Positions 1 through 64,000 of a stretch of DNA of 64,000 nucleotides are shown one piece after another. Source of the stretch: Rickettsiales bacterium (GTDB taxonomy: Bacteria; Pseudomonadota; Alphaproteobacteria; Rs-D84); contig JAITCH010000010.1 of assembly GCA_031283185.1 (NCBI GenBank), positions 63,237-127,236 of the forward strand, in the 5' to 3' direction. How positions within the stretch are numbered: position 1 is the first letter of the stretch; each line of letters opens with the position of its first letter. A program made the position numbers and the translations under genes. A model generated the notes under the pieces. That model made no database searches. It was given only the letters and a program-made list of their open reading frames with translations, and had not been told where the DNA came from.

Positions 1-2445
1 TTGGGAACGGTGTTGTCGAATTCCGAAGCGTCGCAGGATTATAGAGTTGTGCAGGACGAGGCGATAAGTGTTTGGTTTGAATTGGAAGACGGCCGGCGGA
101 TTATTGCCTGGACGACAACGCCTTGGACGCTTCCTGCGAACGAAGCATTGGCAGTGAATCCGAAAATGGAGTATGTGCAACTTCGTGCAGAGGACGGCAA
201 GAATTATGTAGTGGCAAAATCGCGTGCGGGCGCATACGAAAAACAACTCGGCACAAACATCACTGCGAATTTCACTGGCGATGCGCTGGTTGGAAAAAAG
301 TATAAGCCATTGTTTGCTTATTACAATGATGAAAAATTATATCACATTGCTGCGGGCGAATTTGTTTCCGACTCGGATGGAACGGGTATTGTGCATCTTG
401 CGCCTGCATTCGGAGAAGACGATTTTTGGACGCTGAAAAAGTCCGACCAACATTTTCCAGTTATTGTGAATGTTGATGACTTTGGCAATTTTACGGCGGA
501 AGTCCTGGGTTTTTCGGGAATGAATATTTTTGAAGCCAGTCCGAAAATAATTGAAAACCTGAAAAAATGCGGCAATCTTATCCGGCGCGAATCTTATTCG
601 CATTCGTATCCTTATGGTGATAGATCAAAGGAAAAACTGATTTATCGCGCGACTGATTCTTGGTATATAGATGTTCCAAAAATCCACGATGCGTTGTTGA
701 AAAATAACGAACAGGTTCGGTGGACAAGTGCAGGCGCGCGGTTTGCGGATTGGATAAAGAACGCGCGGCCGTGGAGCATATCGCGTAATCGTTTTTGGGG
801 CACGCCGCTGCCGATTTGGGAACGGGATGGCGAATATAAAATCTTTGGCAGCATTGCGGAAATTGAAAAGTTTTTTGACACGAAAATTGAAGACCTTCAT
901 CGCCCGACTTTGGACGCATTGGAAAAAGACGGCTGGCATCGCATCCCGGATGTTTTGGATTGTTGGGTGGAAAGCGGGTCAATGCCCTGGGCTTCATTGC
1001 ATTATCCGTTTGAGAATAAAGCGCGGTTTGATAAAGAATTCCCTGCGGATTATATTATCGAAGGGCAGGATCAAACGCGCGGTTGGTTTTATTCGCTGAT
1101 GGTGCTTGCGTCTGCATTGTTTTCAAAACCTGCGTTCAAGGCGGTTTCTGCGAACGGAATGGTCGTTGATGATAAAAAGAAAAAGTTATCCAAATCGGTG
1201 GGCAATTATTCTGATCCAATGGATTTGATAAATACTTATGGTGCGGACGCGGTGCGGCTTTATATCCTTGGGTCAAATTTCTTAAAGGCAGAGCCAGTCA
1301 GCATAGACCTGAAAGGATTGGTATTTTTAGAGCCGACTAAAACTATTCTTGTGCCGTTGTGGAACGCGTATCATTTCTTTACCCTTTACGCGAACGCTGG
1401 AAATATGACGGCCGGACGGGGTAGTGGTAATAATGTAATGGATAAATACATTTTATCCGAATTGAATGATTTGACGGCGGTTGCGAATGACTCGCTTGAA
1501 AATTATTCACCGGATTTGCTGACGCGTAAAGTTGTGGAATTCTTGGACATTCTGAATAATTGGTATGTGCGCTTGAACCGAGAAAGATTTTGGAATGAAG
1601 ACCAGGATGCGTTTAATACATTGTGGACGGCATTGTCGGATTTATGTCGGATTATCGCGCCTGTTGCGCCGTTTTTGGCGGAACATATTTTCCGCGCATT
1701 GAATAATGGCGCGTCTGTGCATTTGGAAAACTTCCCGACATATATAGAGAATAAAGAAACCGAAAGTCTAAGAACGATGCGGACGATTAGGGACATTGTG
1801 TCGGTTGGAAAAATGTTGCGCGAAAATGCGGGTCTTCGTAATCGCCTGCCATTGAACGAGTTGAAGATATATGGATATAAAGATTTTGATAATCACTTTA
1901 TTAAAATTATTGAAACCGAATTGAATGTTAAAAAAGTGTCGCCAATGGGAACGGATAGTTCATCGGTTGCGGAAAGTTTTGTGTATCTGATTACGCCGAA
2001 AATCGGCGCGCGCCTTGGGGCGAAGTTGAAAGAGATAATGTCCGCATCAAAACAGCCGAATTTCAATCCGGCGGAATTTGGATTGTTGCCGGACGAGTTT
2101 GAGATGCGTCTGAATGTTAAAGCGGGAATAACGGGCGCGGCATTGCCGGATAATACGGCGGTGGTGGTGCTTGATACCGATATAACGCCGGAATTGGTGG
2201 CCGAGGGCTTGGCGCGAGATGTCCTGCGTTTTGTGCAGGATACTCGTAAGGCTATGGATTTGGATGTGTCCGATAGAATAACTTTGGAATATGACGCGGA
2301 TGATGAATTGTCCGCCGCGATAGAGGCGCATTCGGTGATGATAAAGGAAAACGCATTGGCGACCGAACTTCGCCGCACGACTGGGCAGGGCGATTATTCC
2401 ACAGAAATAGAATCCCACAAAATTTCTATTAGGATTAATAAGTAA
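1..2445 (+). CDS. ileS: isoleucyl-tRNA synthetase, C-terminal ~814 aa (5' end outside window)
   Basis: The ORF runs in from the window edge. Class I aaRS features are present: TTTPWTLPAN, a KMSKS-like KKKLSKS and an IleRS-like C-terminal region. Confidence 0.9.
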   Translation: MGTVLSNSEASQDYRVVQDEAISVWFELEDGRRIIAWTTTPWTLPANEALAVNPKMEYVQLRAEDGKNYVVAKSRAGAYEKQLGTNITANFTGDALVGKKYKPLFAYYNDEKLYHIAAGEFVSDSDGTGIVHLAPAFGEDDFWTLKKSDQHFPVIVNVDDFGNFTAEVLGFSGMNIFEASPKIIENLKKCGNLIRRESYSHSYPYGDRSKEKLIYRATDSWYIDVPKIHDALLKNNEQVRWTSAGARFADWIKNARPWSISRNRFWGTPLPIWERDGEYKIFGSIAEIEKFFDTKIEDLHRPTLDALEKDGWHRIPDVLDCWVESGSMPWASLHYPFENKARFDKEFPADYIIEGQDQTRGWFYSLMVLASALFSKPAFKAVSANGMVVDDKKKKLSKSVGNYSDPMDLINTYGADAVRLYILGSNFLKAEPVSIDLKGLVFLEPTKTILVPLWNAYHFFTLYANAGNMTAGRGSGNNVMDKYILSELNDLTAVANDSLENYSPDLLTRKVVEFLDILNNWYVRLNRERFWNEDQDAFNTLWTALSDLCRIIAPVAPFLAEHIFRALNNGASVHLENFPTYIENKETESLRTMRTIRDIVSVGKMLRENAGLRNRLPLNELKIYGYKDFDNHFIKIIETELNVKKVSPMGTDSSSVAESFVYLITPKIGARLGAKLKEIMSASKQPNFNPAEFGLLPDEFEMRLNVKAGITGAALPDNTAVVVLDTDITPELVAEGLARDVLRFVQDTRKAMDLDVSDRITLEYDADDELSAAIEAHSVMIKENALATELRRTTGQGDYSTEIESHKISIRINK

Positions 2446-2460
2446 AAAACGGGTGATAAA

Positions 2461-2868
2461 ATGGAACAATTTTTACAAGGACAATTATTTGCGGCAATTA
2501 TAATTTTAATACTAACAACAATTCTGACATTTGTTTCTAGCTATTTTTTAGAACGACAGCGCGCTAAAAAAGAAATTCAGCAAAAACTATTAATCAAACG
2601 ACTAGAAACATATGAAACACTTATGGAACTGATAAAGAATTGGCGGAATTTGATTCGCAATAAAAAAGAAAATAATGATGAAATTATGAGAATAAAACAA
2701 ATTGCTATTGATATTGAATCAAAATGTCTTCTATATGCATCTCACGAAGTGTGTCAGGAATACTCTAGGTTGGTTAATTGTGCCATGGATCAAAAAATAT
2801 TTGAATCCCCTGACAAACTTACACAAATAATACGAAAAGAGATTGGCAACGACAATCTTCCAAGTTAA
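2461..2868 (+). CDS. hypothetical protein with an N-terminal TM helix and a coiled-coil-like region
   Basis: The ORF has an RBS-like GGGTGATAAA upstream and a hydrophobic N-terminus (AAIIILILTTILTFV). No domain is recognised. Confidence 0.4.
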   Translation: MEQFLQGQLFAAIIILILTTILTFVSSYFLERQRAKKEIQQKLLIKRLETYETLMELIKNWRNLIRNKKENNDEIMRIKQIAIDIESKCLLYASHEVCQEYSRLVNCAMDQKIFESPDKLTQIIRKEIGNDNLPS

Positions 2869-2897
2869 GTGCACTAAATTTTCCCGACTAGTTTTTA

Positions 2898-2970
2898 GCA
2901 GGTGGGGGTTTCCTGCCCCACACTCATCTCCCCTTGTCATTCCCGCGAAGGCGGGAATCTCAAATTGTTA
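2898..2970. repeat. composite repeat family B copy (degenerate G-rich hairpin + GTCATTCCCGCGAAGGCGGGAATCTCAAATTGTTA), overlapping the 3' end of the GIY-YIG gene
   Basis: Sequence match to 29117-29194 and 55347-55453. Confidence 0.75.
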
Positions 2971-3278
2971 ATTTCCGCTGTTATTCCGGGGCATATATCT
3001 TCGGACAAATCATTCCATTCGGGATTGCTTTCTATTACCAATCGCTGTTTCCAACTTTTATTCCATTTCTTCAACTGCTTTTCCCGCACAACGGCGTGTT
3101 CCATATCTCCTTGAACTTCATACCAAACCAACTTATCCAGGTTGTATCTGTCGGAATGGCTATCCTTGAAAAACCCCGTCTTGTGTTGGTAAACGCGATT
3201 AACCAGGTCGGAGGTTGATCCGATATAGGTTCTGCCCATCCAACAATTAGTCATAATATATACGCAAGGCTGTTTCAT
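2937..3278 (-). CDS. GIY-YIG nuclease family protein (YhbQ/UPF0213-like)
   Basis: Starts VYIMTN...GRTYIGSTSDLVNRVYQHK...KLVWYE, which fits the GIY-YIG core. The last ~10 codons (NNLRFPPSRE) are encoded by the repeat at 2936-2970. Confidence 0.7.
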   Translation of the reverse strand: MKQPCVYIMTNCWMGRTYIGSTSDLVNRVYQHKTGFFKDSHSDRYNLDKLVWYEVQGDMEHAVVREKQLKKWNKSWKQRLVIESNPEWNDLSEDICPGITAEINNLRFPPSRE

Positions 3279-3325
3279 AGGACAAGGCTATCAAATTTTA
3301 TAAGTCCGCATCAAAGGATTTTTTA

Positions 3326-3406
3326 CAATTTGAGATTCCCGCCTTCGCGGGAATGACGACACTTCGTGTCGTTTCTAGCGGGTGGGGGTCGGGAGATCCC
3401 CACCCG
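3326..3406. repeat. composite repeat family B copy in inverted orientation (CAATTTGAGATTCCCGCCTTCGCGGGAATGAC ... GCGGGTGGGGGTCGGGAGATCCCCACCCGC)
   Basis: Reverse complement of the family B consensus. Together with 2898-2970 it brackets the GIY-YIG gene. Confidence 0.75.
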
Positions 3407-3418
3407 CCAAATGGAAAT

Positions 3419-4087
3419 TTATTTTATTTTCTGCTGCCCGACCATTGCCATTAGATTGCGTCTGTCGTCATTATGTAATTCGGGTAAATCCGCACAGGTA
3501 TCGCGGATCAAAGTTTCGAAATATAATCTGTAAGTATCCGAATGTAATTTTTTAATTTTGTTCTTATTGAAATTCAATTCTCCGTTCCGCCGCCGCCGCG
3601 GATAATTTTCCAAATCTTCAATATCTTCCTGTGTTGATTCAATCTGTTCGTCTAGGCAGGCGTTGTGCATACGAATTTCGTAATCGTATGCATTCTTTGC
3701 GACTATTCCATCTGCGCCGACACGGACGATTTCATAGCAGACATCGCGTAAAATTACCGGCTTGATCTTAATTTGGATGCCGATGATCCCGGCTTTGCCC
3801 ATTTTAAGGATTGCATTTTCGAATTTTATATCTTCATCCATTATGTGGGATAGACATTTGGCGTCCTTTGTCCCGTTGGCGCAAAGCCCAAGGGCATTTT
3901 GGAAGATGTCGTTGTTTGATGGATAGTTTAGAAAGATATGTTGTGTTTCCGGGTCAAGTGATTTTAATCCGGCGCGTTCGTCAACGACGCTTTTTGACAT
4001 AGAGTAAATTTCTTGGATAATTTTTACAATTCGGACGGCTTTTAATTGGGTTCGGTTTTCCCAATAGTTTTTTGGCGGTTTGTTCAT
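3419..4087 (-). CDS. hypothetical protein (222 aa)
   Basis: Long ORF divergent from the small paralog pair. No domain is recognised. Confidence 0.45.
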   Translation of the reverse strand: MNKPPKNYWENRTQLKAVRIVKIIQEIYSMSKSVVDERAGLKSLDPETQHIFLNYPSNNDIFQNALGLCANGTKDAKCLSHIMDEDIKFENAILKMGKAGIIGIQIKIKPVILRDVCYEIVRVGADGIVAKNAYDYEIRMHNACLDEQIESTQEDIEDLENYPRRRRNGELNFNKNKIKKLHSDTYRLYFETLIRDTCADLPELHNDDRRNLMAMVGQQKIK

Positions 4088-4231
4088 TTGCGGCCTCTTT
4101 TCCTACACAATACAACCATAATTTAATTGTGTCAATAAATAAAATTCCTCAGCCTGGCATAGGTAAAAAATCCCATAGGATTTTCGTCAAAAATATGATA
4201 CAATGCTCGGTCAAATAAATAGGAATTACAA

Positions 4232-4444
4232 ATGGCACTTTTTGAACTTAATGGGTATTTGGTTGGGAATGACCAATACGGACACTTGAATGTAATAAGA
4301 AAACTTGAAGATGGCGAAAAGGAATGGTTGGGCAAAATGTGCCCGCCGCCACTGCCACAAGAGAATGTCGGCGCGGTATCGAAATTGCTGAATTTTTTAA
4401 GAAAGACTATAGCGGATGCTTCCCGTCAAAGGGCTGTGGCATAA
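4232..4444 (+). CDS. small hypothetical protein (70 aa), first of a tandem paralog pair
   Basis: The ORF starts MALFELNGYLV... and contains CPPP. A -10-like TACAAT lies upstream. Confidence 0.5.
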   Translation: MALFELNGYLVGNDQYGHLNVIRKLEDGEKEWLGKMCPPPLPQENVGAVSKLLNFLRKTIADASRQRAVA

Positions 4445-4456
4445 AGGAGAAAACTG

Positions 4457-4671
4457 ATGGCATTATTTGAGTTAAATGGATTTCTTGTCCATAATGATGA
4501 TTTTGGACAGATAAATGTAATAAGAAAACTGGATGAACAGGAAAAAGAGTGGCTCGGTGGGCTTTGTCCCCCCCCCCATTCGCTAGTGCAGCGGCGAGAT
4601 TAAATACAGAATTCCTGTTATATTTGCGGAATAGGGCGAATATAGATAGTCGGCAAAGGGCTGTGGCATAA
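4457..4671 (+). pseudogene. tandem paralog of 4232..4444, interrupted or phase-shifted at a poly-C(10) tract (present frame stops at 4603)
   Basis: An AAGGAGA RBS sits 7 nt upstream. The N-terminus MALFELNGFLVHNDDFGQINVIRKLDEQEKEWLGGLCPPP parallels copy 1. After the C10 tract (4568-4577), the +1 frame encodes ...NTEFLLYLRNRANIDSRQRAVA, homologous to the copy-1 C-terminus ...NFLRKTIADASRQRAVA. Confidence 0.6.
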
Positions 4672-4697
4672 TAATTGAATAAATTAACGAGGATAAA

Positions 4698-4895
4698 TTG
4701 ACTCTGAAAGAGATTCCTGGCGCATTGATTGCGGTGGATTGTTTGGGTAATGTTGATGTGCGTCATAAGGTGGATAACGAACATAAGTTTAAGCGGACGG
4801 ATGGGACGCATTCGTCCAGCAAGGTTTCGCATCCGACCCCGCTTGATGCGGCGTTGAGCATTTCTAATCTTGCCCATAAAACTATTGCGCGTTAG
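4698..4895 (+). CDS. small hypothetical ORF (65 aa, TTG start)
   Basis: GAGGATAAA precedes the TTG. A strong hairpin terminator follows at 4927-4965. No homology is recognised. Confidence 0.3.
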   Translation: MTLKEIPGALIAVDCLGNVDVRHKVDNEHKFKRTDGTHSSSKVSHPTPLDAALSISNLAHKTIAR

Positions 4896-4926
4896 CCTAA
4901 AAATAGTTGGCGCGACCGATACAACT

Positions 4927-4965
4927 GCCGGAAGGGGTCTCAGAATCCCTTCCGGCATATTTTAT
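4927..4965 (+). terminator. intrinsic terminator-like hairpin GCCGGAAGGGGTCTCAGAATCCCTTCCGGC followed by ATATTTTA
   Basis: A 9-bp GC-rich stem followed by a T-rich tract, read directly from the sequence. Confidence 0.5.
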
Positions 4966-5003
4966 CGGCATTATATTGGCACTATTCAACCCGTTATACA
5001 CGA

Positions 5004-5036
5004 TGTATATACAAAATGCACGCAAATGTATATACA
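5004..5036. promoter_or_regulatory. two copies of the perfect 10-bp palindrome TGTATATACA with starts 23 bp apart; candidate operator
   Basis: Read directly from the sequence. A TTGACC motif follows at 5044-5049. Confidence 0.35.
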
Positions 5037-5122
5037 GGGGGTGTTGACCCGGACATAAGGTTTTCTGTGGATTTTTATCCTTTGACAAATAATAAAAGTG
5101 GGTGGAAAAGTTATAAAAAGTT

Positions 5123-5249
5123 CTCCTCCATTGGAGGAGTCCCCCACGAAGTGGGGGGAGGTGGTTTAGCCACATTAAGGTAAGTAGTGCGGGGATATTT
5201 GGTTAAACCACCCCGCGCCTACGGCGCACCCCTCCACCGGAGGGGAATT
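5123..5249. repeat. composite structured repeat copy A: hairpin, hairpin, inverted-repeat core GGTGGTTTAGCCAC...GTGGTTAAACCACC, hairpin, hairpin
   Basis: CTCCTCCATTGGAGGAG, TCCCCCACGAAGTGGGGGGA, the core, CGCGCCTACGGCGCA and CCCCTCCACCGGAGGGG. The architecture is the same as the copy at 35317-35454. Confidence 0.8.
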
Positions 5250-5300
5250 GAGCCCTGAAATGGGCGGGATGGAAAACAGACCTTATGGGGTTTGTTCGGT

Positions 5301-7004
5301 TTATTTTGTCATTTTCAGGAATTTTTCGCTGCGTTTGGCGGGCAGGTCATCCGGCTTTTCTTTCGCCAAGGCATCCAACTCTGCGCCAATCGCCTTTGAT
5401 AGATTTTCCATTGTCGTCTGCCAATCCGTATGCGCGCCACCTTCCGGCTCTGCTACAACTTTATCAACAATGCCCAGCGATTTGGCATCCGCCGATGTCA
5501 ATTTTAACGCCTCGGCAGCCTCGGCCTTGAACTTATTGTCCTTCCAACAGATAGAAGCGCAGGATTCCGGCGCAATAACCGAATATACGGCATTTTCCAT
5601 CATCAGCACTCGGTCGCCTGTGGCGATGGCGATTGCCCCGCCGGATCCGCCTTCGCCGACAATGGCTGCGATGTATGGAGTTTTAACTGACAGCCCGACC
5701 TGGATGGAGTTTGCGATTGCTTGGGATTGTCCGCGTTCTTCGGCATCCTTGCCCGCGAATGCGCCCGCCGTATCCACAAGCGACACAATCGGCAGTCCGA
5801 ATTTTTCCGCCAGCATCATAAGCCGTGCGGCCTTGCGATAGCCCTCTGGCGTTGGCATTCCGAATCTGTGCTTGGTTCGCGTTGCCGCATCTCGGCCTTT
5901 TTCTTGCCCCATTATGACGACTGGGCGTCCGCCAAAATATCCGACCCCGCCGATCAATGCCAGGTCTTCGCCGAATTGTCTGTCTCCGGCGAGCGGGATG
6001 AATCCAGAAACCATTCCGTTGATATAGTCCAAAAAGTGTGGGCGGTTTTCGTTTCGCGCCAGCAGGACTTTTTGATAAGCCGGGGGCAGGTCGCTTGCCT
6101 TGGATTCCATTCCGCCGTGATTTGGCGTTGCGATATGCGCGGATTCCTTGTCGCCCTGCTGTTTCATAAGGATGCGTAGGATATTGCCAAGAGTGTCTTT
6201 CAGCGCATCGCGTTTGACGACTATGTCGACCATTCCGTGGTCAAGCAAAAATTCCGCGGTTTGGAAATTGGCGGGTAATTTTTCATGCAGGTTCTGTTCA
6301 ATGACGCGCCGTCCTGCGAATCCGATTCGCGCGCCGCTTTCAGCAATATGAATGTCGCCGATCATTGCAAAGGATGCCGTTACCCCGCCGTATGTCGGGT
6401 CGGCAAGCACGACTATATAAGGCAGCCGTGCATCGCGGAGTTTATTTATTGCGGCGGTGGTGCGTGCCATCTGCATAAGTGATAGTAAATTTTCTTGCAT
6501 TCTCGCGCCGCCGGAACTGGTTATCAATACGAAAGGCTGTTTATGTTTGATGGCGTGTTCTGCGGCGGCGATGATTCCTTCACCGACTGCGCGACCCATT
6601 GATCCGCCGATAAAGTCCATATTCATAACGGCGATGGTTGTTGGAATTCCGCCGACTTCGCCAGTTGCGGCGGCGAGGCCGTCCTTCATTCCAGTTTCAT
6701 CGCGCGCTTCGGACAGGCGGTCTTTATATGGTTTGATGTCGGTAAAGCCCAGCGGATCGTCAACCACGACCGGCATTGGGACGGCGGTAAAATCCAATCC
6801 GTCAAACATCATTTTGAATCGTTGCGGAGGCGTCATTCCGAATATATGTCCACATTTGGGGCATACGCGTAGATTTTTCTTATAGTCTTTATAGAATACT
6901 AATTTTCCGCAAAAGTCGCATTTAATCCACATAAATTTTTTTATGGATTCGTATTTATCATTTTTTTTGATTGGTTCGGCGTCGTTCTTTTTTTTCCAAA
7001 ACAT
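5301..7004 (-). CDS. accD-accA: acetyl-CoA carboxylase carboxyltransferase, fused beta (AccD, zinc finger CDFCGK...CPKCGH) and alpha (AccA) subunits
   Basis: A 567-aa ORF with an AccD N-terminal half and an AccA C-terminal half, both judged by similarity. Confidence 0.9.
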   Translation of the reverse strand: MFWKKKNDAEPIKKNDKYESIKKFMWIKCDFCGKLVFYKDYKKNLRVCPKCGHIFGMTPPQRFKMMFDGLDFTAVPMPVVVDDPLGFTDIKPYKDRLSEARDETGMKDGLAAATGEVGGIPTTIAVMNMDFIGGSMGRAVGEGIIAAAEHAIKHKQPFVLITSSGGARMQENLLSLMQMARTTAAINKLRDARLPYIVVLADPTYGGVTASFAMIGDIHIAESGARIGFAGRRVIEQNLHEKLPANFQTAEFLLDHGMVDIVVKRDALKDTLGNILRILMKQQGDKESAHIATPNHGGMESKASDLPPAYQKVLLARNENRPHFLDYINGMVSGFIPLAGDRQFGEDLALIGGVGYFGGRPVVIMGQEKGRDAATRTKHRFGMPTPEGYRKAARLMMLAEKFGLPIVSLVDTAGAFAGKDAEERGQSQAIANSIQVGLSVKTPYIAAIVGEGGSGGAIAIATGDRVLMMENAVYSVIAPESCASICWKDNKFKAEAAEALKLTSADAKSLGIVDKVVAEPEGGAHTDWQTTMENLSKAIGAELDALAKEKPDDLPAKRSEKFLKMTK

Positions 7005-7073
7005 TTTTATTCTCCCATAATAATTTTCGCCGCAGTGCGGCGATTCATTAATTTCAACTTTTAATTTTTTGGT

Positions 7074-7364
7074 TTAACTTTTTTTCAGATGGTTCATCAC
7101 CTTGAAAAAATCCGCGCTGATTTTGAAGTGGAGTTTCTTGCCCGCTGGCACGGCGATTTTTTCTTTGGAATATGGGTTGTATCCGATTTTAGTAGCGCGT
7201 TCGCGCATTTCGAATGTTCCGAATCTGCGGATTTCTACGCGGTTGCCGATGGCGGCTTGTTCGCGGACTGCATTAAAAAATGTATCGACTACGCGTTCAG
7301 CGGCAGTCTTGTCCATTCGGATAAACCTTACTTGAATTGTTCTGACCAAATCCGATCGTTTCAT
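7074..7364 (-). CDS. ihfB: integration host factor beta / HU-family DNA-binding protein
   Basis: Starts MKRSDLVRTI...GFGTFE...RNPKTG, the HU/IHF fold. The start is chosen at the internal Met. Confidence 0.8.
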   Translation of the reverse strand: MKRSDLVRTIQVRFIRMDKTAAERVVDTFFNAVREQAAIGNRVEIRRFGTFEMRERATKIGYNPYSKEKIAVPAGKKLHFKISADFFKVMNHLKKS

Positions 7365-7486
7365 TGTCTTGCCTTTTACCCTGACCCTCATTGGGGCGGG
7401 GTTGATAAGTGGTCGGCGCAGCCGACATCTAATTTCCAAGTGAATTTAATATAAATTCTGCGTTATTTCAAGCATTTCTTTTTTAC

Positions 7487-7514
7487 TTGCAAAATTTGAC
7501 TGGCAATGTAAAAT
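7487..7514 (+). promoter_or_regulatory. sigma70-like promoter TTGCAA-N16-TAAAAT for the rpmF-plsX-fabH operon
   Basis: Hexamers read from the sequence about 35 nt upstream of the rpmF ATG. Confidence 0.5.
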
Positions 7515-7549
7515 ACGGGGCGATAGAAACAACATAGGGAAGACTAATT

Positions 7550-7723
7550 ATGGCAGTTCCAAAAAAGAAAAAAAGCAAATCTCGTTCCGCGCAGCACAAG
7601 GCGCATAACGCATTGTCTGCGATGCCGGCATCAACCTGCGTGAAATGCGGGGAAAAGAAGCGTCCGCATCATGTATGTGATGCTTGCGGCGCGTATGGCG
7701 AAAAGGCCGTATTGAAGAAATAA
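7550..7723 (+). CDS. rpmF: 50S ribosomal protein L32 (57 aa; shorter than the 60-aa cut-off of the ORF track)
   Basis: MAVPKKKKSKSRSAQHKAHNAL...CVKCGEKKRPHHVCDACGAYG, sitting immediately upstream of plsX as in the conserved cluster. Confidence 0.9.
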   Translation: MAVPKKKKSKSRSAQHKAHNALSAMPASTCVKCGEKKRPHHVCDACGAYGEKAVLKK

Positions 7724-7724
7724 T

Positions 7725-8795
7725 ATGGCATTTGCCGTCCAAAATACTTTTTCAATAGATGCGTTCGGGGGGGATAATGCCCCCCGGGCGGTTCTTGGGG
7801 GATTGAATCAATTCCTGTTTGCCGAACCTGAGTTGTCGGAGAAAATTCGTTTTCGTATTTTCGGCGACCGAGATAGGATTGGCGCATTGATGTCCCGTTA
7901 TCCGCGCGTTATGGCCAAATGTGATATTGTTCACGCGCCGGATATTGTGAATAATAATGATAAAGTCCGCGATGCCGTTAGGAAAGTTGATAGCAGTATG
8001 TTTGCGGCGATCAAGGATGTGCGTGATGGAAATTCTTGCGGGATAATATCTGCGGGGAATACGGGCGCATTGATGGCGTTAAGCAAATTGGCGTTGAAAA
8101 CCGTCGAGGGGATTTCGCGGCCCGCGATAACGACTATGCTGCCATCTGGCACTGGAAATACGCGGGTGGTTATGTTGGATTTGGGTGCGAATGCGGAATG
8201 CGATGAAGAAAATTTGGTGGATTTTGCTGTGCTGGGATCGGCTTATTCCAAGACATTGGGCGGCGCGAGCAGACCGAGAGTCGGGCTGTTGAACATCGGG
8301 GAAGAAGATCAAAAGGGCGATGAAACGCTGCGGAATGTTAACGAGGCGTTCAAGAATAATATAGATAGCCTTCCGTTTGAGTATGTGGGTTTCGTAGAGG
8401 GTAATGATATTTCCAGTGGCGAAATTGATGTGGTTGTTACGGATGGATTTACTGGGAATGTGGTGTTGAAAACGATAGAGGGGACGGCGCGGCTGATGAA
8501 GCGGGTTATGAAGGAAACTTTTGCAAAGTCTATTCTTGCGATATGCGTTTCGTTCGCGTTGCTTCATGTGTTCAAGAGGTTAAAGTCGAAAATCGATCCG
8601 CGTAATTATGCGGGCGCGGCGTTTATAGGGCTGAATGGCTTTGTGGTAAAGACGCATGGAAATTCAGATGCGCTGGCATTTGCGAATGCGGTAAAATATG
8701 CGGTGCAGATGTCTCGCGCGGATTATAATGCGGAAATTAGAAGGGATGTTGCATTGATGGGCAAGGTTAAAGAGGGTTTAAGAAATGGCAGGTAG
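7725..8795 (+). CDS. plsX: phosphate acyltransferase PlsX
   Basis: FGGDNAP...GNTGALMA motifs and the rpmF-plsX-fabH synteny. Confidence 0.9.
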   Translation: MAFAVQNTFSIDAFGGDNAPRAVLGGLNQFLFAEPELSEKIRFRIFGDRDRIGALMSRYPRVMAKCDIVHAPDIVNNNDKVRDAVRKVDSSMFAAIKDVRDGNSCGIISAGNTGALMALSKLALKTVEGISRPAITTMLPSGTGNTRVVMLDLGANAECDEENLVDFAVLGSAYSKTLGGASRPRVGLLNIGEEDQKGDETLRNVNEAFKNNIDSLPFEYVGFVEGNDISSGEIDVVVTDGFTGNVVLKTIEGTARLMKRVMKETFAKSILAICVSFALLHVFKRLKSKIDPRNYAGAAFIGLNGFVVKTHGNSDALAFANAVKYAVQMSRADYNAEIRRDVALMGKVKEGLRNGR

Positions 8796-9720
8796 AATTA
8801 CTGGACTTGGATATTATGCTCCGGCGAAGATTGTGAGTAATGACGATTTGGCGAAGACATTGGATACTTCGGACGAATGGATTTCTTCGCGCACGGGGAT
8901 TCGGCAGCGGCATATTGCAGCGGAAGGCGAAAGCGTTGCGGATATGGCGGTTGTGGCGTCAAGGCGTGCTTTGGCGCAGGCGGGATTGCAGCCGAATGAT
9001 ATAGATTGCGTTATATTGGCGACTATTTCCAACGGGCGCGAATTTCCGTCCGAGGCGAATTATTTAACGGCTTTGTTGGGGATGACGAACAAGGCTCCGG
9101 CATTTGATGTCAAGGCGGCTTGCACTGGGTTTGTGTATGCTTTGCACCAGGCGCGGGCATTTTTGGATGCGAAAATGCACAAACGGATTTTGTTGGTGGG
9201 CAGCGAGAAGATGAGTGATTTGGTGGATTGGACGGATCGGAATACTGCGGTTCTGTTTGGCGATGGTGCAGGCGCGATGGTGTTAGAGGCGTCCGATGAC
9301 GATTCGACGGGAATTATTGATACGAAAATTTATTCGGATGGTTCAAAGGCGGATTTGTTGTATTCAACGCCTTCGGCGATTCATATGGATGGCAAGGAAG
9401 TTTATAAAAATGCCGTGACGGATATGCCAAGTGCGGGCAAAGCGATTTTGGACGATATGGGTCTGACCGAGGCGGATATTGATTGGTTATTGCCGCATCA
9501 GGCGAATTTACGGATTATACAAAGTGCTGCGGACAAGGTTGGTTTTCCTATGGACAAGGTAATTGTTAATGTGGATCAGTTTGCGAATACTAGCGGGGCG
9601 AGCGGGATTATTGCGCTGGCGCACGCGGCAGAGCAGGGGCAGGTAAAAAAGGGTCAGAAAGTGCTTTATACGGCATTTGGTGCGGGCTTGACTTGGGGAG
9701 CCGCCCTTATTAAAATGTAA
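8785..9720 (+). CDS. fabH: 3-oxoacyl-ACP synthase III
   Basis: Active-site Cys context AACTGFVYAL and the motifs HQANLRI and NTSGAS. Confidence 0.9.
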   Translation: MAGRITGLGYYAPAKIVSNDDLAKTLDTSDEWISSRTGIRQRHIAAEGESVADMAVVASRRALAQAGLQPNDIDCVILATISNGREFPSEANYLTALLGMTNKAPAFDVKAACTGFVYALHQARAFLDAKMHKRILLVGSEKMSDLVDWTDRNTAVLFGDGAGAMVLEASDDDSTGIIDTKIYSDGSKADLLYSTPSAIHMDGKEVYKNAVTDMPSAGKAILDDMGLTEADIDWLLPHQANLRIIQSAADKVGFPMDKVIVNVDQFANTSGASGIIALAHAAEQGQVKKGQKVLYTAFGAGLTWGAALIKM

Positions 9721-9742
9721 ATGCAATGAAAGAGGTATCATC

Positions 9743-10033
9743 ATGACAGAAAAAAGCATAACCCGGTCGGATTTTGCGGAAATTATACATAGTATGGTTG
9801 GTCTGTCCAAGGCCGAGGGCTATGCGATGACTGACTTGATATTTCAAGAGATTGCGGATAGTTTGGTTCGTGGCGAGGAAGTAAAAATAAGCGGCTTTGG
9901 AACATTCAAGATATTGAATAAGAGAGAGCGTATGGGTCGGAATCCTAAGACTGGCGCGCCTGCGGTAATATCTGCGCGGCGCACTGTTACATTCCACCCG
10001 TCTGCGAAATTAAAAAAGAAAGCCAATCAATAA
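9743..10033 (+). CDS. ihfA: integration host factor alpha
   Basis: ISGFGTFK...RNPKTG; the position after fabH is the typical alphaproteobacterial order. Confidence 0.85.
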   Translation: MTEKSITRSDFAEIIHSMVGLSKAEGYAMTDLIFQEIADSLVRGEEVKISGFGTFKILNKRERMGRNPKTGAPAVISARRTVTFHPSAKLKKKANQ

Positions 10034-10078
10034 GAGAGCAAGGCCGCGCCATAGCGCGGAGCGCGTAGGCGGGAGAGG

Positions 10079-10453
10079 ATGTCAACAGAACAATCATATT
10101 TTTTACCGATTTCGGATGTATCGAAAAAGATGGGGCTTCCATCGCATGTATTGCGTTTTTGGGAAAAGCAATTTCCGAATTTTGTTAAACCGACGACTGG
10201 CGCGGGCGGGCGGCGTTATTATAGAACTACGGATATAGAAAATTTGGAACGGATAAAGGATTTGCTTTATCGGCAGGGCTATACTATACGCGGTGTGAAG
10301 AAATTGTTGGCATCTGGTGGGGGTGCGATGGTTGGGGCTGCGGCCGGCGGGGCAGAGCCTGCGCCAAGGTCAATTGTTGACGGCGGAGTTTCAGAGCAGG
10401 TTGTAGAGTTATTGTTATCTGCGCGCCTTGCCCTCAAAACCGCAAATGAATAA
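10079..10453 (+). CDS. MerR-family transcriptional regulator
   Basis: ISDVSKKMGLPSHVLRFWEKQF is a MerR-type HTH. A regulator downstream of ihfA is the alphaproteobacterial arrangement. Confidence 0.8.
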   Translation: MSTEQSYFLPISDVSKKMGLPSHVLRFWEKQFPNFVKPTTGAGGRRYYRTTDIENLERIKDLLYRQGYTIRGVKKLLASGGGAMVGAAAGGAEPAPRSIVDGGVSEQVVELLLSARLALKTANE

Positions 10454-10461
10454 AAAATAAG

Positions 10462-10504
10462 ATTCCCCTCCAAGGTGGAGGGGTGCCCGAAGGGCGGGGT
10501 GGTT
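10462..10504. repeat. terminal half-copy of the composite repeat (AATTCCCCTCCAAGGTGGAGGGGTG + GC hairpin + GGGGTGGTT)
   Basis: Matches the ends of the copies at 5123-5249 and 35317-35454. Confidence 0.75.
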
Positions 10505-10529
10505 GAGTTTTGTAGAGAGAGAAAAACTC

Positions 10530-12395
10530 GTGAATATATTTCTAATTCTTATCGCATTCCTGCTTATGGCGGGATATTATTATATGGACTCGCCGTCATT
10601 GCGTGGCGCGGCGAAATCGTCAGAGGAAATTTTAGAAACTTCGGATGCGGCGGCGGCGGTTGCTTGTCTTGTGGCAGAGCATAATGCGGAATTAGAGGGG
10701 CTGGACGAAGGCGCGACCCGCCGCGCGAAAAATCCCTGTGCGGACAAGTTTAAGATAACATCGGCATCAGCGTGTTTTAATGATGGCGAGGTTTCGCGGT
10801 CTTGCCGTGCGGACGCGAATAATCCCGGATCAATGCAGCGGTTTGTCATATCCCGGTCGGAATGGGCTGGTTCGGAAATGTCCGGCAGCATAATGGAAAC
10901 ATTGCGGAAGAAATATAAAAATACATCCGGGCTGGGGATTGTTATGGCATCGGTTTCGGATGGCGATGAAGATGCTGGTATGACGATAATGTCGGCGGGT
11001 CGGAAACCCGTTGCGATTGATCCCGAACTTGTTCGGCTGGCAAAGTTGCAGGCCGGGGACTTGGCGTATATCTCGCATCATTCCGGGGATGAATTAGAGG
11101 CGCGTAATATAAAGAAGGAGGCCGAAACGATTTCTTGCGCCAAGGGCGAGGTCAAGGTTTTCCGCTTTCGTAATTGGCGGTGCGAGCAGCCGACCCCTGT
11201 AAAGGTTTGTCAGGGCGATACGGTTTATGACAGGGATTTGGATGAATGCGTAGATAATGTTGCGAATACGATAGTGTGCGGCGGGTCAGAGACGGCGGTG
11301 GTTATTGACGGGGTGTGGACTTGCCAGCCGCCCAAGGTTGCAAAGGAATGCCCAACTGGCAAAACGGCAAGTTTTGATTATGACGCGCTTGAATGGGTGT
11401 GCGTGGGCAATCCGGCAGCCGGTGATTTCAAGAAATGCGCTGGCGCATCAAATGCTGGTGCGAATTGTAGCGATTGTGAAGCGGCGGTTCAAGATGATGA
11501 AAGTTGCGAAATTTCGTGTATTCCGAACGCGGCGAAACTGACTTGGAAAAGTTGTTATCCCGATGTGGGCGAATGTAATGGCGGTGATGGAACCAAGGCG
11601 TTTTATTTCGGCTTTCCAAATGATGCGAGTTATAATGCGAGGGCGATGCAGTTGGTGGCGGGGCTTGCGGCGGCGGGGATTCCGCGGACGGATATGCATT
11701 CTGCGAACAGGAAATTTAATTGTTTGGATTGCGCGCCGTTCAAAGTAAGCACGGAAAATATTTTTGCTCCTTATATAGCGTCTTGTGTTTTCGAAGGGAC
11801 GCATTCTTCGGTGTGCGGCGCGAATTCGGTTTTTGTGCCGTCCCCGGTGGTTGGGGAAAACGGGCGATGCGAGAGTTTAGAATTGCGACCTGAATTGGTT
11901 CCGCCTTGCCCGAATGGATATGCGCGGGCGACATTAAGCGCGGCGTGTAGTCCGAAATGGTGCGGCGGGGATAACGGATCGGCGGGGGTATATTGCAGCA
12001 CCAGTCGGCAACTTATGGTTCTTGCGCCCGAAGGCTGTGCATATTGTATAAATCCTCGACCGGGTCAGGTTCCGATTGCCAGCGGGGTGGAGATTGATAT
12101 AAATAAGAATGCTGGGAATAACGGATATGCGGGCGGGGTCAAGGTTAGTTGGAGCGGTGAATACGGCTATGAGATTCCAGTTATTCCGCCAGAGTTGTCT
12201 GGGTTTAATTTGCTTGGTGGACGGCGTTTTGCAGACGAGAATATATTTGACGGCGGGCGGGTTATAAATCTGATGGATGCGATTGTTTGGGGCGACAAGA
12301 CGGGGATGCCTGTGCCGATGCCAGTTGCTGTTCCCCAAGGCAAGATTGAATGTGATATGACTGGCTCCCACTGCTCAGCCAATCAAAATCCATAG
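10530..12395 (+). CDS. large cysteine-rich protein with an N-terminal signal anchor (hypothetical; start uncertain, TTG 10503 or GTG 10530)
   Basis: A ~620-aa ORF with a hydrophobic N-terminus (VNIFLILIAFLLMAGYYY) and more than 40 Cys. No domain is recognised. Confidence 0.5.
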   Translation: MNIFLILIAFLLMAGYYYMDSPSLRGAAKSSEEILETSDAAAAVACLVAEHNAELEGLDEGATRRAKNPCADKFKITSASACFNDGEVSRSCRADANNPGSMQRFVISRSEWAGSEMSGSIMETLRKKYKNTSGLGIVMASVSDGDEDAGMTIMSAGRKPVAIDPELVRLAKLQAGDLAYISHHSGDELEARNIKKEAETISCAKGEVKVFRFRNWRCEQPTPVKVCQGDTVYDRDLDECVDNVANTIVCGGSETAVVIDGVWTCQPPKVAKECPTGKTASFDYDALEWVCVGNPAAGDFKKCAGASNAGANCSDCEAAVQDDESCEISCIPNAAKLTWKSCYPDVGECNGGDGTKAFYFGFPNDASYNARAMQLVAGLAAAGIPRTDMHSANRKFNCLDCAPFKVSTENIFAPYIASCVFEGTHSSVCGANSVFVPSPVVGENGRCESLELRPELVPPCPNGYARATLSAACSPKWCGGDNGSAGVYCSTSRQLMVLAPEGCAYCINPRPGQVPIASGVEIDINKNAGNNGYAGGVKVSWSGEYGYEIPVIPPELSGFNLLGGRRFADENIFDGGRVINLMDAIVWGDKTGMPVPMPVAVPQGKIECDMTGSHCSANQNP

Positions 12396-12422
12396 GGGTA
12401 GGGCGCGGGTAATTTCCCAACA

Positions 12423-13310
12423 CTAAACCCTTGAAAACTTGCTGCGAAGTTTGTGGCGCAAACTTTTACTTGGAATCGGCATTACAAATATATAAAGAAA
12501 GAAGTTGTATATTGCGTTCGCCAGAAATGTTTTATAAAATGGCGACATTTTCGCATATTTCCACCATATGCCTGACATTCTGGTCGGAAAAAACCAAGGC
12601 TTTTTCCCGGTGTAGTGGATAATACCGATTTCCTTGCCGCGTGCGCGGTCGCAGTGTATGCGAAAGTTGTATGTCGTATCGCCGTCATTGCACATTGCAA
12701 GTTTGCCTTTGAATGCGACACTCATAAGGCCTTGTTCGTATGACAGGTCTTTGTTTTTTAAGATTTCTGCAAATGATTCATAAACTTTGGATTCGCGGAT
12801 TAATTTCAGATTCAGTGCGACTACCCCTGCATTAAATTCGCAAATATCTTTATATGCGGATCGTCTTGCGGACAAATGAAATGCGTTGCCGACTGCAAAC
12901 GCTGCCATATAATTATCACCTAAATCTATATCCGCAAGTTCGTCCAATGGCTTCAATATGATTGTATCATCGTCCAAATGAATAACCCTGTCAATGTTGG
13001 GCAGCAAGCGGTATGAATCCATTTTGTAATAACAGATGCCGCCGCCAAAGGCCATATTTTTATTATAAGGTATGGATGCGTTTTTTTCATCAAAATCAAC
13101 GAACTCAATGGAAGACTCGGCATCTATTCCGGCTACAATTTCTGTCATTTGTTTTTGTGCATCTAAATTTCTGAAAAAATCCGCATTAACTATGCAATGA
13201 ATTGCATAATGTGAATCGCCCTTATTTTTCAATAGCGATATTATGGATACCAAGGTGGTTTTCCACCGCGTATTATCAAAAGTATAAGAGACATCAATAG
13301 TTTTTTTCAT
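12423..13310 (-). CDS. glycosyltransferase family 8 (LPS/LOS glycosyltransferase-like)
   Basis: A DxD motif (HLDDDTI) and the GT8 C-terminal motif IIHYTGKKPW. Confidence 0.8.
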   Translation of the reverse strand: MKKTIDVSYTFDNTRWKTTLVSIISLLKNKGDSHYAIHCIVNADFFRNLDAQKQMTEIVAGIDAESSIEFVDFDEKNASIPYNKNMAFGGGICYYKMDSYRLLPNIDRVIHLDDDTIILKPLDELADIDLGDNYMAAFAVGNAFHLSARRSAYKDICEFNAGVVALNLKLIRESKVYESFAEILKNKDLSYEQGLMSVAFKGKLAMCNDGDTTYNFRIHCDRARGKEIGIIHYTGKKPWFFPTRMSGIWWKYAKMSPFYKTFLANAIYNFFLYIFVMPIPSKSLRHKLRSKFSRV

Positions 13311-13421
13311 TGTCCGGGCATTATACTTTGTGTTCGGAATAAATCAATTGATTTTTTGACAAAGGGGGGTATAATTGTATTGTTCGGAGGGGGAACACAA
13401 CAGAAACCAAAGGGTTCTCGT

Positions 13422-14396
13422 ATGAACAATTTTCCATCATCCTTAGGCGCGCATTGCCGTGGCAAAGTCCGCGATACATTTAAAATTGAACGCGACAAGA
13501 TGCTGATTATCACCAGCGATCGCATTTCTGCATTTGATATTGTCTTGAATCCGGGCATTCCTGGCAAGGGAATTGTCTTGATGCAGATTTCCAATTTCTG
13601 GATGCAGCTGATGAATTTTCCGAATCATTTGATTGATACGGATATTGATTCTTTGGCAAAGGTTTATCCAGACCTTGCACAGTATAAAGAATATCTTCGT
13701 AATCGGATTGCGCTTGTGAAAAGGTTGGATATGCTTCCTGTTGAAGTTATTGTGCGCGGGTATCTGACAGGCTCGGCATTGAATGAATATAATGTCGAAA
13801 CGGGAATGTTGTTTGGACTTGATCATTATGTGGGCAAGAATCTGATCCCGCAAAGCAAATTGCCCGCACCGATTTATACGCCGACCACCAAGGCGGAACA
13901 GGGTCAGCACGACCAGCCTTTGTCGCGTTGTGATGCGGCGGATATTTGTGGGGCGTATGGGTTTTCTTCGGAAATATCTTATGAAGTAGAGGATGCGGCG
14001 ATTGATATGTTTGCATCCGCAAGCAATTATATGTTAAAGAATGGTTTGATTCTGGCGGACACCAAATATGAATTTGGAACGGATGAAAATGGCGTGTTGG
14101 TTTTGGGCGACGAAATTTTAACGCCGGATTCTTCGCGGTTTTGGGAATCGGACGATTATGAACGGGCGATACAGAATAATACTGCGCCGAAATCGTATGA
14201 TAAACAGCCTGTGCGCGATTACTTGACCGCGGAAAAAAAGGCTGGGCGTTGGGACGGAAAATCTCAGCCGACTTTGCCGGACGAAGTTGTGTCCGAAACC
14301 CGGTCGCGTTATATTGAAGCATATTTGAAAATTGCGGGCGAAGACTTTAATCCGTCAGCGACAATGCAGTTGTTAATGGGCGGGCGCGGTCGTTAA
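13422..14396 (+). CDS. purC: phosphoribosylaminoimidazole-succinocarboxamide synthase (SAICAR synthetase, long form)
   Basis: Starts KVRDTF...LIITSDRISAFD..., which is PurC-like. The start is chosen at the internal Met with an AAAGGG RBS. Confidence 0.85.
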   Translation: MNNFPSSLGAHCRGKVRDTFKIERDKMLIITSDRISAFDIVLNPGIPGKGIVLMQISNFWMQLMNFPNHLIDTDIDSLAKVYPDLAQYKEYLRNRIALVKRLDMLPVEVIVRGYLTGSALNEYNVETGMLFGLDHYVGKNLIPQSKLPAPIYTPTTKAEQGQHDQPLSRCDAADICGAYGFSSEISYEVEDAAIDMFASASNYMLKNGLILADTKYEFGTDENGVLVLGDEILTPDSSRFWESDDYERAIQNNTAPKSYDKQPVRDYLTAEKKAGRWDGKSQPTLPDEVVSETRSRYIEAYLKIAGEDFNPSATMQLLMGGRGR

Positions 14397-16231
14397 GCAG
14401 CGTCTGGTCGCCGCGCTTTTTTCCGCATATTTGGATCCAGGTCTTTTTTACGCAGGCGGATTATGTCCGGCGTTACCTCTACCAGTTCATCGTCTTGAAT
14501 ATATGATAATGCTTCTTCCAAAATAATTTTGCGTGGCGGTGCAAGGAATAGTTTTTCATCAGCCGTAACCGACCGCATATTGGTCAGTTCCTTGCCCTTG
14601 ACGGGGTTGACTTCCAGGTCGTTTTCTTTCGCGTGTTCACCGATAATCATTCCGTTATAAACCTGTGTGCCGTGTCCGATAAACAGAACTCCGCGCGGCT
14701 CTAAATTGTGAAGCGCGTATGTAACAGCCGTGCCGTTTTCCATTGAAACCAAGACGCCCGGGCGATAACTATCAATCGGCCCACGATAAGCATCAAAGCC
14801 CGAAAAGATTCGGTTCATAACGCCGGTGCCACGCGTGTCCGTGCGGAATTCTGATAAATATCCAATCATTCCGCGGCTGGGCGCAGAGAAGACGAGGCGG
14901 GTTTTTCCAACTCCGCTTGGTTTCATTTCGACCAGTGTTGCGCGCCGTTTGGAAAGTTTTTCTACGACCGCGCCGGAAAATTCATCATCAACATCAATGA
15001 CGATGTCTTCAATCGGTTCCAGCATATTTCCGTCTGCATCTTTTTGCATAATGACGCGCGGACGCGAAACGGATAATTCAAATCCTTCGCGCCGCATTGT
15101 TTCTATTAAAATGCCAAGTTGTAATTCGCCACGGCCGGAGACTTCAAAACTTTCATTGTTGGCGGATTGCGAAACGCGAAGGGCTATGTTGGTTTCTGCT
15201 TCCTTGAACAGCCGTTCGCCGATCATACGACTGGTCAGTTTTTTGCCGCCGGATTTTCCAGCCAGGGGCGAAGTGTTGACCGAGAAAGTCATTGATAATG
15301 TTGGCGGATCAATCGGCATTGCGGGGATTGGTTCTGAAACGCCGATGTCGCAAAGTGTGTCTGCCACCGTTGCCTTGGAAAATCCGGCGATGATGACTAT
15401 GTCGCCCGCGCTTGCGGATTCCAGGGATATTTTTTCTATTCCACGATGTTCAATTATTTTTGTAATTTTTGCGCGTTCAACGACTTCGCCTTTGGCGTTT
15501 ATTGCTTGCACTTGTTGGTTGACCTTGACCATTCCGGTTTCAATTCGGCCGGTTAGAATTCGCCCGACATACGGGTCGGCTTCCAGTGTGGTGGCCAGCA
15601 TTTTGAACGGGGCATTAGCATTGCATTGGTCTGCTCCGCGGCAGTCTGGCGCGGGCACATGGTCAACGATTAATTGGAATAGTGGTTCAAGTCCCTTGCG
15701 TTCATCATTCATATTGCGGACTGCCCAACCATCGCGTCCGACCGCATACATAAATGGAAAATCAAGTTGTGAATTTGTCGCGCCGAGTTTATCAAACAAA
15801 TCAAAAACTTCATTTAATACTTCATCCGGCCGAGCATCGCTTCTATCAACCTTATTTAGAATTACGATTGGATGCAGATTTAATTTTAATGCTTTGCCCA
15901 ACACAAATTTGGTTTGCGGCAGCGGACCTTCGGAAGAATCCACGAGCAGAACAACGCCGTCAACCATTGACAGGATTCGTTCAACTTCGCCGCCAAAGTC
16001 CGCGTGGCCTGGGGTGTCGATTATGTTGATTTTGTAGCCATTCCAAAGAATGGAAGTTGGCTTTGCGGAAATGGTTATACCGCGTTCGCGTTCCAAATCG
16101 CCGGAATCCATAACGCGTTCCGCGATTTTTTCATTCTCGCGGAATGTGCCTGCTTGGCGAAGCATATTGTCCACCAGTGTTGTTTTTCCATGATCGACAT
16201 GGGCGATAATTGCAATGTTTCTAATCTTCAT
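14393..16231 (-). CDS. typA: translational GTPase TypA/BipA
   Basis: G1 motif AHVDHGKTTL, DTPGHADF, and an EF-G-like domain architecture. Confidence 0.9.
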   Translation of the reverse strand: MKIRNIAIIAHVDHGKTTLVDNMLRQAGTFRENEKIAERVMDSGDLERERGITISAKPTSILWNGYKINIIDTPGHADFGGEVERILSMVDGVVLLVDSSEGPLPQTKFVLGKALKLNLHPIVILNKVDRSDARPDEVLNEVFDLFDKLGATNSQLDFPFMYAVGRDGWAVRNMNDERKGLEPLFQLIVDHVPAPDCRGADQCNANAPFKMLATTLEADPYVGRILTGRIETGMVKVNQQVQAINAKGEVVERAKITKIIEHRGIEKISLESASAGDIVIIAGFSKATVADTLCDIGVSEPIPAMPIDPPTLSMTFSVNTSPLAGKSGGKKLTSRMIGERLFKEAETNIALRVSQSANNESFEVSGRGELQLGILIETMRREGFELSVSRPRVIMQKDADGNMLEPIEDIVIDVDDEFSGAVVEKLSKRRATLVEMKPSGVGKTRLVFSAPSRGMIGYLSEFRTDTRGTGVMNRIFSGFDAYRGPIDSYRPGVLVSMENGTAVTYALHNLEPRGVLFIGHGTQVYNGMIIGEHAKENDLEVNPVKGKELTNMRSVTADEKLFLAPPRKIILEEALSYIQDDELVEVTPDIIRLRKKDLDPNMRKKARRPDAA

Positions 16232-16232
16232 T

Positions 16233-17510
16233 TTATTTTTTACCTATTGTTTTTCTTCCGTCCATAAGCGATTGTAATTTGACGGGAACATTTACGCTGC
16301 CGTCTTCGTTCTGATGATTTTCTATTACCGCGGCCAGCGACCGGGGCAATGCGATTGCGGTGTTATTAAGTGTCGCGCAGAAACGGACTTTGCCGGTTGC
16401 ATTTTCACGGAATCTGGTGTTGGTGCGCCGCGCTTGAAATTCGCCGATTGTGGAGCAACTGCCCAGTTCGCGGTATTTTTCTTGCGAAGGAAACCAAGCC
16501 TCCACATCGTCCATTTTGATTTTGTTGAAACCCATATCGCCGGTGCAGGTGGATAATATATGGTATGGCATTTCTAAATCTTCCATTATGCCGCCCAGGA
16601 ATCCCAAAAGTTCCGCGTGCATTTTTTCCGAATCTTCGGGCTTGCAGAAAATAAATTGTTCAACCTTGTGAAATTGATGTGCGCGCACCAGACCGCGAGT
16701 GTCTTTGCCCGCCGCGCCCGCTTCCTTGCGAAAGCAGGGTGAGTATCCTGCATATTTAATTGGAAGTTTATCTTCGGATAAAATTTCGCCGCGATGCATA
16801 GAGTTCAGAACGATTTCGGCAGTTCCGGCCAACGCCTTGTCCGGCGCGTTCAGATAAAATACATCATTGTCCATAATGGAAATATCTTTGCCCGGAAAAT
16901 GTCCCGCATCAAAAATCATTTGCGGTTTGACGATTGCGGGAACGGAGATATAAGTAAATCCCGCGGCGATCATTTTTTTAATTGCGTGCGTTTGAATTGC
17001 TAAATCCAGTTCTGCAATTTCGCCCATAAGGGTGTATGTGCGCGCGCCGGATATTTCGGAAATTTTTTCGCTTGCCCACCAGTTGTTCATATCCAGAATT
17101 TCCCAGTGCGGACGCGGGGTGAATGCGAATTTTTTTGGTGTGCCGATTGTGCGGACGACGACATTGCCGGAATCATCTTTGCCGATTGGCGAATTTGCAT
17201 CTGCAATCTGCGGAACGGATAAAAGTAGATTATTTAATTCTGATTCTGTGGCGTCTAATTCGGCTTGCAGCGAATTTATTTTCTCATTTAGATTTTTTGA
17301 TTCAGCGACCAGGGGTGCTTTGTCGGCGGCGGCAGCGACTTGACGGGAAAGTTCATTTTTGCGTGCGACCATATTTTCGGTTTCACATTTTAAGGCGCGA
17401 ACGCGTTCGTCCATTTTCAATATGGCATCAGTATCAACGCGATAGCCTTTGTTAATGGCATTTTGTTTTACCGAATCGGGATTGGTTCTGATTATGTTTA
17501 TATCTATCAT
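16233..17510 (-). CDS. serS: seryl-tRNA synthetase
   Basis: N-terminal coiled coil followed by class II motifs (FRKEAGAAGKDTRGLVRAHQF). Confidence 0.9.
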   Translation of the reverse strand: MIDINIIRTNPDSVKQNAINKGYRVDTDAILKMDERVRALKCETENMVARKNELSRQVAAAADKAPLVAESKNLNEKINSLQAELDATESELNNLLLSVPQIADANSPIGKDDSGNVVVRTIGTPKKFAFTPRPHWEILDMNNWWASEKISEISGARTYTLMGEIAELDLAIQTHAIKKMIAAGFTYISVPAIVKPQMIFDAGHFPGKDISIMDNDVFYLNAPDKALAGTAEIVLNSMHRGEILSEDKLPIKYAGYSPCFRKEAGAAGKDTRGLVRAHQFHKVEQFIFCKPEDSEKMHAELLGFLGGIMEDLEMPYHILSTCTGDMGFNKIKMDDVEAWFPSQEKYRELGSCSTIGEFQARRTNTRFRENATGKVRFCATLNNTAIALPRSLAAVIENHQNEDGSVNVPVKLQSLMDGRKTIGKK

Positions 17511-17663
17511 TAAGACCTCGTCATCCAGGCGAAGGCCGGGATATTTGTATGAATGTCTATTATACCCTCATTTTCCCAATTTTCAAGATTTTCTTGATTT
17601 ATTGTGCGTTTTAATATAAATTGTCTGCACGAAACCAAATAACTCCGTGGGGAGGTGATTTTA

Positions 17664-17870
17664 ATGGTCAAAGTTTTAGTGCGCGATAATAATGTAGAGC
17701 AGGCTCTGCGTGTGTCCAAGCGCAAGTCGCAAAAAGAAGGCCTGTTCCGCGAAATGCGCGAACGCGAAAGGTTCAAGAAACCGACTACGCGTAAGAAAGA
17801 AAAGCAGGGCGAAGCCGTGCGGCGCGAGAAAAAGCGTCAATCCAAGCAAAAAATGGTCTTTGGGTTTTAA
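17664..17870 (+). CDS. rpsU: 30S ribosomal protein S21
   Basis: [21 protein letters not shown]...[20 protein letters not shown] sits 8 nt upstream of the ATG at 17664. Confidence 0.85.
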
Positions 17871-17871
17871 T

Positions 17872-17901
17872 AAAAAATCCCCTCTAATAGAGGGGATTTT
17901 T
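17872..17901 (+). terminator. intrinsic terminator CCCCTCTAATAGAGGGG followed by a T-run
   Basis: Hairpin flanked by an A-run and a T-run, directly after rpsU. Confidence 0.7.
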
Positions 17902-17959
17902 CACTATTTGCACATCTGAATAAAATCTGATATAATTAATCCAACCAAAGGATAAGAAA

Positions 17960-18268
17960 ATGCAAATAATGAAAACAATAACATACTTGGCAGCCTTGTT
18001 AATGTTCGCGGGCTCAGCGCAGGCAGGAACGGGAACGGTTATTTCCACACAAAAGAATGTTTCATTTTCAATGAAACCTACATCCGCAGCAACTGCCCCC
18101 ACGCCTTCTGCTATACAACCTGCACCTGATAATGGTTCCGTAGCATCCGCGCCTGATAATTCTAAATCAACCACGAGCTCCACAACACCTACTACTTCTG
18201 GTGGTCCCATTAATGTAAAAGTTTCTATTGATGCGGCAGGAAATATAACAGGTTGTACTAAGATATAA
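17960..18268 (+). CDS. small secreted S/T/P-rich hypothetical protein
   Basis: Signal peptide MKTITYLAALLMFAGSAQA, an AAGGATAAGAAA-like RBS and a low-complexity body. Confidence 0.45.
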   Translation: MQIMKTITYLAALLMFAGSAQAGTGTVISTQKNVSFSMKPTSAATAPTPSAIQPAPDNGSVASAPDNSKSTTSSTTPTTSGGPINVKVSIDAAGNITGCTKI

Positions 18269-18289
18269 AATTTATATTTCTATAAAATT

Positions 18290-18330
18290 TAGCGGGAAGG
18301 GATCTCCGAATCCCTTCCCGAACATTTTAA
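18290..18330. terminator. bidirectional terminator hairpin GGGAAGGGATCTCCGAATCCCTTCCC between convergent genes
   Basis: A 10-bp stem located between the 17960..18268 (+) ORF and trpS (-). Confidence 0.55.
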
Positions 18331-18343
18331 CCCAACTTTTCAT

Positions 18344-19399
18344 TTACCCAAAATAATCCAATCCAATCGCACGCATAACACGCGCGCGGGTTGCGGCGGC
18401 GCGTTCGCGCGCCTTGTCCGTTCCAACGCGTAAAATTTCCATAATCGCAGCCGGGTCTTTCGCCAATACTTCGCGCCGTTCCCGAATCGGCCGTAATGTA
18501 TCCTGTAAAACAGAATTCAGAAACTTTTTCACAATGCCATCGCCCAAACCGCCTCGTTCGTAATGCGCTTTGAGTTCCGTAATGTTTTTATATTCAGGCA
18601 GATATGCGGCAAAATGTTCCGTAGTGGCAAAAACTTCCAAATAAATGAATACGGGATTGTTTTCGGTGTGTCCCGGATCTTCCACGCGCAAGTGAAGAGG
18701 ATCGGTGAACATCTCTTTAACCTTCGCGGCGATTTCATCGGCGGAATCCCGTAGGAAGATTGTGTTGCCCAAAGACTTTGACATTTTCGCATTGCCGTCT
18801 GTACCGACAAGGCGCGCGGAATTTTTATCGGACGGGATAAGGCAGTCCGGCTCTATCAAAGTTTCGCCATAAAGCGAATTGAACTTGCGGACGATTTCGC
18901 GGGTCTGTTCAATCATTGGCTTTTGGTCTTCGCCGACCGGGACGAGTGTCGCATCAAACGCGGTTATGTCGGCGGCCTGAGATATGGGATATGTAAAGAA
19001 TCCGACCGGCACGCCTTCGTTGAATTTGGATTTGCTTTCGATTTCAGCTTTGACCGTTGGGTTGCGTTCCAATCGCGCGACCGAAACCAAGTTCTGATAG
19101 TAAAATGCAAGTTCTGGCAGTTCCGGGATTTGCGATTGAACGAACAGGGTGGAAATTTTCGGGTCAATGCCGACCGCGAGATTATCCAGCGCGAATTCAA
19201 TTACATTGCGGCGAATTTTCTGCGGATCGTCAAAGTTGTCGGTCAGTCCCTGGGCATCTGCGGCCATTAAAAAAACTTCGGCATATTTGCCGCTGTTTTG
19301 TAGCGCGACCCAATTTTGTAACGCGCCGACAAAGTGTCCGATATGAAGGGGTCCTGTTGGCCGCGCGCCGGTTAATATGATTTCTTTTTTATTTGCCAT
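18344..19399 (-). CDS. trpS: tryptophanyl-tRNA synthetase
   Basis: HIGH-like motif TGPLHIGHF and the KMSKS motif. Confidence 0.9.
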
Positions 19400-19401
19400 T
19401 T

Positions 19402-20022
19402 TTATTCAATACAACAATCTACGGCTTTTTTAACCCAAGCCCCAAGTTTCCCGACTGCGGTTGTTGGTGCAGCACCTTTGGCCTCGGCCATAACGGCGGC
19501 GCGGGCGGATATATCGCAAGTCTTTGATGATTGGGCAGGTATATTTTTGATTTCTTCCGAAACGGACGAAGTTATCGCCTGCACGCCGGATAAATCAATC
19601 AAGTCCATATTGATGCCCCAAAACAGCGAATATAATTCATACGCCTTGCCGAATAGCATATAGGCATCGTCTTTATTCCCGCGCCCGATTTGCTTTGTTC
19701 CGACTTCCATAAGGCGCATTGATGCGGCGAGCAAGTGTTTGGAAATGCACCACACTTCGCCGTTATCGCCGCCGGACTTTTTCACGATGCGCCCCATCAG
19801 GTCTTTACGCATTTCGCGGACGACATTAATCAGGTCGTAAAACCCAGTCTTGCCGGTTTTGCCGCCGCTGAAAAAGAAGTGTTCTTCCAGACTGACGAGA
19901 TTCATTAATGCGATGGATAAATCCTGGTCGCTGGACAAGTCAAGCGGATTGACCTTTTTCGCCTCGTCCAGTTGGGCGACCATTTCGTCCATAGTAAGTT
20001 TTTTTGCGTTCTCGATCGGCAT
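19402..20022 (-). CDS. hypothetical protein co-oriented immediately upstream of trpS (206 aa)
   Basis: The ORF has a 2-nt gap to trpS. It contains [10 protein letters not shown] and a C-terminal CCIE. No homology is recognised. Confidence 0.45.
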
Positions 20023-20056
20023 TTGATGCTCCTTTTTTAGGCGCGAATATAATACA

Positions 20057-20557
20057 TTATCCGACTATTAGCCAGAAGATTAAAGTCGCAAGCGATAATG
20101 CGGCGATTGGCATCACGACTTTCTGAAATGGGAAAATTGCGTGTCCGCCGTTGTTTTTCTTGATGCGTGCATACCAAAAAACGGAAACCCAAAACACTAC
20201 GCTGCCTGTAAGAATTCCTAATAATAACTTGTCAACGCCCCATAAGGTGTGCGCGCCGAAGTCAATTCCCGGCAATGCATAAACGGACATTGTTAGCGCA
20301 TACATACCGACTAAATCCAAAACATAAGGCCACGATGCCTTGACCCCGCGGCGTTTCATATAGTTTGCGATCCACATTGCGACTGACAATGTCAGCGCGC
20401 CCGCCCATAGTCCTGATATGATGTCGTCGATTCCGAATTCGCGTGCAAATATCAGTCCGCCTCCGACTGCGACCGTGCAGACTGGACAGACGGCCTTGGC
20501 GGTAAGGGTGGAAATTGAAAGGCATAAAGTTGATATTGCGAATAATAATTTTTTCAT
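20057..20557 (-). CDS. integral membrane protein with an N-terminal CPVC motif
   Basis: About five hydrophobic segments, and CxxC right after the signal/TM region. Confidence 0.5.
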   Translation of the reverse strand: MKKLLFAISTLCLSISTLTAKAVCPVCTVAVGGGLIFAREFGIDDIISGLWAGALTLSVAMWIANYMKRRGVKASWPYVLDLVGMYALTMSVYALPGIDFGAHTLWGVDKLLLGILTGSVVFWVSVFWYARIKKNNGGHAIFPFQKVVMPIAALSLATLIFWLIVG

Positions 20558-20587
20558 AATTAAGTTTCCTTCATTGAATTTGCCGAA

Positions 20588-21316
20588 TTATACCGATAAT
20601 CCTAGGGTCAGGTCAAGCCATTCCGAATCGGGGAAATTCGTCCGCAAAACTTCCTGTTGGGCGCGGACTTGGTCGCCCATCCCAAGCGCGGCATAGCATA
20701 CGGCGAGCCTATATAAAGCCTCGGGCACCATTTTTGTGTCTTGCAGGCTGAGGATCAGCCCGTTCAGGCGCGTAATAGCGGCTGTCCAATTCTGCCGCCG
20801 CATTTCTTGCCGTGCCAAAAACATCAACTTGCCCGCCAGGTAATTGCGAAGGATGCTTACCTTGTTCTTGGCATTTTCTGCATATTCGGATTTTGGGAAT
20901 CGTTCTATAAGCGCGCCGAACGCGGCGATTGCGTCTTGGGTCATACTGGCATCGCGCTGCACATCTGATGCCTGTTCCATAAACGCCATACCGCGCAGAT
21001 ACATCATATAGGCGGCATTTGGATTGCCCGGGTGGAATCGCAGGAATCTGTCCGCGCTGAGAATGGCAGAGGCAAAATCTCCGTCCATATAATATGAGTA
21101 TGCCGCCAGAACGAGGGAGTCGGCAATCCAAGGGCTAGCGGGGTGGAGTTTATCGACATCTTCAAACCTGGCGGCTGCTGTGGAAAAATCTTTATTGGCA
21201 AGTTTTTCGTGTGCTTCGGTGTAGATTTCCGTATCGGACAACTCTGGCGCATCCGTGCCCGAGCACGCAGTCAGCGCGAACAATGCCATAACTATAATAA
21301 TTTGCTTTTTTATCAT
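20588..21316 (-). CDS. bamD: outer membrane protein assembly factor BamD (TPR lipoprotein)
   Basis: Lipobox LTAC, and colinear similarity to E. coli BamD (EIY..A..KL, FP.S.W, NP..P....Y.MYLRGM). Confidence 0.8.
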   Translation of the reverse strand: MIKKQIIIVMALFALTACSGTDAPELSDTEIYTEAHEKLANKDFSTAAARFEDVDKLHPASPWIADSLVLAAYSYYMDGDFASAILSADRFLRFHPGNPNAAYMMYLRGMAFMEQASDVQRDASMTQDAIAAFGALIERFPKSEYAENAKNKVSILRNYLAGKLMFLARQEMRRQNWTAAITRLNGLILSLQDTKMVPEALYRLAVCYAALGMGDQVRAQQEVLRTNFPDSEWLDLTLGLSV

Positions 21317-21340
21317 TTCGGGTGTATATTAAGGCAAATT

Positions 21341-22816
21341 ATGAGCATAAGCAAACAATTTTTATCAGTCAGCGTCTGGACGGCGATTAGTCGCTTGCTG
21401 GGCTTTGCGCGCGATGTGCTGATTGCGTCATTGATGGGCGCGGGTCGCGGGGCGGATATATTCTTTGCGGCGTTTAGGATTCCTAATATGCTGCGGAATT
21501 TATTTGGCGAAGGCGCATTGCAGGCTTCGTTCGTGCCGATGCTGGTAGAGCGCAAGAATAACAGCGAAGTGAATTTCGCAAATATGGCGTTTAGTTGGCT
21601 GATGCTGATAATGTTGCTGATTACGATTGCGGCGGTTATTGCGATGCCGCTGATAATGCTGATAATCGCGCCGGGCTTTTCGGCAGAGCCGGGCAAGTTG
21701 GCCGAAGCGATAGATGTAGGGCGGCTGTTATTCCCATATTCATTATTAATATGCGCGGTGGGATTTTTGTCGGGTGTTCTGAATGCAAATCATAGATTTG
21801 CGCTGGCGGCGGCGATGCCAGCATTTTTGAATATATTTATGATTGCGGGCGCGGTTGGTGCTTGGCATTTTGGATGGGCGGTTGCGCCTGCATTGTCCAT
21901 TGCAGTTCTGTTGTCGGGCGCGTTTCAGATTTGGATTCTGTGGTCGCGGATTCGCAGCGGCAATTTTGGGCTGCGATTGGTGCGTCCGCGTGGCTCAACT
22001 GATATGAAGACCCTAGGGCGGCGGATGTTGCCGGGGATTGTCGGGTCGGGCGCGTATCATATAAATGTAATGATCAGCACTATTCTTGCCAGCCTTACGC
22101 CGGGCGCGGTTTCGTGGCTTTATTATGCGGATCGGATGATTCAGCTGCCGTTTGCTGTTATTGGGTTGGCGATTGGCACGGTGTTGCTGACGGCGATTTC
22201 CAAGGCACTTGCGGAAGGGGATAAACAACTTGCGACCCAGCATCAGAATAATGCGATAACGAACATCTTGTTTTGGACATTGCCTGCGTTTGCGGGGCTT
22301 GCTGCGCTGGCAGAGCCGATTACTCGGATTTTATTTCAGCGCGGGGAATTTACGGCATTTGATACGGCGCAGACGGCGGGTGCGATTTTGTTGTTGTCAT
22401 TTGCATTGCCCGCGATGAGTTTGTCGCAGGTGTTCGAGAAGACCTTGTTTGCGGACAAGAATACCAAAACCCCGGCGAAGATTGGGATTTTAAGTATTTT
22501 AGGCGGCACGATTGCGGCGATTGCGCTTTACCCGGTTATGGGATTTCTGTCGGTTGCGCTGGCGACATCGTTGTCGGCCTGGGCGCGGTTGTTTATGTTG
22601 GCGCGTGCGGCGCATCGCCGTGATTTGTTTCACCTTGATTCCTGCACGATTCTGAATGGATTGGTGTTTATGGCGGCGGCGGCGATGATGTATTTTGGGC
22701 TGAAAATGTTTGAAGTTCCGAATTTAATCCAGCTTGGGGCATTGATTGCTGTGGCGGGCGGGGCGTATTTGGTAGGGATGAAATTATTCCTTGTGTTTAT
22801 GAAAAAGCCCGGCTAA
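21341..22816 (+). CDS. murJ: lipid II flippase MurJ (MviN)
   Basis: MSISKQFLSVSVWTAISRLLGFARDVLIA..., a polytopic protein. The N-terminal extension in the ORF track overlaps bamD and is rejected. The start is approximate (+/-1). Confidence 0.85.
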   Translation: MSISKQFLSVSVWTAISRLLGFARDVLIASLMGAGRGADIFFAAFRIPNMLRNLFGEGALQASFVPMLVERKNNSEVNFANMAFSWLMLIMLLITIAAVIAMPLIMLIIAPGFSAEPGKLAEAIDVGRLLFPYSLLICAVGFLSGVLNANHRFALAAAMPAFLNIFMIAGAVGAWHFGWAVAPALSIAVLLSGAFQIWILWSRIRSGNFGLRLVRPRGSTDMKTLGRRMLPGIVGSGAYHINVMISTILASLTPGAVSWLYYADRMIQLPFAVIGLAIGTVLLTAISKALAEGDKQLATQHQNNAITNILFWTLPAFAGLAALAEPITRILFQRGEFTAFDTAQTAGAILLLSFALPAMSLSQVFEKTLFADKNTKTPAKIGILSILGGTIAAIALYPVMGFLSVALATSLSAWARLFMLARAAHRRDLFHLDSCTILNGLVFMAAAAMMYFGLKMFEVPNLIQLGALIAVAGGAYLVGMKLFLVFMKKPG

Positions 22817-22839
22817 AATTATAAAAAAGGGAAAATAAA

Positions 22840-24204
22840 ATGAAAAGACTTATATCTATTTTATGTGCATTGACATTTATGACTTCTGCGGCGAATGCGC
22901 GGAATCAATATGGCGAATGGAGCCCTGTGGACGATGTCATTAATCATCCAGATTTTGATAATGGTGATTTAAGCGATGAAGCGGCGAATGCGATAAACGC
23001 GGACGAACAGGATGATAAGAACAAGACGGCGTTTCCTGCGGGCTTGCAGTTCGGCGCGGGACTTACGATTATGCCCGGACATAACTGGTTTATTGGATAT
23101 GCGAACAAGGATTTTGAGAGTTTTTGGTGGAAAAGAATCGGCGGCAGGCTGGACTTTACGACCCCGATGTCATTGTCGGCCAGTGCGACCATTCACGACA
23201 AAATCGGGGGGGGGTATGAAGTTGATCCGCACGCGCAGATATGGTTCAAGAAATTTGATTTTGATAAACAAACAATCAAAGAAGACTTTGACCTTGATGA
23301 CGAAACGATCAGTCTTAATGGGTCGAATGCAAAGTTCTTTATGAAGCATAAGAATTTTGGCGCATTGATGGATATTTATCCGTTTGGAAATACTTGGTTC
23401 CTAGGCGGGCTCAGGTTGTCCGGCGGATATTATATGGGCGAATTGATGGCGGATTTTCATACGGATATTCCGTTGGATATTCCGGCACAGGGATTCAAGC
23501 AGCCAATCGGGGCGAATGATGAACTAAGATTCAGAATCCGTAATGGTTCCAAATTTGGAACGACTATTAATTGGAAATATAATGGACCTTATGTTGGATT
23601 GGGTTTTGATTTGGGTTTGTTGTGGGGCGCGAAAATTTATATGGACGCGGGCGCGGTATATACTAAGCCGTTGAAAGTATCTAACAAAAGCCTTATTGAT
23701 GACAAGAACATTTATGTGGACAGCTGTTTCAGAATAGGGGCATCAGGGGCTTGTGAATGGACACAATTATTTGCCGGGATGACTACGCCGAATGTTGACC
23801 AGATTGTTCAGGGTGTTTTAAGCGGGGTTATTGATGCAAAGATACAGACATATTTGACCGGCGATCAACTCATAATTCCTGGCGCAGGCACTTATACTTT
23901 GACTACTGATCAACAAGCAACCATTGGGCAAGACATTACTTACTGGTTATTGAACGGAACGAATGCGAATACTCCTGCGTGGATTACACAACTTACTGAA
24001 ACAAATGCCGATATTGCGAATACAATGAATCAGATTCGAACCGAGGTTGTTGATGACGCGCATAGCGATATTCAGTCTAAAATTGACGAGATTTGGGGCG
24101 ATTACGAGCAGCAAAAGTTGGATGCGGTTAATGATATAAATGATAGTGTGAAAGACTTCCGCATTATGCCTATGATAAAACTGGGCTTTATGTATAGATT
24201 TTAA
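22840..24204 (+). CDS. hypothetical outer-membrane/secreted protein (454 aa), probably a beta-barrel (C-terminal ...GFMYRF)
   Basis: Signal peptide MKRLISILCALTFMTSAANA, and a C-terminal aromatic residue. It contains a G9 tract at 23206-23214. Confidence 0.55.
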   Translation: MKRLISILCALTFMTSAANARNQYGEWSPVDDVINHPDFDNGDLSDEAANAINADEQDDKNKTAFPAGLQFGAGLTIMPGHNWFIGYANKDFESFWWKRIGGRLDFTTPMSLSASATIHDKIGGGYEVDPHAQIWFKKFDFDKQTIKEDFDLDDETISLNGSNAKFFMKHKNFGALMDIYPFGNTWFLGGLRLSGGYYMGELMADFHTDIPLDIPAQGFKQPIGANDELRFRIRNGSKFGTTINWKYNGPYVGLGFDLGLLWGAKIYMDAGAVYTKPLKVSNKSLIDDKNIYVDSCFRIGASGACEWTQLFAGMTTPNVDQIVQGVLSGVIDAKIQTYLTGDQLIIPGAGTYTLTTDQQATIGQDITYWLLNGTNANTPAWITQLTETNADIANTMNQIRTEVVDDAHSDIQSKIDEIWGDYEQQKLDAVNDINDSVKDFRIMPMIKLGFMYRF

Positions 24205-24210
24205 TCTCAT

Positions 24211-24239
24211 AAATCCCCTCCAACGGAGGGGATTTTTTT
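24211..24239 (+). terminator. intrinsic terminator TCCCCTCCAACGGAGGGGA followed by T7
   Basis: Hairpin followed by a T-run directly after the 22840..24204 stop. Confidence 0.75.
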
Positions 24240-24265
24240 AGGAATAAAAATTCTTCATTTTACCC

Positions 24266-24294
24266 CTTGAAATCCTGTTTTTACTCACTATTTT
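24266..24294 (+). promoter_or_regulatory. RpoH (sigma32)-type promoter CTTG-N18-CTATTTT upstream of dnaK
   Basis: Matches the alphaproteobacterial sigma32 consensus CTTG-N17-18-CYTATNT, about 200 nt upstream of the dnaK ATG. Confidence 0.45.
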
Positions 24295-24493
24295 CAGAAT
24301 AGCAAATAAATAATAAACCTCAAAAAACATTAACGAGGTCGCGTTTGCGAGGATAGAACGCCCAATATCAAGGAAAGCCGGGGGCGAAGTTGGCGTCTGC
24401 CAATGAGTGTGCCCCCGGTTTCCGCAGATAGTGGGTGTTATAGACCGCAAACGAAAAACCGAGGTTGTGTTTTTTAGCAAAAAGGAGCAAAAA

Positions 24494-26389
24494 ATGGCAA
24501 AAGTATTGGGTATTGATTTGGGAACGACCAATTCCTGTGTCGCATTTATGGATGGCGCAGAACCGAAAATTATAGAAAATTCCGAAGGCCAGCGGACGAC
24601 CCCGTCCATTGTCGCCTTTGCCGCCGACAGCGAAGAACAATTTGTCGGCATCACGGCAAAAAACCAAGCCGTTACAAATCCGGCAAATACGATTTATGAA
24701 ATAAAGCGGCTTATGGGACTTCGCTTTGACGATCCCAGTCTGAAAGATTTCGAGAAATTGTCGCCGTTCAAGATCGTCCCGGGCGACAACGGCGATGCTT
24801 GGGTGGAAATAAAGGGCAAAAAATACGCGCCTTCGCAAATATCCGCAATGATTCTTTCCAAATTGAAAAAGGATGCCGAGGCTTATTTTGGTCAGCCCGT
24901 AACAGAGGCGGTCATAACCGTTCCTGCATATTTCAACGATTCGCAACGCCAGGCGACCAAGGATGCCGGACGCATCGCGGGCTTGAATGTTTTGCGTATT
25001 GTGAACGAACCGACGGCGGCCGCGCTTGCGTATGGTTTGGATAAAAAGAAGAACGGCACGATTGCTGTTTATGATCTTGGCGGCGGAACATTTGATATTT
25101 CAATTCTTGAAATTGTTGACGGGGTGTTCGAGGTCAAGGCAACGAACGGCGATACCAAATTGGGCGGCGGCGACTTTGATAAACGCGTTATGGAGTATCT
25201 GTTGGACGAGTTCAAGAAGTCCAGCGGCATAGATTTGCGCGGCGATAAACTTGCCTTGCAACGGCTTAAAGAAGCGGCGGAAAAGGCAAAAATTGAATTG
25301 TCCAGCAAAACCGAAACGGATATTAATTTGCCGTTTATTACGGCGGATGCGTCCGGCCCGAAACACTTTAATATAAAGATGACCCGGGCGAAGTTGGAAT
25401 CTTTGGTGGACGATTTAATTACGCGTTCGGTGGAACCTTGTAAAAAAGCAATGAAGGACGCAGGGCTGAATATGTCCCAAATTTCCGAGGTTATTTTGGT
25501 CGGTGGACAAACCCGTATGCCCAAAGTGCAGCAGGTCGTCAAAGAGTTCTTTGGCAAAGAACCGCACAAGGGCGTGAACCCGGACGAAGTCGTCTGTATG
25601 GGCGCGGCAGTGCAGGGCGGTGTGCTTAAAGGCGATGTTAAAGATGTTCTGCTTTTGGATGTTACCCCGCTGTCGTTGGGTATTGAAACAATGGGCGGCG
25701 TCTTCACGCGCCTTATTGATCGCAACACGACCATACCGACCAAAAAGTCGCAGGTGTTTTCCACGGCCGAAGATAATCAAACGGCCGTTACGATTCGCGT
25801 ATTTCAGGGCGAACGCGAAATGGCGCAGGATAATAAATTGCTTGGGCAGTTTAATTTAGAAGGCATTGCGCCCGCGCCGCGCGGTATGCCACAGATAGAA
25901 GTCTCGTTTGATATTGACGCGAATGGAATCGTTCATGTATCGGCCAAGGATAAAGGCACGGGCAAAGAGCAGATGATTTCCATTAAATCAGACGGCGGCC
26001 TGTCCGAGGCGGACATACAAAAAATGGTAAAGGATGCAGAGGCGAATGCCGAGGCGGACAAACAGAAACGCGCGCTTGCCGATGCGAAAAATAGCGCAGA
26101 GGCGTTGTATCATTCAACCGAGAAAGCACTTAAAGAGCACGGCGATAAAATTGATGCCGATACGAAGAAAGCGATTGATGATGCTATGACCGAATTGAAA
26201 TCCGAAATGGATAAATCGGATGCGACCGCGGACGGGCTGAAAGCCAAGACGGACGCATTGTCGGAACGCGCGATGAAACTGGGCGAGATTATTTATAAGC
26301 AAGCCCAAGCCGAATCGCAGTCTGCCGGGTCTTCGGAACAGAAAAATCCCGATGGCCCCATCGACGCCGACTTTGAAGAAAAGAAATAA
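24494..26389 (+). CDS. dnaK: molecular chaperone DnaK (Hsp70)
   Basis: Starts [14 protein letters not shown] and continues with the remaining Hsp70 signatures. The start is chosen at the Met with an AAAAGGAG RBS. Confidence 0.95.
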
Positions 26390-26450
26390 TCCTTGTCCCC
26401 CTTTGTCGCGCCGTAGCAAAGCGAAGGCGGATAATGGGTGGGTAAAATAA

Positions 26451-26482
26451 GTTATTCCGGGGCTTGACCCCGGAATCTTGTC
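26451..26482. repeat. REP/RPE-like 32-bp palindromic element (GTTATTCCGGGGCTTGACCCCGGAATCTTGTC)
   Basis: One of six copies of the GTCATYCCSGGGCTTGACCCSGGRATCTYG family. Confidence 0.8.
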
Positions 26483-26498
26483 ATAATATAATTCCCAT

Positions 26499-27503
26499 AT
26501 GAAAAAAATAGATCTTGTATATCTTTGGGTAGATGGCAGCGATGCGAAATGGCAGGCGAAAAAAAATGCCGCATTGAAAAAAGCAGGCATTTATAAAAAG
26601 ACTTCTGCGACATCTGCGAATCGTTGGCGCGATAATGACGAGTTGAAGTATTCGTTAAGGTCTGCGGAAAAATTCGCGCCGTGGATAAATCATATATATA
26701 TTGTGACAGACAGGCAGAAACCAAAATGGTTGAAAGAAAGCGCGCGCTTATCAATTATCAATCACGAACAAATTATGGAAAAAAAGTTTTTGCCGAACTT
26801 TAATGCATCAGCCATTGAAATTAATATATATAAAATTCCAGGGCTTTCGGAACACTTTCTTTATGCGAATGATGATATGTTTTTCGGCCGCCCAGTTAAG
26901 CCGGACTTTTTCTTTGATAGACGGGGTAATCCGATAGTGATTATGACAGGACGAAATAATTGGCGTGCTTTTGCGGGACACAAAACGCGGAATCTCTTCA
27001 AAACAATGAAGTGGAATGCCTTACGATTTGTCCAGCGCGTCTTCGGCGAAAAATATAATTTAACATTCAAACACGCGATAGAGCCATATCGCAAATCGTA
27101 TATGCAGGAAATGGCCGACAAATTTTATAAGGACATAATTGTGCCAAGTATGACGCAATTCCGAGACCGGGCGAATGTGCAGAGAGTTGTATTGCCACTT
27201 ATTGACAATGCGATGGGGCGCAATACGATAATGCTTAATTGGCGCGATGGTAAGAATCGGATAATTTATAATGTCCACCGCGAGCATAGGTTCTGGCATT
27301 TCATTCGTTGGATGTTTGCGGCATTGTTCGGATATATAAAGTATGATTGTTATGACAAGCAGTGGCGGATGAACAAAATTATTCAGAAACGCCACCCAGC
27401 ATTATTTGTGATAAACGATACGGCGGAATCTGATGCTGATTTTATCCGCACTGCGAATTTGATGAACGAAATGTTTCCAAAAAAATCCCAATTCGAAAAA
27501 TAA
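26499..27503 (+). CDS. Stealth-family protein (capsule polysaccharide phosphotransferase-like)
   Basis: CR1-like IDLVYLWVDGSD, and a CR2-like LYANDDMFF. Confidence 0.65.
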   Translation: MKKIDLVYLWVDGSDAKWQAKKNAALKKAGIYKKTSATSANRWRDNDELKYSLRSAEKFAPWINHIYIVTDRQKPKWLKESARLSIINHEQIMEKKFLPNFNASAIEINIYKIPGLSEHFLYANDDMFFGRPVKPDFFFDRRGNPIVIMTGRNNWRAFAGHKTRNLFKTMKWNALRFVQRVFGEKYNLTFKHAIEPYRKSYMQEMADKFYKDIIVPSMTQFRDRANVQRVVLPLIDNAMGRNTIMLNWRDGKNRIIYNVHREHRFWHFIRWMFAALFGYIKYDCYDKQWRMNKIIQKRHPALFVINDTAESDADFIRTANLMNEMFPKKSQFEK

Positions 27504-27594
27504 AACTAAAATTTTTTCTGCCTCCGCTGACCGGGGGTGGGATTAAGCATACATTCCTATACACAACTTTTCCGCGCACATATATCATTGCGGA

Positions 27595-28233
27595 ATGAAA
27601 AAAATTCTTGCCGCATTAATTCTTTGCCCATCCGCCGCATTTGCCATTGAGGCGGATGTTTTGTCGCCCACGCATCGTAGTAATTTCGTTATGCTTTCGG
27701 TCATTCAGCCGAATATAATGTTCAAGACTGATGGCGAATGGCCGGGGCAGCATCACATCAGCGGCACTGGTATGGGCGTGGGTTTTGGGCGGAGGTTTCC
27801 GAATGGTTTTGCGGCGGACTTTGATTTTTCTTCGGTTAGCATAAATTTATTTTCGCCTAGCAAGCAGAATGCGTTGCAGTCGGGATCCTTGATGGGCGGC
27901 GTTATGTATGAGCATAACATTTGGGAAGGCATTGCGCCATATGTGGGTGCGGGTGTTGGCGGTGCGGTATGGGTGAATAATATAAAGTATCGCAATACGG
28001 ATCAGACTGGATTGATAAGCGATTGGTCGGTGCATACTGATACGGCGATGCGCTTAAACTTCGCATATTATGCAAGGGCGGGCGTGTGGGTTGAGTTAAG
28101 TGATCGGTTTGATATGGATTTGGGGGTGCGGTTTCAAGACCTTGGCCGTGCGCCGAATAGATATGGATATTTTGATATAGTTGGGCGGATAACGAATGTG
28201 CAATTCGGTATCGGCGTAGCATATAAATGGTAA
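27595..28233 (+). CDS. small outer-membrane beta-barrel protein (OmpA-like/OMP_b-brl family)
   Basis: Signal peptide, alternating amphipathic segments, and a C-terminal ...GVAYKW. Confidence 0.55.
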   Translation: MKKILAALILCPSAAFAIEADVLSPTHRSNFVMLSVIQPNIMFKTDGEWPGQHHISGTGMGVGFGRRFPNGFAADFDFSSVSINLFSPSKQNALQSGSLMGGVMYEHNIWEGIAPYVGAGVGGAVWVNNIKYRNTDQTGLISDWSVHTDTAMRLNFAYYARAGVWVELSDRFDMDLGVRFQDLGRAPNRYGYFDIVGRITNVQFGIGVAYKW

Positions 28234-28302
28234 TAAAAATTTCATAGAAAATTTTGTTTTTGCAACGCATGGTTATACTTAATGTATCTTTTTCTGTCTA
28301 TA

Positions 28303-28330
28303 CAAAAAATCCCCTTTCGGGGACTTTCTC
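28303..28330. terminator. bidirectional terminator AAAAAATCCCCTTTCGGGGACTTTCTCTT
   Basis: Hairpin with an A-run on one side and a T-rich tract on the other, lying between convergent genes. Confidence 0.6.
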
Positions 28331-28870
28331 TTAGAATTCTGTCTTAAACCCCAATCTTACAGATTCTGAATTTGCGGACACTTGAATCTTATCTTCATGC
28401 TTACCAACTAACACCCATGTAAATAAAGCTGAAACTGCTGCTCCTGCTATCACATCATGGGTATAGTGTGCTCTTATCTCTACTCTTTGCCAAGCAACTA
28501 TACCAGACATTATGTAAGGTGCGATTGCTTGCTTCCAACCATACCTTTTATGGACAAACATAGCCCCAGAGAAAGCACCTGCGGAATGTCCGCTCGGGAA
28601 AGACATATTATCAATCCCATTAGGCCTTTCTTCTTTCACAGTTCTTTTAAGTCCTTCCACCATAAGTTGAGAAGCAACTATCGAACTTGTTAATTGTAAA
28701 GCTCCTGCCCAATCTTCTTTACCAGCTGTCATTCCATAAGCATAAAATACCGAAGCGGATAAAAATAGATCACCCATTACACCCTTGTTCGTAAATGGAC
28801 CAGCATAAACTTCATTTGTCGTCAATGCCCAACAAATAAAGATTGTACCAAGAGTTCTAAGCCCTGACAT
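28331..28870 (-). CDS. PAP2-family phosphatase (lipid phosphate / lipid A phosphatase-like)
   Basis: PAP2 motifs KRTVKEERP, PSGHS and HYTHDV. Confidence 0.8.
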   Translation of the reverse strand: MSGLRTLGTIFICWALTTNEVYAGPFTNKGVMGDLFLSASVFYAYGMTAGKEDWAGALQLTSSIVASQLMVEGLKRTVKEERPNGIDNMSFPSGHSAGAFSGAMFVHKRYGWKQAIAPYIMSGIVAWQRVEIRAHYTHDVIAGAAVSALFTWVLVGKHEDKIQVSANSESVRLGFKTEF

Positions 28871-28892
28871 TTTCTTACTCCTTTTTTATGAC

Positions 28893-28919
28893 AAAAAAAG
28901 ACCACCATTAGTGGTGGTC
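28893..28919 (-). terminator. intrinsic terminator on the minus strand (GACCACCACTAATGGTGGTC + T7), 20 nt upstream of the PAP2 RBS
   Basis: Perfect 8-bp stem plus a T-run on the minus strand. It ends a ~180-nt minus-strand unit that starts near a TATAAT at 29090-29085. Confidence 0.6.
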
Positions 28920-29116
28920 AGGAGTTAGAACAGTCAAACATTGATGACCCTGTTGTCTTACGAGCAACAGCATCCTGACCATAAGTCAGGACATAAAATC
29001 AGTGCAATGTTTCGGTGTTCTAAGCCAAATCCACTAACTATGTCTTATCCCTGTTTTAGAGAGACAATGGGATAATACTACTAAATTATATGAGATTCAA
29101 TCGGAAAAGAAGTTTA

Positions 29117-29194
29117 GCGGGGCGGGGTCTCCTGACCCCGCCCCGCAATCGTCATCCCCGCGAAGGCGCGGATCTCAAATTGTATAATGCAAAT
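29117..29194. repeat. composite repeat, family B: G-rich hairpin GCGGGGCGGGGTCTCCTGACCCCGCCCCGC + GTCATCCCCGCGAAGGCGCGGATCTCAAATTGTATAATGCAAAT
   Basis: Same architecture as the copies at 2898-2970, 3326-3406 (inverted) and 55347-55453. Confidence 0.8.
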
Positions 29195-29257
29195 AAAATT
29201 CCACGCCACCATTGACGGGTGTGATAGGGTAGGGGTAATTTCCCATTAAAAAACCTG

Positions 29258-29286
29258 TTGCAATCTACATCACCACCCCTTATAAT
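29258..29286 (+). promoter_or_regulatory. consensus-like promoter TTGCAA-N17-TATAAT for tRNA-Ala/tRNA-Cys
   Basis: Hexamers lie 10 nt upstream of the tRNA-Ala 5' end. Confidence 0.6.
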
Positions 29287-29296
29287 CGCAACCTGT

Positions 29297-29372
29297 GGGG
29301 TCGTAGCTCAGTTGGTAGAGCGCTACGTTCGCATCGTAGAGGTCGGGCGTTCGAGTCGCCTCGGCTCCACCA
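29297..29372 (+). tRNA. tRNA-Ala (anticodon CGC), CCA encoded
   Basis: A cloverleaf can be folded by hand, with a G3:U70 identity pair. The anticodon loop is TTCGCAT and the T-loop TTCGAGT. Confidence 0.9.
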
Positions 29373-29404
29373 ATTTTTGCCAAACTTCGTTTAGTTGCAA
29401 ATAA

Positions 29405-29478
29405 GGCTCGGTGGCAGAGTGGTTATGCAGAGGACTGCAAATCCTTGTATGCCGGTTCGATTCCGACCCGAGCCTCCA
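29405..29478 (+). tRNA. tRNA-Cys (anticodon GCA), CCA encoded
   Basis: Acceptor stem GGCTCGG/CCGAGCC, anticodon loop CTGCAAA and T-loop TTCGATT. Confidence 0.9.
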
Positions 29479-29599
29479 AATTTCAATATATTATGGCACA
29501 AATCAAGGCCTTACCTGCCGCGCCCGCCTAGGGCGGGGTGGTCGGCAGGCGTATTCGCCCATCCCAAAATAGACAAAATAATAAATTTCACTAAACTAC

Positions 29600-29627
29600 T
29601 TGACAAACGGAGGCAGTGTGCTATATT
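29600..29627 (+). promoter_or_regulatory. promoter TTGACA-N16-TATATT for the sRNA candidate
   Basis: Near-consensus hexamers read from the sequence. Confidence 0.5.
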
Positions 29628-29633
29628 AATGCT

Positions 29634-29834
29634 GTCTGGGGGGAAACTTCCAGCCAGATTCCTTGGGTCACCAGACTCCCTCCTACATTCTCTCTCCTCT
29701 GGCCCCAAGGAACCAAGATTTTGCCGCATTTCATTTACGCGCGGCGCAGAGCTTAAAGCATTCTGTTTCTCCTTTCCTTCCTCCTTCATTTGGAATGCTT
29801 TGGTCCCCCGGATAAAACCGGGGGAAGTTTTTTA
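29634..29834 (+). ncRNA. candidate ~200-nt CU-rich small RNA with its own promoter and intrinsic terminator (CCCCCGG-ATAAAA-CCGGGGG + T6)
   Basis: Delimited by a promoter and a terminator, with no ORF. The pyrimidine-rich tracts CUCCCUCCUAC and CUCCUUUCCUUCCUCCUUC resemble anti-Shine-Dalgarno seed regions. Confidence 0.45.
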
Positions 29835-29837
29835 TCT

Positions 29838-29866
29838 TGCAAACTGATTGTGCTGACATTAATATC
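29838..29866 (+). promoter_or_regulatory. promoter TTGCAA-N17-TAATAT for tRNA-Leu
   Basis: Hexamers lie 14 nt upstream of the tRNA-Leu 5' end. Confidence 0.55.
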
Positions 29867-29880
29867 AATGGGCTTAAATG

Positions 29881-29965
29881 CGGTCGTGGCGAAATTGGTA
29901 GACGCACTACCTTGAGGTGGTAGCGAGTAAAATCATGGGAGTTCAAGTCTCCCCGACCGCACCAA
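29881..29965 (+). tRNA. tRNA-Leu (anticodon GAG), long variable arm, CCA encoded
   Basis: Acceptor stem GCGGTCG/CGACCGC, anticodon loop TTGAGGT and an 85-nt length with an extra arm. Confidence 0.9.
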
Positions 29966-30029
29966 TAATTTTTTTCTAAAATAAATCCCGGCTTTCGCCG
30001 GGATGATTTTTTATCCTGCTATTTTTTGA

Positions 30030-30551
30030 TTAAAACCAGCTCCGTTCTTTCAGAACGCCCCAGCCGATTTTCTTGCCGTCTTTTTTGCCAATCGCTATTT
30101 TCATATTTTCCATTTCCGCCGCAGTTAATCCGGCCATAAGGAACGACATATTCACCCGTCCCTCGGCATCCGCGTGTAAAATCGGAAGCGTTATATTGCT
30201 GCGTTCCTTTTCGCACTTTGCGGTGGTTTTGTCGGCCTTATACTTTTTCATATCGCATTTGGAAATGTCGTAAAGCCACAGGCTGTAATCGTTATTCGGC
30301 TTTACTCCGCTGATTTCCACGCGCATCACCAATCCGCTGTCCTTTTCTGTGAATCTAATCACGCCAAGTTCGGTTTTGGTTTCGCCCTTGATTTTAATGA
30401 CGCGGGCGCGAAGTTTCGTAATGTCGTCATTATTATGCGTTTCAATCGTGGTTTCCGGCTTTGTGTTTTCGCCAGATCCCGAATCCGAACACGCGCCGAG
30501 TGCCACCACGGACACCGCAAGCATTGCAATTTGTTTCAATGAATATGTCAT
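30030..30551 (-). CDS. hypothetical lipoprotein (173 aa)
   Basis: Lipobox LGAC. No domain is confidently recognised. Confidence 0.5.
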   Translation of the reverse strand: MTYSLKQIAMLAVSVVALGACSDSGSGENTKPETTIETHNNDDITKLRARVIKIKGETKTELGVIRFTEKDSGLVMRVEISGVKPNNDYSLWLYDISKCDMKKYKADKTTAKCEKERSNITLPILHADAEGRVNMSFLMAGLTAAEMENMKIAIGKKDGKKIGWGVLKERSWF

Positions 30552-30679
30552 AAGTTTTTCCTTTGGTTGTTTTTTGTTGCATCAACATTTTACCGCGTTT
30601 TTTATAATTTGCCTTAGGAGTGAATTCCGCGCAAAAAATAAAGTTGAAAAAATTCTTAAATCCGGTATAGTAAAGCATA

Positions 30680-32119
30680 ATGAAAAAATACATAACCACG
30701 CCGATTTACTATATGAATGCCGCGCCCCATATTGGCAGCGCATATACCACCGCAATGTGCGATATTTTGCGCCGCGCTTATATCCGCCAAGGGCACGAGG
30801 TTTTCTTTACCAGCGGCAGTGATGAGCACGGCCAGAAAATGCAAGAGGCTGCGGAACGCGCCGGTATGTCATTTACGGAATTTTTGGATAAACAAAGCGC
30901 GCGGTTTAGGGAACTTACGATTGCGCTGAATGCCGCGCCGGATTTCTTTATTCGCACCAGTATGGATCAGCATAAAAAGATTGTCAGCGAATGGCTGGCG
31001 GACGCGCATCAAAAGGGCATTTTGGTAAAGAAAAAGTATAAGGGGCTTTATTGTGTCGGCTGCGAGCAGTTCAAGAAAGAATCAGATTTGATAGAGGGCG
31101 GCCTGTGCCCAGACCACCGCAAAGCACCGGTTGAAATGGAAGAAGAAAATTACTTTTTACCATTAGAGCCGCACCGCGAATGGTTGCGGGAATACATTGC
31201 GAAAAATCCCGAATGGATTCAGCCGGAAAGTTATCGCGCTGAAATTCTTAATATGTTATCAGAGCCGTTGGAGGATTTGTCCATTTCGCGGCCCCGGTCG
31301 CGGGTTGCACTGGGGATTGAATTTCCATTTGACGGGGATCATATAACTTATGTTTGGTATGACGCGCTGATTAATTATGTGTCTTCATTGCGTATAAACA
31401 AGTTTGATGAATTTTGGGCGGGCGCGATTCATGTAATTGGCAAGGACATATTAAAACCGCATTGTATTTTCTGGCCGATAATGTTGCGCGTTATGGGTAT
31501 GCCCCCGGCGCACCGCACATTTATACACGGATTTTGGACGGGCGAGGGCGGAATAAAAATGTCAAAGTCGCTGGGGAATGTAATTGATCCGTTTGAAGTT
31601 ATTGATGAAATCGGCGCGGACGCGTTAAGGTTTTACTTCGCACAGAACGCGGCGATTGCAAGGGATTCGACTATATCGCGGGAGTTGCTGAGAAAGGGCT
31701 ATGAAACCTTGGCGAACAATTTCGGCAATTTGTATCTGCGAACTTTTAAGATGATTGAGAAATATAATGTAGAATTCCCCTCCAAGGCTTGTCGCGCCGA
31801 AACGAAGTGTAGGCGGATGGAGGGGTCGGCGAAGCCGGGGGTGGTTGAGAATCTATCCGACATCCAAACCCTTGCGAATGATATTTTACGGCGCAGTTCG
31901 GAGTTAAATTTGTATATAGATCAGACGCAGCCGTGGGCATTGGCAAAGGACGAGGCGAAGAGGGATGAGTTGGTGCAGGTGCTGCAAACATTGGCGAATG
32001 GGGTTTTGGAATTGGCAGATGCGGTTGCGCCGATTATGCCGGATACTTCGGATAAAATTATTCAGTCATTCAAAACCAAAGAGTCCGTAGTCCTGTTTCC
32101 AAAGTTGGAAGATAAATAA
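30680..32119 (+). CDS. metG: methionyl-tRNA synthetase (short form)
   Basis: HIGH motif PHIGSAYT, zinc knuckles CVGC...CPDH, and KMSKS. Confidence 0.9.
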   Translation: MKKYITTPIYYMNAAPHIGSAYTTAMCDILRRAYIRQGHEVFFTSGSDEHGQKMQEAAERAGMSFTEFLDKQSARFRELTIALNAAPDFFIRTSMDQHKKIVSEWLADAHQKGILVKKKYKGLYCVGCEQFKKESDLIEGGLCPDHRKAPVEMEEENYFLPLEPHREWLREYIAKNPEWIQPESYRAEILNMLSEPLEDLSISRPRSRVALGIEFPFDGDHITYVWYDALINYVSSLRINKFDEFWAGAIHVIGKDILKPHCIFWPIMLRVMGMPPAHRTFIHGFWTGEGGIKMSKSLGNVIDPFEVIDEIGADALRFYFAQNAAIARDSTISRELLRKGYETLANNFGNLYLRTFKMIEKYNVEFPSKACRAETKCRRMEGSAKPGVVENLSDIQTLANDILRRSSELNLYIDQTQPWALAKDEAKRDELVQVLQTLANGVLELADAVAPIMPDTSDKIIQSFKTKESVVLFPKLEDK

Positions 32120-32123
32120 AATT

Positions 32124-32402
32124 CTAATGATGCATCGAATGGCAATTATGACAAACCGATACCAACCAGTCGATGGGTTCTCTGCCGATGTTCCTTGCAT
32201 ATTTTAAGTGATGAACTTGTGTCGCGCGAGCACCACAATATACGCAACGCCAATTATCTCGCTTGAACACCAAATAACGCTTTCGTTGCCAAGCATCTGA
32301 TTTAAGGTAGTCGTTCCGATAATAATCTCTCCGCCATTTCCGCTTCAAATTATTAAAAAACACAAACAAGATTATTAAAACTATTGAAAACAAAATTTGC
32401 AT
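32124..32402 (-). CDS. membrane-anchored HNH endonuclease-like protein (92 aa)
   Basis: An N-terminal TM helix followed by CVYCG...HHL...CHNCH. Confidence 0.65.
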   Translation of the reverse strand: MQILFSIVLIILFVFFNNLKRKWRRDYYRNDYLKSDAWQRKRYLVFKRDNWRCVYCGARATQVHHLKYARNIGREPIDWLVSVCHNCHSMHH

Positions 32403-32403
32403 T

Positions 32404-33243
32404 TTAGTCGTTCCGGTTAAATTTTAAAACAGAATTTTTATTATATGGGCTTGCATATTGCATTGGTTGTGATTTTTCCAAATAGACTATAATTACAAGA
32501 ACCAAATCCATAAACCAACTTATTTCTTCATTGTCAATGTCATGCGAATCAAAGCCCGGGGTCAACATATTAACATGTTTATAACAACAATATTTAGAAT
32601 AATAATTCGAGAAAGATTTTGCAAATTGATTTTCGCCAAGATTTTCCAAATTATCTAATTTCTTTGAGAATGCTCGGACATAACCTTCTGGATCCGGTCG
32701 TTTGTAAGAGTCTCTTAAAAGTTTTATTTTTTCTGCATTAGTTCCGCCGCGAGTGTTTAGTTTTGTGATCGCTTCTTTGTGCATTTCTTCATAAGTTTTA
32801 TGATTTGCTTTATCCAACTTAACTATGCTTGCGCCACTCTGATTGAGAAATTTCAATAAGGATATATGTGATTGTTGAGATGCAAGGTCGTCAAGATTGT
32901 TTTTATCCATATCAAGTATTATAATCATCCGTCCAACAGCGGAACGCGCTACACATTTATTGAAATTAAGAAGTTTAGGTTCTTTATCATTATCTTTTAT
33001 ATAGCTCAATATCGCACAGGTCTCCAACATCTGACCCGCTGTAAGGAATGCATCATAATAACATTTATTTTCTAGTAGAATTCCAAAGGATTTTATTGAA
33101 CTGCAAATGCGTTCATATAAAAGCCATAAAATATAAAGCATTGTGTCTTCGTTATTAAAAGCAGGGCGCGACATAGGGACGAAATCTTTTATGATTTGGA
33201 TTTTGCCCTCAATATTCCAATTATATTTGCGAGAATTCGTCAT
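32404..33243 (-). CDS. hypothetical protein (279 aa), operonic with the HNH gene and the lipoprotein gene
   Basis: A 1-nt gap to the HNH gene, and a 4-nt overlap with the upstream lipoprotein gene. No domain is recognised. Confidence 0.5.
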   Translation of the reverse strand: MTNSRKYNWNIEGKIQIIKDFVPMSRPAFNNEDTMLYILWLLYERICSSIKSFGILLENKCYYDAFLTAGQMLETCAILSYIKDNDKEPKLLNFNKCVARSAVGRMIIILDMDKNNLDDLASQQSHISLLKFLNQSGASIVKLDKANHKTYEEMHKEAITKLNTRGGTNAEKIKLLRDSYKRPDPEGYVRAFSKKLDNLENLGENQFAKSFSNYYSKYCCYKHVNMLTPGFDSHDIDNEEISWFMDLVLVIIVYLEKSQPMQYASPYNKNSVLKFNRND

Positions 33244-33674
33244 TCCATTTCTTTTTGCGGGATATAATAATCCGAAACTTTATAAAAATTATTAAACTTC
33301 TTTTTTTCATTCTCATTTATTAAAAGAATTGTGTAGTATTGGCTATGTTTTGTTATTTCGGTAGGTATATAGACACCATTTGATACATAGCCGCTTTGGG
33401 ATTTGCTTGTGTTGCCATCTTTTGACAACATAGAAAAATATTCATACCCCGTGCCATTAACAAATTTGGCAGTATTTCGCATACAACTATCTTTAACAAA
33501 AGTGTAATTTGCATACCCATTTCCGCCACAGAAAATACTAAATAATTTTCCATCTAGATGTTCGAATCCTGCTCCTAAAATTTCATTGGTTTTAAGTTCC
33601 TCCACATCAAATCCCGCGGTTGGTTGGGCGCAACCAAAACAAATTATAGGTAAAATCAAAGGCAGTTTTTTCAT
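33240..33674 (-). CDS. hypothetical lipoprotein (144 aa)
   Basis: Signal peptide plus lipobox ICFGCAQ. Confidence 0.5.
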   Translation of the reverse strand: MKKLPLILPIICFGCAQPTAGFDVEELKTNEILGAGFEHLDGKLFSIFCGGNGYANYTFVKDSCMRNTAKFVNGTGYEYFSMLSKDGNTSKSQSGYVSNGVYIPTEITKHSQYYTILLINENEKKKFNNFYKVSDYYIPQKEME

Positions 33675-33746
33675 ATCAAATCCTTTTTAAGAGACACCAG
33701 GATTATAGTCCAGGAAAATACAAAAACAATAAAAAAATTCCCAGCC

Positions 33747-33776
33747 TTGATTTTTACCGCCATTTCAGACTATAAT
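33747..33776 (+). promoter_or_regulatory. promoter TTGATT-N18-TATAAT placed 6 nt before the ATG (leaderless transcript predicted)
   Basis: Hexamers read from the sequence. The start given in the ORF track is the TTG of the -35 hexamer. Confidence 0.45.
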
Positions 33777-33782
33777 CATTCT

Positions 33783-34343
33783 ATGGCAAAGAATCTTTAT
33801 ATTATCGCAGGTGCAAATGGAAGCGGCAAAACAACGCTTGCCCACGAACTTCTTCGTGAAGAAAAAGACCTGGTCTTTCTCAACGCAGACGAAATCGCAC
33901 GGGAAATCAATGATGATTTGGGTCTTCGTGCGGGTAAAATTGTCCTGGAACGCGCTGACGAATTATTAAAGGCAAAAAAATCGGTTGCTTTGGAATCCAC
34001 CATTTCGGGAAAATATCACGAGCGTCTAATTGAAAAATTCAAGAAATCTGGGTATGAAATTGTCCTAATTTATGTCTTCCTTAATCTCCCGGAACTCAAC
34101 ATTGCAAGAATCAAAAATCGGGTTGCGCTTGGTGGGCACAATGTCCCTGATCAAGATGTCATAAGGCGTTTTCATAAAAGCGTTAAAAATTTTTGGGCGG
34201 CGACAGGGCTTGCCGACCGGTGGAAACTTTATTACAATGGCGATGACAATTATGAGCAGATTGCAGCCGGTCGGGATGATGTCCTTGAAATTCTGAATGA
34301 TGACCTTTATAATCGGTTTAAGAAAGGGCTGAAAAATGGATAA
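33783..34343 (+). CDS. zeta-toxin family P-loop kinase-like protein (COG4185-like)
   Basis: Walker A GANGSGKTT and the family-typical RV.LGGHNVP...IRRF motif. Confidence 0.65.
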   Translation: MAKNLYIIAGANGSGKTTLAHELLREEKDLVFLNADEIAREINDDLGLRAGKIVLERADELLKAKKSVALESTISGKYHERLIEKFKKSGYEIVLIYVFLNLPELNIARIKNRVALGGHNVPDQDVIRRFHKSVKNFWAATGLADRWKLYYNGDDNYEQIAAGRDDVLEILNDDLYNRFKKGLKNG

Positions 34344-34524
34344 AAAAGATTACGAATTGTCGGCAAAAATTACGCGCCTTGCCAATCGCGGTGTTCGCAA
34401 GGCAATTGATGCGGCGCATCGTGCGGGACTTGCCGTGCCATATGCTTTGGGCAATAAAATTTTATATCAACTTCCAGACGGCAGCATCACTGACAAACAG
34501 CCGAAAGTAATTAAGAAAAAATAA
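34336..34524 (+). CDS. small protein (62 aa), translationally coupled to the kinase-like gene (8-nt overlap)
   Basis: Overlapping stop/start ATGGATAA. No homology is recognised. Confidence 0.4.
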   Translation: MDKKDYELSAKITRLANRGVRKAIDAAHRAGLAVPYALGNKILYQLPDGSITDKQPKVIKKK

Positions 34525-34527
34525 TTT

Positions 34528-35301
34528 TTATTTCAACTCCAAAATCAATGGCGTATGGTCGCTGGAACTTGGGGCGCGGCGCGGGGATAAATCAATCTCA
34601 ATACTCTTCGCCATTGGCGCGGCCGCGCGGTTCAATAAAAAATAATCCAATCGCAATCCGTGTCCTTTTTCCAAACTTCCGCCGCGATAGCCAATCCAAG
34701 TATATCCAACTTCGTCTGGCCCGCGCAAAGCCCGCCAAGCATCCGTCCACCCGGCATCCAACCATTCCTGCATAATGCGCCGCGCCGCCGGGGCGGAAAT
34801 GGACGATCCTTCATAAGCCTTTGGATTCCACACATCAATATCCCGAATTGCAACATTAAAATCACCCACCAATATAGTCGGAAATTCGTCATCCAATAAC
34901 GGCGCGGCGAACTCCGAAAACTTTTTCATCCAATCAATTTTATAAGGAAATTTTGGCGAATCTTCCGCCTCGCCATTCGGCATATATACATTGACCAACC
35001 GCACGCGCCCGTCAATGATGCAGTCAACCATACGGGCATTCGGATCTCCCGGAAAAGTCGGCAGCCCGCGCGAAAAATCCTCTATGCTGAACTTAGAGAA
35101 CACCGCCACGCCGTTGTAAGACTTTTGCCCAAAGACCTTTATGTTATAGCCCAGGTGTTCGAAGATTATATGCGGAAATTGTTCGTCTTGCGCCTTGACT
35201 TCCTGGATCAGAATGACATCCGGGCGGGCGGCCTGCATCCAGTTGATAAAGTTCTCTGCGTGCGCGCGGATAGAGTTTATATTAAAAGTCGCAATTTTCA
35301 T
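34528..35301 (-). CDS. xth: exodeoxyribonuclease III
   Basis: MKIATFNINSIRA...QEVK, the EEP nuclease motifs. The start is chosen at the internal Met. Confidence 0.85.
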   Translation of the reverse strand: MKIATFNINSIRAHAENFINWMQAARPDVILIQEVKAQDEQFPHIIFEHLGYNIKVFGQKSYNGVAVFSKFSIEDFSRGLPTFPGDPNARMVDCIIDGRVRLVNVYMPNGEAEDSPKFPYKIDWMKKFSEFAAPLLDDEFPTILVGDFNVAIRDIDVWNPKAYEGSSISAPAARRIMQEWLDAGWTDAWRALRGPDEVGYTWIGYRGGSLEKGHGLRLDYFLLNRAAAPMAKSIEIDLSPRRAPSSSDHTPLILELK

Positions 35302-35316
35302 TTTTATCATCCATAA

Positions 35317-35454
35317 GTTCCCCTTCATTGAAGGGGTGTCGCCGCAGGCGACGGGGTAGTTTAGCCACATTTTGGCAAGCAGTGCGGTTATATGTGGTTA
35401 AACCACCCCGGCACTTCGTGCCACCCCTCCAACGGAGGGGAATTTTATTTTTAT
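35317..35454. repeat. composite structured repeat copy B (same architecture as 5123-5249, with compensatory stem changes)
   Basis: CCCCTTCATTGAAGGGG, GTCGCCGCAGGCGAC, the core GGGTAGTTTAGCCAC...GTGGTTAAACCACC, GGCACTTCGTGCC and CCCCTCCAACGGAGGGG. Confidence 0.8.
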
Positions 35455-35522
35455 TCTACACACTTTATTCCCCCCACTCCACACTTTTTTTTACGCGGCG
35501 TTTGTGATATAATGTTGGTAAT

Positions 35523-37865
35523 ATGAAGATATTGAAACACCAATTTTTATGGTTTTCTGCTGCTTTGCTTGCGCTTGCATTGCCCGCGGCGTCCGAGCCT
35601 CGGCCAGATTTGGCGGACAATGAAGAAATAATTATTGATGAAGAAATTTATACCGAAGAATCAGAAACCCCGGCGGAACAGGGCGCGCGTCCAGTTATGG
35701 CATCTGCACCGGGAATGGTTCGTACGGGAACTCGGTCGGTTCGTGCTGGCGCAGCACCTGTGGCGGGTGCGATGACGCAGCAGCAGGGCAGGGGCGTTGT
35801 CAGCCGCCAGCCGGGAAATTTACAGCCTGCATTTAATAGTGGGCGCGTGGTCAGCGGGCGAAGTGCGGTGAATACGGGTCAGGTGAATGCGAATACAGCG
35901 CAAAGGTCGGCAACGACATCTCGTCCGACTGCGAATGCAGCAACCCCAAGATCTGGCGAAATTCATAGCCGCACTACTGGGCGGACTGGTGCGGTTCAAA
36001 CGGCACCTGCGGCTGATTCTGCGCGGACAATTTCTGCGCGGACACCTGGAACTACGGCAAGTGGTGTGAATACTGCGCGCGCATCGGTTATTACTTCGGT
36101 GAACAAGGCGTCTCCGGCGGCGGCGCGGCGGTCAAACAATACGGCGCGTAATGCTACGGCGGATGTGGTTGATCCTTCGGTGGAAAAGTATTCCAAGATG
36201 CGCCAGGAAGTCGAAAATCTAAAAACCGAAATGAACATTAATAATGACAAGGCAGAGGTTTATGCCCAGGTTTATGATAATTGCGAGGCGCGGTTCTTCG
36301 GATGTATGGATGACATTTGCGAACGGGTCAGCGATGAGATGGGTCGTTGCGCTTGTTCGCCGAATGCGGATACATATAAAGAAAATGCAGAGGCGTTAAA
36401 GCAGGCGAAGATTGACTTGCAGGATACGGTTCAGAATATCCAGTATTTGGGATTGACGGCAGAGGAAGTTAATTCGCTGTTCACAATTACCGAGGCCGAA
36501 GGCGCCTTAGAGGCGAATCAGTTTGGCGGCGGCGACCAGTCGGAATTGAAAAAAATGATTATGGGGATTCGTGATAACATTCCGGACATAAATAATCTCA
36601 GTTCTACCAGCAGCGGGATATTGACATCTTCGACTGGTTGGAATTTGGACGCAGATTTTTCGATTATGACGGATATGAATTCGTTCACATTTGGTAATGT
36701 AAAGGGCAATCAGTTCAATGACATTTCTGGTATGACTGGCGGCGATTTGTATAAAAGCGCGAAGAATGTGTGTCAAACCATTATGAACGAATGCAAAAAG
36801 AATAAGGTTGATGTGGACTTGATGCAGGCGAAATATGATGTAGAGGTTGGCAAGGCCTGCGTAGATTATAAAGGTATGTTAGAGGATCAGACGCAGTCAT
36901 TAAAAACCTTGAACAGGAATGCGAAGTATATGTTGGAACGCGCAAGATTTTCCGTGCATCAGAACAAGAACGCGTTGGATTTGAAGGGTTGCGTGCTGGA
37001 AATTGATAAATGTATGCAAGATGATTTCGTATGCGGTAAGGATTATAAGAAATGCCTCGATCCGACTGGTCAGTATATTTCAGTGGATAGCAAGGTTGTT
37101 CCCGGCGCAGATTTGCCTGTTGGCCAGATAAGGTTGTGGGGCGCACGGAAAAGCGCAGTTAATTATAGCGAACTTGCGGGTCTTGGTGCCACTTCTAAAG
37201 ATATAGTGTCTGTGAATGGTGCGGCGGGATCTACTAATTACTTGGTTAATATGCTTACCTCCAAGGTGGGCGAGATTGATAAACTGACGGGTAATGCGAC
37301 CAGTGGATATTGCGCGGGTGTTATGAGGCAGTGTCAGCGGTTCAGTTATGATTCGAATGCACAGTATAATTCGAATAATCTTGTGATTAAGAATTATGTA
37401 TATATGGCATTGCCAAAGATTATGTCGGCACAGGATACGATGATAAGCAATTATCGGACGCAGTGCACAACGGACTTAAAGCAGTGTTATCAGACGCAGT
37501 TGTTGACTTTCAATACTGGGCAGTATTATGGCGGACAAATAAACGGCAGCCAGTTGACCTGGGCGCATCTGAATTCAGCATTGTATGCGTGTGATAATAT
37601 AGGGCTTTCGTGCGCGTTCACTGTATTTAGCGGCGCGGATAATTTAGGAGAAACCGATAGCAGCGCGACAGCGAAGCAATGTCCGAGATATATAAAATGC
37701 GATGCAGAAAAAGGAACCTGTGATAATAAAGCAACCTTTGATGCCGATGGTTCTGCCCAAATATGTTCTAGAAGTATGATGATTAATTTGATTCAGGGCT
37801 TGTTGCAGTGTAATGGAACTTATCCAAAGACTTGGGAACCTGATAATAATGCTGTTTGCAAATAA
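35523..37865 (+). CDS. large secreted protein (780 aa): signal peptide, ~200-aa disordered R/T/A/S-rich region, coiled coil, Cys-rich C-terminal domain
   Basis: Signal peptide MKILKHQFLWFSAALLALALPAA and low-complexity composition. No domain is recognised. Confidence 0.55.
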   Translation: MKILKHQFLWFSAALLALALPAASEPRPDLADNEEIIIDEEIYTEESETPAEQGARPVMASAPGMVRTGTRSVRAGAAPVAGAMTQQQGRGVVSRQPGNLQPAFNSGRVVSGRSAVNTGQVNANTAQRSATTSRPTANAATPRSGEIHSRTTGRTGAVQTAPAADSARTISARTPGTTASGVNTARASVITSVNKASPAAARRSNNTARNATADVVDPSVEKYSKMRQEVENLKTEMNINNDKAEVYAQVYDNCEARFFGCMDDICERVSDEMGRCACSPNADTYKENAEALKQAKIDLQDTVQNIQYLGLTAEEVNSLFTITEAEGALEANQFGGGDQSELKKMIMGIRDNIPDINNLSSTSSGILTSSTGWNLDADFSIMTDMNSFTFGNVKGNQFNDISGMTGGDLYKSAKNVCQTIMNECKKNKVDVDLMQAKYDVEVGKACVDYKGMLEDQTQSLKTLNRNAKYMLERARFSVHQNKNALDLKGCVLEIDKCMQDDFVCGKDYKKCLDPTGQYISVDSKVVPGADLPVGQIRLWGARKSAVNYSELAGLGATSKDIVSVNGAAGSTNYLVNMLTSKVGEIDKLTGNATSGYCAGVMRQCQRFSYDSNAQYNSNNLVIKNYVYMALPKIMSAQDTMISNYRTQCTTDLKQCYQTQLLTFNTGQYYGGQINGSQLTWAHLNSALYACDNIGLSCAFTVFSGADNLGETDSSATAKQCPRYIKCDAEKGTCDNKATFDADGSAQICSRSMMINLIQGLLQCNGTYPKTWEPDNNAVCK

Positions 37866-37889
37866 TTTATAGCGGGTAAAATTCGACCA

Positions 37890-37917
37890 GTTCCCCTTCA
37901 AAAGAGGGGAACTTTTT
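37890..37917 (+). terminator. intrinsic terminator GTTCCCCTTCAAAAGAGGGGAAC followed by T5
   Basis: Hairpin plus a T-run after the stop at 37865. Confidence 0.7.
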
Positions 37918-37985
37918 CGCCTTTGACAAATCCGTGTCGGTGCGTCATAATCCCTCTGTCTAGCGAAACCGAAAGAAGGAAAATT

Positions 37986-39572
37986 ATGAATATGTATTTG
38001 TTTTTGGACGCAGCCGTCCAAGAAACGCCTAACAGCATCTTTATCGCCCGCGAAGGTATTACCTATGTGGACTTTATGGAACTGGTCAAGGCGCGGGCGG
38101 TTGCTCTCCGTAAGTTGGGCGTTAAATCTGGCGACAATGTCGGGGTTTTATCGCACAATATCAAAGAATTCCCGCAGACGCTGTTTGCGTTGTGGGGCTT
38201 GGGCGCGCGCGCGCTTATGTTGGATACGAACCTGACAAAGTTCGAATATGACAATATGACCGAACGCGCGGACACGAAACTGATAGTATGCGAAAAGGGC
38301 TTTATCTATAATTCCGATCGCTTGAAGTTTTATGATATTAAAACGCCAGAAGTCGTGAACCAGGAAAGTTATGAATTCGTCCCGGCCGAAGTCGGCATGA
38401 ATGACATCGCAACCCTTTCATTCACTTCGGGATCAACCGGCATTCCAAAGGTTGTGCCATTGACGCATTCCAATTTAATTGAAACTGCGCGTTCATTGAA
38501 TGATATGAAAGAATTTCTGCACAAGGGCGATATGTTCTATGGCTTTTTGCCGATGTATCATGTATTCGGCTTTGCTGTGGAAATTTTGGCGTCCATTTGG
38601 TATCGCGGATCTGTGCTGTTGCAGCCGACCTTGAATCCAAAGGAAATTTCGTCCGATTTGGAAAATTTCAAGCCGCATATTTTGCCGGCTGTTCCGCGCT
38701 TGTTTGAAGTCTTCCGCAATAAAATCATAGATAGTTTCAAGGCGAAACATTTATGGTGGTTTGCGGGATTCGTATTGCGCCGTCAGAATACTCTGAAATG
38801 GCTTGGGCTTGGATTCTTGGTGAAAAAGATTCAAGACCCGGTGCATCAGAAATTCGGCGGGCGCGTGCGTCTTCTTATCGCAGGTGGCGCAGCAACCAAG
38901 CCGGAAGTGGAACGATTCTATCAACGATTCGGGTTTGAATTTATACAGGGTTATGGATTGACCGAAACCGTTGGACCAATCTGCCTCAGTTATCCTGTTC
39001 CGGGACGCTTGCCGTTTGCTATTGGCAGCACCCTGTCCAATAACGAATACGAAATCCGCGACAAGAATGCTGATGGCGCGGGCGTATTGTGGCTGAAAGG
39101 CACCAGCGTGTTCTGCGGCTATCTGAATAACGAAGCGGCGAATAAAGAATCGTTTGATGATCGTGGATTCTTTAATACGGGCGACCTTGTTACATTGGAT
39201 CGGAACGGCGAATTGCATTTCCACGGGCGCAAGAAACTGGTTATCGTTTTGGATAGCGGCAAGAATGTTTATCCTGACGAATTGGAAGGCCTGTTTATGC
39301 AAATACCCGGCGTAAAAAATGTTGCGGTGTTCGAGCATAAGATAAAGGACAAAACCGTTACTTATGGCGTGTTCCAAGTGGAAGAGGGCATAAAGATAGA
39401 TGAGCTTGAAAAGGGCATAAAAAAGCAGAATTCCAAATTGGCATCGTATAAGTGGTGTTCACACTTTGCGATGACGACCGAGGATTTGCCGCTGACATCT
39501 ACGACCAAGGTAAAGCATCACGAAGTCAAGAAGTTGCTTGATTCCGGCTCTTACCCGATTCGTAAAGAGTAA
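37986..39572 (+). CDS. AMP-dependent synthetase/ligase (long-chain acyl-CoA synthetase-like)
   Basis: AMP-binding motif SFTSGSTGIPKVV, plus GYGLTET and the conserved downstream Gly/Asp-rich region. Confidence 0.85.
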   Translation: MNMYLFLDAAVQETPNSIFIAREGITYVDFMELVKARAVALRKLGVKSGDNVGVLSHNIKEFPQTLFALWGLGARALMLDTNLTKFEYDNMTERADTKLIVCEKGFIYNSDRLKFYDIKTPEVVNQESYEFVPAEVGMNDIATLSFTSGSTGIPKVVPLTHSNLIETARSLNDMKEFLHKGDMFYGFLPMYHVFGFAVEILASIWYRGSVLLQPTLNPKEISSDLENFKPHILPAVPRLFEVFRNKIIDSFKAKHLWWFAGFVLRRQNTLKWLGLGFLVKKIQDPVHQKFGGRVRLLIAGGAATKPEVERFYQRFGFEFIQGYGLTETVGPICLSYPVPGRLPFAIGSTLSNNEYEIRDKNADGAGVLWLKGTSVFCGYLNNEAANKESFDDRGFFNTGDLVTLDRNGELHFHGRKKLVIVLDSGKNVYPDELEGLFMQIPGVKNVAVFEHKIKDKTVTYGVFQVEEGIKIDELEKGIKKQNSKLASYKWCSHFAMTTEDLPLTSTTKVKHHEVKKLLDSGSYPIRKE

Positions 39573-39583
39573 TAAAATAAAAT

Positions 39584-39615
39584 GTCATCCCGGGGCTTGA
39601 CCCCGGGATCTTGCC
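39584..39615. repeat. REP/RPE-like element GTCATCCCGGGGCTTGACCCCGGGATCTTGCC, 12 nt after the stop codon
   Basis: Member of the family described at 26451-26482. Confidence 0.8.
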
Positions 39616-39666
39616 TTTAATAACCTTGACATTTTCCCGTCAGCCCTTTATCATCCCAAGACTTAT

Positions 39667-39744
39667 GGCGAATGTAGCTCAGTTGGTTAGAGCGCGGGTT
39701 TGTGGTACCTGAGGTCGCGGGTTCGAGTCCCGTCCTTCGCCCCA
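39667..39744 (+). tRNA. tRNA-His (anticodon GTG) with an encoded G-1, C73 and CCA
   Basis: Anticodon loop TTGTGGT and T-loop TTCGAGT, with an extra 5' G opposite C73. Confidence 0.85.
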
Positions 39745-39892
39745 TTTTTCTTGACTTTTCGCCAGTTCCATTATAAAATCCCCCCAATCGCTAGGCAATC
39801 AGACCCGATTAACCGATTTGCGCCCTATGGTGGCAGACGGGATAAGGTGCCTGTTAAACGCCCGGCTTAACTAAAAACCATAGGAAGAAAAA

Positions 39893-40519
39893 ATGGCAGG
39901 CAAACGCCTTAATGCAAAAAAGAAAATAGATCGTCGCTGGGGTATAAACCTTTGGGGGCGCGCAAACTCATCATTTAACACTCGCAAGTATAAGCCGGGT
40001 CAGCACGGGCCGACCGCTCGCACTGGCGGAACTGGCAGCGATTATGGCCGTCAGTTAAAAGCCAAGCAAATCCTGAAAGGTTATTATGGCAATATCGGCG
40101 AAAAGAAATTCCGCAGTTATTATTTAGAGGCGAATAACGCAAAGGGTGATACCGGCGCGAATATCATAGGCCTGTTGGAATCGCGCTTGGATGCGGTTGT
40201 GTATCGCGCGAAATTCGCGCCGACCGTTTTCGCGGCGCGTCAGTTGGTCAGCCACGGACATATTTTGGTCAACGATAAACGTGTGAAAATTTCGTCTTAT
40301 TCAGTAAAGCCGGAAGATGTCATATCCATTTCGGAAAAGGCAAAACAGATGCCATTGGTCGTAACAGCATTGGAAAGCCCGGAACGCGACTTTTGCGACT
40401 ATGTCCAGGTTGATCCGATGGCGTTCACTGCGAAATTCGTGCGCCGTCCTGCATTGGAAGATGTTCCATATGCGGTTCAAATGCACCCGGAATTGGTCGT
40501 CGAATACTATTCAAGATAA
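39893..40519 (+). CDS. rpsD: 30S ribosomal protein S4
   Basis: [13 protein letters not shown]...YKPGQHG, the alpha-type S4 N-terminus. Confidence 0.9.
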
Positions 40520-40528
40520 TAAACAAAT

Positions 40529-40560
40529 GTCATCCCGGGGCTTGACCCCGGGATCTTGCC
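40529..40560. repeat. REP/RPE-like element, 10 nt after the rpsD stop
   Basis: Identical to the copy at 39584-39615. Confidence 0.8.
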
Positions 40561-40575
40561 TATAAGAGGTCTCCG

Positions 40576-41139
40576 ATGAAATACATTGCAAATGAAATTC
40601 GTAATGGTTGGGTTATATCGCATAACAGCCGCCGCTTTGTGATAACTGGATTTACAAAGGTAAAGCCCGGCAAGGGCGGCGCGTTTGTGCAGGCGGAAAT
40701 GCGCGATATTGACAGCGGAACAAAAGGAAACGAGCGATTCCGCGCGGAAGATACGATTGAAAAGTTGATGGCAGAGGATATAAAGGCTCAGTTCTTGTAT
40801 TCCGATGCGGACGAATCGTATTTTATGAATTTGGATAGTTATGAGCAGTTCACATTGCCGAACGATAATCTTGGAGACCAGACTAAGTTCCTCGCGCCGG
40901 AAATGGAAGTGGTGGCGAGTTTCATAGAGGGTTCGCCGATGTCCATAACCCTGCCGAAAAATGTGGTGGCGGTGGTTGCAGAAACAGAGCCTGCATTAAA
41001 GGGGCAAACTGCATCCGGCAGCGGCAAGCCCGCGACATTGGATAATGGGGTTCGCGTTTCTGTTCCGACCTTTATAGAGCAGGGCGAGCGGATTGTGGTC
41101 AATACTGAAACATATGAATATGTAGAAAGAGCAAAATAA
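40576..41139 (+). CDS. efp: elongation factor P
   Basis: Length, and the KPGKGGAFV motif around the modified Lys loop. Confidence 0.9.
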   Translation: MKYIANEIRNGWVISHNSRRFVITGFTKVKPGKGGAFVQAEMRDIDSGTKGNERFRAEDTIEKLMAEDIKAQFLYSDADESYFMNLDSYEQFTLPNDNLGDQTKFLAPEMEVVASFIEGSPMSITLPKNVVAVVAETEPALKGQTASGSGKPATLDNGVRVSVPTFIEQGERIVVNTETYEYVERAK

Positions 41140-41143
41140 TAAA

Positions 41144-41671
41144 ATGCACGAACGCACACTTGTAATCTTGAAACCTGATGCAATCGCCCGCGGACTGGCC
41201 GGGAAAATAATTACAGCAATTGAAGATTGCGGACTGAAAATAACTGACGCAAAATTAATGACCGCATCGCGTTTGACTGCCGAACAACATTATAACGGAT
41301 CACAGGAATTCTTGAATGCACTTGGGGTCAAGGCGATTGAAAATGCCAAGTCAAAGGGCGAAGACATAATCAAAAAATTCGGCACGGAAAATCCCGCGCA
41401 GATTGGCGCAATGATTCGCACTCGCATATTGAATTATATAACCGAAGGCCCTGTTATGCCGATGATTGCAGAGGGCAATGACGCGGTTCGTGTGGTTCGG
41501 AAATTGATTGGCGCAACAAATCCTGTGGATGCCGATCCGTCAACCATACGCGGCAAGTATTGCACGGATTCGCTGGAATTATCCAGCCGCGAGGGGCGTG
41601 CGACCCGGAACTTGGTTCACGCATCCGGCAATGTCGCCGAAGCCGCCGCCGAAATCCCCATTTGGTTTTAG
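41144..41671 (+). CDS. ndk: nucleoside diphosphate kinase (with a C-terminal extension)
   Basis: Starts ERTLVILKPDAI and carries ...NLVHASGNV, with the active-site His context. Confidence 0.8.
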   Translation: MHERTLVILKPDAIARGLAGKIITAIEDCGLKITDAKLMTASRLTAEQHYNGSQEFLNALGVKAIENAKSKGEDIIKKFGTENPAQIGAMIRTRILNYITEGPVMPMIAEGNDAVRVVRKLIGATNPVDADPSTIRGKYCTDSLELSSREGRATRNLVHASGNVAEAAAEIPIWF

Positions 41672-41766
41672 GGTCAAAATAATGGCTGAAATCAACTACT
41701 TATTCAGGGGGGCGATATAGAAGACTTGGCGCAAAACTAATATGCGCCTTTATTCCATTCGGGTCG

Positions 41767-42612
41767 TTGCGGCGTAGTGTCCGCGACATTTTAATTTTTG
41801 GCATAATAAATTATATAAAATTTTTTCGCGCGGCTAAACGCGCAGAACACAAACTTAAATTTCCACATAAACTTTCCATTGTTGCCATCGCAAAAAACGA
41901 AGGCGCAAATTTTCAGGAATGGATTGAATATCATCGCATTGTTGGCGTTGAAAAATTTTATATTTACGATAATGAATCCACTGACGATACGAAAAAAGTT
42001 CTTGAACCATATATAAAATCCGGCGTGGTGGAATACACTTATTTCCCTGGGCAGAAAATGCAAAAGCCTGCTTATGCAGATGGGCTTAAAAAATGCAGAT
42101 TTGATACGAAGTGGGTCGCGCTCATAGACCTAGATGAATTTATTGTCCCGATAAAGCACGAAAAAATTTCCGATTATTTGGACGAACTTCCCGATGATGT
42201 GGGATGCGTTATGGTACCTTGGATTACATATGGATCCAGCGGACATCAAGCCAGACCAATCGGATTGGTTATTGAAAGTTATAAAATGCGTAGTGCGGAT
42301 TTCAAGTTGGGAAATCTCGCGGCGGACAAGCAGTGTAAAAGCATTATTAATCCTCGGTTTGCTATTCGATTGAACGGCGTGCATATAGGCAGCAGCATAT
42401 TGAAAAAGATACGAAGTGATGTGTTAAGGTGCAATCATTATTACAGCAAATCGTGGGAAGAATTCGCTGCTCGCCGATCTAGGGGTGATGTTAGGTTTGG
42501 CAATAATTATGCCCAAGCGACTTTCAACAAAGATTTATTTGATCGTATAAACAGGGATAATTTTTATGACCCAATTATGGATAAATACATCCCGCAATTA
42601 AAAACCATTTGA
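41767..42612 (+). CDS. glycosyltransferase family 92 (DUF23)
   Basis: The AKNE...EWIEYH...FYIYDNESTDDT motif. The TTG start is uncertain. Confidence 0.6.
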   Translation: MRRSVRDILIFGIINYIKFFRAAKRAEHKLKFPHKLSIVAIAKNEGANFQEWIEYHRIVGVEKFYIYDNESTDDTKKVLEPYIKSGVVEYTYFPGQKMQKPAYADGLKKCRFDTKWVALIDLDEFIVPIKHEKISDYLDELPDDVGCVMVPWITYGSSGHQARPIGLVIESYKMRSADFKLGNLAADKQCKSIINPRFAIRLNGVHIGSSILKKIRSDVLRCNHYYSKSWEEFAARRSRGDVRFGNNYAQATFNKDLFDRINRDNFYDPIMDKYIPQLKTI

Positions 42613-42644
42613 AAACTCACTTATACATTGATATAATTCGCATT

Positions 42645-43421
42645 ATGAAAATAATAGTCAGTTTAACATCATTCCCGGCGGCGATTCCGTTTGCGGTGAA
42701 CGCGATAAAAAGCATTATGAACCAAAGCGTTCTGCCGGATAAAATCGTTTTGTATCTGACGGCGGAACAATTCCCCGATAAAAAACTTCCAGCAGAATTG
42801 TTGAATTTAGTAGAATCATCTTCGCTGTTCGAAATCCGTTTTTATTCAGAAAATATTCGTTCATATACGAAACTGATTCCCGCGCTGAAAGACTTCCCGG
42901 ATGACATAATCATAACGATTGATGACGATATAAATTATCCGCGTGATTTGATAAAGAAATTGTTGCGCGCGCATAAAAAATATCCGAATGCGATTGTGGC
43001 GCATCGGGTTCGCCGAGTGCGATGGGATGCTGATGGAAATTTGCTGCCTTATAAGAAATGGGGTCGCTATATGCGATTAAGGTATTATTTATGGTCGTGC
43101 CGTCCACGCCTTTGCAATTTGTTGACTGGTGTGGGTGGGGTGTTGTATCCGCCGCACTCCTTGCCGCCCGAGGCGAGCGATGCCGGAACATTTATGAAAC
43201 TTGCGCCGACTACGGACGACATATGGTTTTGGTTGATGGCGGCCAAGACAGGAACCGGGACTGCCCCGGTCAGATGGGGATTTGTAAATCAACTGGGTGA
43301 TATGCACAAGCCAAGGGATATAACATTAAGTTCGGTTAATATAAAAAGCGCGGTGGATGTGAACCGAGAGAATGCCGAAAAGATAATCGCACATTATAAA
43401 ATCAAAACCCCTATCAAATAA
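42645..43421 (+). CDS. putative glycosyltransferase (DxD-containing, capsule/LPS biosynthesis-like)
   Basis: IVSLTSFP near the N-terminus, and a TIDDD motif. Confidence 0.5.
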   Translation: MKIIVSLTSFPAAIPFAVNAIKSIMNQSVLPDKIVLYLTAEQFPDKKLPAELLNLVESSSLFEIRFYSENIRSYTKLIPALKDFPDDIIITIDDDINYPRDLIKKLLRAHKKYPNAIVAHRVRRVRWDADGNLLPYKKWGRYMRLRYYLWSCRPRLCNLLTGVGGVLYPPHSLPPEASDAGTFMKLAPTTDDIWFWLMAAKTGTGTAPVRWGFVNQLGDMHKPRDITLSSVNIKSAVDVNRENAEKIIAHYKIKTPIK

Positions 43422-43471
43422 AATTCCCCTCCAAGGTGGAGGGGTGGTGGCGTAGCCGCCGGGGTGGTTGG
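43422..43471. repeat. terminal half-copy of the composite repeat
   Basis: AATTCCCCTCCAAGGTGGAGGGGTG-GTGGCGTAGCCGCC-GGGGTGGTTGG. Confidence 0.75.
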
Positions 43472-43474
43472 TGC

Positions 43475-44077
43475 TTAAAAATTCCACGAAACTCCTAATG
43501 CATAAAAGTCATATACATAATTCATATCGCCAGTGTCGCCGTTGGAAAAATGTTGCATTATTAATTCCAAGTTCCAAGAATCTGTCATACGCCATCCGGC
43601 AACCATTTTGAAAGGCAGAATGAATTTTGTGTTCAGGCGAGCGTTCTGTTTCCCTTGAATGGCGATACCGATTCCGGCACCAAGATATGTGCGTTGGGTC
43701 AGTGCGAATCCGACTTCTTGGGTCAGCACGGCGATTTCATTGCCATATTCTTGCCAGTCGGTGTGTCCAGTCCAAACGGCGTGCTTGCCGTAGTTGTGAT
43801 GACCGAATCCCAGGGTTTTGGTGAAGCCGATTGTTTGCCGACCTGGCAGACGAAAGAAGGTGTTTGGTTGGCTGTATGAAGCGGCAATCATATAATATGG
43901 AACCGGGACATCCAGGTGTTTGAAGAGGATGAGTTCGGCGGAGTCAAAGCCTTGCCCAATGGCGAGTCCCAGTTGATTTTGTTTATCGCCAAAGAAAGGA
44001 TTGAATTTCGTCCCTTCGGTTTCCGCGTTTGCTGCGCCGCATAAAATTGCAAAACATAAAATTATTTTCTTAATCAT
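43475..44077 (-). CDS. PagL-like outer-membrane lipid A deacylase family protein (paralog 1)
   Basis: Signal peptide, YSQPNTFFRLPGRQ, a His-x-Ser catalytic-like motif QHFSNGD, and a C-terminal ...GVSWNF. Confidence 0.55.
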   Translation of the reverse strand: MIKKIILCFAILCGAANAETEGTKFNPFFGDKQNQLGLAIGQGFDSAELILFKHLDVPVPYYMIAASYSQPNTFFRLPGRQTIGFTKTLGFGHHNYGKHAVWTGHTDWQEYGNEIAVLTQEVGFALTQRTYLGAGIGIAIQGKQNARLNTKFILPFKMVAGWRMTDSWNLELIMQHFSNGDTGDMNYVYDFYALGVSWNF

Positions 44078-44322
44078 CTTGGTTGTCCTGCGAATAATTG
44101 TTGAATGATTTGTTTTGGTAAAGACATAAAGATTTGCCGATTGGTATCCGGGTCTGTGAAATATATGTCTAACATACTATGTTTATCTTCAAACTTGGCG
44201 AATGCGATGTTGCCTTGCCGGGACACGGGCTGTTTTTTAGATATTCTTCTAATTGATATTGGTATATTTTCTAATACTGGCATAATATTATATTCCTTTT
44301 TTGTTTAGTGTGGTATTGATAA

Positions 44323-44562
44323 CTAAAAATGTTTTTTAGAAAATAGCCTGCCATTTCCAGTTTTCAAATATGCCTCAAATTTTTCTGCCTTGTCTCTATT
44401 TTCAAATGCAAAATAGTTTTTAATTTTCCAAGGCTTGAATTTGTTTGTATGTATTGAGCATCCTTTGTTATGTTCATTAAGTCGTTTTTTCAGGTCGTCA
44501 GTTTGTCCCACATAAAATCTGTCTGGATTGCTTATGCTTTGTAAGATATATACATAAAACAT
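44323..44562 (-). CDS. GIY-YIG nuclease family protein (80 aa)
   Basis: MFYVYILQS...RFYVGQTDDLKKRLNEHN. Confidence 0.7.
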   Translation of the reverse strand: MFYVYILQSISNPDRFYVGQTDDLKKRLNEHNKGCSIHTNKFKPWKIKNYFAFENRDKAEKFEAYLKTGNGRLFSKKHF

Positions 44563-44673
44563 ATTTAATCCCTAATTGCCCGCTTTCGTCCTTCGGACGA
44601 TAGCGCGGCATCCGCTTCTCTAACACTCCGCCGCGATTGTGCCCAATCGCGCCGTAGCGTAAGCGAAGGCGGA

Positions 44674-44747
44674 TGGTTGGGGCAACTGGATTCGAACCAA
44701 TATAGTCAGAATCAGAATCTGAAGTCCTACCATTAGACGATGCCCCA
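44674..44747 (-). tRNA. tRNA-Gln (anticodon CTG), CCA encoded
   Basis: The reverse complement folds as tRNA. It has a U1:A72 pair like E. coli tRNA-Gln, anticodon loop TTCTGAT and T-loop TTCGAAT. Confidence 0.85.
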
Positions 44748-44794
44748 AGGTTTGGGAATAATACCCCCGCGCTTGCATATTTGCAACATAAAAA

Positions 44795-44843
44795 AATTCC
44801 CCGCCAAGGGTGGCGGGGTGTCTGCGAAGCAGACGGTGTGGTT
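44795..44843. repeat. terminal half-copy of the composite repeat
   Basis: AATTCCCCGCCAAGGGTGGCGGGGTG-TCTGCGAAGCAGAC-GGTGTGGTTCG. Confidence 0.7.
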
Positions 44844-44853
44844 CGTTAAAAAT

Positions 44854-45405
44854 TTACTTCTTTTTCCGTTTTGGCATTGCCAAAACCACCAATAGCAACA
44901 CGCCCAAAACGCCGAGTATCACATACAGATACCCGTATCCATTTTGTTTTTCAATTACAACTTTTTCGGCTTTGGCGCGGGCTGTCCGTTCAGCATTTTC
45001 CTTGCGGACTGCGACTGGATTTGCCGCGAGGCGCGCAGAATTTGCGGCGACAGATTCGGTTTCAATTTCATTCAGTCCATCGTTCAAAGCATCGCGGTAT
45101 TCTTTTTCAGTTGTGCCCTTGCCGAATCCTTGAAAGCATTTGTCGCCGATGACCATAAGGGGGACGCCGAACGAGTCCAACTTGCACTTTTTGATCTGCC
45201 GTTCAAATGCGCCGCGGTTTGACGGCTCGCCGACATTTTTCTTGTTGAATTGAACGAAGGGATATTCAATGACAAGTGTTTCGTCAATGAATTCCATCGC
45301 GTGGTGGCAGTGCGGGCAGGTAGTCATATAGAATAGGGTGGCGTCCTTGGCGGCGACTGCGGGCAAGGCGAGAATTGCGAATGCGAATAATAATATCTTT
45401 TTCAT
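44854..45405 (-). CDS. thioredoxin/glutaredoxin-fold protein with a CPHC motif and a C-terminal TM anchor
   Basis: Signal peptide, TTCPHCH, a basic K/R/E-rich helix and a hydrophobic C-terminus. Confidence 0.55.
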   Translation of the reverse strand: MKKILLFAFAILALPAVAAKDATLFYMTTCPHCHHAMEFIDETLVIEYPFVQFNKKNVGEPSNRGAFERQIKKCKLDSFGVPLMVIGDKCFQGFGKGTTEKEYRDALNDGLNEIETESVAANSARLAANPVAVRKENAERTARAKAEKVVIEKQNGYGYLYVILGVLGVLLLVVLAMPKRKKK

Positions 45406-45465
45406 AATGTGTCCTTTTTTGTTTATTGGGGCATTATAAGAATAATGGGGTAGGGCGGTCAACCA

Positions 45466-45822
45466 TTAAAACTCCATCAACCTCACTTGCCCGGGGTTGT
45501 ATTGGGACGGCGGAGTGCTGAAAAGCCAATACATTCCAACGAGGAATACTGCACTGACGCCGATGGCAATTACGGCATTATCTTTAATCCAACTGCTTTT
45601 TTGTGATTTGGGTTTATATGCTGTTGTTTGAGGGCAGTAGTAAATGTCCCCATTTTTTTCGGAGCATTGAACATAATTGGTTAGTGGAGTATTACATTGA
45701 ACTTTGTCTGGCTGTTGACCCGGCGCGGTGGGAACCATGCAGTAATTAACGGCATTTGCAGGGGGGGGCGTGAACACCGATATAAGTCCGAAAACCGATA
45801 AAATTGCTAATAATTTCTTCAT
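45466..45822 (-). CDS. small exported Cys-containing protein with a C-terminal TM segment (118 aa)
   Basis: Signal peptide MKKLLAILSVFGLISVFT. It contains the G8/C8 tract at 45762-45769, which encodes PPP. Confidence 0.45.
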   Translation of the reverse strand: MKKLLAILSVFGLISVFTPPPANAVNYCMVPTAPGQQPDKVQCNTPLTNYVQCSEKNGDIYYCPQTTAYKPKSQKSSWIKDNAVIAIGVSAVFLVGMYWLFSTPPSQYNPGQVRLMEF

Positions 45823-45887
45823 AAATGAACTTTCTCATAAATGTCGGTATAGAGTCAATACAAAAATTGCCCGCCACCCCTTTCCTC

Positions 45888-45915
45888 TTGACAAAACGCA
45901 AATACTCGCTACAAT
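45888..45915 (+). promoter_or_regulatory. promoter TTGACA-N16-TACAAT, 7 nt before the ATG (leaderless)
   Basis: Hexamers with the upstream TTTCCTC motif shared by the promoters at 46590 and 48248. Confidence 0.5.
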
Positions 45916-45922
45916 CCCGCTT

Positions 45923-46573
45923 ATGATAAAAAAGACTCCGACTATTTTAATGCGATTTAACCGCTGGCGCGATATAGACGAATGCCTAACCGACACGCAT
46001 TTCTTTGACCCGAAATATCCGTCCATTGGAAAGGATATTTTGGTGGTTGGTGGTGGCGACAGCACATATAGCACATTCGGATATTTTGATTTTAATTGGA
46101 CGAATATAGACCTGAACATCCCGGACGGATATTTCCAAATACCTTGGGTCAAAAGTATCAGGGCTGATTTCATAACGCATTTGGAATTTAATCCTACCGG
46201 GTATGACGAGATTTTGTCCTGGTATGCTTTGCCGTTGTATTCGCCAACTTTTGCATCTGCGTGGTATTTTTATCTGAAAGCGATGAGTCTTTTGCGTCCC
46301 GGCGGACGGCTGCGTGTGGGCGGTGTGCGCCCCGAAGATTATGCGGAATCCAGGAATTCATACCTAAGGAATTCGGATGCGCCGGAAAAGATTGTTCGTG
46401 CGCGGCAAGGGGCGTTGGCGACCCTTGCGAATTGGGGTGCAGAGGTCAAGGAATATAAATATGCGGAAATTATCACGAAACCCCGGTCGGCATCGCTCTT
46501 TAACCACCAGGTTGACGGCGAACTTGGTCGTATGCGGCTTCATATCGCGGATTATAAATTGCAGGTCAAATAG
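45923..46573 (+). CDS. class I SAM-dependent methyltransferase-like protein
   Basis: Rossmann GxGxG motif ILVVGGGDS, and LRPGGRL. Confidence 0.45.
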   Translation: MIKKTPTILMRFNRWRDIDECLTDTHFFDPKYPSIGKDILVVGGGDSTYSTFGYFDFNWTNIDLNIPDGYFQIPWVKSIRADFITHLEFNPTGYDEILSWYALPLYSPTFASAWYFYLKAMSLLRPGGRLRVGGVRPEDYAESRNSYLRNSDAPEKIVRARQGALATLANWGAEVKEYKYAEIITKPRSASLFNHQVDGELGRMRLHIADYKLQVK

Positions 46574-46589
46574 CCCAACAAATTTCCAC

Positions 46590-46617
46590 TTGACAAAATA
46601 AATGTCTGTTCTATAAT
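46590..46617 (+). promoter_or_regulatory. promoter TTGACA-N16-TATAAT
   Basis: Near-consensus hexamers. An AAGGAG RBS and an ATG follow. Confidence 0.5.
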
Positions 46618-46651
46618 ACGCCTAACAATCGCAACCAAGGAGCGACCAAAA

Positions 46652-47173
46652 ATGATGATACAAGAAATAACAAGATATATATTAGTCCCTAGCCAAATTC
46701 TGGTCATCGGTCCTGACGGACAGAAAACCTTGGACGGCAATAGTCAATATTATCATCTGCCGGAATACCAGTTTGATAAATACGATAATGATCTTATACA
46801 AAACAAGTTCAACGCGATTGTCAAATTGGGGAAAGAATATAAGATAAATATCGGTCAGTTCGCGCTCTTCCCGGTGAAATATGAAACAAAAGGGTGTGAC
46901 CGATGCGTGGGCTTGGATATTCCAGAGGCATATGACTTTTCCAAGGCGAAAGAATGGTGTCGCGTGATGTGCGTGCCGTTAGAGGTCAGTGGTAAAGAAC
47001 TAAAAGCACTAAAATCCGGTGCCTTGTTTGGCGGCTGCCACAGCTCGATTGACCGCTTTGCGAAGGACGCCGCCGTTGATTTTGTGAACGCTGTTGCGGA
47101 CACGGATGAGACAGATTTCCGAAAAGCATTGCGCCTCGCTCTCGCGTTTGTGTCAAAAGCGAGATCGAAATAA
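46652..47173 (+). CDS. hypothetical protein (173 aa)
   Basis: ORF with a strong promoter and an AAGGAG RBS. Confidence 0.5.
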   Translation: MMIQEITRYILVPSQILVIGPDGQKTLDGNSQYYHLPEYQFDKYDNDLIQNKFNAIVKLGKEYKINIGQFALFPVKYETKGCDRCVGLDIPEAYDFSKAKEWCRVMCVPLEVSGKELKALKSGALFGGCHSSIDRFAKDAAVDFVNAVADTDETDFRKALRLALAFVSKARSK

Positions 47174-47217
47174 CGAGATAACAACCCTACGAAACCTAAA
47201 TAATAAGGAATGTAAAA

Positions 47218-47402
47218 TGATTTATAAGATAATATATGAATTTGGCTCGGTTGGGAGTCAGGAGCTTGACTTCGATGATGATCATTCAACTATGAGTATT
47301 GTCGGGCAGCAAATGCCATTTGATCCCGGGGATTTCCAGGACGCGGCGCGCTACTTCGGTAGAGATATTATGTCAAGCTTGATACAACAACGAATGAGAT
47401 AA
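47218..47402 (+). CDS. small acidic hypothetical protein (61 aa)
   Basis: An AAGGAATG RBS precedes the ATG. Confidence 0.4.
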
Positions 47403-47490
47403 CGGAAATCGGTTTGGGTGTGCGGGGGCTTTTGTGCCCCCGCCCTTTTTTTATTTGACATTCAATTGATTCCATTACAAGGTATGGCGC

Positions 47491-47544
47491 AAATTCTCCT
47501 CCTGTGGAGGAGTCCGGGCGAAGCCCGGGAGGTGGGTCTACCAT
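47491..47544. repeat. 5'-half copy of the composite repeat (subfamily with GGTGGGTCTACC core), directly upstream of the DUF559 gene
   Basis: AAATTCTCCTCCTGTGGAGGAGTCCGGGCGAAGCCCGGGAGGTGGGTCTACCAT, identical over 56 bp to 48002-48057. Confidence 0.8.
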
Positions 47545-47564
47545 TAATCCTTGGGCAACAAACA

Positions 47565-47978
47565 ATGTCAATAGTTATTCAATACAATCCAAATCTTCGC
47601 AACAATGCAAAAGCATTACGCAAGGCGGGTATATTATCCGAAATCCTTCTATGGGATCAGATAAAGCGAGGTCAAATAAATGGTCTTGATTTTGACCGAC
47701 AACGAATCATGGGAAATTATATAGTGGATTTCTGCTGCCCAGATACAGGTGTAGTTATAGAGATTGACGGACATTCGCATGACTTTAAGGAACTGCACGA
47801 TACCAAGCGTGAGGAATATCTAAAAAGCCTGGGTCTTGAAACTATACATATCGCGGATATTGATGTTAAGCAAAGTTTAGATGGTGTTGTTGGAATGTTA
47901 AAGGCGCATCCATTTTTGCAAAATCCAATTAAAGATAGAAAATGTGTTTTTATACATAATTCTCCTCTTGTGAATTAG
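47565..47978 (+). CDS. DUF559-family endonuclease-like protein (Vsr/restriction-endonuclease-like fold)
   Basis: ...GNYIVDFCCPDTGVVIEIDGHSHD...EYLKSLGLETIH, the typical DUF559 pattern. Confidence 0.65.
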   Translation: MSIVIQYNPNLRNNAKALRKAGILSEILLWDQIKRGQINGLDFDRQRIMGNYIVDFCCPDTGVVIEIDGHSHDFKELHDTKREEYLKSLGLETIHIADIDVKQSLDGVVGMLKAHPFLQNPIKDRKCVFIHNSPLVN

Positions 47979-48001
47979 GATTTGGTAGTGTGGCACTGAC
48001 T

Positions 48002-48128
48002 AAATTCTCCTCCTGTGGAGGAGTCCGGGCGAAGCCCGGGAGGTGGGTCTACCATATCTATGAAACGCAAGCCTAACCCGGAGACCCACCCCGTCCGCTT
48101 CGCGTCCACCCCTCCACCGGAGGGGAAT
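48002..48128. repeat. full composite repeat copy (GGTGGGTCT...AGACCCACC core subfamily), immediately downstream of the DUF559 gene
   Basis: Its 5' half is identical to 47491-47544. The 3' half ends CCCCTCCACCGGAGGGGAATT, as in the other copies. Confidence 0.8.
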
Positions 48129-48247
48129 TGGGCCCCGGAACGAGTTGGATTTCAAGTGGCAACGCAGAAATCTTAAGAGTTCCAGGCGAACATCCCTCAA
48201 CATCCACCCGCTCCATAACCCCCTCGCGCGCCACAATAACTTTCCGC

Positions 48248-48275
48248 TTGACAAAACTAATTAATGGGGTATAAT
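48248..48275 (+). promoter_or_regulatory. promoter TTGACA-N16-TATAAT
   Basis: Near-consensus hexamers. The -10 overlaps the ATG proposed in the ORF track, so the start is moved to 48307. Confidence 0.5.
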
Positions 48276-48306
48276 GACCCGGTCAATAACCCAAAAGGGG
48301 GAGAAA

Positions 48307-48729
48307 ATGGCAACTTTTACAGAAACAGAATTGATTCTGGAATGGGAATATAACGAAGAATATCAGTATGCATTTGAACGAATTCGGGAATACAACGCGT
48401 CCGAGCAGGGCGGCGAAAAACTTAAGGCTGATGAACGGCACGATTTGTTGGAACAAATCGCAAAAATGCAGGAAATTGACCTTCGTCGCTATAAAATGGC
48501 TATGATCGGCAAGTTTTATGTGGAATTAAAGGGGGCGTTGGAAGAAGTTATAGATGCCCGCCTTGCAATTCGTGGCGCAAGCGCGATTTTGGGGGCTGCA
48601 ACCAAGCCGGATGATGTCGCGCGAGAGGTTGTATCGCGCCGCGCTGTTGATATTACCCGCAAATTGGATAAAAACGAGCGGGAATTGGCGAAAAAAATAG
48701 CAGAATACTTGTCAGGCCTTGCGCGGTAA
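48307..48729 (+). CDS. hypothetical protein (140 aa)
   Basis: An AGGGGGAG RBS lies upstream of the ATG at 48307. Confidence 0.5.
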   Translation: MATFTETELILEWEYNEEYQYAFERIREYNASEQGGEKLKADERHDLLEQIAKMQEIDLRRYKMAMIGKFYVELKGALEEVIDARLAIRGASAILGAATKPDDVAREVVSRRAVDITRKLDKNERELAKKIAEYLSGLAR

Positions 48730-48736
48730 TAGGGGC

Positions 48737-48765
48737 TTGACGATTTAACCCGGGCAATATATAAT
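48737..48765 (+). promoter_or_regulatory. promoter TTGACG-N17-TATAAT
   Basis: Near-consensus hexamers. Confidence 0.5.
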
Positions 48766-48790
48766 GCCCCGGCAAAACAAAGGAAACGAA

Positions 48791-49225
48791 GTGATATATT
48801 TAGAAGAACATTATAGCAACGCGACTAAGTGGATTGCGTTTTATCAGTACATTACCTGGGTCAAAAAGTTAAATTTGACTGCCGAAGAATTGGCGGATTA
48901 TGACAATCTGACTAACATTGTGGATAATTGTCCGGCCGCAACTCGGCAAGAGGCTTTTCGTGAGCACGAAGACGCGTTTCATGGCTATTCGGACGAGGAT
49001 TTAAAGCGCGAGCGGTTTTTGCGGCAGAAATTTATTGGGATTTCTGAGACATTGAAGACGATGCCGGAAACTCAGCGTAGATTGGCAAACTCAAGGTCGC
49101 CTGAATCGCAGGCTCAGGCTGCGGCGATGATCCGGGAGATGGCGGAACTTGAAAAAACGCGCGATGGCTTGTTGAAAGAGTTAAATTCTTTGTGCGTCGC
49201 CACCCACGCCGCCCAGACCTGGTAA
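48791..49225 (+). CDS. hypothetical protein (start probably the GTG at 48791; the ORF-track ATG at 48764 overlaps the -10)
   Basis: An AAAGGAAA RBS lies 6 nt upstream of the GTG. Confidence 0.4.
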   Translation: MIYLEEHYSNATKWIAFYQYITWVKKLNLTAEELADYDNLTNIVDNCPAATRQEAFREHEDAFHGYSDEDLKRERFLRQKFIGISETLKTMPETQRRLANSRSPESQAQAAAMIREMAELEKTRDGLLKELNSLCVATHAAQTW

Positions 49226-49268
49226 AAATAAAAATTTCCGCCCCCGATTCCGGGGGCAGGAAAATTAT

Positions 49269-51074
49269 TTACTTCAACACTTTCTCAATTTCATCCGCAG
49301 TCAGGGTTTCGCGTTTCAGTAGTGCCTCGGCCAATTTTTTCATCTTTGGCTTGTTCTTGCCTAAAACTGCGCTGGCAATTTTATATGCCGAATCAATAAG
49401 CGACTTTATTTCCGCATCCACCAGTTCGGCAGTTTTATCCGACACATTTTCGCGCCGGGTTTGGATCCCCCACCCGCCCATTGTTTCATTGACGGCAATC
49501 ATACCCAGTTTCGGCGACAATCCCGCGCTGACAACGGCGTGCCGCGCCAGATTGGTCGCGGCGGCAATGTCGGCGGTCGCGCCGGTGGTGATTTTGTCTT
49601 TGCCGATGAATATTTCTTCGCTTGCCCGTCCGGCCATATAAATCGCCAAATTCGCACGAATTTCGGCTAAATTCATAGAGTTCTTGTCATCAACCGGCAG
49701 ATGCTGCACCATCCCGAGTGCCCGTCCGCGCGGGATGATTGTGGCTTTCAGAATCGGGTCGGAAACGCCCTTGAAATGCACGGACAGCATTGCGTGGCCG
49801 GCTTCGTGATAAGCGGCAATTTTGCGGTCATTTTCGGACATCCGCATTGATTTTTCCGGCCCCATCAGGACTTTGTCGCGCGCCATATCCAAATCCGCGG
49901 CGGACACAGCGGTTGACTTGCGCCGGACGGCGATTAACGCGGCTTCATTCATAAGATTTTCCAATTCCGCGCCGGAAAATCCGGGTGTTCCGCGTGCGGC
50001 AATATCTAGGTCAACTGACTTGTCCAACTTTAATTTCGCAGCATAAATTTTCAGAATATCTAACCGACCCGACCGATTCGGCAGGTCAATATGCACTTGG
50101 CGATCAAATCGCCCCGGGCGAAGTAACGCGCCGTCCAGTATGTCAGGGCGATTGGTTGCGGCGATTACGATTACGCCGGAGTTGTTGGCAAATCCGTCCA
50201 TTTCAATCAGCAGTTGGTTCAGGGTTTGTTCGCGGTCGTGGTCGGACATTGAACCCTTGCCGCGCTTTTGTCCGATTGCGTCAATTTCGTCTATGAACAG
50301 GATGCAGGGCGAGTTGGACTTTGCCAGTTTGAACAGGTCGCGGACTTTGCTGACCCCCAGGCCGACCAGGATGCCGGAAAATTCAGAGCCGGAAGACGCA
50401 AAGAACGGAACTTTTGCCTCGCCGGCGATTGCGCGTGCGAGCAAGGTTTTGCCAGTGCCGGGCGCGCCGGATAACAGGACGCCGCGGGGTAGTCTTGCCC
50501 CCAGTTTTGTGAAATCTGACGGCTTTTTAAGGAAATCTATCAGTTCCTCAACTTCTTTTTTTGCATCATCAATGCCCGCTACATCCTTGAAAGTAGTCGC
50601 TTTTTTCTTTTTCTCGCCATTTGCGCGCATAACTACCATTTGTGGCATTCCGGGGATTCCGCCGCCTGCCATCATTTTTGGCCCCCGCAGTATCAGATAT
50701 ATGAACAGGATACCGATGATAAGCGGGAAAAACATAGCCACTTTCTCCCAAAAACTGGTGGACGAATCGATTGATATTGATACGCCGGACTTGCCCAACT
50801 GGGTCAGGGTGGCGGGGTCATAAATTATTTCAGCATTGTAAGTTCCGCCGTCTGTCAGATCGCCGGTTGCTTCGTTTGCGCGGATTGTGGCTGTCTTGAT
50901 TTTACCTGCGGACGCGGCATCCATAAAGCCGGTAAAGTTCATCTCTGTGGTCTTTGGGGCTTCAACTTTCGCCGGGCTAGATTTACTGCCGATATATATG
51001 TCCCGCGCGGCGAGTGCTGCGATTATGATGAACAGCAGTAAAAATTTATTTGCCTTAAACTTTTTCATTTTCAA
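49269..51074 (-). CDS. ftsH: ATP-dependent zinc metalloprotease FtsH
   Basis: Walker A GPPGTGKT, SRH, HEAGH zinc motif, and an N-terminal TM segment. Confidence 0.95.
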   Translation of the reverse strand: MKMKKFKANKFLLLFIIIAALAARDIYIGSKSSPAKVEAPKTTEMNFTGFMDAASAGKIKTATIRANEATGDLTDGGTYNAEIIYDPATLTQLGKSGVSISIDSSTSFWEKVAMFFPLIIGILFIYLILRGPKMMAGGGIPGMPQMVVMRANGEKKKKATTFKDVAGIDDAKKEVEELIDFLKKPSDFTKLGARLPRGVLLSGAPGTGKTLLARAIAGEAKVPFFASSGSEFSGILVGLGVSKVRDLFKLAKSNSPCILFIDEIDAIGQKRGKGSMSDHDREQTLNQLLIEMDGFANNSGVIVIAATNRPDILDGALLRPGRFDRQVHIDLPNRSGRLDILKIYAAKLKLDKSVDLDIAARGTPGFSGAELENLMNEAALIAVRRKSTAVSAADLDMARDKVLMGPEKSMRMSENDRKIAAYHEAGHAMLSVHFKGVSDPILKATIIPRGRALGMVQHLPVDDKNSMNLAEIRANLAIYMAGRASEEIFIGKDKITTGATADIAAATNLARHAVVSAGLSPKLGMIAVNETMGGWGIQTRRENVSDKTAELVDAEIKSLIDSAYKIASAVLGKNKPKMKKLAEALLKRETLTADEIEKVLK

Positions 51075-51963
51075 TCCTTATAATGTTTCCTTTTCTTTTC
51101 ACGATGCAATGCGCGAGGGTTATGGTAGCATCCTTTTCCAATTCTTTCAATGCCCGTTGCACGGAATCAAGTCGTGGGGGGTATGCGTCCCCGCCGACCT
51201 GCTGTAAAATGCGGCTGAAAAATTTCAACTTCATTTCCTCTGGCAGGTTTTCAAGCGTTGAATAATTGCCGTCAAAATTTAATAATAATTTTTCAATCTC
51301 GCCTTCGGACGCATCGCGCGCGCGCGCCAACGAAGAAATTGCCAACAACAATCGCTCGTCCGAAATCCCTAACTTTTCCGCCAATATCCCGCGATTTTTC
51401 CGAACACGAACGCGCAGAAATTGTTCGTCGTCATTCATCGGGTCGTCAACAAAATCAACCGAATTTTTAACACACCAATCACGAAGTTCCGCACGGCGCA
51501 CTTCCAGCAGCGGACGCGCGATTGTGATTCCGCCGCGCTCTGAAATTGGGCGAAGTCCGCCAAGTCCAAACAGACCTGATCCGCGTCCCAGGTTCATTAA
51601 AAAGGTTTCAATGTTGTCATCGGCGTGATGTGCGGTCATAAGAATTCCGATGTTGTTCGCCCGGCAAAAATCAAGCATCAAATTGTATCGCGCTTCACGC
51701 GCGGCTTCTTCAACGCCGGTGTCGGGCTTGTCGCCGACCCATTTTAATGTGTGATGTTCCAACCCCAATTTTTTCGCAACGCGTCCGACCATTTCTGCTT
51801 CTGCCGCGCTCTCATTCCGTAATCCGTGGTCAATGGTCAAAACTACGGGCTTGTAATCCGCGCACCAATGCATCAAAGCCATACTATCTGCGCCGCCGGA
51901 AACAGCGACAGCGATGCGCGCCTTGGGCAGTGCATTTATAAATGAAGTGAACTTATTATTCAT
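51055..51963 (-). CDS. tilS: tRNA(Ile)-lysidine synthetase
   Basis: PP-loop SGGADS. The tilS-ftsH order is conserved in other bacteria. Confidence 0.85.
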   Translation of the reverse strand: MNNKFTSFINALPKARIAVAVSGGADSMALMHWCADYKPVVLTIDHGLRNESAAEAEMVGRVAKKLGLEHHTLKWVGDKPDTGVEEAAREARYNLMLDFCRANNIGILMTAHHADDNIETFLMNLGRGSGLFGLGGLRPISERGGITIARPLLEVRRAELRDWCVKNSVDFVDDPMNDDEQFLRVRVRKNRGILAEKLGISDERLLLAISSLARARDASEGEIEKLLLNFDGNYSTLENLPEEMKLKFFSRILQQVGGDAYPPRLDSVQRALKELEKDATITLAHCIVKRKGNIIRIENEKV

Positions 51964-52044
51964 AGTCTGAAAGTATTAGCACCCTTTGATTGGAATTTCA
52001 ATGTCAAATATGGTATAGTTTGTTATTGAAACAGGGAGCGGATT

Positions 52045-52605
52045 ATGGCGGACAAAAGGTCAATGGCTGTGTATTGCGGGCATAAGATGGGTGGCAGTCC
52101 AGAGTATAAAAAGGATGCCGAGCGTCTAGGCACGCTGATGGCGAAAAATTGTATTCGTCTGGTGTATGGCGGCGGGTCGCTGGGCTTGATGGGCGTGGTG
52201 GCTGGCGCGGCGAAAAAGGCCAAGGGCGAAGTTATCGGCATTACGACTCAGCATGTTATAAATTTGCAAGAGCCATTGTTGGAAGGCATAGAGTTCGAGA
52301 TAAAGGGCGGTCTGTCAGAGCGCAAGCGCAGGATGTTTGAATTGTCCGATGCGTTTTGCATTTTGCCTGGCGGACTTGGGACGCTGGACGAGTTGGTAGA
52401 AATTATGGTTATGCAACAGGTGCATGAAAGCAGTTTGCCGATATATTTTCTAAATACGAACGGCTATTGGAACATAATGGGGCGGGTGATGGGGCATATG
52501 CAGCGGGAAGGTTTTCTAAGTGATTTAACACAATTTAATATGCATATTATGGACACGCCCGAAGACATAATTAAAACCTATAAATCCCGTTTCTGGACAG
52601 ACTAG
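52045..52605 (+). CDS. LOG-family protein (cytokinin riboside 5'-monophosphate phosphoribohydrolase-like, TIGR00730)
   Basis: PGGLGTLDEL and GGGSLGLMG motifs. Confidence 0.8.
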   Translation: MADKRSMAVYCGHKMGGSPEYKKDAERLGTLMAKNCIRLVYGGGSLGLMGVVAGAAKKAKGEVIGITTQHVINLQEPLLEGIEFEIKGGLSERKRRMFELSDAFCILPGGLGTLDELVEIMVMQQVHESSLPIYFLNTNGYWNIMGRVMGHMQREGFLSDLTQFNMHIMDTPEDIIKTYKSRFWTD

Positions 52606-52694
52606 CAACTAATTCCCCTAAGCGGGCGGGGTAGTTTTTCAATCAAGAATATCTTCCGATTTTATTTGCGCGTTGTGTGTGCGTAAATAATATA

Positions 52695-53270
52695 ATGAAA
52701 AAATTATTATTTCTTATCTGCACTTTACACTTTCCATTCTCCGCCTTGGGTGCGAATCCTATGCTTGGGGACAATCAGAATTCCATCCGCATTGAAGGCG
52801 TGAATATGGTTGATTGGTATGCGCGGGACATTCGGGTTTTTTATCTCAGTTATGCACAGCCGAATATTTTTTTTCGTTTGCCTGGTCAGCGGAATTTACA
52901 AATGGTTTATATCAGCGGTCGGACGAAATATAGCCCGGAATACAGACCTGGGCGATTGCATTCTGTGCAAATGGTGAATGGAGAAACTAGTCGGGATGTA
53001 TCGCAATTTGCGTGGGGCTTGACGCAGGATGTGGTGTTTTTATCTGGCTGGGGATTTTATATGGGCGCGGGGATTGGGCCTTTTGTAAAGGAGTATAAAA
53101 ATGATTATATCGGGACAAAGTTCATAATGGGCGAGCGTTTTTTTGCAGGTTATAGATTGAATAATAGTTTCAATTTGGAATTGGTGGCGCACCATTTTTC
53201 CAATGGACATCTCAGCGCGATGAACAAGGGTCTGGACGGCTTTGGTCTTGGCATTGCCTGGAATTTTTAA
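52695..53270 (+). CDS. PagL-like lipid A deacylase family protein (paralog 2)
   Basis: YAQPNIFFRLPGQRN, HHFSNGH, and a C-terminal GIAWNF. Colinear with the copy at 43475-44077. Confidence 0.55.
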   Translation: MKKLLFLICTLHFPFSALGANPMLGDNQNSIRIEGVNMVDWYARDIRVFYLSYAQPNIFFRLPGQRNLQMVYISGRTKYSPEYRPGRLHSVQMVNGETSRDVSQFAWGLTQDVVFLSGWGFYMGAGIGPFVKEYKNDYIGTKFIMGERFFAGYRLNNSFNLELVAHHFSNGHLSAMNKGLDGFGLGIAWNF

Positions 53271-53283
53271 GGAGTAAAAACAA

Positions 53284-53856
53284 ATGAGAAAAAACATACT
53301 TATACTTTTGGCTGCGATGCTGATAATTGGTGTTGCATCGGTGGCGCGCGGGGCGCGGGAAAATCCATTGTTTGGGGATACGCAAAGCCAGTTTGGACTT
53401 AATGCGGGACATGGTGTTGGCGGCGGGAATATCTGGCGGATGGTTCCGTTTAACGATTGGCGCATAGAGCCGTTTGGAGCGTATTGGGCGGAATATAGCC
53501 AGCCGTTCGAGTTTTTTCGTCTTCCTGCGCGGCAGACTTTGCACGCGGGGATGTTCGCTGGGTATGAAGATATGTCCCGGAATTATACCGAGCCATTTTT
53601 AGGTCTTTCGTGGGATGTAGTGCCGCTTAGTTGGCGCGGAGCGTATGTTGGCGCGGGGCTTGGGGTTTATATAAAGCCGACTTTTCGTGGGCGTCAGGAT
53701 TCGTTGTTGATGTTCGGGGAGAAGTTGTTTGCTGGGTATAGGATAAGCGCGGCGTGGTCGGTAGAATTATGGACGCGGCATTTTGATAGTGGTGGATTGA
53801 CACCGATTAATGGGGGCTATAATTTCTTTGGTCTGTCTGCATTGTATAACTTTTAA
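53284..53856 (+). CDS. PagL-like family protein (paralog 3, His-x-Ser motif altered to RHFDSGG)
   Basis: YSQPFEFFRLPARQT, and a C-terminal LSALYNF. Confidence 0.5.
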   Translation: MRKNILILLAAMLIIGVASVARGARENPLFGDTQSQFGLNAGHGVGGGNIWRMVPFNDWRIEPFGAYWAEYSQPFEFFRLPARQTLHAGMFAGYEDMSRNYTEPFLGLSWDVVPLSWRGAYVGAGLGVYIKPTFRGRQDSLLMFGEKLFAGYRISAAWSVELWTRHFDSGGLTPINGGYNFFGLSALYNF

Positions 53857-53923
53857 TTTGTCTTTTTTTATGATATAATACCCGTGAGAGAGAAGTAGGA
53901 AACTGCTCATAAAGGAACATATT

Positions 53924-55342
53924 ATGCTTAAATTTGCTAAAATTTTTGGTGCTGTGTGTGGGGTGCTTGTTGTTGCTGGTGGCGCGAATGCTGCTGCGAC
54001 AGAGGCTGATTCTTCGGAACAGGTTATACAGACCACGGGCGGCGCGCAGAATATCGTAATTAGGGTCAAGGTTCGTTCAAAGTCGTCAGAATCTGGCACG
54101 GCGACCACTGCGGGCACTGCGGCGGCATCGTCAAAGCCTGTGCGTCGTAAGTTGAAATCTGGACCAGATAAATGGATTTATGAAAAGCCGAAACCGGTAG
54201 AGGTAAAGCAGGATGTGATAATTGACGGCAAGAATTCGGCAAAGAATTATGAATATGATTTAGAGCCGATTGATTGGGAGGATGACGAACAGGAATTGCC
54301 ACCTTCTCCAAAGCCGAGGGCAGTGGGCGAATGGCGGACGATAAGTGTAGATACGAATTTGGCGAATCCGTTTTTCCAACCACAGCAGGGCAGATTTACA
54401 TTTGATATAGATGCGAGACAGACAAATCATTCATTCAAATTCAAGGTTAAGGATGCTTATACGCCTAGTGTAGTGTATCCAGCGGGCGCTTCTAGTGTGA
54501 ATTTGGAAGGTAAAAAGTTTGGTTTTGATAATACTCAATCTCAGTATTTGGGACGAATTACATATGGTATTACAGATGCGTTAGAGATAAATGGAACGGT
54601 CGCTGGTTATGATCAGAGGTTTGTGTATCAAAATCGTTCGTTTGCTCTTGATTCAACCTTGGCGTTGGCAAATCCGCCGCATGATCTTACGAATGCTGGC
54701 AGTGGGTTGGAATCATGGGGGCTTGGTGTTGCGTGGCGCGTATATGATTATAACGAAGTTTTGTTCCAGGTGCGCGGTGAATACAGGCAGTTGCAGTATG
54801 AAAAAGCATCCGAGGTTCATCTTGGTGTGCAGGGCGGTATCGTTAATGGGCGCAGCACATTTTATGGACGATTGGGTCTGTATTTGTGGAATAATGAACT
54901 GGATGGATATGGATATGGGTTTGGATATGGGGCTACGGATTTTCCAGAAAACTTGTGGGAAAAGGTGTTGTTTGAAACTGACAACAAGCATCCGATTTAT
55001 GTGGAGGGGACAGCCGGTATCTTTACTGCGTTGAACGATAGTGTGTCGCTGGATGTCAATACCAGTTTGGCAGATTTAAGTTGGCGTAGTGTTTGGAGCA
55101 TTGGCAGTCAGTTGGCGTTCCAGCCTGTGGATGCATTTATGTTTATGCTATACGGGAGTTATAATCTGTATGATAGTTCCGCTGGTGTCAGCACTTCTCC
55201 CGATGATAATCAGTTAGTGTTATGGTCAAATATGTCTCCGCAGTATGGTTCTGACCGGGTTGGTTTCCGTCCTGTGAGCGGCATCAATGTTTCCGCCCCG
55301 CGCGAATTCACCTTCGGAGCCGGAATAAAGGTCTTGTTCTAA
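53924..55342 (+). CDS. hypothetical outer-membrane protein (472 aa, porin-like, C-terminal ...KVLF)
   Basis: Signal peptide and a C-terminal Phe. Confidence 0.5.
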   Translation: MLKFAKIFGAVCGVLVVAGGANAAATEADSSEQVIQTTGGAQNIVIRVKVRSKSSESGTATTAGTAAASSKPVRRKLKSGPDKWIYEKPKPVEVKQDVIIDGKNSAKNYEYDLEPIDWEDDEQELPPSPKPRAVGEWRTISVDTNLANPFFQPQQGRFTFDIDARQTNHSFKFKVKDAYTPSVVYPAGASSVNLEGKKFGFDNTQSQYLGRITYGITDALEINGTVAGYDQRFVYQNRSFALDSTLALANPPHDLTNAGSGLESWGLGVAWRVYDYNEVLFQVRGEYRQLQYEKASEVHLGVQGGIVNGRSTFYGRLGLYLWNNELDGYGYGFGYGATDFPENLWEKVLFETDNKHPIYVEGTAGIFTALNDSVSLDVNTSLADLSWRSVWSIGSQLAFQPVDAFMFMLYGSYNLYDSSAGVSTSPDDNQLVLWSNMSPQYGSDRVGFRPVSGINVSAPREFTFGAGIKVLF

Positions 55343-55346
55343 TAGC

Positions 55347-55453
55347 GGCGGGTGGGGGTCTCCCGACCCCCACCCGAACATTTTACAAAAATTGCTTTTG
55401 CAATTTTTGTCATTCCCGCGAAGGCGGGAATCTCAGATTGTAAAATGCAAAAT
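55347..55453. repeat. composite repeat family B copy: GGGTGGGGGTCTCCCGACCCCCACCC hairpin, a 10-bp-arm palindrome spacer, and GTCATTCCCGCGAAGGCGGGAATCTCAGATTGTAAAATGCAAAAT
   Basis: Matches 2898-2970, 3326-3406 and 29117-29194. The repeat supplies the ATG/5' region of the downstream OMP gene. Confidence 0.8.
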
Positions 55454-56167
55454 AAAAAGAAACAAATGAAAAAACTATTAACAATTTTCACTATCGCCAC
55501 ATTATCCACTCTGTCGGCACACGCAGAACGCGCATTTACTACCGACCCATTTGATCCATTGTGGCTGGGGCTGAAAGGTGTGGTGCTGGCGGAAACTGGC
55601 GCGGATATTTATAAATCAACGATCAGCGTGCCTGTGCGCGCCCAGTGGTCTGTGGTGGATGATTTTGCAATTGAAGTAGATGTGAATGGCCAGGCGGACT
55701 TCAACAATCCGAATAGCGGCGTGTCGAATCTTGGCCTTAACGCATATTATAGAATTTCCGAAGGCAAAATGATATTTGATATGGTTGGCGGATTCCGGCT
55801 TGGACGGGAAAATAGTCGTGTTGCGATGTATCGGGACGACATATATACTTTTGGTATGCGTATAGGAACTGTTCGGAACAAGATAACGCTTTCTATGGAT
55901 GTTCTAACGAATTGGGCGTTTAACGGGAATTATAGTTATGCTCAGTTAAACTTGGTTCCGAATGTGTATATTCGCCTAGACGAAGATTGGAAATTAGGCG
56001 CTTATGCGGATGTCAAAAAGGACACATATAATACTGGGCAGGAAGAGGTTCGCATAGGTGTTTTGGCGGTGAAACAATATGGCGCGACAAGTTATATGGG
56101 CGGCGCGGGATATGCTGTGAACGAGGCGAGTATTTACCTCCAAGCCCGCCTAGCCGTCCTGTTTTAA
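55442..56167 (+). CDS. outer-membrane beta-barrel protein (start 55442 or 55463)
   Basis: Signal peptide MKKLLTIFTIATLSTLSAHA, and a C-terminal ...LAVLF. Confidence 0.5.
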   Translation, partial: KMQNKKKQMKKLLTIFTIATLSTLSAHAERAFTTDPFDPLWLGLKGVVLAETGADIYKSTISVPVRAQWSVVDDFAIEVDVNGQADFNNPNSGVSNLGLNAYYRISEGKMIFDMVGGFRLGRENSRVAMYRDDIYTFGMRIGTVRNKITLSMDVLTNWAFNGNYSYAQLNLVPNVYIRLDEDWKLGAYADVKKDTYNTGQEEVRIGVLAVKQYGATSYMGGAGYAVNEASIYLQARLAVLF

Positions 56168-56185
56168 TTAAAAAAGGAGAATCAA

Positions 56186-56785
56186 ATGGCAATAAAGAAA
56201 AAGAAATCATCAGCAAAAAAGTCCCCATCAAAGGTCGTGCACTCAAAAGTCCCCTTCGCTGGCGAAGGGGTGGCGGGCTTTGCCCGCCGGGGTAGTGGTA
56301 ATAATCTGTCAGCCGAATCGACCGGGTTTGTCCGTTTCGGGGACGCGCTGAACAACTTCTTCCGCGGATATTTTGATTGTTATGGCACGGCGACCCGCGC
56401 AGAATTTTGGTGGCCGGTTTTGGCTGTGGTTTTATTGGTGGGTTTGCCGTGGGCATTGCCAGGATTTATTTTGGCGATTATGGTTCCGTTTGTAATGGTT
56501 ACGATTCGCCGTATGCACGACATTGGGAAATCTGGCTGGCATTATTACGGAATTGAAATTGGCTTTTTCGCGCTGTATCAAGTATTGACTGCGATTGCGA
56601 CTAGCCTTGCGGATAAAGAGATGCGCCTGATAGGCGATCCGGAAGAATTGCACGAAGTTATTGTTCATACGGGGCTTAGCGGCTTTATTGATGCGTTTGC
56701 GCTTGTTATGATGTTGGTAGTCAGCGCATATCTGATTTCATTATTGATCCGCCCATCTCTTCTAACCGGCAATAAGTATCGCTAA
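56186..56785 (+). CDS. DUF805-family inner membrane protein
   Basis: RRMHDIGKSGWHYY motif and TM helices. Confidence 0.6.
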   Translation: MAIKKKKSSAKKSPSKVVHSKVPFAGEGVAGFARRGSGNNLSAESTGFVRFGDALNNFFRGYFDCYGTATRAEFWWPVLAVVLLVGLPWALPGFILAIMVPFVMVTIRRMHDIGKSGWHYYGIEIGFFALYQVLTAIATSLADKEMRLIGDPEELHEVIVHTGLSGFIDAFALVMMLVVSAYLISLLIRPSLLTGNKYR

Positions 56786-56792
56786 GCCGATG

Positions 56793-56822
56793 CCGGGCGG
56801 GGTCTCCGAACCCCGCCCGGAA
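56793..56822. repeat. solo G-rich hairpin of repeat family B (CCGGGCGGGGTCTCCGAACCCCGCCCGG); may also serve as a terminator
   Basis: Same GGGGTCTCC-N-ACCCC design as the hairpins at 29117, 3378 and 55347. Confidence 0.6.
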
Positions 56823-56841
56823 CCATTTCCTCACCTTATTA

Positions 56842-58392
56842 TTACGCTCCGAACTTACCCCTATTAATCGATCTGTATGTCAATGCCTCGGCAATATCTT
56901 CCATAATGATATTTTCTGCGCCACGCAAATCTGCAATCGTCCGTGCGATTCGTAATACGCGATTGTATCCGCGCGCTGACAGCGACATTTTTTCCGCCGC
57001 TAAATTTATAAAGTCGCGCAACTCTTGCGTCAATGCGGTGGCGGTTTCCAACTCGCGCCCGTCCAGCCGGGCATTCAGAATTTCGCGCCCGAAAAGTTTC
57101 ACGCTTCGCGCGATCTGCCGTTCCCGCGCGGCGCAGGTGCGTGCCCGAATCGCTGCGGATGTTTCCTCGGGCGCGCTTTCTGTCCGCCCCAGTTCCCAAG
57201 GGTTCACCGAATCAACTTCAACATGCAAATCGATTCGATCCATTAGTGGTCCTGAAATTTTATTTTGATACGCCTCGGCACAGCGCGGTGCCTTGGAGCA
57301 CGATAATTTTGCATTCCCCAGGTGTCCGCACGGGCAGGGATTCATTGCCGCAATAAGTTGAAATTGCGCGGGGTATGTTGCATTGCGTTTCGCGCGCGAA
57401 ATGGTAATGCCGCCGGTTTCCATTGGCTGCCGTAAAATCTCTAATGCGCCGCGCTGAAATTCGGGCAGTTCGTCCAAAAATAACACGCCATTGTGCGCCA
57501 AAGAAATCTCGCCGGGCAGCGCGTTGGAACCGCCGCCGGACAGCGCGATTTGACTTGCGGTGTGGTGGACGGCGCGGAACGGACGGGCATTCATCAACCC
57601 GCCGCCTTTGAGGAGCCCCGCGACAGAATAGATGACCGAAGTATCTAAAACCTCGCGTTGCGTCATCGGCGGCAATATAGAGCCGAGGCGCGATGCGAGC
57701 ATTGATTTACCCGCGCCCGGAGGGCCGACCATTAACATTGCGTGCCCGCCTGCCGCGGCGATTTCCAATGCCCGTTTTGCTGCCGCTTGCCCCTTTACTT
57801 CGGACATATCTGCCGAATCAGTTCCCCTCCGGTGGAGGGGTGCCGCCAAAGGCGGCGGGGTGGTCTCGGGCGCAGGCATTGGTTCATTATGTCTAAACCA
57901 ATTCACCAAATCCAAAACATTTCCGGCGGCCAGGATATTTTTATTTCCCGCCCACTTGGCCTCGTCCATATTGTCAACGGGGCAAATGATGCCCAACCCT
58001 TGGTCGTTTGCCCAAATACTGGCGGGCAGGACGCCATTTGCCCGCAGGATTGTGCCGTCAAGGCCGACTTCGCCCATAATGACATATTTTGCCAGTTCTT
58101 CTTCTGGCAATACGCCCATCGCGGCGAGAACGGCGCATAGAATCGGCAGGTCAAAGTGCGCACCGGTCTTGGTCAGGTCGGCGGGCGCAAGGTTCACTAC
58201 GACTTTCTTTGCGGGTATGGACAGGTTCATTGCCTTGAAGGCGGATTCAATGCGGGTGGATGCTTCTTTGACGGCGCGGTCGGCGAGCCCAACGATGAAG
58301 AATTTAACCATTCCGTGGGATATTTGCGCCTGTGCTTCGACGCGGGTTATTTCCAGTCCATTAAAAACGATAGTATTTATATTCGCCGTCAT
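56842..58392 (-). CDS. comM: YifB/ComM-family Mg-chelatase-like AAA+ ATPase, carrying an in-frame half-repeat insertion in the inter-domain linker
   Basis: Lon-like N-terminal domain, Walker A GPPGAGKS, and a C-terminal ChlI-like domain. The repeat at 57821-57864 encodes PETTPPPLAAPLHRRG. Confidence 0.9.
   Translation of the reverse strand: MTANINTIVFNGLEITRVEAQAQISHGMVKFFIVGLADRAVKEASTRIESAFKAMNLSIPAKKVVVNLAPADLTKTGAHFDLPILCAVLAAMGVLPEEELAKYVIMGEVGLDGTILRANGVLPASIWANDQGLGIICPVDNMDEAKWAGNKNILAAGNVLDLVNWFRHNEPMPAPETTPPPLAAPLHRRGTDSADMSEVKGQAAAKRALEIAAAGGHAMLMVGPPGAGKSMLASRLGSILPPMTQREVLDTSVIYSVAGLLKGGGLMNARPFRAVHHTASQIALSGGGSNALPGEISLAHNGVLFLDELPEFQRGALEILRQPMETGGITISRAKRNATYPAQFQLIAAMNPCPCGHLGNAKLSCSKAPRCAEAYQNKISGPLMDRIDLHVEVDSVNPWELGRTESAPEETSAAIRARTCAARERQIARSVKLFGREILNARLDGRELETATALTQELRDFINLAAEKMSLSARGYNRVLRIARTIADLRGAENIIMEDIAEALTYRSINRGKFGA
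57821..57864. repeat. terminal half-copy of the composite repeat, inserted in-frame within comM
   Basis: GTTCCCCTCCGGTGGAGGGGTG-CCGCCAAAGGCGGC-GGGGTGGTCT on the plus strand. It is read through on the minus strand. Confidence 0.8.
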
Positions 58393-58423
58393 TTCTCTTT
58401 CCTTTTATACCCTGCCCCCTTGA

Positions 58424-58444
58424 GGGGCGGGGGAGGGGTGGGGG
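58424..58444 (+). promoter_or_regulatory. G-quadruplex-type motif GGGGCGGGGGAGGGGTGGGGG between divergent genes (comM and 58514..60010)
   Basis: Four G-tracts of at least 4 nt separated by single nucleotides, read directly from the sequence. Confidence 0.4.
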
Positions 58445-58513
58445 TTAAATTAATTCTAAAAATTTACCCTTTTTTATGATATACTACAAGTAATTAATGT
58501 AGAGGGGAATGTT

Positions 58514-60010
58514 ATGCAAAAATTTATATTTGGAAGTTTGGCGGTTCTGTTCAGTGCATCTGCTGCGTCTGCGAATACATATTATAATCCTGGGAATGTG
58601 GGTCAGTATAACCAAGGTGGATTTATAGGGCAGGGTAATGCCAGTCAGCAGTATCAACCTCGCGGCGGCGGTTATCAGGGAAATTATCAAGGCGGTGGCT
58701 ATCAGGGTGGCGGCTATCAGCCGCAACAGAATCAGCAATTTCGTCCTTATGGACAGGGCGCGCCCGGCGCGTATGGCCAGCAGAATCGCGGATACGGATA
58801 TGGTCAACAGGGGCAGCAGTCTCGCGGACAGAAACCGCAGGCGAGCAAGGCGTTCGAGTTTGATGTGTTTGCGGGATATGAGGGCGCAGATTTTGGATTC
58901 AATATGAATAGTGCTGGGTCAGAGATTAGCTTTAATAATATCACTTGGCAAAAGATTGGCGCGGCGGGCAAGGGGACATTTGACTTGGGCGGCACGGCTG
59001 TGGAGATAAAGGGCGGATTGGAACTTGGCACGCAGGGCAAGTCCGGCACCGTTACGGACGATGATATGCAGAATGGAGGAATATGGAGTGGCTTTGTATA
59101 TTTCTCAAATGGCGCGCAAGATCCTTCGCTTTTGAATTGGTCTAGTCTGGGCGGCGATAACGAATGGGTCAATTTTGGATCCACAGAATTGGCGTATGGC
59201 GTGGGCGAGCAGGGCAAAGGAAGTTCTCTTGGATTTTTTGCATCTGTTGGTCTGGCGAATGGTTGGACATTGGCGGATAATATAACTTTAAAGCCATCGG
59301 TTGGTTATAGATATGAAAGTTATAAATTGATTGGACAGAATGTTATAACGACATCGGTTCTTGCAATTTTGGGCGAAGGATATGACGAGCAGGGTGTTCC
59401 ATATATGATGGGGGATTTGCAGGCGGTTGCTGATTTCTGTGGGAACGCGTCAAATGCTTGTGATGTTATGGTTGTTTTTGATAAGGATGACATACCTCAT
59501 TTTGTCGGATTTGTTATGGGGCTAGACGATTATGACGAGCCGTGGTTTTTAACTTTGGCTTCGGCGCACGCATTGGATGGCATTACGCATAAGTATGATG
59601 TTGTTTGGGCGGGACCATTTATCGCAGCGGACATAGAGGCGAAGTTGATGCCAAAGATGACGGCGAATATGCGGATTGAAATAGGTTTCCCTGGATATTC
59701 GTCCGAGGCGGATCAGCCGTTCCGTAGTGATTTGGCGCATCCAGTGGCGTTTAGGGATTCTGCGGGAATGTTCAGCGGGATGCATTATGGGTTGATGTTG
59801 GGCTATACGGCGGCGATTACGGACGGGATGTCGGTTGGGTTAGATTGGAAATGGGATTATTATGAAGTTAAGGGTGCGGCGAGCGAGAGTTTCTATGCGC
59901 GTGGTTATCCTGCATATGAGGAACATGGTCCAAGCTTTAAGATTGATAATGAAGTGAATGCCCGGTATAAGCAGTCTGGCCTCCGCGCCACCCTCAAAAT
60001 GAAATTCTAA
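58514..60010 (+). CDS. outer-membrane protein with an N-terminal Q/G/Y-rich low-complexity region (GGYQG repeats)
   Basis: Signal peptide and a ~90-aa QGY-rich region, followed by a predicted beta-barrel ending ...LKMKF. Confidence 0.55.
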   Translation: MQKFIFGSLAVLFSASAASANTYYNPGNVGQYNQGGFIGQGNASQQYQPRGGGYQGNYQGGGYQGGGYQPQQNQQFRPYGQGAPGAYGQQNRGYGYGQQGQQSRGQKPQASKAFEFDVFAGYEGADFGFNMNSAGSEISFNNITWQKIGAAGKGTFDLGGTAVEIKGGLELGTQGKSGTVTDDDMQNGGIWSGFVYFSNGAQDPSLLNWSSLGGDNEWVNFGSTELAYGVGEQGKGSSLGFFASVGLANGWTLADNITLKPSVGYRYESYKLIGQNVITTSVLAILGEGYDEQGVPYMMGDLQAVADFCGNASNACDVMVVFDKDDIPHFVGFVMGLDDYDEPWFLTLASAHALDGITHKYDVVWAGPFIAADIEAKLMPKMTANMRIEIGFPGYSSEADQPFRSDLAHPVAFRDSAGMFSGMHYGLMLGYTAAITDGMSVGLDWKWDYYEVKGAASESFYARGYPAYEEHGPSFKIDNEVNARYKQSGLRATLKMKF

Positions 60011-60014
60011 TTAA

Positions 60015-60044
60015 AATCCCCCTCCATTGGAGGGGAATTTTCTT
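60015..60044 (+). terminator. intrinsic terminator CCCCCTCCATTGGAGGGG followed by a T-rich tract
   Basis: Hairpin directly after the stop. Confidence 0.65.
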
Positions 60045-60101
60045 CACTTTACACCCGACATTCTTTGTTCTATAATACCATGTCAAAGACAGAGGAATAC
60101 A

Positions 60102-60746
60102 ATGAAGTTCAAGTTATATATTATTATATTATGTGCATTTTTTGCAACTCCAACACTCGGGGCATCAGAACTTTCAGCCTCTCGCCAGGTTGAAATAACC
60201 GCGGCAAATTCGGTGGATGCAAAGAATCGCGCTGTGAATGATGCGCGCCAATCGTTGGTCAAAGAATTACTGCGCCGTAGTTCGTCTTCGGATGCCTCGC
60301 GGACAGAGGCCGCGCTGGAACGCCTGACCGATTCGGAAACTTCGGCACTTGTGCGATCGATGAGCATAGAGAACGAAAAGCGGTCGTCAAAGTCGTATGC
60401 GGCAAAGATAACGATAAATTTGGATGCCGAGGCGATGGCAGATTGGTTCGAGAATAGGAACTTGTCGTTTGCGCCGATTTTAGACGCGCAGGTTGGCTGG
60501 ATGCCGGTTTATGTAAATGTGCCTAATGGGCTGAACCAGTGGATATGGTTTAATGCCAAGTTAAGGGATGCCAAGGTTCAGAATCGCGGGGGGTTTCAAG
60601 TATTGCAGATTGGCGGCGGTGTTATTTCCGGCCGGATTTCATCTGATAACGCGCATAAGTTTGCAAGTAATGTTCGTTCCATTGGCGCGAATGTTCAGAA
60701 TGGCGGCACCCTTCGCATTTCATTACCACACGAATCAATGCAATAA
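60102..60746 (+). CDS. hypothetical secreted protein (214 aa)
   Basis: Signal peptide MKFKLYIIILCAFFATPTLGA. Confidence 0.45.
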   Translation: MKFKLYIIILCAFFATPTLGASELSASRQVEITAANSVDAKNRAVNDARQSLVKELLRRSSSSDASRTEAALERLTDSETSALVRSMSIENEKRSSKSYAAKITINLDAEAMADWFENRNLSFAPILDAQVGWMPVYVNVPNGLNQWIWFNAKLRDAKVQNRGGFQVLQIGGGVISGRISSDNAHKFASNVRSIGANVQNGGTLRISLPHESMQ

Positions 60747-60747
60747 T

Positions 60748-60779
60748 GTCATTCCGGGGCTTGACCCCGGAATCTTGCC
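60748..60779. repeat. REP/RPE-like element, 2 nt after the stop codon
   Basis: GTCATTCCGGGGCTTGACCCCGGAATCTTGCC. Confidence 0.8.
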
Positions 60780-60941
60780 TTTTTCACTTGCATTTTGCTT
60801 AAAATATCTATAAAATACTCCAACATTCTTCGGAATGAAATAAACAGGCTAGGTTTTAGGTAGTCTTCACGATTGCCTTCCAGTGCCCCGATGGGGTTCC
60901 CGACCAGCCGAAGTCCAACTGGTAAAACAAAAGGAAAAAAG

Positions 60942-61805
60942 ATGGCTTTACCGAAATTTACTATGAAACAACTGCTGGAAGCGGGTGTGCACTTTGGGCA
61001 TCATACGCGCAGATTTGAACCGCTGATGACCCCGTATGTCTTTGGGATAAAGGATTCAATCCGTATAATTGACCTTAATAAGACTGCGCCGCTGCTCCAC
61101 CGCGCTTTGACCGAACTGGAATCCGTTGCCGCAGCAGGCGGAAAAATTATGTTCATTGCGACCAAACCCCAGGCGCGTGAATTGGTCAAGGAAGCGGCCG
61201 AAAGATGCGGACAATTCTATGTCAACAGCCGCTGGCTGGGCGGAATGATGACGAATTGGGGCACGATTTCGCAATCCATTCGCCGGATGAAACATCTGGA
61301 AAAACAGATAGAAGACGGCGCGTCATTGGGTCTGACGAAAAAAGAAATTCTTAATATGACAAAGGAAGTTGAAAAACTTCGCGGCATATTCGGTGGAATT
61401 TTGGATATGCACGGCGTGCCGCAGGCAGTGGTTATTATTGATGTGCCGCATGAATATAATGCGGTAAAAGAAGCGGCGGTTTTGGGCATTCCTGCGATTG
61501 CGATTTGTGATACGAATGCGAATCCGTCATTGGTTGAATTCCCTGTGCCGGGCAATGACGATGCGGCGCGGGCGATTCGGTTGTATTGTGATTTGTTTTC
61601 GGACGCGATATTGTCGGGCATTGAAAAACGGCTTGCGGGCAAGGATGTGCAAAAGTCCAAGGGCGACATAGCCGCGGAAGAAGAGGACGAGTTGGAAGAA
61701 AAAGTTGTGGAAAGGGAATTGAAAGAAAAGTCCAAAACTTCCGAAGCGCGCGCTGTCCGCCGCGAGAAACTGGCCGAAAAAGCCGAAGAAAAATCCGCCG
61801 AATAA
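60942..61805 (+). CDS. rpsB: 30S ribosomal protein S2
   Basis: Starts MALPKFTMKQLLEAGVHFGH. The start is chosen at the Met with an AAAAGGAAAAAAG RBS. Confidence 0.9.
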   Translation: MALPKFTMKQLLEAGVHFGHHTRRFEPLMTPYVFGIKDSIRIIDLNKTAPLLHRALTELESVAAAGGKIMFIATKPQARELVKEAAERCGQFYVNSRWLGGMMTNWGTISQSIRRMKHLEKQIEDGASLGLTKKEILNMTKEVEKLRGIFGGILDMHGVPQAVVIIDVPHEYNAVKEAAVLGIPAIAICDTNANPSLVEFPVPGNDDAARAIRLYCDLFSDAILSGIEKRLAGKDVQKSKGDIAAEEEDELEEKVVERELKEKSKTSEARAVRREKLAEKAEEKSAE

Positions 61806-61812
61806 TTAATAA

Positions 61813-61844
61813 GTCATCCCCCGGCTTGACCGGGGGATCTCGGC
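61813..61844. repeat. REP/RPE-like element (GTCATCCCCCGGCTTGACCGGGGGATCTCGGC) between rpsB and tsf
   Basis: A family member with compensatory stem changes. Confidence 0.8.
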
Positions 61845-61863
61845 AAAATTAAAGGAATCTAAA

Positions 61864-62742
61864 ATGTCAGAAATAACTTCAAATATGGTAAAGGAACTCC
61901 GCGAAAAGACTTTTGCGGGTATGATGGATTGCAAAAAGGCATTGACCGAAACGGGTGGAGATATGGCGGCGGCGGCGGATTGGCTGCGCGAAAAAGGCAT
62001 ATTGAAAGCGGCGAAAAAATCCGATCGCGTTGCGGCGGCGGGACTTGTCGCGGCCAAGGCCGAGGGGAAATTGGGCGTGTTGGTAGAGGTAAATTCCGAA
62101 ACTGATTTCACTGCGAAAAACGGAATGTTCACAAAACTTGCGACTGATGTTTTGGACGCGGCATATGGGCACAAGGGCGACCTAGAAGCGACCCGGGCAA
62201 AGATGGCGGACGCGTTGACTGCGGCGGTTGCTACCATTGGCGAAAATATGGTTATTCGCCGTGCGGAAAAGATAGAGGCGGATTCGGTTCTGAAATATGT
62301 TCATAATTCTGTGGACGGCGGGACGCTTGGTCAGATTGGCGTGTTGGTCGGTTTGAATGGTGGGGATGAAGCGGCGCGGAAAGATTTGGGTCTGAAAATT
62401 GCGATGCATGTAGCGGCGGCCAAGCCGGACTTTTTGCGTGCTTCGGATGTCAAGCCCGAGGTTATAGAGAAAGAGAAAAAGTTCTTTATAGAGTCTGGCG
62501 CGACCAATGGCAAACCTGAACAAGTTGTGGCAAAAATGATAGAGGGTCGCATTAACAAATTCTTTGGCGAGGTTGCATTGGAAGAACAGGCGTTTGTAAT
62601 GGAGCCCGAGAAAAAAGTGAAACAGGTTGCGGCAGAGCAGGGTATGACGATTGCGGGTTTCGCAAGATTCTTGCTTGGCGACGGCATTGAAAAGGTGCAA
62701 GAGAATTTGGCAGACGAAGTCGCCAAAACATTAGGCAATTAA
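61864..62742 (+). CDS. tsf: elongation factor Ts
   Basis: Starts ITSNMVKELREKTFAGMMDCKKAL. The rpsB-tsf order is conserved in other bacteria. Confidence 0.9.
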   Translation: MSEITSNMVKELREKTFAGMMDCKKALTETGGDMAAAADWLREKGILKAAKKSDRVAAAGLVAAKAEGKLGVLVEVNSETDFTAKNGMFTKLATDVLDAAYGHKGDLEATRAKMADALTAAVATIGENMVIRRAEKIEADSVLKYVHNSVDGGTLGQIGVLVGLNGGDEAARKDLGLKIAMHVAAAKPDFLRASDVKPEVIEKEKKFFIESGATNGKPEQVVAKMIEGRINKFFGEVALEEQAFVMEPEKKVKQVAAEQGMTIAGFARFLLGDGIEKVQENLADEVAKTLGN

Positions 62743-62762
62743 AAAATAAAAAGGAAAACATT

Positions 62763-62972
62763 ATGAAAAAGGGAATTCATCCAGAATATCATACGATAAA
62801 GGTTACGGCGGTAGACGGCAGCGTTATTGAAATGCACTCGACCGTTGCAAAGGATATAACACTTGATACGGATCCGTCGAATCATCCGGCTTGGACTGGG
62901 CAGCGGGCATCGGTTGAGCGTGGTCAGCGCGTGAATAAGTTCAAGGCGAAATTCGGCGACTTTAAGTTATAA
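62763..62972 (+). CDS. rpmE: 50S ribosomal protein L31
   Basis: Starts MKKGIHPEYH. Confidence 0.9.
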   Translation: MKKGIHPEYHTIKVTAVDGSVIEMHSTVAKDITLDTDPSNHPAWTGQRASVERGQRVNKFKAKFGDFKL

Positions 62973-62978
62973 TCAAAT

Positions 62979-63025
62979 AATTCCCCGCCAATGGTGGCGG
63001 GGTGGCACGAAGTGCCGGGGTGGTT
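62979..63025. repeat. terminal half-copy of the composite repeat
   Basis: AATTCCCCGCCAATGGTGGCGGGGTG-GCACGAAGTGCC-GGGGTGGTTAG. Confidence 0.75.
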
Positions 63026-63030
63026 AGAAA

Positions 63031-63783
63031 ATGCTTACCGAAAAAGAACATCGTATAAAGGGCTCTGGCGAGTTAAACGAAATGTTTAACGCGCTAAGCC
63101 GGACTGCGACTGGAATCCAGCGCGACTTTGGCGAAATTGAAAGCCTGCAAAGTTCTATTAAGGGCGCGGCGGATTTCGTGGCCAAGGCGATAGAACGGGT
63201 CGAGGCGATGATATTGTCGGACTTGCAGTTAATTCGTCCGCAGGCTGGTATTACGACCACGAACGAATTCCGCGAAGGCGATGGTGTGGACGAATTTGTG
63301 TTGGGATTTTCCGGCGCGGGAAATTTCGTGCGCGGGAATCCGCATTTTGCGATTTCTTTGGCACTTAAACACGAAGGCGAAACTGCGATTGGCTTGATTT
63401 ATTCGCCGATTGACGACAGATTGTATTTCGCGGAAAAGGGCAATGGCGCATTTATATTCGCTCCGTTTCATAGTCAACGGATGCGCGCTTCAACCCGCAC
63501 CGAACCTACTGACCTTACAATTTATAAGTCATTCCCCGGCTTGACCGGGGAATCTCGGCCGCTAATATCGCAAATCCCAACCTCCAACCTTCGCATTTCC
63601 GGCTGCCCTGCGCTTGACCTGGCATATGTTGCATCGGGCAAGGCGGACATTGCGATTTTGGCGAATGACGGCATTTCCGAAATCTGTGCTGGTCAGTTAT
63701 TGGTCGAAGAGGCGAATGGCTTTGTTGATTTCACCAACGGCGACATCCTTGCGGCATCTCTTTCCATAAAATCCTTTATATAA
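63031..63783 (+). CDS. inositol monophosphatase (SuhB/IMPase)-family protein with a degenerate metal-binding motif and an in-frame REP-like insertion
   Basis: C-terminal ALDLAYVASGKAD and central PHFAISLAL match the IMPase fold. However, the DPIDGT motif is replaced by GFSGAG, and the repeat at 63528-63560 encodes SFPGLTGESRP. Confidence 0.6.
   Translation: MLTEKEHRIKGSGELNEMFNALSRTATGIQRDFGEIESLQSSIKGAADFVAKAIERVEAMILSDLQLIRPQAGITTTNEFREGDGVDEFVLGFSGAGNFVRGNPHFAISLALKHEGETAIGLIYSPIDDRLYFAEKGNGAFIFAPFHSQRMRASTRTEPTDLTIYKSFPGLTGESRPLISQIPTSNLRISGCPALDLAYVASGKADIAILANDGISEICAGQLLVEEANGFVDFTNGDILAASLSIKSFI
63528..63560. repeat. REP/RPE-like element inserted in-frame within the IMPase-family gene
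   Basis: GTCATTCCCCGGCTTGACCGGGGAATCTCGGCC. Confidence 0.8.
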
Positions 63784-63794
63784 TAGGATTATTA

Positions 63795-64000
63795 ATGTTA
63801 AAAAAGTATTTTGGTTTGTTGGCTCCGTTGTTGGTGTTTTATCATCGCATTCGTGCGATATTAAAGTTGGGCATTCTCAGGTATTTGCGCGTGCGATTTT
63901 TGGGCGCGGACGGCATTGAAAAATTTCCATATTTTTTATCAGTGGTTGCTTGTGCCAAAAACGAAGGCCACGACTTTGCGGAATGGATTGAATATCATCG
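63795..64000 (+). CDS. glycosyltransferase family 92 paralog (3' end outside window)
   Basis: ...VACAKNEGHDFAEWIEYH matches the GT92 N-terminal motif of the 41767..42612 protein. Confidence 0.5.
   Translation, partial: MLKKYFGLLAPLLVFYHRIRAILKLGILRYLRVRFLGADGIEKFPYFLSVVACAKNEGHDFAEWIEYH

Follow-up and report, generated by a model that had tools for sequence, protein, structure and literature searches.

Within a 64,000-nucleotide stretch of DNA from an uncultured Rickettsiales bacterium (hereafter, the window), a small gene for a GIY-YIG nuclease lies between two inverted copies of a hairpin-forming repeat, and its reading frame ends inside one of them. This raises the question of whether the nuclease and the repeat belong together and, if so, what kind of unit they form. 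The answer we consider highly probable is that the locus is an Ssn/SRM system, in which the open reading frame (ORF) encodes a GIY-YIG nuclease of the Ssn family and the repeat is its cognate Ssn-related motif (SRM). Such motifs also go by the names NTS-like, dRS3-like and CGTC-tagged REP. According to Chenal et al. 2025 (Nat Commun, PMC11893778), SsnA binds the NTS hairpin solely as single-stranded DNA (ssDNA) and cuts just upstream of it, and ssn genes are typically flanked by SRMs, with one or more at 71% of the homologues and one on each side at 42%. The SRM-flanked ssn gene of the Rickettsiales bacterium is a further example of this system, real but not new.

The nuclease and its flanking motif

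The sole domain found in the ORF at 2937..3278 (−) is Pfam GIY-YIG (E=3e-13, residues 4-77). In a BLASTP comparison with the 94-aa SsnA homologue of N. gonorrhoeae (L029:2998-3282), the ORF of which has the length reported for N. meningitidis SsnA and lies among NTS repeats, the product displays 50% identity over 94 aa (E=2e-32); the published homology criterion for the Ssn family, the GIY-YIG type of CDD model cd10448, is E < 1e-10 to N. meningitidis SsnA (PMC11893778). Residues Y7, Y18 and E66 align with the catalytic Y6, Y17 and E64 of the N. meningitidis enzyme, and among 37 homologues Y18 and E66 are invariant and Y7 is nearly so. The ORF is therefore not a decayed pseudogene, a case for which the initial annotation had allowed: it is intact, it aligns over the whole of the Neisseria homologue and it has kept all three residues.

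The protein consists of a core of about 96 aa, most homologues being 95-97 aa long, and of a 17-aa tail encoded by the downstream repeat. Save for this tail, it has the size of a small single-domain Ssn protein (about 94-100 aa), and it carries no extra DNA-binding domain. A tail of this length is unusual in the family and might influence activity. As the JGI gene call P0001 starts at Met14 and thus leaves out the GIY motif, Met1 at 3278 is the better start. An exact look-up of P0001 returned nothing, no solved structure matched the product by sequence, and NCBIfam holds no specific model for it, the similarity to its group I intron endonuclease model being weak and far below the cut-off. An Rfam scan found only tRNAs.

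The repeat module, M2, is 33 nt long (GTCATTCCCGCGAAGGCGGGAATCTCAAATTGT) and occurs four times in the window compared to zero expected from 100 dinucleotide shuffles (Table 1). Its layout is (C/T)GTC-ATTCCCGC-GAAG-GCGGGAAT-CTC, which folds into eight pairs with a 4-nt loop. The upstream SRM reads CGTCATTCCCGCGAAGGCGGGAATCTCA on the sense strand of ssn, ends 46 nt before the ATG and folds into an 8-bp stem with the loop GAAG. Around ssn, the two inverted arms, each of 36 nt, are separated by 350 nt and show 97% complementarity.

Of the 28 positions of the Neisseria NTS consensus CGTCATTCCCGCGMAVGCGGGAATCYRG, M2 agrees with 26. The match takes in the GTC that precedes the palindrome and the C that follows it, both of which are critical for cleavage and binding (PMC11893778), whereas the last two positions of M2 depart from the consensus (TCTCA versus TCYRG). 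M2 likewise fits the published SRM pattern, HGTCWYN(0-2)YYVSBRHN(0-5)WNVSBRGN(0-2)RNCYNB (PMC11893778), everywhere but at the final B, where M2 has an A. With the last two positions of the pattern removed, three of the four M2 copies match, but the decayed copy at 29151 does not.

Table 1 Positions of the repeats and nuclease genes in the window
Feature	Position	Strand	Remarks
ssn gene	2937..3278	−	113-aa single-domain GIY-YIG nuclease, Ssn family
M2 (downstream SRM)	2936-2968; as SRM 2935..2968	+	exact; holds the ssn stop and last ~10 codons
M2 (upstream SRM)	3325-3357; as SRM 3325..3358	−	exact; inverted relative to the downstream copy
M2, solitary	29151-29183	+	3 mismatches
M2, solitary	55409-55441	+	1 mismatch
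H1, G-rich hairpin, GCGGGTGGGGGTC-loop-GATCCCCACCCGC	3378..3406	.	outside the upstream SRM
H1, decayed	2898..2925	.	outside the downstream SRM; 6 pairs left
H1 of solitary copies	29117-29145 and 55348-55376		
H1 + M2, solitary	29117..29183	+	upstream of tRNA-Ala; decaying, one M2 stem mismatch
H1 + M2, solitary	55348..55441	+	between two co-oriented genes
D1, TGTCATCCCGGGGCTTGACCCCGGGATCTTG	39583..39613	+	second SRM family
D1, other copies	40528-40558, 60747-60777, 61812-61842, 63527-63557	+	
D1, degenerate copy	~26451	+	
Second GIY-YIG gene	44323..44562		Pfam E=3e-15
DUF559 gene	listed ORF 47418..47978; likely true start 47565		E=1e-24
HNH candidate	32124..32402	−	borderline: E=3.7e-4, 21.0 bits versus cut-off 21.4

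In all four copies, a G-rich hairpin, H1, precedes the GTCAT of M2 by 5-32 nt. Next to ssn, the well-preserved H1 lies 12 nt (3407-3418) past the stop of the co-oriented gene 3419..4087 (−) and the decayed one lies 30 nt past the stop of the gene 2461..2868 (+). H1 is also found without M2 at 4927, 18292 and 56792 (repeat family D3), and the H1-M2 spacers bear no relation to one another in sequence or length, which shows that the seemingly composite repeat is two independent modules side by side and not one unit copied whole. The initial annotation had described four copies of a single composite family, two of them bracketing the ORF in inverted orientation, with the stop and last 10 codons of the ORF inside the repeat. 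The number of copies, the bracket and the overlap all agree with our analysis, with both modules at each of the four sites, but the two modules are separable and do not make up one family. The idea that H1 belongs to the cassette's terminal repeat was also rejected, the spacers being unrelated and the SRMs of relatives, among them the closest one (L081) and a Rickettsiaceae locus (L001), having no G-rich hairpin outside them. At 55348..55441, M2 is placed inside a further stem, CATTTTACAA...TTGTAAAATG. The hairpins are stable ssDNA folds, with z-scores of −3.8 to −9.1.

The window contains a second SRM family, D1, with five strict matches to the published pattern versus 0.12 in shuffles. Four of these five copies are located 2-12 nt past the stop of a co-oriented gene, and none of the copies adjoins an ssn gene within the window. 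Of the 11 SRM-type copies, ten lie on the + strand, and the GC skew is positive all along the window; this bias was rejected as evidence that the lagging-strand template is targeted, being confounded by gene orientation and drawn from too small a sample.

Bracketing across genomes and the question of mobility

Homologue loci were gathered with a 10-sequence alignment (A2). Inverted flanking repeats of the type (C)GTCAT-hairpin-ATC are present at 54 of 75 loci from many phyla, compared to 3 of 145 displaced controls, and strict SRMs number 1.14 per kb up to 250 nt from ssn versus 0.08 per kb in the remainder of these loci. The inverted SRM-ssn-SRM layout is the standard form of the family, and the window conforms to it in its dimensions (422 nt from arm to arm versus a median of 418 nt in the comparison loci) and in the orientation of its motifs, which is the dominant one (upstream, 25 + versus 7; downstream, 29 − versus 12). 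At the N. gonorrhoeae locus L029, the heads of the flanking motifs point towards the gene, opposite to the window, so the orientation is not fixed in the family. The cassette is packed tightly enough for the reading frame to enter the downstream repeat. The repeat-encoded C-terminus noted in the initial annotation is real but not special to this locus: it is a common packing feature, and the stop codon lies inside a repeat at 13 of the 54 loci with inverted flanks.

These comparisons bear on the simplest alternative, which is that H1 and M2 mark the 3′ ends of genes, that the convergent genes 2461..2868 (+) and 3419..4087 (−) each account for one of the two copies, and that ssn merely lies between them. 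Each flanking copy is indeed co-oriented with the adjacent gene and located 30-70 nt past its stop, like the solitary copy at 55348 and the D1 copies, and we estimate that four copies in 64 kb give a chance of about 7% that some pair falls within 400 nt. Such a coincidental juxtaposition is, however, ruled out by the cross-genome test and has a negligible probability: the same bracket recurs in unrelated bacteria, the association of ssn with SRMs is published (PMC11893778), and the closest homologue (L081, 61% identical), found in another gene context, is flanked by SRMs that have the same ATCT[CT]AAATTGT tail. The link between nuclease and repeat, which the initial annotation had proposed to look for at other loci, thus extends far beyond this one.

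By homology with the Neisseria and Wolbachia enzymes, the Ssn protein of the window would bind the M2 hairpin only in ssDNA and solely on the strand that reads GTCAT-stem-loop-stem-ATC, with hydrolysis of this strand a few nucleotides to the 5′ side of its (C)GTC tag. The predicted cuts fall between H1 and M2, near 2931/2932 (+) and 3361/3362 (−). Cleavage of ssDNA alone, upstream of the cognate hairpin, is known for the enzymes of N. meningitidis, N. elongata, N. wadsworthii and Wolbachia, and in Neisseria it serves to restrict incoming transforming DNA (PMC11893778). In the Rickettsiales cell, putative cleavage of M2 may serve the policing or processing of repeat-bearing ssDNA, or else the spreading of the repeats.

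Could the repeats instead act mainly at the level of RNA or transcription, as terminators, stabilisers of mRNA 3′ ends or mobile promoters, with Ssn playing an unrelated or self-regulatory role? SRMs are found on the sense strand directly past the stops of co-oriented genes, H1 resembles a terminator stem (albeit one that lacks a T-tract), and the M2 tail ATTGTA(T/A)AAT is similar to an extended −10 element facing ssn, tRNA-Ala or the gene that starts near 55467. CGTC REPs have, moreover, been argued to be transcribed (Di Nocera et al. 2013, PMC3733652). Nevertheless, SsnA binds neither RNA nor double-stranded DNA in vitro (PMC11893778), and the GTC tag, which is unpaired, and the C that follows the stem are conserved across phyla, in keeping with the needs of the protein and not with those of a terminator. 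Promoter and terminator scans, too, gave nothing above background at the ssn locus, no terminator being predicted at the repeats. We therefore regard an RNA-level function as quite improbable.

A more serious contender is that SRM-ssn-SRM is, or recently was, an autonomous mobile element in which Ssn acts as the endonuclease of an ssDNA mobility pathway and solitary SRMs are non-autonomous derivatives, comparable to the REPINs of RAYTs. Mobility of SRM-ssn-SRM was put forward as a hypothesis by Chenal et al. (PMC11893778), and the initial annotation saw here the layout of a small nuclease-encoding mobile unit or of a nuclease gene that had repeatedly gained repeats at both ends. The layout is like that of an insertion sequence, and the predicted cut sites in the majority orientation are just outside both ends of the cassette. 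Furthermore, neither a conserved neighbour gene nor an operon partner was found across 81 loci, the best-shared family occurring in seven; two paralogues from one MAG (L007 and L019) are alike solely from arm to arm (363 nt, 81% identity); and at one locus (L047, which forms a Sphingomonadales pair with L024) a cassette of ~410 nt is inverted between flanking genes common to two others (L024 and L075), its breakpoints falling within the SRM arms.

Against this stand the chemistry and the distribution of the gene. GIY-YIG enzymes cut DNA by hydrolysis, and none is known to join strands. While the cassette shares inverted repeats with insertion sequences and MITEs, it has no transposase of a known family, and inspection of the arm ends (2935 and 3358) revealed neither an abutting direct repeat nor a target-site duplication. 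The gene is present on 32 of 72,556 plasmid records, nearly all of them non-mobilisable megareplicons or chromosomes, and is absent from 50,697 phage records. The paralogues are old, as their 81% identity indicates, ordinary recombination between the inverted arms can account for the L047 inversion, and cassettes that occupy the same site in related genomes (L012/L038, L003/L005, L049/L061 and L067/L080) fit vertical inheritance. A mobile element, current or recent, is accordingly an unlikely reading of the locus, and nothing shows the mobile unit of the initial annotation to be active; mobility is unproven, although the cassette behaves as a unit. No close relative that could show an empty site turned up: the neighbouring 222-aa protein had no relative in a metagenome scan, the nearest IleRS relatives are only 67% identical, and the only other contig from the organism (Logan contig L082) ends inside an SRM, an assembly break at the repeat.

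The other nuclease genes of the window

The initial annotation had counted four small nuclease genes in the 64 kb. A second GIY-YIG gene and a DUF559 gene are confirmed, but the HNH candidate is only borderline and the families are unrelated. Among the four, only the Ssn and DUF559 genes have a flanking repeat family of their own. DUF559 is a large family without an assigned function.

The DUF559 gene (47565..47978), which encodes a Vsr-like PD-(D/E)xK protein of 137 aa, is bracketed by the most abundant repeat of the window, a double hairpin with the structure TTCCCCTCC-loop-GGAGGGG-T-[variable GC hairpin]-GGGGTGG. Of 80 metagenomic DUF559 genes, 68 have this motif no more than ~250 nt away, 44 of them on both sides, and its copies are mostly inverted with the heads pointing outwards; its density is 2.4 per kb near the gene versus 0.14 elsewhere in the loci, and it is found beside none of 80 ssn genes. 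Our literature search found no paper describing this pairing. It is conceivable, if still somewhat doubtful, that this genome contains two or more unrelated pairs of a small nuclease with its private hairpin repeat, the Ssn cassette being one and the second pair seemingly undescribed.

The Rickettsiales example changes little by itself, as both the biochemistry of Ssn and its association with repeats were published in 2025, but it confirms the systematic cross-phylum bracketing by an independent route. The details that it adds, namely that the repeat often supplies the stop (13/54), that there is no conserved neighbour, that paralogues have in common solely the stretch from arm to arm, and that the cassette also occurs in reverse orientation between the same flanking genes, bear on whether SRM-ssn-SRM is or was mobile. 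The DUF559 side result has more potential: a specific pairing across phyla would give DUF559 a testable target and would point to more nucleases with specificity for sequence and structure, like those now being developed from Ssn. If DUF559 recognises its hairpin as Ssn does SRMs and RAYTs do REPs, small stand-alone nucleases between inverted copies of a dispersed hairpin repeat of their own would form a class that evolved convergently, and such cassettes, that of ssn among them, might be self-mobilising ssDNA elements or might once have been.

Relation to known systems

With GIY-YIG homing endonucleases (the I-TevI type and free-standing phage genes), the product of the window gene shares the catalytic domain, but the gene has no DNA-binding extension, intron or phage context, and the long double-stranded homing site of these enzymes contrasts with the ssDNA hairpin of Ssn. 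The RAYT/REPIN systems of the IS200/IS605 superfamily are closer in layout. They too have a small gene, reported to be usually present in one copy per genome and vertically inherited, with inverted flanking copies of a hairpin repeat that the product recognises as ssDNA and that is dispersed intergenically. RAYTs, however, are HUH/Y1 transesterases, whereas the GIY-YIG hydrolase is of unrelated fold and chemistry; the RAYT/REPIN tag is GTAG and that of the window is (C/T)GTC, which places the locus outside that class; and strand transfer is not an established activity of Ssn.

As for the repeat, family CGTC-1 of the CGTC-tagged REPs includes Neisseria dRS3 and Rickettsia RPE-6 (Di Nocera et al. 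2013, PMC3733652). M2 has the defining features given there: a CGTC/TGTC tag, an 8-bp stem starting with AT, a 4-nt loop and a short unpaired tail. It also resembles CGTC-1 REPs in its sites downstream of genes and its occurrence in Rickettsiales. CGTC-1 REPs differ in their tail (CCA versus the CTC of M2) and in forming mainly head-to-head dimers, whereas the window has singletons or a tail-to-tail pair enclosing a gene, and no dedicated enzyme was found for them in that study (PMC3733652).

The Ssn/SRM system of N. meningitidis (PMC11893778) differs from the locus in several respects. The host of the window is an uncultured Rickettsiales bacterium, while the role in Neisseria lies in natural transformation; the motifs of the window are heads-out and those of the N. 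gonorrhoeae locus are heads-in; the tail is TCTCAAATTGT instead of CYRG; each M2 is paired with a separate G-rich hairpin; the ORF extends 17 aa into the repeat; and the second SRM family, D1, has no visible cognate gene in the window. The essentials are nonetheless the same: a single-domain GIY-YIG protein of ~95 aa that shows 50% identity with the N. gonorrhoeae homologue and keeps the catalytic Y, Y and E, and a motif, CGTCATTCCCGCGAAGGCGGGAATC, that is identical across the stem, loop and critical flanking bases, lies on both sides of the gene and is dispersed elsewhere.

Identity and layout of the ssn locus

The window carries a minus-strand ORF, here called ssn, whose sole Pfam domain is GIY-YIG (E=3e-13). 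The gene is bracketed by two exact copies of a 33-nt hairpin module, M2 (GTCATTCCCGCGAAGGCGGGAATCTCAAATTGT; 0 matches expected in shuffled sequence), that form an inverted repeat (36 nt, 97% complementary, 350 nt apart). In the sense of the gene the layout reads 5′-GTCAT-hairpin-ATC, 46 nt, ATG-gene-stop, and the stop codon together with the last ~10 codons falls within the reverse M2 copy. Because the ORF, the inverted M2 pair and a G-rich hairpin, H1, were all recovered as described, the initial annotation was right about the coordinates and description of this locus (table).

Elements of this type were catalogued as "CGTC-tagged REPs", including Neisseria dRS3 and Rickettsia RPE-6, and were noted as having no dedicated enzyme (Di Nocera et al. 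2013, PMC3733652). The enzyme has since been identified as SsnA, in N. meningitidis a 94-aa GIY-YIG protein (CDD cd10448) that binds the NTS repeat, CGTCATTCCCGCGMAVGCGGGAATCYRG, only in single-stranded DNA and only on the strand so written, cleaves a few nucleotides 5′ of it, and is inactive on double-stranded DNA and on RNA (Chenal et al. 2025, PMC11893778). Cleavage depends critically on the GTC before the NTS palindrome, and binding on the C that follows; at least one Ssn-related motif (SRM) lies near 71% of homologues, with SRMs on both sides in 42%, and the authors called the NTS-ssnA-NTS arrangement IS-like (PMC11893778).

Aligned over 94 aa, the ssn product and the 94-aa homologue from N. 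gonorrhoeae share 50% identity (E=2e-32), and Y7, Y18 and E66 of the ssn product align with N. meningitidis SsnA residues whose mutation abolished catalysis. On the gene-sense strand M2 reads CGTCATTCCCGCGAAGGCGGGAATCTCA and shares 26 of 28 positions with the Neisseria NTS, among them the GTC ahead of the palindrome and the C that follows it. M2 departs from the published degenerate SRM pattern at the last position only, and the pattern minus its last two positions finds 8 sites in the window vs 0.2 in shuffles. Given the protein homology, the aligned residues and the match of M2 to the NTS, all read from sequence, we assign the locus with high confidence to the Ssn/SRM kind. By homology, the product would bind to M2 hairpins when these are exposed as single-stranded DNA and would nick 5′ of the M2 tag, with the predicted site in the H1-M2 spacer. 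The M2 and H1 hairpins are all stable when folded as single-stranded DNA. The role shown for Ssn in Neisseria is in natural transformation, which is not established for uncultured Rickettsiales such as the host here, whose IleRS is 100% identical to a protein listed at NCBI as "MAG: Rickettsiales bacterium". The kind was described in 2025, and the locus adds one more member to it, set apart by small local features: M2 is coupled to H1, the repeat encodes a tail of 17 aa, and a second SRM family has no partner gene in view.

H1 accompanies each of the four M2 copies, 5-32 nt to the outside of the GTCAT, and stands without an M2 neighbour at three further places. Its copies, positioned directly after stop codons, share a conserved loop (TCTCCNGA) and a conserved tail (GAACATTTTA). 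H1 and M2 had been annotated initially as one composite repeat family, B. The spacers between them (12, 20, 4 and 32 nt) are wholly different in sequence and length, and the H1 stems vary among copies through compensatory changes, so the two are separate modules lying side by side and not a single composite copied in one piece. SRM insertion might prefer sites beside H1-type hairpins, which would account for the coupling. The tail of M2 resembles an extended −10 element pointing at the downstream gene (ssn, tRNA-Ala, or a gene starting near 55467); SRMs may, speculatively, carry an outward-facing promoter.

Genes and repeat copies in the window
Feature	Position	Strand	Remark
ssn locus	2898-3406		
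ssn	2937..3278	-	342 nt, 113 aa
M2	2936-2968	+	exact
M2	3325-3357	-	exact
M2, diverged	29151		3 mismatches
M2, diverged	55409		1 mismatch
M2 with its tail	2936-2975, 3320-3357, 29151-29195, 55409-55455		tail ATTGTA(T/A)AAT(GCAAA)
H1	2898, 3378, 4927, 18292, 29117, 55348, 56792		
D1 (second SRM family)	39583-39613, 40528-40558, 60747-60777, 61812-61842, 63527-63557, ~26451	+	
Second GIY-YIG gene	44323..44562		79 aa
HNH candidate	32124..32402		borderline domain match
DUF559 gene	47565..47978	+	
Family A	47491-47544		upstream of DUF559 gene, 54 nt
Family A	48002-48055		downstream of DUF559 gene, 54 nt, identical to 47491-47544
Family A	48086-48130		third copy at DUF559 gene, reversed
Family A, other copies	5121-5164, 5208-5247, 10463-10502, 35403-35442, 43424-43467, 57822-57863, 62981-63023		

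The SRM-ssn-SRM cassette across genomes

Homologues of the ssn protein are numerous, most of them 95-97 aa in length, and many of those that are longer have, when aligned, N- or C-terminal extensions that resemble translated hairpin repeats, which suggests a general association of gene and repeat. We compared 80 homologue loci, one genome per species, from taxa including Alpha-, Beta- and Gammaproteobacteria, Planctomycetota, Chloroflexi, Bdellovibrionales, Bacteroidota, Myxococcota and Vampirovibrio. Matching the 220 nt upstream of each gene to the downstream 220 nt in reverse complement (ungapped score at least 14) gave an inverted-flank match at 54 of 75 usable loci (median score 25), as against only 3 of 145 control positions shifted by 600 nt (median score 8). 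The flank sequence in common almost always has the form (C)GTCA(T/C)-stem-loop-stem-(G)ATCC, for example CGTCATTCCCGCGAAGGCGGGAATCCAG across many lineages and, in Sphingomonadales, CGTCATGCTGAACTTGTTTCAGCATCC.

Arm to arm, the cassette measures 422 nt here, the median over the compared loci being 418 nt, with median gaps of 28 nt from upstream arm to ATG and 8.5 nt from stop to downstream arm. The stop codon falls inside the downstream arm in 13 of the 54 loci, and in several Sphingomonadales a TGA stop forms part of the stem (...GGATGCTGAaacaagttcagcatgac); tight packing thus repeatedly results in a C-terminus encoded by the repeat, and this is not special to this locus. The heads-out orientation seen in the window is that of the majority (upstream + 25 vs 7, downstream - 29 vs 12), and the motifs flanking the N. 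gonorrhoeae gene have the opposite orientation. The closest homologue (P0002, locus L081; 61% identical) has a different gene context, and its SRMs have the ATCT(C/T)AAATTGT tail of M2 and lack H1.

A nuclease-repeat unit, as first annotated, is thus real and systematic; its mobility is unproven. In favour of behaviour as a unit, no conserved neighbour gene is common to 81 loci, the similarity between L007 and L019, paralogues within one MAG, is confined to the arm-to-arm stretch (363 nt, 81% identity), and the ~410-nt cassette of locus L047 is inverted relative to L024 and L075 between the same flanking genes, with breakpoints inside the SRM arms (in these three Sphingomonadales-type loci the cassette lies at about 2937-3354). 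Against current mobility, GIY-YIG enzymes lack strand-transfer chemistry, the SRM arms show no target-site duplication, the cassette occupies orthologous positions in related genomes, and ssn is hardly ever found on plasmids and never in phage records. On balance we consider it rather unlikely that the cassette is an active or formerly active mobile element. A search for a close relative of the MAG for empty-site comparison found none, the next relatives by IleRS being 67% identical, and we found no paper later than Chenal et al. 2025 on cassette mobility.

Other SRMs and small nucleases in the window

The second SRM family, D1 (TGTCATCCCGGGGCTTGACCCCGGGATCTTG, also given as GTCATCCCGGGGCTTGACCCCGGGATCTTG), has five copies strictly fitting the published SRM pattern vs 0.12 in shuffles, four of them 2-12 nt past the stop of a co-oriented gene. 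No ssn cognate to D1 lies within the 64-kb window, which predicts either that the genome has another ssn outside the window or that the 2937..3278 product also recognises D1. Most SRM-type copies in the window follow the stop of a co-oriented gene by 2-70 nt and are on its sense strand, and 10 of 11 are on the + strand, whose GC skew is positive throughout. This bias could reflect exposure on the lagging-strand template, by analogy with IS200/IS605 and REPs, or could follow from gene orientation alone, eleven copies being too few to decide between the two. Logan contig SRR14710906_2168 (L082), an independent assembly of the same organism, ends exactly within the SRM, at 4240-4268, that follows the 135-aa gene; SRM-type repeats therefore fragment short-read assemblies.

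Of the four small nucleases initially counted, the second GIY-YIG and the DUF559 gene were found, while the HNH gene is borderline. The second GIY-YIG belongs to a different subfamily, also matching T5orf172 and MUG113, and has no SRM flanks. It lies 110 nt 3′ of tRNA-Gln(CUG) across a GC-rich structured spacer, part of which, CGCGCCGTAGCGTAAGCGAAGGCGGAT, recurs near 26400 and 31785; 44323-44747 is possibly a small element residing at the 3′ end of the tRNA.

The DUF559 gene and family A

The DUF559 gene is bracketed by identical copies of family A, the most abundant repeat of the window (10 strict copies vs 0 in 100 shuffles), a double hairpin of the form TTCCCCTCC-loop-GGAGGGG-T-variable GC hairpin-GGGGTGG. 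One family A repeat, at 31770-31850, into which a different repeat has inserted, sits within a long ORF (30680..32119, +) whose frame is unbroken, an arrangement reminiscent of the in-frame Rickettsia palindromic elements.

DUF559 homologues from many phyla have N-terminal NSPPLEGWQAQPDGVV and C-terminal HPALTGTPPEEGN extensions, which are family A translated in forward and reverse orientation; such read-ins, NSPPLEGW... among them, are frequent in the homologues. At the DNA level, 68 of 80 metagenomic DUF559 loci have family A no farther than about 250 nt from the gene, 44 on both sides. These copies are mostly inverted (upstream + 59 vs 18, downstream - 72 vs 14), and family A has a density of 2.4 per kb near the gene vs 0.14 per kb elsewhere in the loci. 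The inverted-repeat test was positive at 42 of 63 DUF559 loci vs 2 of 99 controls, and family A was beside none of 80 ssn genes. We found no paper linking DUF559 with repeats, and the pairing is a more novel lead than the ssn locus itself: it looks like a third nuclease-repeat partnership beside RAYT/REP and Ssn/SRM.

Follow-up and report, generated by a model that had tools for sequence, protein, structure and literature searches.

The middle one of three small paralogous genes in the 64-kb stretch of DNA analysed here (the window), referred to as copies 1, 2 and 3, holds a slippage-prone homopolymer of ten cytosines (C10, 4568..4577, + strand) at the exact point where the reading frames of copies 1 and 2 part. 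The best explanation for this arrangement appears to be a reversible slipped-strand switch of the SSR type, in which copy 2 would currently be found in its short state, a reading that is credible, unproven and only tentatively preferred. The earlier note had proposed phase variation by slipped-strand mispairing for this locus. The paralogy, the frameshift, its restoration in silico, and the type and length of the tract on which that proposal was built have all withstood re-analysis, whereas homology over the full length of the tail of copy 2 has not.

Three small paralogous genes and their surroundings

Copy 1 (4232..4444, + strand; NCBI LBB23_03070) is an intact gene for a small protein of 70 residues, preceded by an AGGA ribosome-binding site at 4222-4225 (+), and its CPPP motif is encoded by TGC CCG CCG CCA. 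Copy 2, as assembled, extends from 4457 to 4603 on the same strand (LBB23_03075, MDR2685727.1), with its stop codon at 4601-4603, and encodes a truncated product of 48 residues. The AAGGAGA Shine-Dalgarno sequence previously described for this gene is present at 4444..4450 (+), where it overlaps the stop codon of copy 1; it is the best in the operon, and the start codon of copy 2, the ATG at 4457, is situated 7 nt past AAGGAG (4444-4449). The third gene (4698..4895, +; LBB23_03080) starts with TTG, has a GAGGA ribosome-binding site at 4689-4693 (+), and encodes a distant paralog of 65 residues, which can be aligned to copies 1 and 2 over their N-terminal domain at 29% identity (pairwise E 1e-3). 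Upstream of the three genes, a candidate extended -10 element, TG-a-TACAAT, can be read at 4196..4204 (+), which is missing from the promoter scan due to the absence of a good -35 hexamer. Downstream, a hairpin resembling an intrinsic terminator (4926..4957, +; 13 pairs, 8 of them G-C) is followed by a T-rich tail at the end of the operon. The three paralogous ORFs, together with the candidate -10 element and the terminator-like hairpin, thus argue for a three-gene operon. In the available annotation of this 'Rickettsiales bacterium' MAG, LBB23_03065 to LBB23_03080 are all listed as hypothetical proteins, and the 48-residue product is annotated as a protein.

Re-reading of copies 1 and 2 reproduces every position, sequence and frame previously assigned to them, and their paralogy holds as well, copy 1 and the restored form of copy 2 being 57% identical (blastp, E 4e-25). 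The first 40 codons yield a pN of 0.22 and a pS of 0.80, with 10, 5 and 25 differences at codon positions 1, 2 and 3, respectively. Since pS is saturated, these values imply an old duplication and an N-terminal domain under purifying selection; the substitution pattern therefore indicates that copies 1 and 2 are real coding genes of the + strand, and that selection appears to act on this domain in both of them. An antisense ORF of 183 residues (4407..4958, - strand), which reads through the tract as GGG, was rejected as a real gene on account of the 10/5/25 periodicity in the + frame and of the ribosome-binding sites and terminator of the + strand.

Copy 1, copy 3 and the neighbouring 222-residue protein, used as queries in word-indexed searches, retrieved nothing but themselves. 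A HMMER profile run against 1.84 billion representatives retrieved just the three genes of the window and one borderline LGFP-repeat protein, which is the outcome of the search for homologs of the 70-residue protein that had been advised. Contigs from genomes, metagenomes and viruses were scanned without yielding a family member, and neither tblastn against phages nor blastn against plasmids gave a match to the family. Pfam, NCBIfam, PHROGs and PADLOC hold no match for the three copies or the 222-residue neighbour, and Rfam yields sub-threshold matches only, all of them outside the operon. No orthologs were found across the databases searched; the family, as judged by these comparisons, appears to be new and to be without relatives in any of them.

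The AlphaFold2 model of copy 1, built on a small alignment, is of moderate quality (pLDDT 72.5) and predicts an antiparallel sheet of four strands (residues 3-36), joined by the PPP linker to a helix (residues 46-69). Every protein of the family is accordingly predicted to hold a four-stranded beta-meander domain, a proline-rich linker and a variable C-terminal helix. For the 222-residue protein, the single-sequence model is unusable (pLDDT 34). Foldseek gave nothing below E = 0.27 for the family, with just single matches resembling a propeller blade. Xp10 P7 and the N-terminal part of AcrIF24, small phage proteins made of a beta sheet and a helix, are among the similar folds, with 5-8% sequence identity and Foldseek E >= 0.27 on a moderate model, and this likeness is one of simple topology, which is not evidence of homology. 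The borderline LGFP-repeat protein owes its match to an 11-residue beta-hairpin: NGYLVGNDQYG in the copies resembles NGYIVGNDKYG, which recurs in that protein. The match covers part of one repeat and is a similarity at the level of a motif only; PF08310 gives no score for any of the three copies, even at E = 1. The products of copy 2 have no signal peptide and look cytosolic, which sets them apart from classic contingency genes for surface antigens and speaks against a switch of that kind. The C-terminal half of these proteins is very variable within the family, and copy 3 differs there as well.

The operon is flanked by a divergent ORFan of 222 residues (3419..4087, - strand; LBB23_03065), which holds a promoter-like site of its own, TTGACA-17-TATTGT (4135..4107, -), and neighbours a GIY-YIG gene enclosed by 36-nt inverted repeats, a cassette with a mobile appearance. 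The window is 89% coding and holds no tmRNA gene whose tag might be set beside the C-terminal AVA of the long form, considered as a candidate degron, and its ORF map, which is the scope of this statement rather than homology, reveals no other obviously split gene. A comparison of the fused AccD-AccA protein singled out three MAGs as the closest genomes (Coa324_bin6, Emb289P3bin18 and Cyl330_bin36; ~75% identity), and the name Emb289 occurs in papers on MAGs from the gut of higher termites (PMC7024585). In the relative loci L002 and L004, the ones in which ileS was recovered as well, the interval between ileS and accDA measures 8.2 kb and 4.3 kb and is occupied by unrelated genes, and neither the operon nor the 222-residue ORF has a homolog in loci L002-L005. 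The unrelated content of this interval marks it as a variable hotspot and the operon as lineage-specific. The genomic context of homologs, which had also been suggested as a check, could be followed in the relatives' interval, found to be filled otherwise in L002 and L004, while there were no homologs to place.

The C10 tract and the reading frames of copy 2

The tract is the longest homopolymer in the window, where Markov simulations give a probability of 0.05-0.11 for any G/C run of at least ten bases, and other alphaproteobacterial loci hold one such run in 1.11 Mb. As previously claimed, the run comprises exactly ten bases and its position is that of the frame break between the paralogs; in combination, length and position exceed chance expectation. 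With C10, the product of copy 2 ends ...CPPPHSLVQRRD. The addition of one C or the removal of two results in silico in products of 71 or 70 residues that end ...SRQRAVA at the stop codon 4669-4671, so that the restoration by C11 or C8 described before is reproduced. Among the possible tract lengths, C8, C9, C10 and C11 are predicted to give 70, 42, 48 and 71 residues, and the longer tracts C12, C13 and C14 to give 43, 49 and 72. The 71-residue product spans a PPPPFASA junction, and the junction peptide of the long form is CPPPPFASAAAR, compared to CPPPHSLVQRRD in the short form. Copy 2 measures 215 nt and copy 1 measures 213 nt, and because the surplus of 2 nt sits in the tract, the C8 version of copy 2 (TGT CCC CCC CCA TTC, against TGC CCG CCG CCA CTG in copy 1) is exactly co-linear with copy 1. 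Unlike copy 1, copy 2 uses CCC, the rarest proline codon (15.6%).

According to the preferred reading, slipped-strand mispairing during replication would alter the C run that encodes the CPPP motif in the middle copy. Tracts of C8, C11 or C14 would lead to the full protein of 70-72 residues ending in SRQRAVA, while C10 and C9 would lead to 48 and 42 residues, short forms that are predicted to keep the beta domain and to lose the helix. The assembled C10 would then represent the 'short/OFF' state, one insertion away from 'long/ON', and other tract lengths would probably be present as a minority in the population. Copy 1, where the same motif is coded in a non-slippery manner, would stay constitutive. 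The weak TTG start of copy 3 follows the stop codon of copy 2 at a distance of 26 nt (long form) or 94 nt (short form), and this difference may alter the translation of copy 3. The reversibility of the switch, the heterogeneity in length, the selective value and the effect on copy 3 are inferred components of this model. The G8-G11 tracts of C. jejuni are highly mutable, with a modal length of 9, and the mutability of the cj1139 tract increases tenfold from G8 to G11 (PMC3401435). Instability is expected of C10 too, irrespective of any selection for it. Literature searches on phase variation in Rickettsiales, on phase-variable repeats in MAGs and on the sequencing run found nothing.

The position of the tract also allows a different reading, in which the DNA is stably C10 and expression is recoded, with some 71-residue protein arising from slippage of the RNA polymerase, or from ribosomes that slip into the -1 frame on C CCC CCC. 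The downstream frame is indeed the -1 frame, the homopolymer would permit a perfect re-pairing of tRNA-Pro, and a GGUGG motif located 6 nt upstream of the tract might contribute as well. Homopolymer frameshifts rescued by transcriptional slippage are described for poly(A) runs in the endosymbionts Buchnera and Blochmannia, and for tssM from C. rodentium (PMC4256274). Like copy 2, these slippage-rescued genes combine a break at a homopolymer with an open downstream frame, so that short and long products are possible. However, the described cases are A/T runs with expression data, whereas copy 2 has a C run, is known from sequence and shows no stimulatory structure: the RNA downstream of the tract folds no better than shuffled sequences (z -0.96 and +0.57). 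In addition, a slippery site is absent from both copies 1 and 3, indicating that frameshifting is not a trait of the family. Recoding is thus regarded as highly unlikely. A programmed -1 ribosomal frameshift in the strict sense is not supported; the slippery run is present, but there is neither a stimulatory structure nor a slippery site in copies 1 and 3.

Beyond the tract, the tail of copy 2 (4579..4671, + strand, -1 frame; FASAAARLNTEFLLYLRNRANIDSRQRAVA followed by the stop codon) is read only with C8, C11 or C14. This frame of 31 codons is open, while the other two hold 2-3 stops; it terminates at a stop codon equivalent to that of copy 1, there is no net indel outside the tract, and a hydrophobic pattern is common to both tails (LLNFLR and FLLYLR). 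These features argue that the tail was once coding. The homology to copy 1 that the earlier note had attributed to the restored C-terminus is significant only through the terminal heptapeptide SRQRAVA: the tail as a whole reaches a local score of 37 (shuffle P = 0.001), which falls to 15 (P = 0.53) once these residues are left out. Between the two tails, pN is 0.51 and pS is 0.69, with a dN/dS not clearly below 1. At the nucleotide level, the 3' end of copy 1 (4427..4444, +) and that of the copy 2 tail (4654..4671, +) consist of an identical 18-nt block, CAAAGGGCTGTGGCATAA, with no third copy within the window. This identity could reflect gene conversion or a constraint at the nucleotide level, rather than selection on the protein.

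Such a constraint is the core of another explanation, by which copy 2 would natively encode 48 residues and a block of 18-21 nt at 4651-4671 would be kept for a nucleotide-level reason, for instance as an element placed before the start of the next gene. The disappearance of the tail similarity when the terminal block is left out would fit this proposal, as would the identity of the block at every synonymous site (compared to about half of the conserved codons elsewhere) and the location of both blocks just upstream of the ribosome-binding site of the following gene. Nevertheless, the block shares its frame with the open stretch of 31 codons, whose junction with the N-terminal part falls precisely on the tract; the tract aside, copies 1 and 2 do not differ in net length; and the block does not recur in front of any other gene. 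A native product of 48 residues is therefore considered extremely improbable.

Authenticity and age of the frame break

The Logan assembly of run SRR14710906 contains a contig of 1819 bp (L001) that corresponds to positions 3332..5150 of the window with 100% identity, C10 included. The MAG and Logan assemblies, produced with different assemblers, agree on C10, and may derive from the same reads. The locus has been found in one sample only. An exact look-up among 15 billion proteins recovered none of the products of other tract lengths (C7-C9, C11-C14) and no out-of-frame tail ORF, a result that is uninformative given that a single sample carries the locus.

Short-read chemistry is error-prone at long G/C homopolymers, and the MAG comes from that one sample, so that a miscounted homopolymer or a collapsed mixture, with C11 or C8 as the true or dominant genotype, would be conceivable, all the more if both assemblies go back to the same reads. 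However, two assemblers give C10 over a contig that is identical throughout, and the other long runs of the window (G9, G8, A8 and T8) do not disturb the frames of the long ORFs that contain them, the T8 runs inside accDA being intact. The conserved genes of the window are likewise uninterrupted. As the other long runs are in frame and no other gene is obviously split, a systematic homopolymer error is unlikely, and a sequencing or assembly artefact at C10 is quite improbable.

If C10 is authentic, the age of the break has to be considered. The duplication is old, as shown by the saturated pS, yet the tail is still open and co-linear, which implies that the break is either recent or reversible. 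A recent break would correspond to a plain pseudogene, where a slippage mutation was fixed in the redundant middle paralog and the tail is left to decay, with no switching. Such a recent dead end, for which the single tract length in both assemblies would also be expected, is a serious alternative, although a somewhat unlikely one. Copies 1 and 3 provide the redundancy that it calls for, and the distance of two steps between C10 and the co-linear C8 would fit drift after inactivation. A tail with a dN/dS near 1, whose middle portion has no similarity to copy 1, points in the same direction, as do the lack of alternative tract lengths among the 15 billion proteins (with one sample carrying the locus) and the location in a variable, ORFan-rich interval beside the mobile-looking GIY-YIG cassette. 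On the other hand, the frame of the tail has stayed open up to the equivalent stop with no further indel, the Shine-Dalgarno sequence and start codon of copy 2 are intact, and the ORF map of the 64 kb shows no other split gene. The excess of long G/C tracts in the clade, described below, suggests maintenance. A C10 tract is, moreover, physically unstable, and reversion would be expected regardless of selection (PMC3401435).

What the locus would mean depends on whether the tract varies. If it does, homopolymer phase variation, known from a few cultured pathogens, would extend to uncultured alphaproteobacteria related to those of termite guts, and a comparison of ON and OFF populations could reveal the role of a family that has no relatives. 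Even so, the mechanism would be a fresh example of a well-known kind, and a poly-C frameshift would come as no surprise to specialists. If the tract is fixed, copy 2 would be no more than a redundant paralog that broke recently within a variable interval, or the product of a consensus miscount.

Known contingency loci elsewhere, and long G/C runs in this clade

The closest counterparts of a switch in copy 2 are the intragenic poly-G/C contingency loci of Campylobacter (C. jejuni cj1139, G8, and cj0031, G9), Neisseria, Haemophilus and Helicobacter, which hold a G/C run of 8-11 bases within an ORF, where single-base changes toggle between full-length and truncated products, just as predicted in silico for copy 2 (PMC3401435); an excess of long tracts, though mostly in intergenic hairpin arms among the relatives, is also seen in the clade of the window. 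Despite these similarities, clear differences exist. First of all, the length of the tract varies in the contingency loci, whereas the copy 2 locus is known from one sample, with C10 in both assemblies. Second, contingency genes encode surface structures or restriction-modification systems, while copy 2 is a cytosolic-looking ORFan of 70 residues, in which a conserved Pro-Pro-Pro motif has given rise to the tract in this one paralog and the OFF state retains the conserved N-terminal domain. Finally, the host belongs here to the uncultured alphaproteobacteria, and the MAGs closest to it come from termite guts.

The next longest G/C tracts of the window are two in number. An in-frame G9 (GGG GGG GGG; 23206..23214, + strand) is found in an ORF of 454 residues (22840..24204), lineage-specific and belonging to no Pfam family, whose N-terminus resembles a signal peptide by reading. 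An in-frame C8 (CCC CCC CC; 45761..45768, - strand), the G8 mentioned above when read on the + strand, lies in an ORF of 118 residues (45466..45822, -), also with a signal-peptide-like N-terminal region, and the homolog of this protein in L004 (35% identity) does not hold the tract. The three G/C tracts of at least 8 bases are thus all located inside lineage-specific ORFs, and with a Markov P of 0.08-0.24 for three such runs their enrichment within the window is weak.

A broader comparison gives a stronger signal. The clade, defined as the window and its three closest relatives, holds 7 G/C runs of at least 9 bases in 129 kb, compared to 3 in 71 other alphaproteobacterial loci that total 1.11 Mb, for which about 45 would be predicted from base composition alone. 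Such runs are therefore about 20 times commoner in the clade, with a Poisson P of ~1e-7 by our own estimate. The long tracts of the relatives are mostly arms of intergenic hairpins, not intragenic; in L004, the C13 and C14 runs form the arms of C-run/G-run hairpins between genes.

Codon usage adds to this picture. CCC is wholly absent from the PPP codons of copy 1 and from one of the three other PPP tripeptides in the genes of the window, and CCC codons are strung into a long C run solely in copy 2 and the 118-residue ORF. In the other genes of the window, GGG tripeptides are mostly encoded by GGC GGC GGN and never by a pure G run. Taken together, codon use and the runs of the clade point modestly to a slippery tract that would be maintained in copy 2.

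An extension of the preferred switch has been considered, in which poly-G/C contingency would operate genome-wide in this MAG and in the uncultured termite-gut alphaproteobacteria closest to it, through intragenic CCC/GGG tracts, located in lineage-specific small or secreted proteins, and G9 tracts in promoter spacers; in the present operon, the tract would reversibly toggle the C-terminal helix of one paralog and thereby alter the composition of any complex that the proteins may form. This extension is considered unlikely as it stands. Irrespective of it, the excess of long G/C runs across the clade, promoter spacers included, represents the broader lead for uncultured gut alphaproteobacteria.

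Homopolymers located in promoter spacers act as switches for porA and opc in N. meningitidis and for fim in B. pertussis. The relative locus L003 holds two promoter-like sites, TTGACA-N9-G9-TAGACT and TTGACT-N9-G9-TAGGAT, whose 18-nt spacers each include a G9 tract, likewise placed between -35-like and -10-like hexamers. This likeness belongs to L003, where it is known from sequence alone, whereas the C10 tract of the window is intragenic.

Long G/C runs in the window and in related genomes

Two further long G/C runs of the window lie in frame within open reading frames (ORFs), and they are candidates for additional slippage switches. These are a G9 run (GGG GGG GGG; 23206-23214) within a 454-aa ORF (22840..24204), and a C8 run (CCC CCC CC; 45761-45768) in the signal-peptide-like region of a 118-aa ORF on the minus strand (45466..45822). 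Judged by eye, both ORFs have signal-peptide-like N-termini; no Pfam family was found for either of them, and both are lineage-specific. In L004, a locus of the related MAG Cyl330_bin36, the homolog of this 118-aa protein gene does not contain the C8 tract.

Runs of at least nine G or C are about 20 times commoner in the clade formed by the window and its three closest relatives than in the other alphaproteobacterial loci compared (1.11 Mb). In L003, a locus of the related MAG Emb289P3bin18, two G9 runs fall exactly in the spacers of putative sigma-70-like promoter sites, TTGACA-aaatgaaat-G9-TAGACT (20554-20583) and TTGACT-tatatttga-G9-TAGGAT (20846-20875). One of these sites is followed downstream by an 87-aa ORF, and the other by a truncated ORF (MSYAIEVKNLSKYF...), whose predicted product may be the N-terminal part of an ABC-transporter ATPase, to judge from its resemblance to one. 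L004 has a C13 run (11912-11924), a C14 run (15177-15190), and a G9 run on the minus strand (6480-6488). Both C runs constitute hairpin arms of the type CTCCCCCC-TTGC-GGGGGGAG located between genes, and the G9 run precedes the start codon (ATG) of an ORF of approximately 640 residues by 10 nt.

Repeated sequences within and around the operon

Copies 1 and 2 of the small-protein operon share an identical 18-nt block, CAAAGGGCTGTGGCATAA (4427-4444 and 4654-4671), which corresponds to QRAVA and the stop codon. This identity contrasts with the saturated synonymous sites in the rest of both copies, and could be due to gene conversion, to selection on codons or RNA, or to a functional C-terminal tag.

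Beside the operon, a minus-strand ORF with a GIY-YIG domain (2937..3278; PF01541, E = 3e-13) lies between two inverted repeats of 36 nt (2936-2971 and 3322-3357; 97% complementarity), the whole resembling a small mobile cassette. The 21-nt core of the repeat, TCCCGCCTTCGCGGGAATGAC, has an exact further copy at 55409-55429(-) and another with three mismatches at 29151-29171(-). An Rfam match to FtrB (3291-3372, minus strand) overlaps the right inverted repeat, is sub-threshold (34 bits vs. a gathering score of 66), and is probably due to chance. The Logan contig from SRR14710906, which covers the operon, breaks at 3332, within the inverted repeat of the cassette.

Downstream of the operon, a cluster of G/C-rich palindromes (5120-5250) includes CTCCTCCATTGGAGGAG, together with an inverted repeat of 23 nt whose arms match imperfectly (5153-5175 and 5197-5219). 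The other end of the Logan contig (5150) lies within this cluster, suggesting that the sequence is repeated there.

The ileS-accDA interval and an apparent AccD-AccA fusion

The region from ileS to the fused accD-accA gene is a variable hotspot, as its comparison with L002 and L004, the two relatives that also yielded ileS, shows. It comprises 2.9 kb in the window (2445-5301), 8.2 kb in L002 (11698-19918), and 4.3 kb in L004 (11695-15975), and the genes that L002 and L004 have there are unrelated to those of the window. From ORF translations alone, L002 appears to hold a fimbrial usher-type cluster, and dihydroorotate-dehydrogenase-like and PAP2-like genes appear among the contents of the relatives. 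Elsewhere in the window, two large plus-strand ORFs, of 630 (10503-12395) and 780 residues (35523-37865), have no Pfam match at E up to 0.001.

The beta (AccD) and alpha (AccA) subunits of the acetyl-CoA carboxylase carboxyltransferase appear to be fused in a single 567-aa ORF (5301-7004, minus strand), as indicated by its translation and by other loci that match just its first or second half. This fusion is also present at full length in the four related loci L002-L005.

Follow-up and report, generated by a model that had tools for sequence, protein, structure and literature searches.

Background

Elements of the IS200/IS605 family carry their end hairpins on the same strand and not as inverted repeats, and the enzyme that serves them is a Y1 HUH transposase. 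Rickettsia palindromic elements (RPEs) are about 100-150 bp long and confined to Rickettsia, and to our knowledge no nuclease partner has been described for them. They are palindromes that reside in frame within working protein genes (PMC3733652). In the REP/REPIN-RAYT systems a small nuclease-type gene is placed between two inverted repeat units, as described for them (PMC3116915, PMC3337134). A REP is marked by a tetranucleotide tag, GTAG or CGTC, at one end of its palindrome, and some REP copies sit inside ORFs; the origin and spread of small palindromic repeats is an open question (PMC3733652). The Vsr fold occurs in a true homing endonuclease, I-Bth0305I, which drives the mobility of its own gene (PMC3239194).

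Here we analyze a dispersed hairpin repeat in a window of 64,000 nucleotides (the whole stretch of DNA that was studied) from an alphaproteobacterium that carries the NCBI label Rickettsiales. An earlier note, made from the sequence alone, had described this repeat as a composite of about 130 bp with four hairpins around an inverted-repeat core and compensatory changes in its stems.

Results

Arms and arm pairs in the window

The repeating unit is an "arm" of about 45 nt, composed in order of (A)ATT, CCCCTCC-nnn-GGAGGGG (hairpin 1), a T, a variable GC hairpin with a GNA loop (hairpin 2) and GGGGTGGT, so that (A)ATT forms one end of the arm and GGGGTGGT the other. A covariance model, R1, was built from 29 arms of other genomes, and the window was scanned with it with the filters off; 12 arms were found at E of about 3e-8 or lower and two more at E of about 1e-4. 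In total the window holds about 15 arms, as three inverted pairs and nine solo arms. The features, with strand and R1 score, are:

5119 to 5166, plus strand: left arm of copy 1 (47.0 bits, E=2.4e-11)
5167 to 5205, no strand: core of copy 1, where TTTAGCCACAT...ATTTGGTTAAA prolong the inverted repeat about an unpaired center
5206 to 5249, minus strand: right arm of copy 1 (68.8 bits, E=9.5e-18)
10461 to 10504, plus strand: solo arm between a merR-like gene and the next gene (E=2.7e-11)
31773 to 31846, plus strand: solo arm in metG (found by pattern match and fold)
35316 to 35361, plus strand: left arm of copy 2 (47.0 bits, E=2.5e-11)
35401 to 35444, minus strand: right arm of copy 2 (68.9 bits, E=8.9e-18)
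43422 to 43469, plus strand: solo arm between convergent genes (E=1.1e-11)
44795 to 44843, plus strand: solo arm with a tRNA gene on one side and an ORF on the other, both on the minus strand (E=3.4e-08)
47492 to 47544, plus strand: arm directly upstream of the DUF559 gene (E=1.5e-10)
47565 to 47978, plus strand: DUF559 gene, 137 aa, predicted Vsr-like PD-(D/E)XK endonuclease (Pfam PF04480, E=1.1e-24)
48003 to 48129, no strand: copy 3, a full arm pair (E=1.5e-10 and 5.3e-12)
56247 to 56297, plus strand: solo arm in a DUF805 gene (E=1.1e-4)
57820 to 57865, plus strand: solo arm in comM/yifB (E=1.7e-14)
59986 to 60039, minus strand: decayed arm that keeps hairpin 1 but is AT-rich in the region of hairpin 2 (25.7 bits, E=4.5e-5)
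62979 to 63025, plus strand: solo arm that ends 6 nt before the ATG of an inositol-monophosphatase-family gene (E=3.4e-13)

The three pairs are 127-131 bp long and non-coding, with their arms inverted. In copy 1 the left arm reads CTCCTCC/GGAGGAG as hairpin 1 and CCCCCAC-GAA-GTGGGGG as hairpin 2, followed by GAGGTGGT; its core is identical to that of copy 2 at 35 of 43 positions. The left arm of copy 2 is located between two divergent genes, 34528-35370 (minus) and 35523-37865 (plus). Copy 3 lies immediately 3' of the DUF559 gene and is laid out as a plus-strand arm (48003-48048), a 39-nt core and a minus-strand arm (48084-48129). A repeat search and an exact-string check showed that 47492-47544 and 48003-48055 are the same (53/53 identical). 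In the metG arm the loop of hairpin 1 is enlarged by an insert of 30 nt, and copies that consist of hairpin 1 only, with runs of A and T on their flanks, are also present.

The sequences and stems that the earlier note had quoted for 5123-5249 and 35317-35454 were found as given, and the R1 scan recovered all the half or terminal copies that it had placed at 10462, 43422, 44795, 57821, 62979, 47491 and 48002. The site at 48002 is real but is the left arm of the third full pair (48003-48129); the count of at least nine copies in 64 kb was borne out, although the arms at 31773-31846, 56247-56297 and 59986-60039 had been missed. What has to be revised is the composite as the unit: the arms of the window and of other loci are found singly, as tandem copies and as inverted pairs of either polarity. 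The composite of about 130 bp is an inverted pair of two-hairpin arms of about 45 nt, and the arm, not the composite, is the basic unit.

The solo arms of the window are distributed 8 to 1 in favor of the plus strand, that is, on the strand with positive GC skew. A bias toward the lagging-strand template, as in IS200/IS605, was considered and dropped: 80 solo arms elsewhere, compared with local GC skew, were divided 42:38 (p=0.74).

Secondary structure and covariation

Folded as single-stranded DNA, copies 1 and 2 both give hairpin 1, hairpin 2, a long central hairpin, hairpin 3 and hairpin 4, in agreement with the four hairpins around an inverted-repeat core that had been proposed. Their folding energies are -35.7 and -37.4 kcal/mol, corresponding to z = -6.2 and -6.7 against dinucleotide shuffles; the fold of copy 3 has z=-4.3.

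The compensatory nature of the stem changes was also upheld. In the alignment of 29 arms, the three middle pairs of the variable hairpin are changed on both sides in 11, 9 and 15 sequences, and the covariation score is 0.264 compared with 0.063 for shuffled alignments (0 of 500 shuffles reach the observed value) and 0.015-0.09 for slid controls. The variable hairpin takes 136 distinct sequences in 184 unique arms, with Watson-Crick pairing of 88%, against 33% when shuffled. The mismatches that do occur in the stems are lopsided, with 70 G.A/A.G and 18 G.T/T.G against two C.T and two A.C/C.A. The loops of the variable hairpin are GAA, GTA, GCA, AAA or GGA, closed by C-G; the C-GNA-G triloop is of the d(GCGNAGC) mini-hairpin type, which is typical of DNA and not of RNA hairpins. 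The mismatch asymmetry together with these loops points to a single-stranded fold on the G-rich strand.

Hairpin 2 is represented by 12 different sequences in 14 window arms. Its stems vary far more among related copies than the unpaired core does, so that plain copying and decay are insufficient to account for the pattern. CCCCTCC/GGAGGGG and GGGGTGGT, on the other hand, are near-invariant across phyla, while the associated proteins are only 50-60% identical; this near-invariance could instead reflect a conserved host factor.

The DUF559 gene

The earlier note had stated that no transposase gene is present in the window. No transposase family of Pfam was found in 43 ORFs of the window, but the likely partner of the arms, the DUF559 nuclease gene at 47565-47978, had been overlooked. 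This ORF scores 86.9 bits against PF04480, where the cut-off is 20.6, and it has one arm before it and an arm pair after it, the gene-bearing copy spanning 47492-48129. The family-invariant residues are kept, including the active-site pattern E-x-D...H-D. Its own right arm has decayed into AT-rich sequence, and this copy may be inactive, with its own right arm lost.

PDB entry 3HRL was matched by sequence with the homologue from locus L050 (E=2.2e-15). An AF2 model of the window protein (pLDDT 83.5) was compared with solved structures by Foldseek, which returned 3HRL (E=2e-5), the homing endonuclease I-Bth0305I (3R3P, prob 1.0) and 1VSR. From sequence and model, the DUF559 protein is thus predicted to be a Vsr-like endonuclease of the EDxHD type. 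The family comprises at least 7,981 clusters at E<=1e-10, among the best 8,000 candidates examined.

A GIY-YIG gene of the window has on either side a 33-nt copy of a different dispersed hairpin repeat (GTCATTCCCGCGAAGGCGGGAATC); the two copies are inverted and match perfectly.

Association of arms and DUF559 across genomes

The arm pattern alone retrieved at least 118 loci from genomes of many phyla; cultured bacteria rich in arms include Chryseobacterium, Flavobacterium, Pedobacter and Serratia microhaemolytica. In 12 of them tblastn found a DUF559 ORF beside the arms, and in seven of those the gene lies exactly between a plus and a minus arm. The inner lengths of such arm pairs are bimodal: 15 pairs measure 28-88 nt, the class in which the window pairs fall, and seven measure 355-484 nt, all seven with a DUF559 gene. 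Gene-less and gene-bearing pairs have an identical type of ends, and the two kinds of unit can be adjacent, both in the window (47492-48129) and at locus L056. When 150 ORFs lying no more than 300 nt from an arm were classified by Pfam, DUF559 was the commonest family with eight members and no other unrelated family had more than two; no transposase family was present among the 25 commonest of 156 families.

The reverse test started from 80 metagenome loci picked by DUF559 similarity alone. These 203 kb contain more than 300 R1 matches. An arm on the plus strand upstream and one on the minus strand downstream were present in 57 of the 69 loci with sequence on both sides, and at least one adjoining arm was present in all 69 evaluable loci. 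The both-sides tally was counted by hand from R1 matches because the regular expression for the arm is less sensitive, with 195 arms in these loci where the covariance model gives more than 300. Peptides encoded by arms (NSPPLEG..GVV, FPSxGG, HPALKGTPPxEGN) occur in 87 of the best 120 homologous proteins. Arms are also carried by 29 viral contigs, one of them with a full unit. The association between arms and DUF559 is shown to be tight and reciprocal.

Arms within genes

Three arms of the window are found inside protein genes. In metG (30680-32119), whose product is a MetRS by Pfam and PDB matches, the arm is in frame and encodes EFPSKACRAETKCRRMEGSAKPGVV; in the DUF805 gene (56186-56785) it is in frame near the 5' end and encodes VPFAGEGVAGFARRGSG; and in comM/yifB (56842-58392, minus strand) it is antisense, again in frame, and encodes TTPPPLAAPLHRRGT in an inter-domain linker. 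In comM and metG the arm stands in place of a variable segment and leaves the length almost or wholly unchanged, which is not what a simple insertion would give; when the MetRS was aligned with solved structures, the segment encoded by the arm corresponded to an equally long variable segment, a result that fits insertion and its absence alike.

In other genomes the whole unit is found in frame within full-length HsdR, Mod-like methyltransferase, MmeI-like and type ISP enzymes, and its position is the same in the HsdR and in the type ISP enzymes of different organisms. In many cases the DUF559 gene is translated in frame with the host genes and has neither start nor stop itself. Arms are open in all six frames in 51% of cases, compared with 20% of shuffles. 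Protein-level selection on the arm peptides was ruled out, since every frame and either orientation is represented among the arms, some of which lie between genes.

Gain, loss and insertion sites

The arm in comM is absent from the 11 closest homologues, and the syntenic loci of relatives hold 0-1 arm per about 20 kb, compared with about 15 arms in 64 kb here; the presence of arms is thus shown to be lineage-specific. An exact-protein look-up returned one other, independent assembly of the window organism, both contig ends of which break at arms. Identical or near-identical arms and arm pairs are found within two loci of other genomes, L013 and L105. Among the nearest relatives no empty site could be defined to the nucleotide; at about 77% protein identity they are too divergent to give nucleotide-level boundaries. 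The flanks of 25 arm pairs showed no target-site duplication (TSD) beyond ATT/AAT, which may belong to the arm itself.

Discussion

The interpretation that we favor, and judge reasonably likely, is that the arm pair is a gene-less, non-autonomous offshoot, comparable to a REPIN or a MITE, of a mini-element built on DUF559, and that it probably acts in the form of single-stranded DNA hairpins. This very small element would have the DUF559 endonuclease gene as its sole gene and the arm as its terminal inverted repeat, and solo arms would be single modules, like REP singlets. When the G-rich strand of the arm is single-stranded DNA, hairpin 1 (CCCCTCC/GGAGGGG) would form together with hairpin 2, which has a variable stem and a C-GNA-G loop; the nuclease would recognize these hairpins and nick at or near them, and host repair or recombination would copy single arms, arm pairs or the complete unit into other sites. 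Within genes the arms would be read through as short Pro/Gly-rich linkers, and we propose that such insertions would survive because stop codons are scarce in arms. That DUF559 mobilizes the arms is what we infer. The earlier alternative of a MITE or a structured RNA family was half right, as the repeat is dispersed, structured and non-coding, with a MITE-like gene-less inverted pair, but an RNA family is unlikely.

A first competing explanation, which we regard as rather unlikely, makes DUF559 a homing endonuclease that cuts arm pairs without a gene, into which repair then copies the gene, while the arms spread otherwise (by slippage, recombination or another enzyme). The fold match to I-Bth0305I (PMC3239194), the common ends of gene-less and gene-bearing pairs, their side-by-side occurrence in the window and at L056, and the position shared in HsdR and type ISP enzymes of different organisms would all be expected from it. 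However, it leaves the arrival of solo arms and pairs at unrelated loci and in coding sequences unexplained, and the cores of pairs without a gene vary from genome to genome and share no conserved target.

It is unlikely, too, that the arms are an old immobile relic, harmless or mildly useful as linkers, terminators or recombination sites, with DUF559 domesticated, for example as a nuclease associated with repair or restriction. Identical arm sequence is present twice around the window DUF559 gene, L013 and L105 hold identical or near-identical copies, relatives differ strongly in copy number, viral contigs carry arms, and the distribution over many phyla is patchy; all this argues against immobility. 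The relic would nonetheless fit the 12 hairpin-2 sequences in 14 window arms, the decayed right arm of the DUF559 gene and the unit as an in-frame domain of complete restriction-modification enzymes, and there is a precedent in the domestication of RAYTs (PMC5581495).

Only a small probability is given to the arms being of REP/REPIN type or derived from IS200/IS605 and moved by a distant HUH (Y1) transposase, with DUF559 as an often-captured passenger. The architecture of singlets, inverted doublets and clusters is that of REP, REPIN and BIME, the hairpins seem to act on one strand, and REPs are known inside ORFs (PMC3733652). Yet no Y1 or other transposase family was found in 43 ORFs of the 64-kb window, nor any transposase among the commonest families neighboring arms (best 25 of 156); the arms have no GTAG or CGTC tag, and a passenger would not show an adjacency that is essentially universal in both directions.

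A structured RNA family selected at the RNA level (cis-regulatory hairpins, terminators, mRNA stabilizers or small RNAs) is highly improbable: covarying stems, G.U-compatible mismatches favored on one strand, a terminator-like AATTTT after hairpin 1, hairpin-1-only copies between A and T runs and an arm placed 6 nt ahead of a start codon would suit it, but no Rfam family matches at gathering score or at E<=10, arms have no fixed place relative to genes (sense and antisense within ORFs, tandem arrays, both polarities), their C-GNA-G triloops are typical of DNA hairpins, and selection at the RNA level would give no reason for the tie to a nuclease gene.

Beyond the DUF559 mini-element proposed here, we tentatively suggest that DUF559 proteins of the arm type could be the enzymes of an unrecognized minimal mobile-element class, with two-hairpin single-stranded DNA ends and translatable gene-less modules that spread across phyla and colonize coding sequences, including essential and restriction-modification genes. 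If true, a function would be assigned to DUF559, a very large family without known function, and the GIY-YIG gene with its own repeat would be a second case in which a small nuclease gene has a palindromic repeat family to itself. Such elements would account for variable N- and C-terminal extensions, spurious small ORFs (NSPPLEG..., ...TPPxEGN) and chimeric restriction-modification proteins in annotation, and would offer a route for putting a nuclease domain and Pro/Gly linkers into working enzymes. The arm is moreover a compact marker that breaks short-read assemblies, and strain typing is a possible use. The literature covered, which excludes most subscription journals, yielded no paper tying DUF559 to a repeat or mobile element; the DUF559-linked two-hairpin element is apparently undescribed.

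Comparison with known systems

IS-derived MITEs resemble the arm pairs in their terminal inverted repeats, their size of 70-300 bp, their non-coding and multicopy nature and the existence of a longer gene-bearing relative with shared ends. The earlier note had allowed for a known IS-derived MITE with conventional terminal inverted repeats and TSD; the arm pairs depart from this in lacking a TSD in the 25 pairs inspected and in their parent, since the arm-bracketed relative encodes DUF559 only and no DDE or other known transposase; nor was a transposase family of Pfam found in 43 window ORFs. They differ in the unit as well, the arm family repeating the single arm and not the pair.

With I-Bth0305I, an EDxHD (Vsr-like) homing endonuclease, the arm-flanked DUF559 has the nuclease fold and the E-x-D...H-D pattern in common, but not the N-terminal DNA-binding domain. 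Unlike homing endonuclease genes, the DUF559 gene has hairpin repeats on both sides, gene-less derivatives dispersed genome-wide and no group I intron or intein around it. No intein junction motifs were seen by eye, the DUF559 ORF being continuous with the host ORF through the arms, and Rfam detected no intron family in the stretch that holds the window DUF559 copy. In a match of the sequences to Rfam 15 only tRNAs passed the gathering scores, and relaxing the threshold to E<=10 on the element regions added noise but no family on the arms.

IS200/IS605 elements and their palindrome-associated derivatives (PATEs) are alike in their tiny size and in hairpins that apparently act on one strand, and by analogy a single-stranded DNA intermediate is plausible for the arm element; however, neither the same-strand end hairpins nor the Y1 HUH enzyme is true of it. 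RPEs, compared here by their description, share the in-frame residence in genes (metG, comM and the DUF805 gene here, restriction-modification genes elsewhere).

The likeness to REP/REPIN-RAYT systems lies in short dispersed palindromes that occur as singlets, as inverted doublets folding into long hairpins and as clusters, in the small nuclease-type gene between two inverted units and in copies inside ORFs. The arm differs in having two hairpins per unit and ends free of a GTAG or CGTC tag, and its DUF559 gene often lacks its own start or stop and is in frame with host genes. The partner of REPs is a Y1 transposase of the HUH type, a family found neither in 43 ORFs of the 64-kb window (Pfam) nor among the commonest families near arms, whereas that of the arms is a predicted PD-(D/E)XK, Vsr-like nuclease. 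Apart from REP-RAYT, small palindromic repeats such as REP-like elements, RPEs and "untagged" stem-loops are largely unexplained in their origin and spread, and the arms have a specific, testable partner of a different nuclease superfamily.

Arm architecture and copies in the window

The sequences that the earlier note gave for a structured composite of about 130 bp at 5123-5249 and 35317-35454 are present, and the two copies, 82% identical across the right 90 nt (repeat family D8), do share one architecture. The composite is not the repeating unit: its "half copies" show that the real unit is an arm, a two-hairpin module of about 45 nt. An arm reads (A)ATT, hairpin 1, T, hairpin 2 and GGGGTGGT; hairpin 1 is composed of CCCCTCC, a loop of 2-6 nt and GGAGGGG, and hairpin 2 is a GC-rich stem of 3-8 bp, variable in sequence, with a loop usually of 3 nt. 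In every arm hairpin 2 has GGGGTGG on either side, in the manner of a short direct repeat. A full copy is formed by arm(+), a short core and arm(-), with the GGGGTGGT ends pointing inwards. Folded as single-stranded DNA, copies 1 and 2 each give five hairpins (z = -6.2 and -6.7, plus strand); copy 3 folds more weakly (z = -4.3).

A covariance model trained on 29 arms, all from other genomes, was scanned over the window with filters off, giving 12 matches at E <= 3e-8, two of about 1e-4 and one decayed arm. A further arm was missed as a whole because of a 30-nt insertion in the loop of hairpin 1. In total the window carries three arm pairs and nine solo arms, including:

5119-5249, inverted arm pair, copy 1
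31773-31846, arm with the 30-nt insertion in the hairpin 1 loop
35316-35444, inverted arm pair, copy 2
47492-47544, arm, followed after 20 nt by an ORF
47565-47978, plus strand, ORF, Pfam DUF559 (E=1e-24)
48003-48129, inverted arm pair, copy 3
59986-60039, minus strand, decayed arm

Of the nine solo arms, eight have plus-strand orientation irrespective of the direction of the neighbouring gene, and GC skew is positive across the whole window; among 80 solo arms elsewhere no such relation was found. An identical hairpin 2, GGCACGAAGTGCC, is joined to differing hairpin 1 variants (CCCCTCC/GGAGGGG vs CCCCGCC/GGCGGGG) at 35402-35440 (minus strand) and 62983-63024 (plus strand). Copies of hairpin 1 only, AAATCCCCTCCAACGGAGGGGATTTTT, bordered by A and T runs, lie at 17875-17901, 24211-24237, 37889-37915 and 60015-60041; they look like bidirectional terminators and may either have given rise to arm hairpin 1 or be what is left of it.

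The DUF559 partner gene

Arms are associated with genes of the DUF559 family (PF04480), which are Vsr-like endonucleases. In the window, the DUF559 gene is preceded by a 53-nt arm sequence identical to the left arm of copy 3, the pair that follows the gene. Elsewhere, tblastn with the window protein found a DUF559 ORF beside arms in 12 of the 118 listed loci picked by the arm pattern alone, and exactly between arm(+) and arm(-) in 7 of these 12. The inner lengths of arm(+)/arm(-) pairs are bimodal: 15 pairs measure 28-88 nt and 7 measure 355-484 nt, all seven of the latter containing DUF559. In a Pfam census of 150 ORFs lying within 300 nt of arms, DUF559 was the commonest family (8 members, other unrelated families having two at most) and no transposase family was found among the top 25.

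The reverse test started from 80 metagenome loci chosen by DUF559 similarity alone, where more than 300 arm-model matches occurred across 203 kb. Sixty-nine loci extend for 150 nt or more on both sides; tallied by hand from the model matches, 57 of them have arm(+) just upstream and arm(-) at the 3' end of the gene, and none of the 69 is without an arm. Moreover, arm-encoded peptides are carried by 87 proteins among the 120 best homologues, and the others mostly finish with HPAL or HPAF, the residues with which the right arm begins. A DUF559 profile search gave at least 7,981 clusters at E <= 1e-10 among the 8,000 scored.

The window protein keeps the family-invariant residues, including VDF...E-x-D-G-x-x-H-D. 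Its AlphaFold model (pLDDT 83.5, with a low-confidence tail beyond residue 120) matches best 3HRL, a DUF559 structure, and the catalytic domain of the homing endonuclease I-Bth0305I (prob 1.0), Vsr being weaker. I-Bth0305I shows that this fold is able to nick or cleave DNA and to drive the mobility of its own gene (PMC3239194).

Covariation and the folding strand

Hairpin 1 has almost no variation across genomes. In hairpin 2, both sides of the three middle pairs have changed in 11/29, 9/29 and 15/29 sequences, and the covariation score of the 29-arm alignment is 0.264 vs 0.063 in shuffles (none of 500 reached it), with slid controls low; the compensatory stem changes, the central claim of the earlier note, are thus borne out. 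Hairpin 2 takes 136 different sequences in 184 unique arms, and about 90% of stem pairs (867/964) are Watson-Crick; in the shuffle control, pairing was 88% vs 33% in shuffled hairpins.

The non-Watson-Crick positions of this hairpin are strongly one-sided. On the arm strand they comprise 70 G.A/A.G and 18 G.T/T.G vs 2 C.T and 2 A.C/C.A; one common subfamily, GGC...GAC, swells the G.A figure, and the contrast of G.T with A.C (18:2) is more independent. It follows that folding is required of the G-rich strand. Hairpin-2 loops (GAA, GTA, GCA, AAA or GGA) are closed by C-G. This is the d(GCGNAGC) type of DNA mini-hairpin, a very stable one. Arms are found antisense to mRNAs as well. Because of the mismatch asymmetry, the loop type and the antisense arms, we favour single-stranded DNA over RNA as the folding molecule.

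Arms and units inside genes

Three arms of the window sit in ORFs that remain open:

metG (30680-32119), arm in open frame
DUF805 gene, arm in open frame
comM/yifB, antisense arm, encoding TTPPPLAAPLHRRGT within the linker between two domains

The TTPPPLAAPLHRRGT peptide is absent from all 11 nearest ComM homologues (65-78% identity). Stop codons are depleted in arms: counted over all six frames, 89% are open vs 76% in shuffles, and every frame is open in 51% of arms vs 20% of shuffles.

The entire arm-DUF559-arm unit is found in frame within complete restriction-modification genes of other phyla, namely a 1,312-aa HsdR, an 843-aa Mod-like methyltransferase, a 952-aa MmeI-like enzyme and type ISP enzymes; in HsdR and type ISP enzymes the insertion position is the same in different organisms. 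Loci of other phyla with such units are:

L035, 983-4918, restriction-modification gene with the unit in frame
L090, 1853-4381, restriction-modification gene with the unit in frame
L013, 684-3539 and 3935-5713, restriction-modification genes with the unit in frame
L005, unit spanned by a reverse-strand ORF of 556 codons

In L013 a host segment of about 120 aa is duplicated between the arm pairs.

Spread and turnover

The arm-pattern scan of species-representative genomes gave at least 118 stretches, vs an estimate of about four by chance if judged by the pattern's information content. The matches listed include Cyanobacteria, Bacteroidota, Bacillota, Planctomycetota, Fibrobacterota, Chlorobiota, Cloacimonadota, Spirochaetota and several proteobacterial classes, with Flavobacterium, Chryseobacterium, Pedobacter, Serratia and Advenella among the cultured genera; 29 viral contigs also carry arms. 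Arms occur solo, in direct tandem arrays and inverted in both polarities. Arrays beside DUF559 genes (L219 1828-2164, L192 1858-2149, L212 1831-2125 and L035 2477-2619) have periods of 42, 42, 63 and 48 nt, each divisible by 3, and that of L035 translates as a peptide repeat (e.g. TTPxxxYxATPPxEGN); a spirochaete array (L117 6080-6203) has period 43.

A 100% ComM match places the window in an alphaproteobacterial MAG that carries the NCBI label Rickettsiales. Syntenic loci of about 20 kb in three relatives hold 0, 0 and 1 arms, vs about 15 per 64 kb in the window, and the only other assembly of the window organism has arms at both contig ends. At least one relative shares the metagenome dataset Ga0123356 with termite-gut MAGs among the genome matches. 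No empty site at nucleotide resolution was found among relatives, and no target-site duplication at arm pairs. In comM and metG the arm fills a variable segment with nearly no net length change, and between related copies hairpin 2 diverges far more than the unpaired core. The near-constant length, together with the divergence of hairpin 2 and its mixed hairpin 1 partners, suggests patch-like replacement or module shuffling, not simple cut-and-paste.

Other hairpin repeats in the window

The window also has a small gene for a GIY-YIG nuclease (2937-3278, minus strand; PF01541, E=3e-13). It is flanked at 2936-2968 and 3325-3357 by a second hairpin repeat, GTCATTCCCGCGAAGGCGGGAATCTCAAATTGT, in perfect inverted copies of 33 nt, an arrangement that matches that of DUF559 and its arms. 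GTCATTCCCGCGAAGGCGGGAATCTCAAATTGT is also found solo at 29151 and, reading VIPAKAGIS within an ORF, at 55409. A related family, GTCATCCCGGGGCTTGACCCCGGGATCT, has six copies (26447, 39580, 40525, 60744, 61809 and 63524) with compensatory stem variants (CCCGGGG/CCCCGGG vs CCCCCGG/CCGGGGG), and a loose pattern of this type also matches related alphaproteobacterial loci (L092, L112, L120, L124, L125). A third family (repeat families D4 and D18; example GCGGGTGGGGGTCTCCCGACCCCCACCCG) has an always-paired variable stem and a conserved loop region, GGTCTCnGAnCC, and is often found directly after genes and beside other repeats:

3378-3406, 4927-4964, 18292-18329, 29117-29145, 55348-55385, 56792-56829, third hairpin family

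The nucleoside diphosphate kinase gene (41144-41671, 175 aa) has a split Pfam match, which suggests an insert of about 35 aa; this resembles none of the repeat families of the window.

Nature of the element and comparison with known systems

The repeat of the window belongs, as its non-autonomous form, to a very small element found across phyla, which is defined by a DUF559 gene between two-hairpin inverted repeats; no description of this element was found in the searchable literature. As to mechanism, the nuclease would act on the single-stranded DNA hairpins of the arms, and host repair would do the copying.

The finding is real and of more interest than a lone MITE. The MITE proposed in the earlier note is supported as far as an inverted arm pair with no gene goes; the tests defining IS-derived MITEs fail. 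The Rickettsia palindromic elements (RPEs) are similar in their tolerance by genes; the element is probably not one of them. REPIN-RAYT systems are alike in architecture, but the element described here fails the tests that define them.
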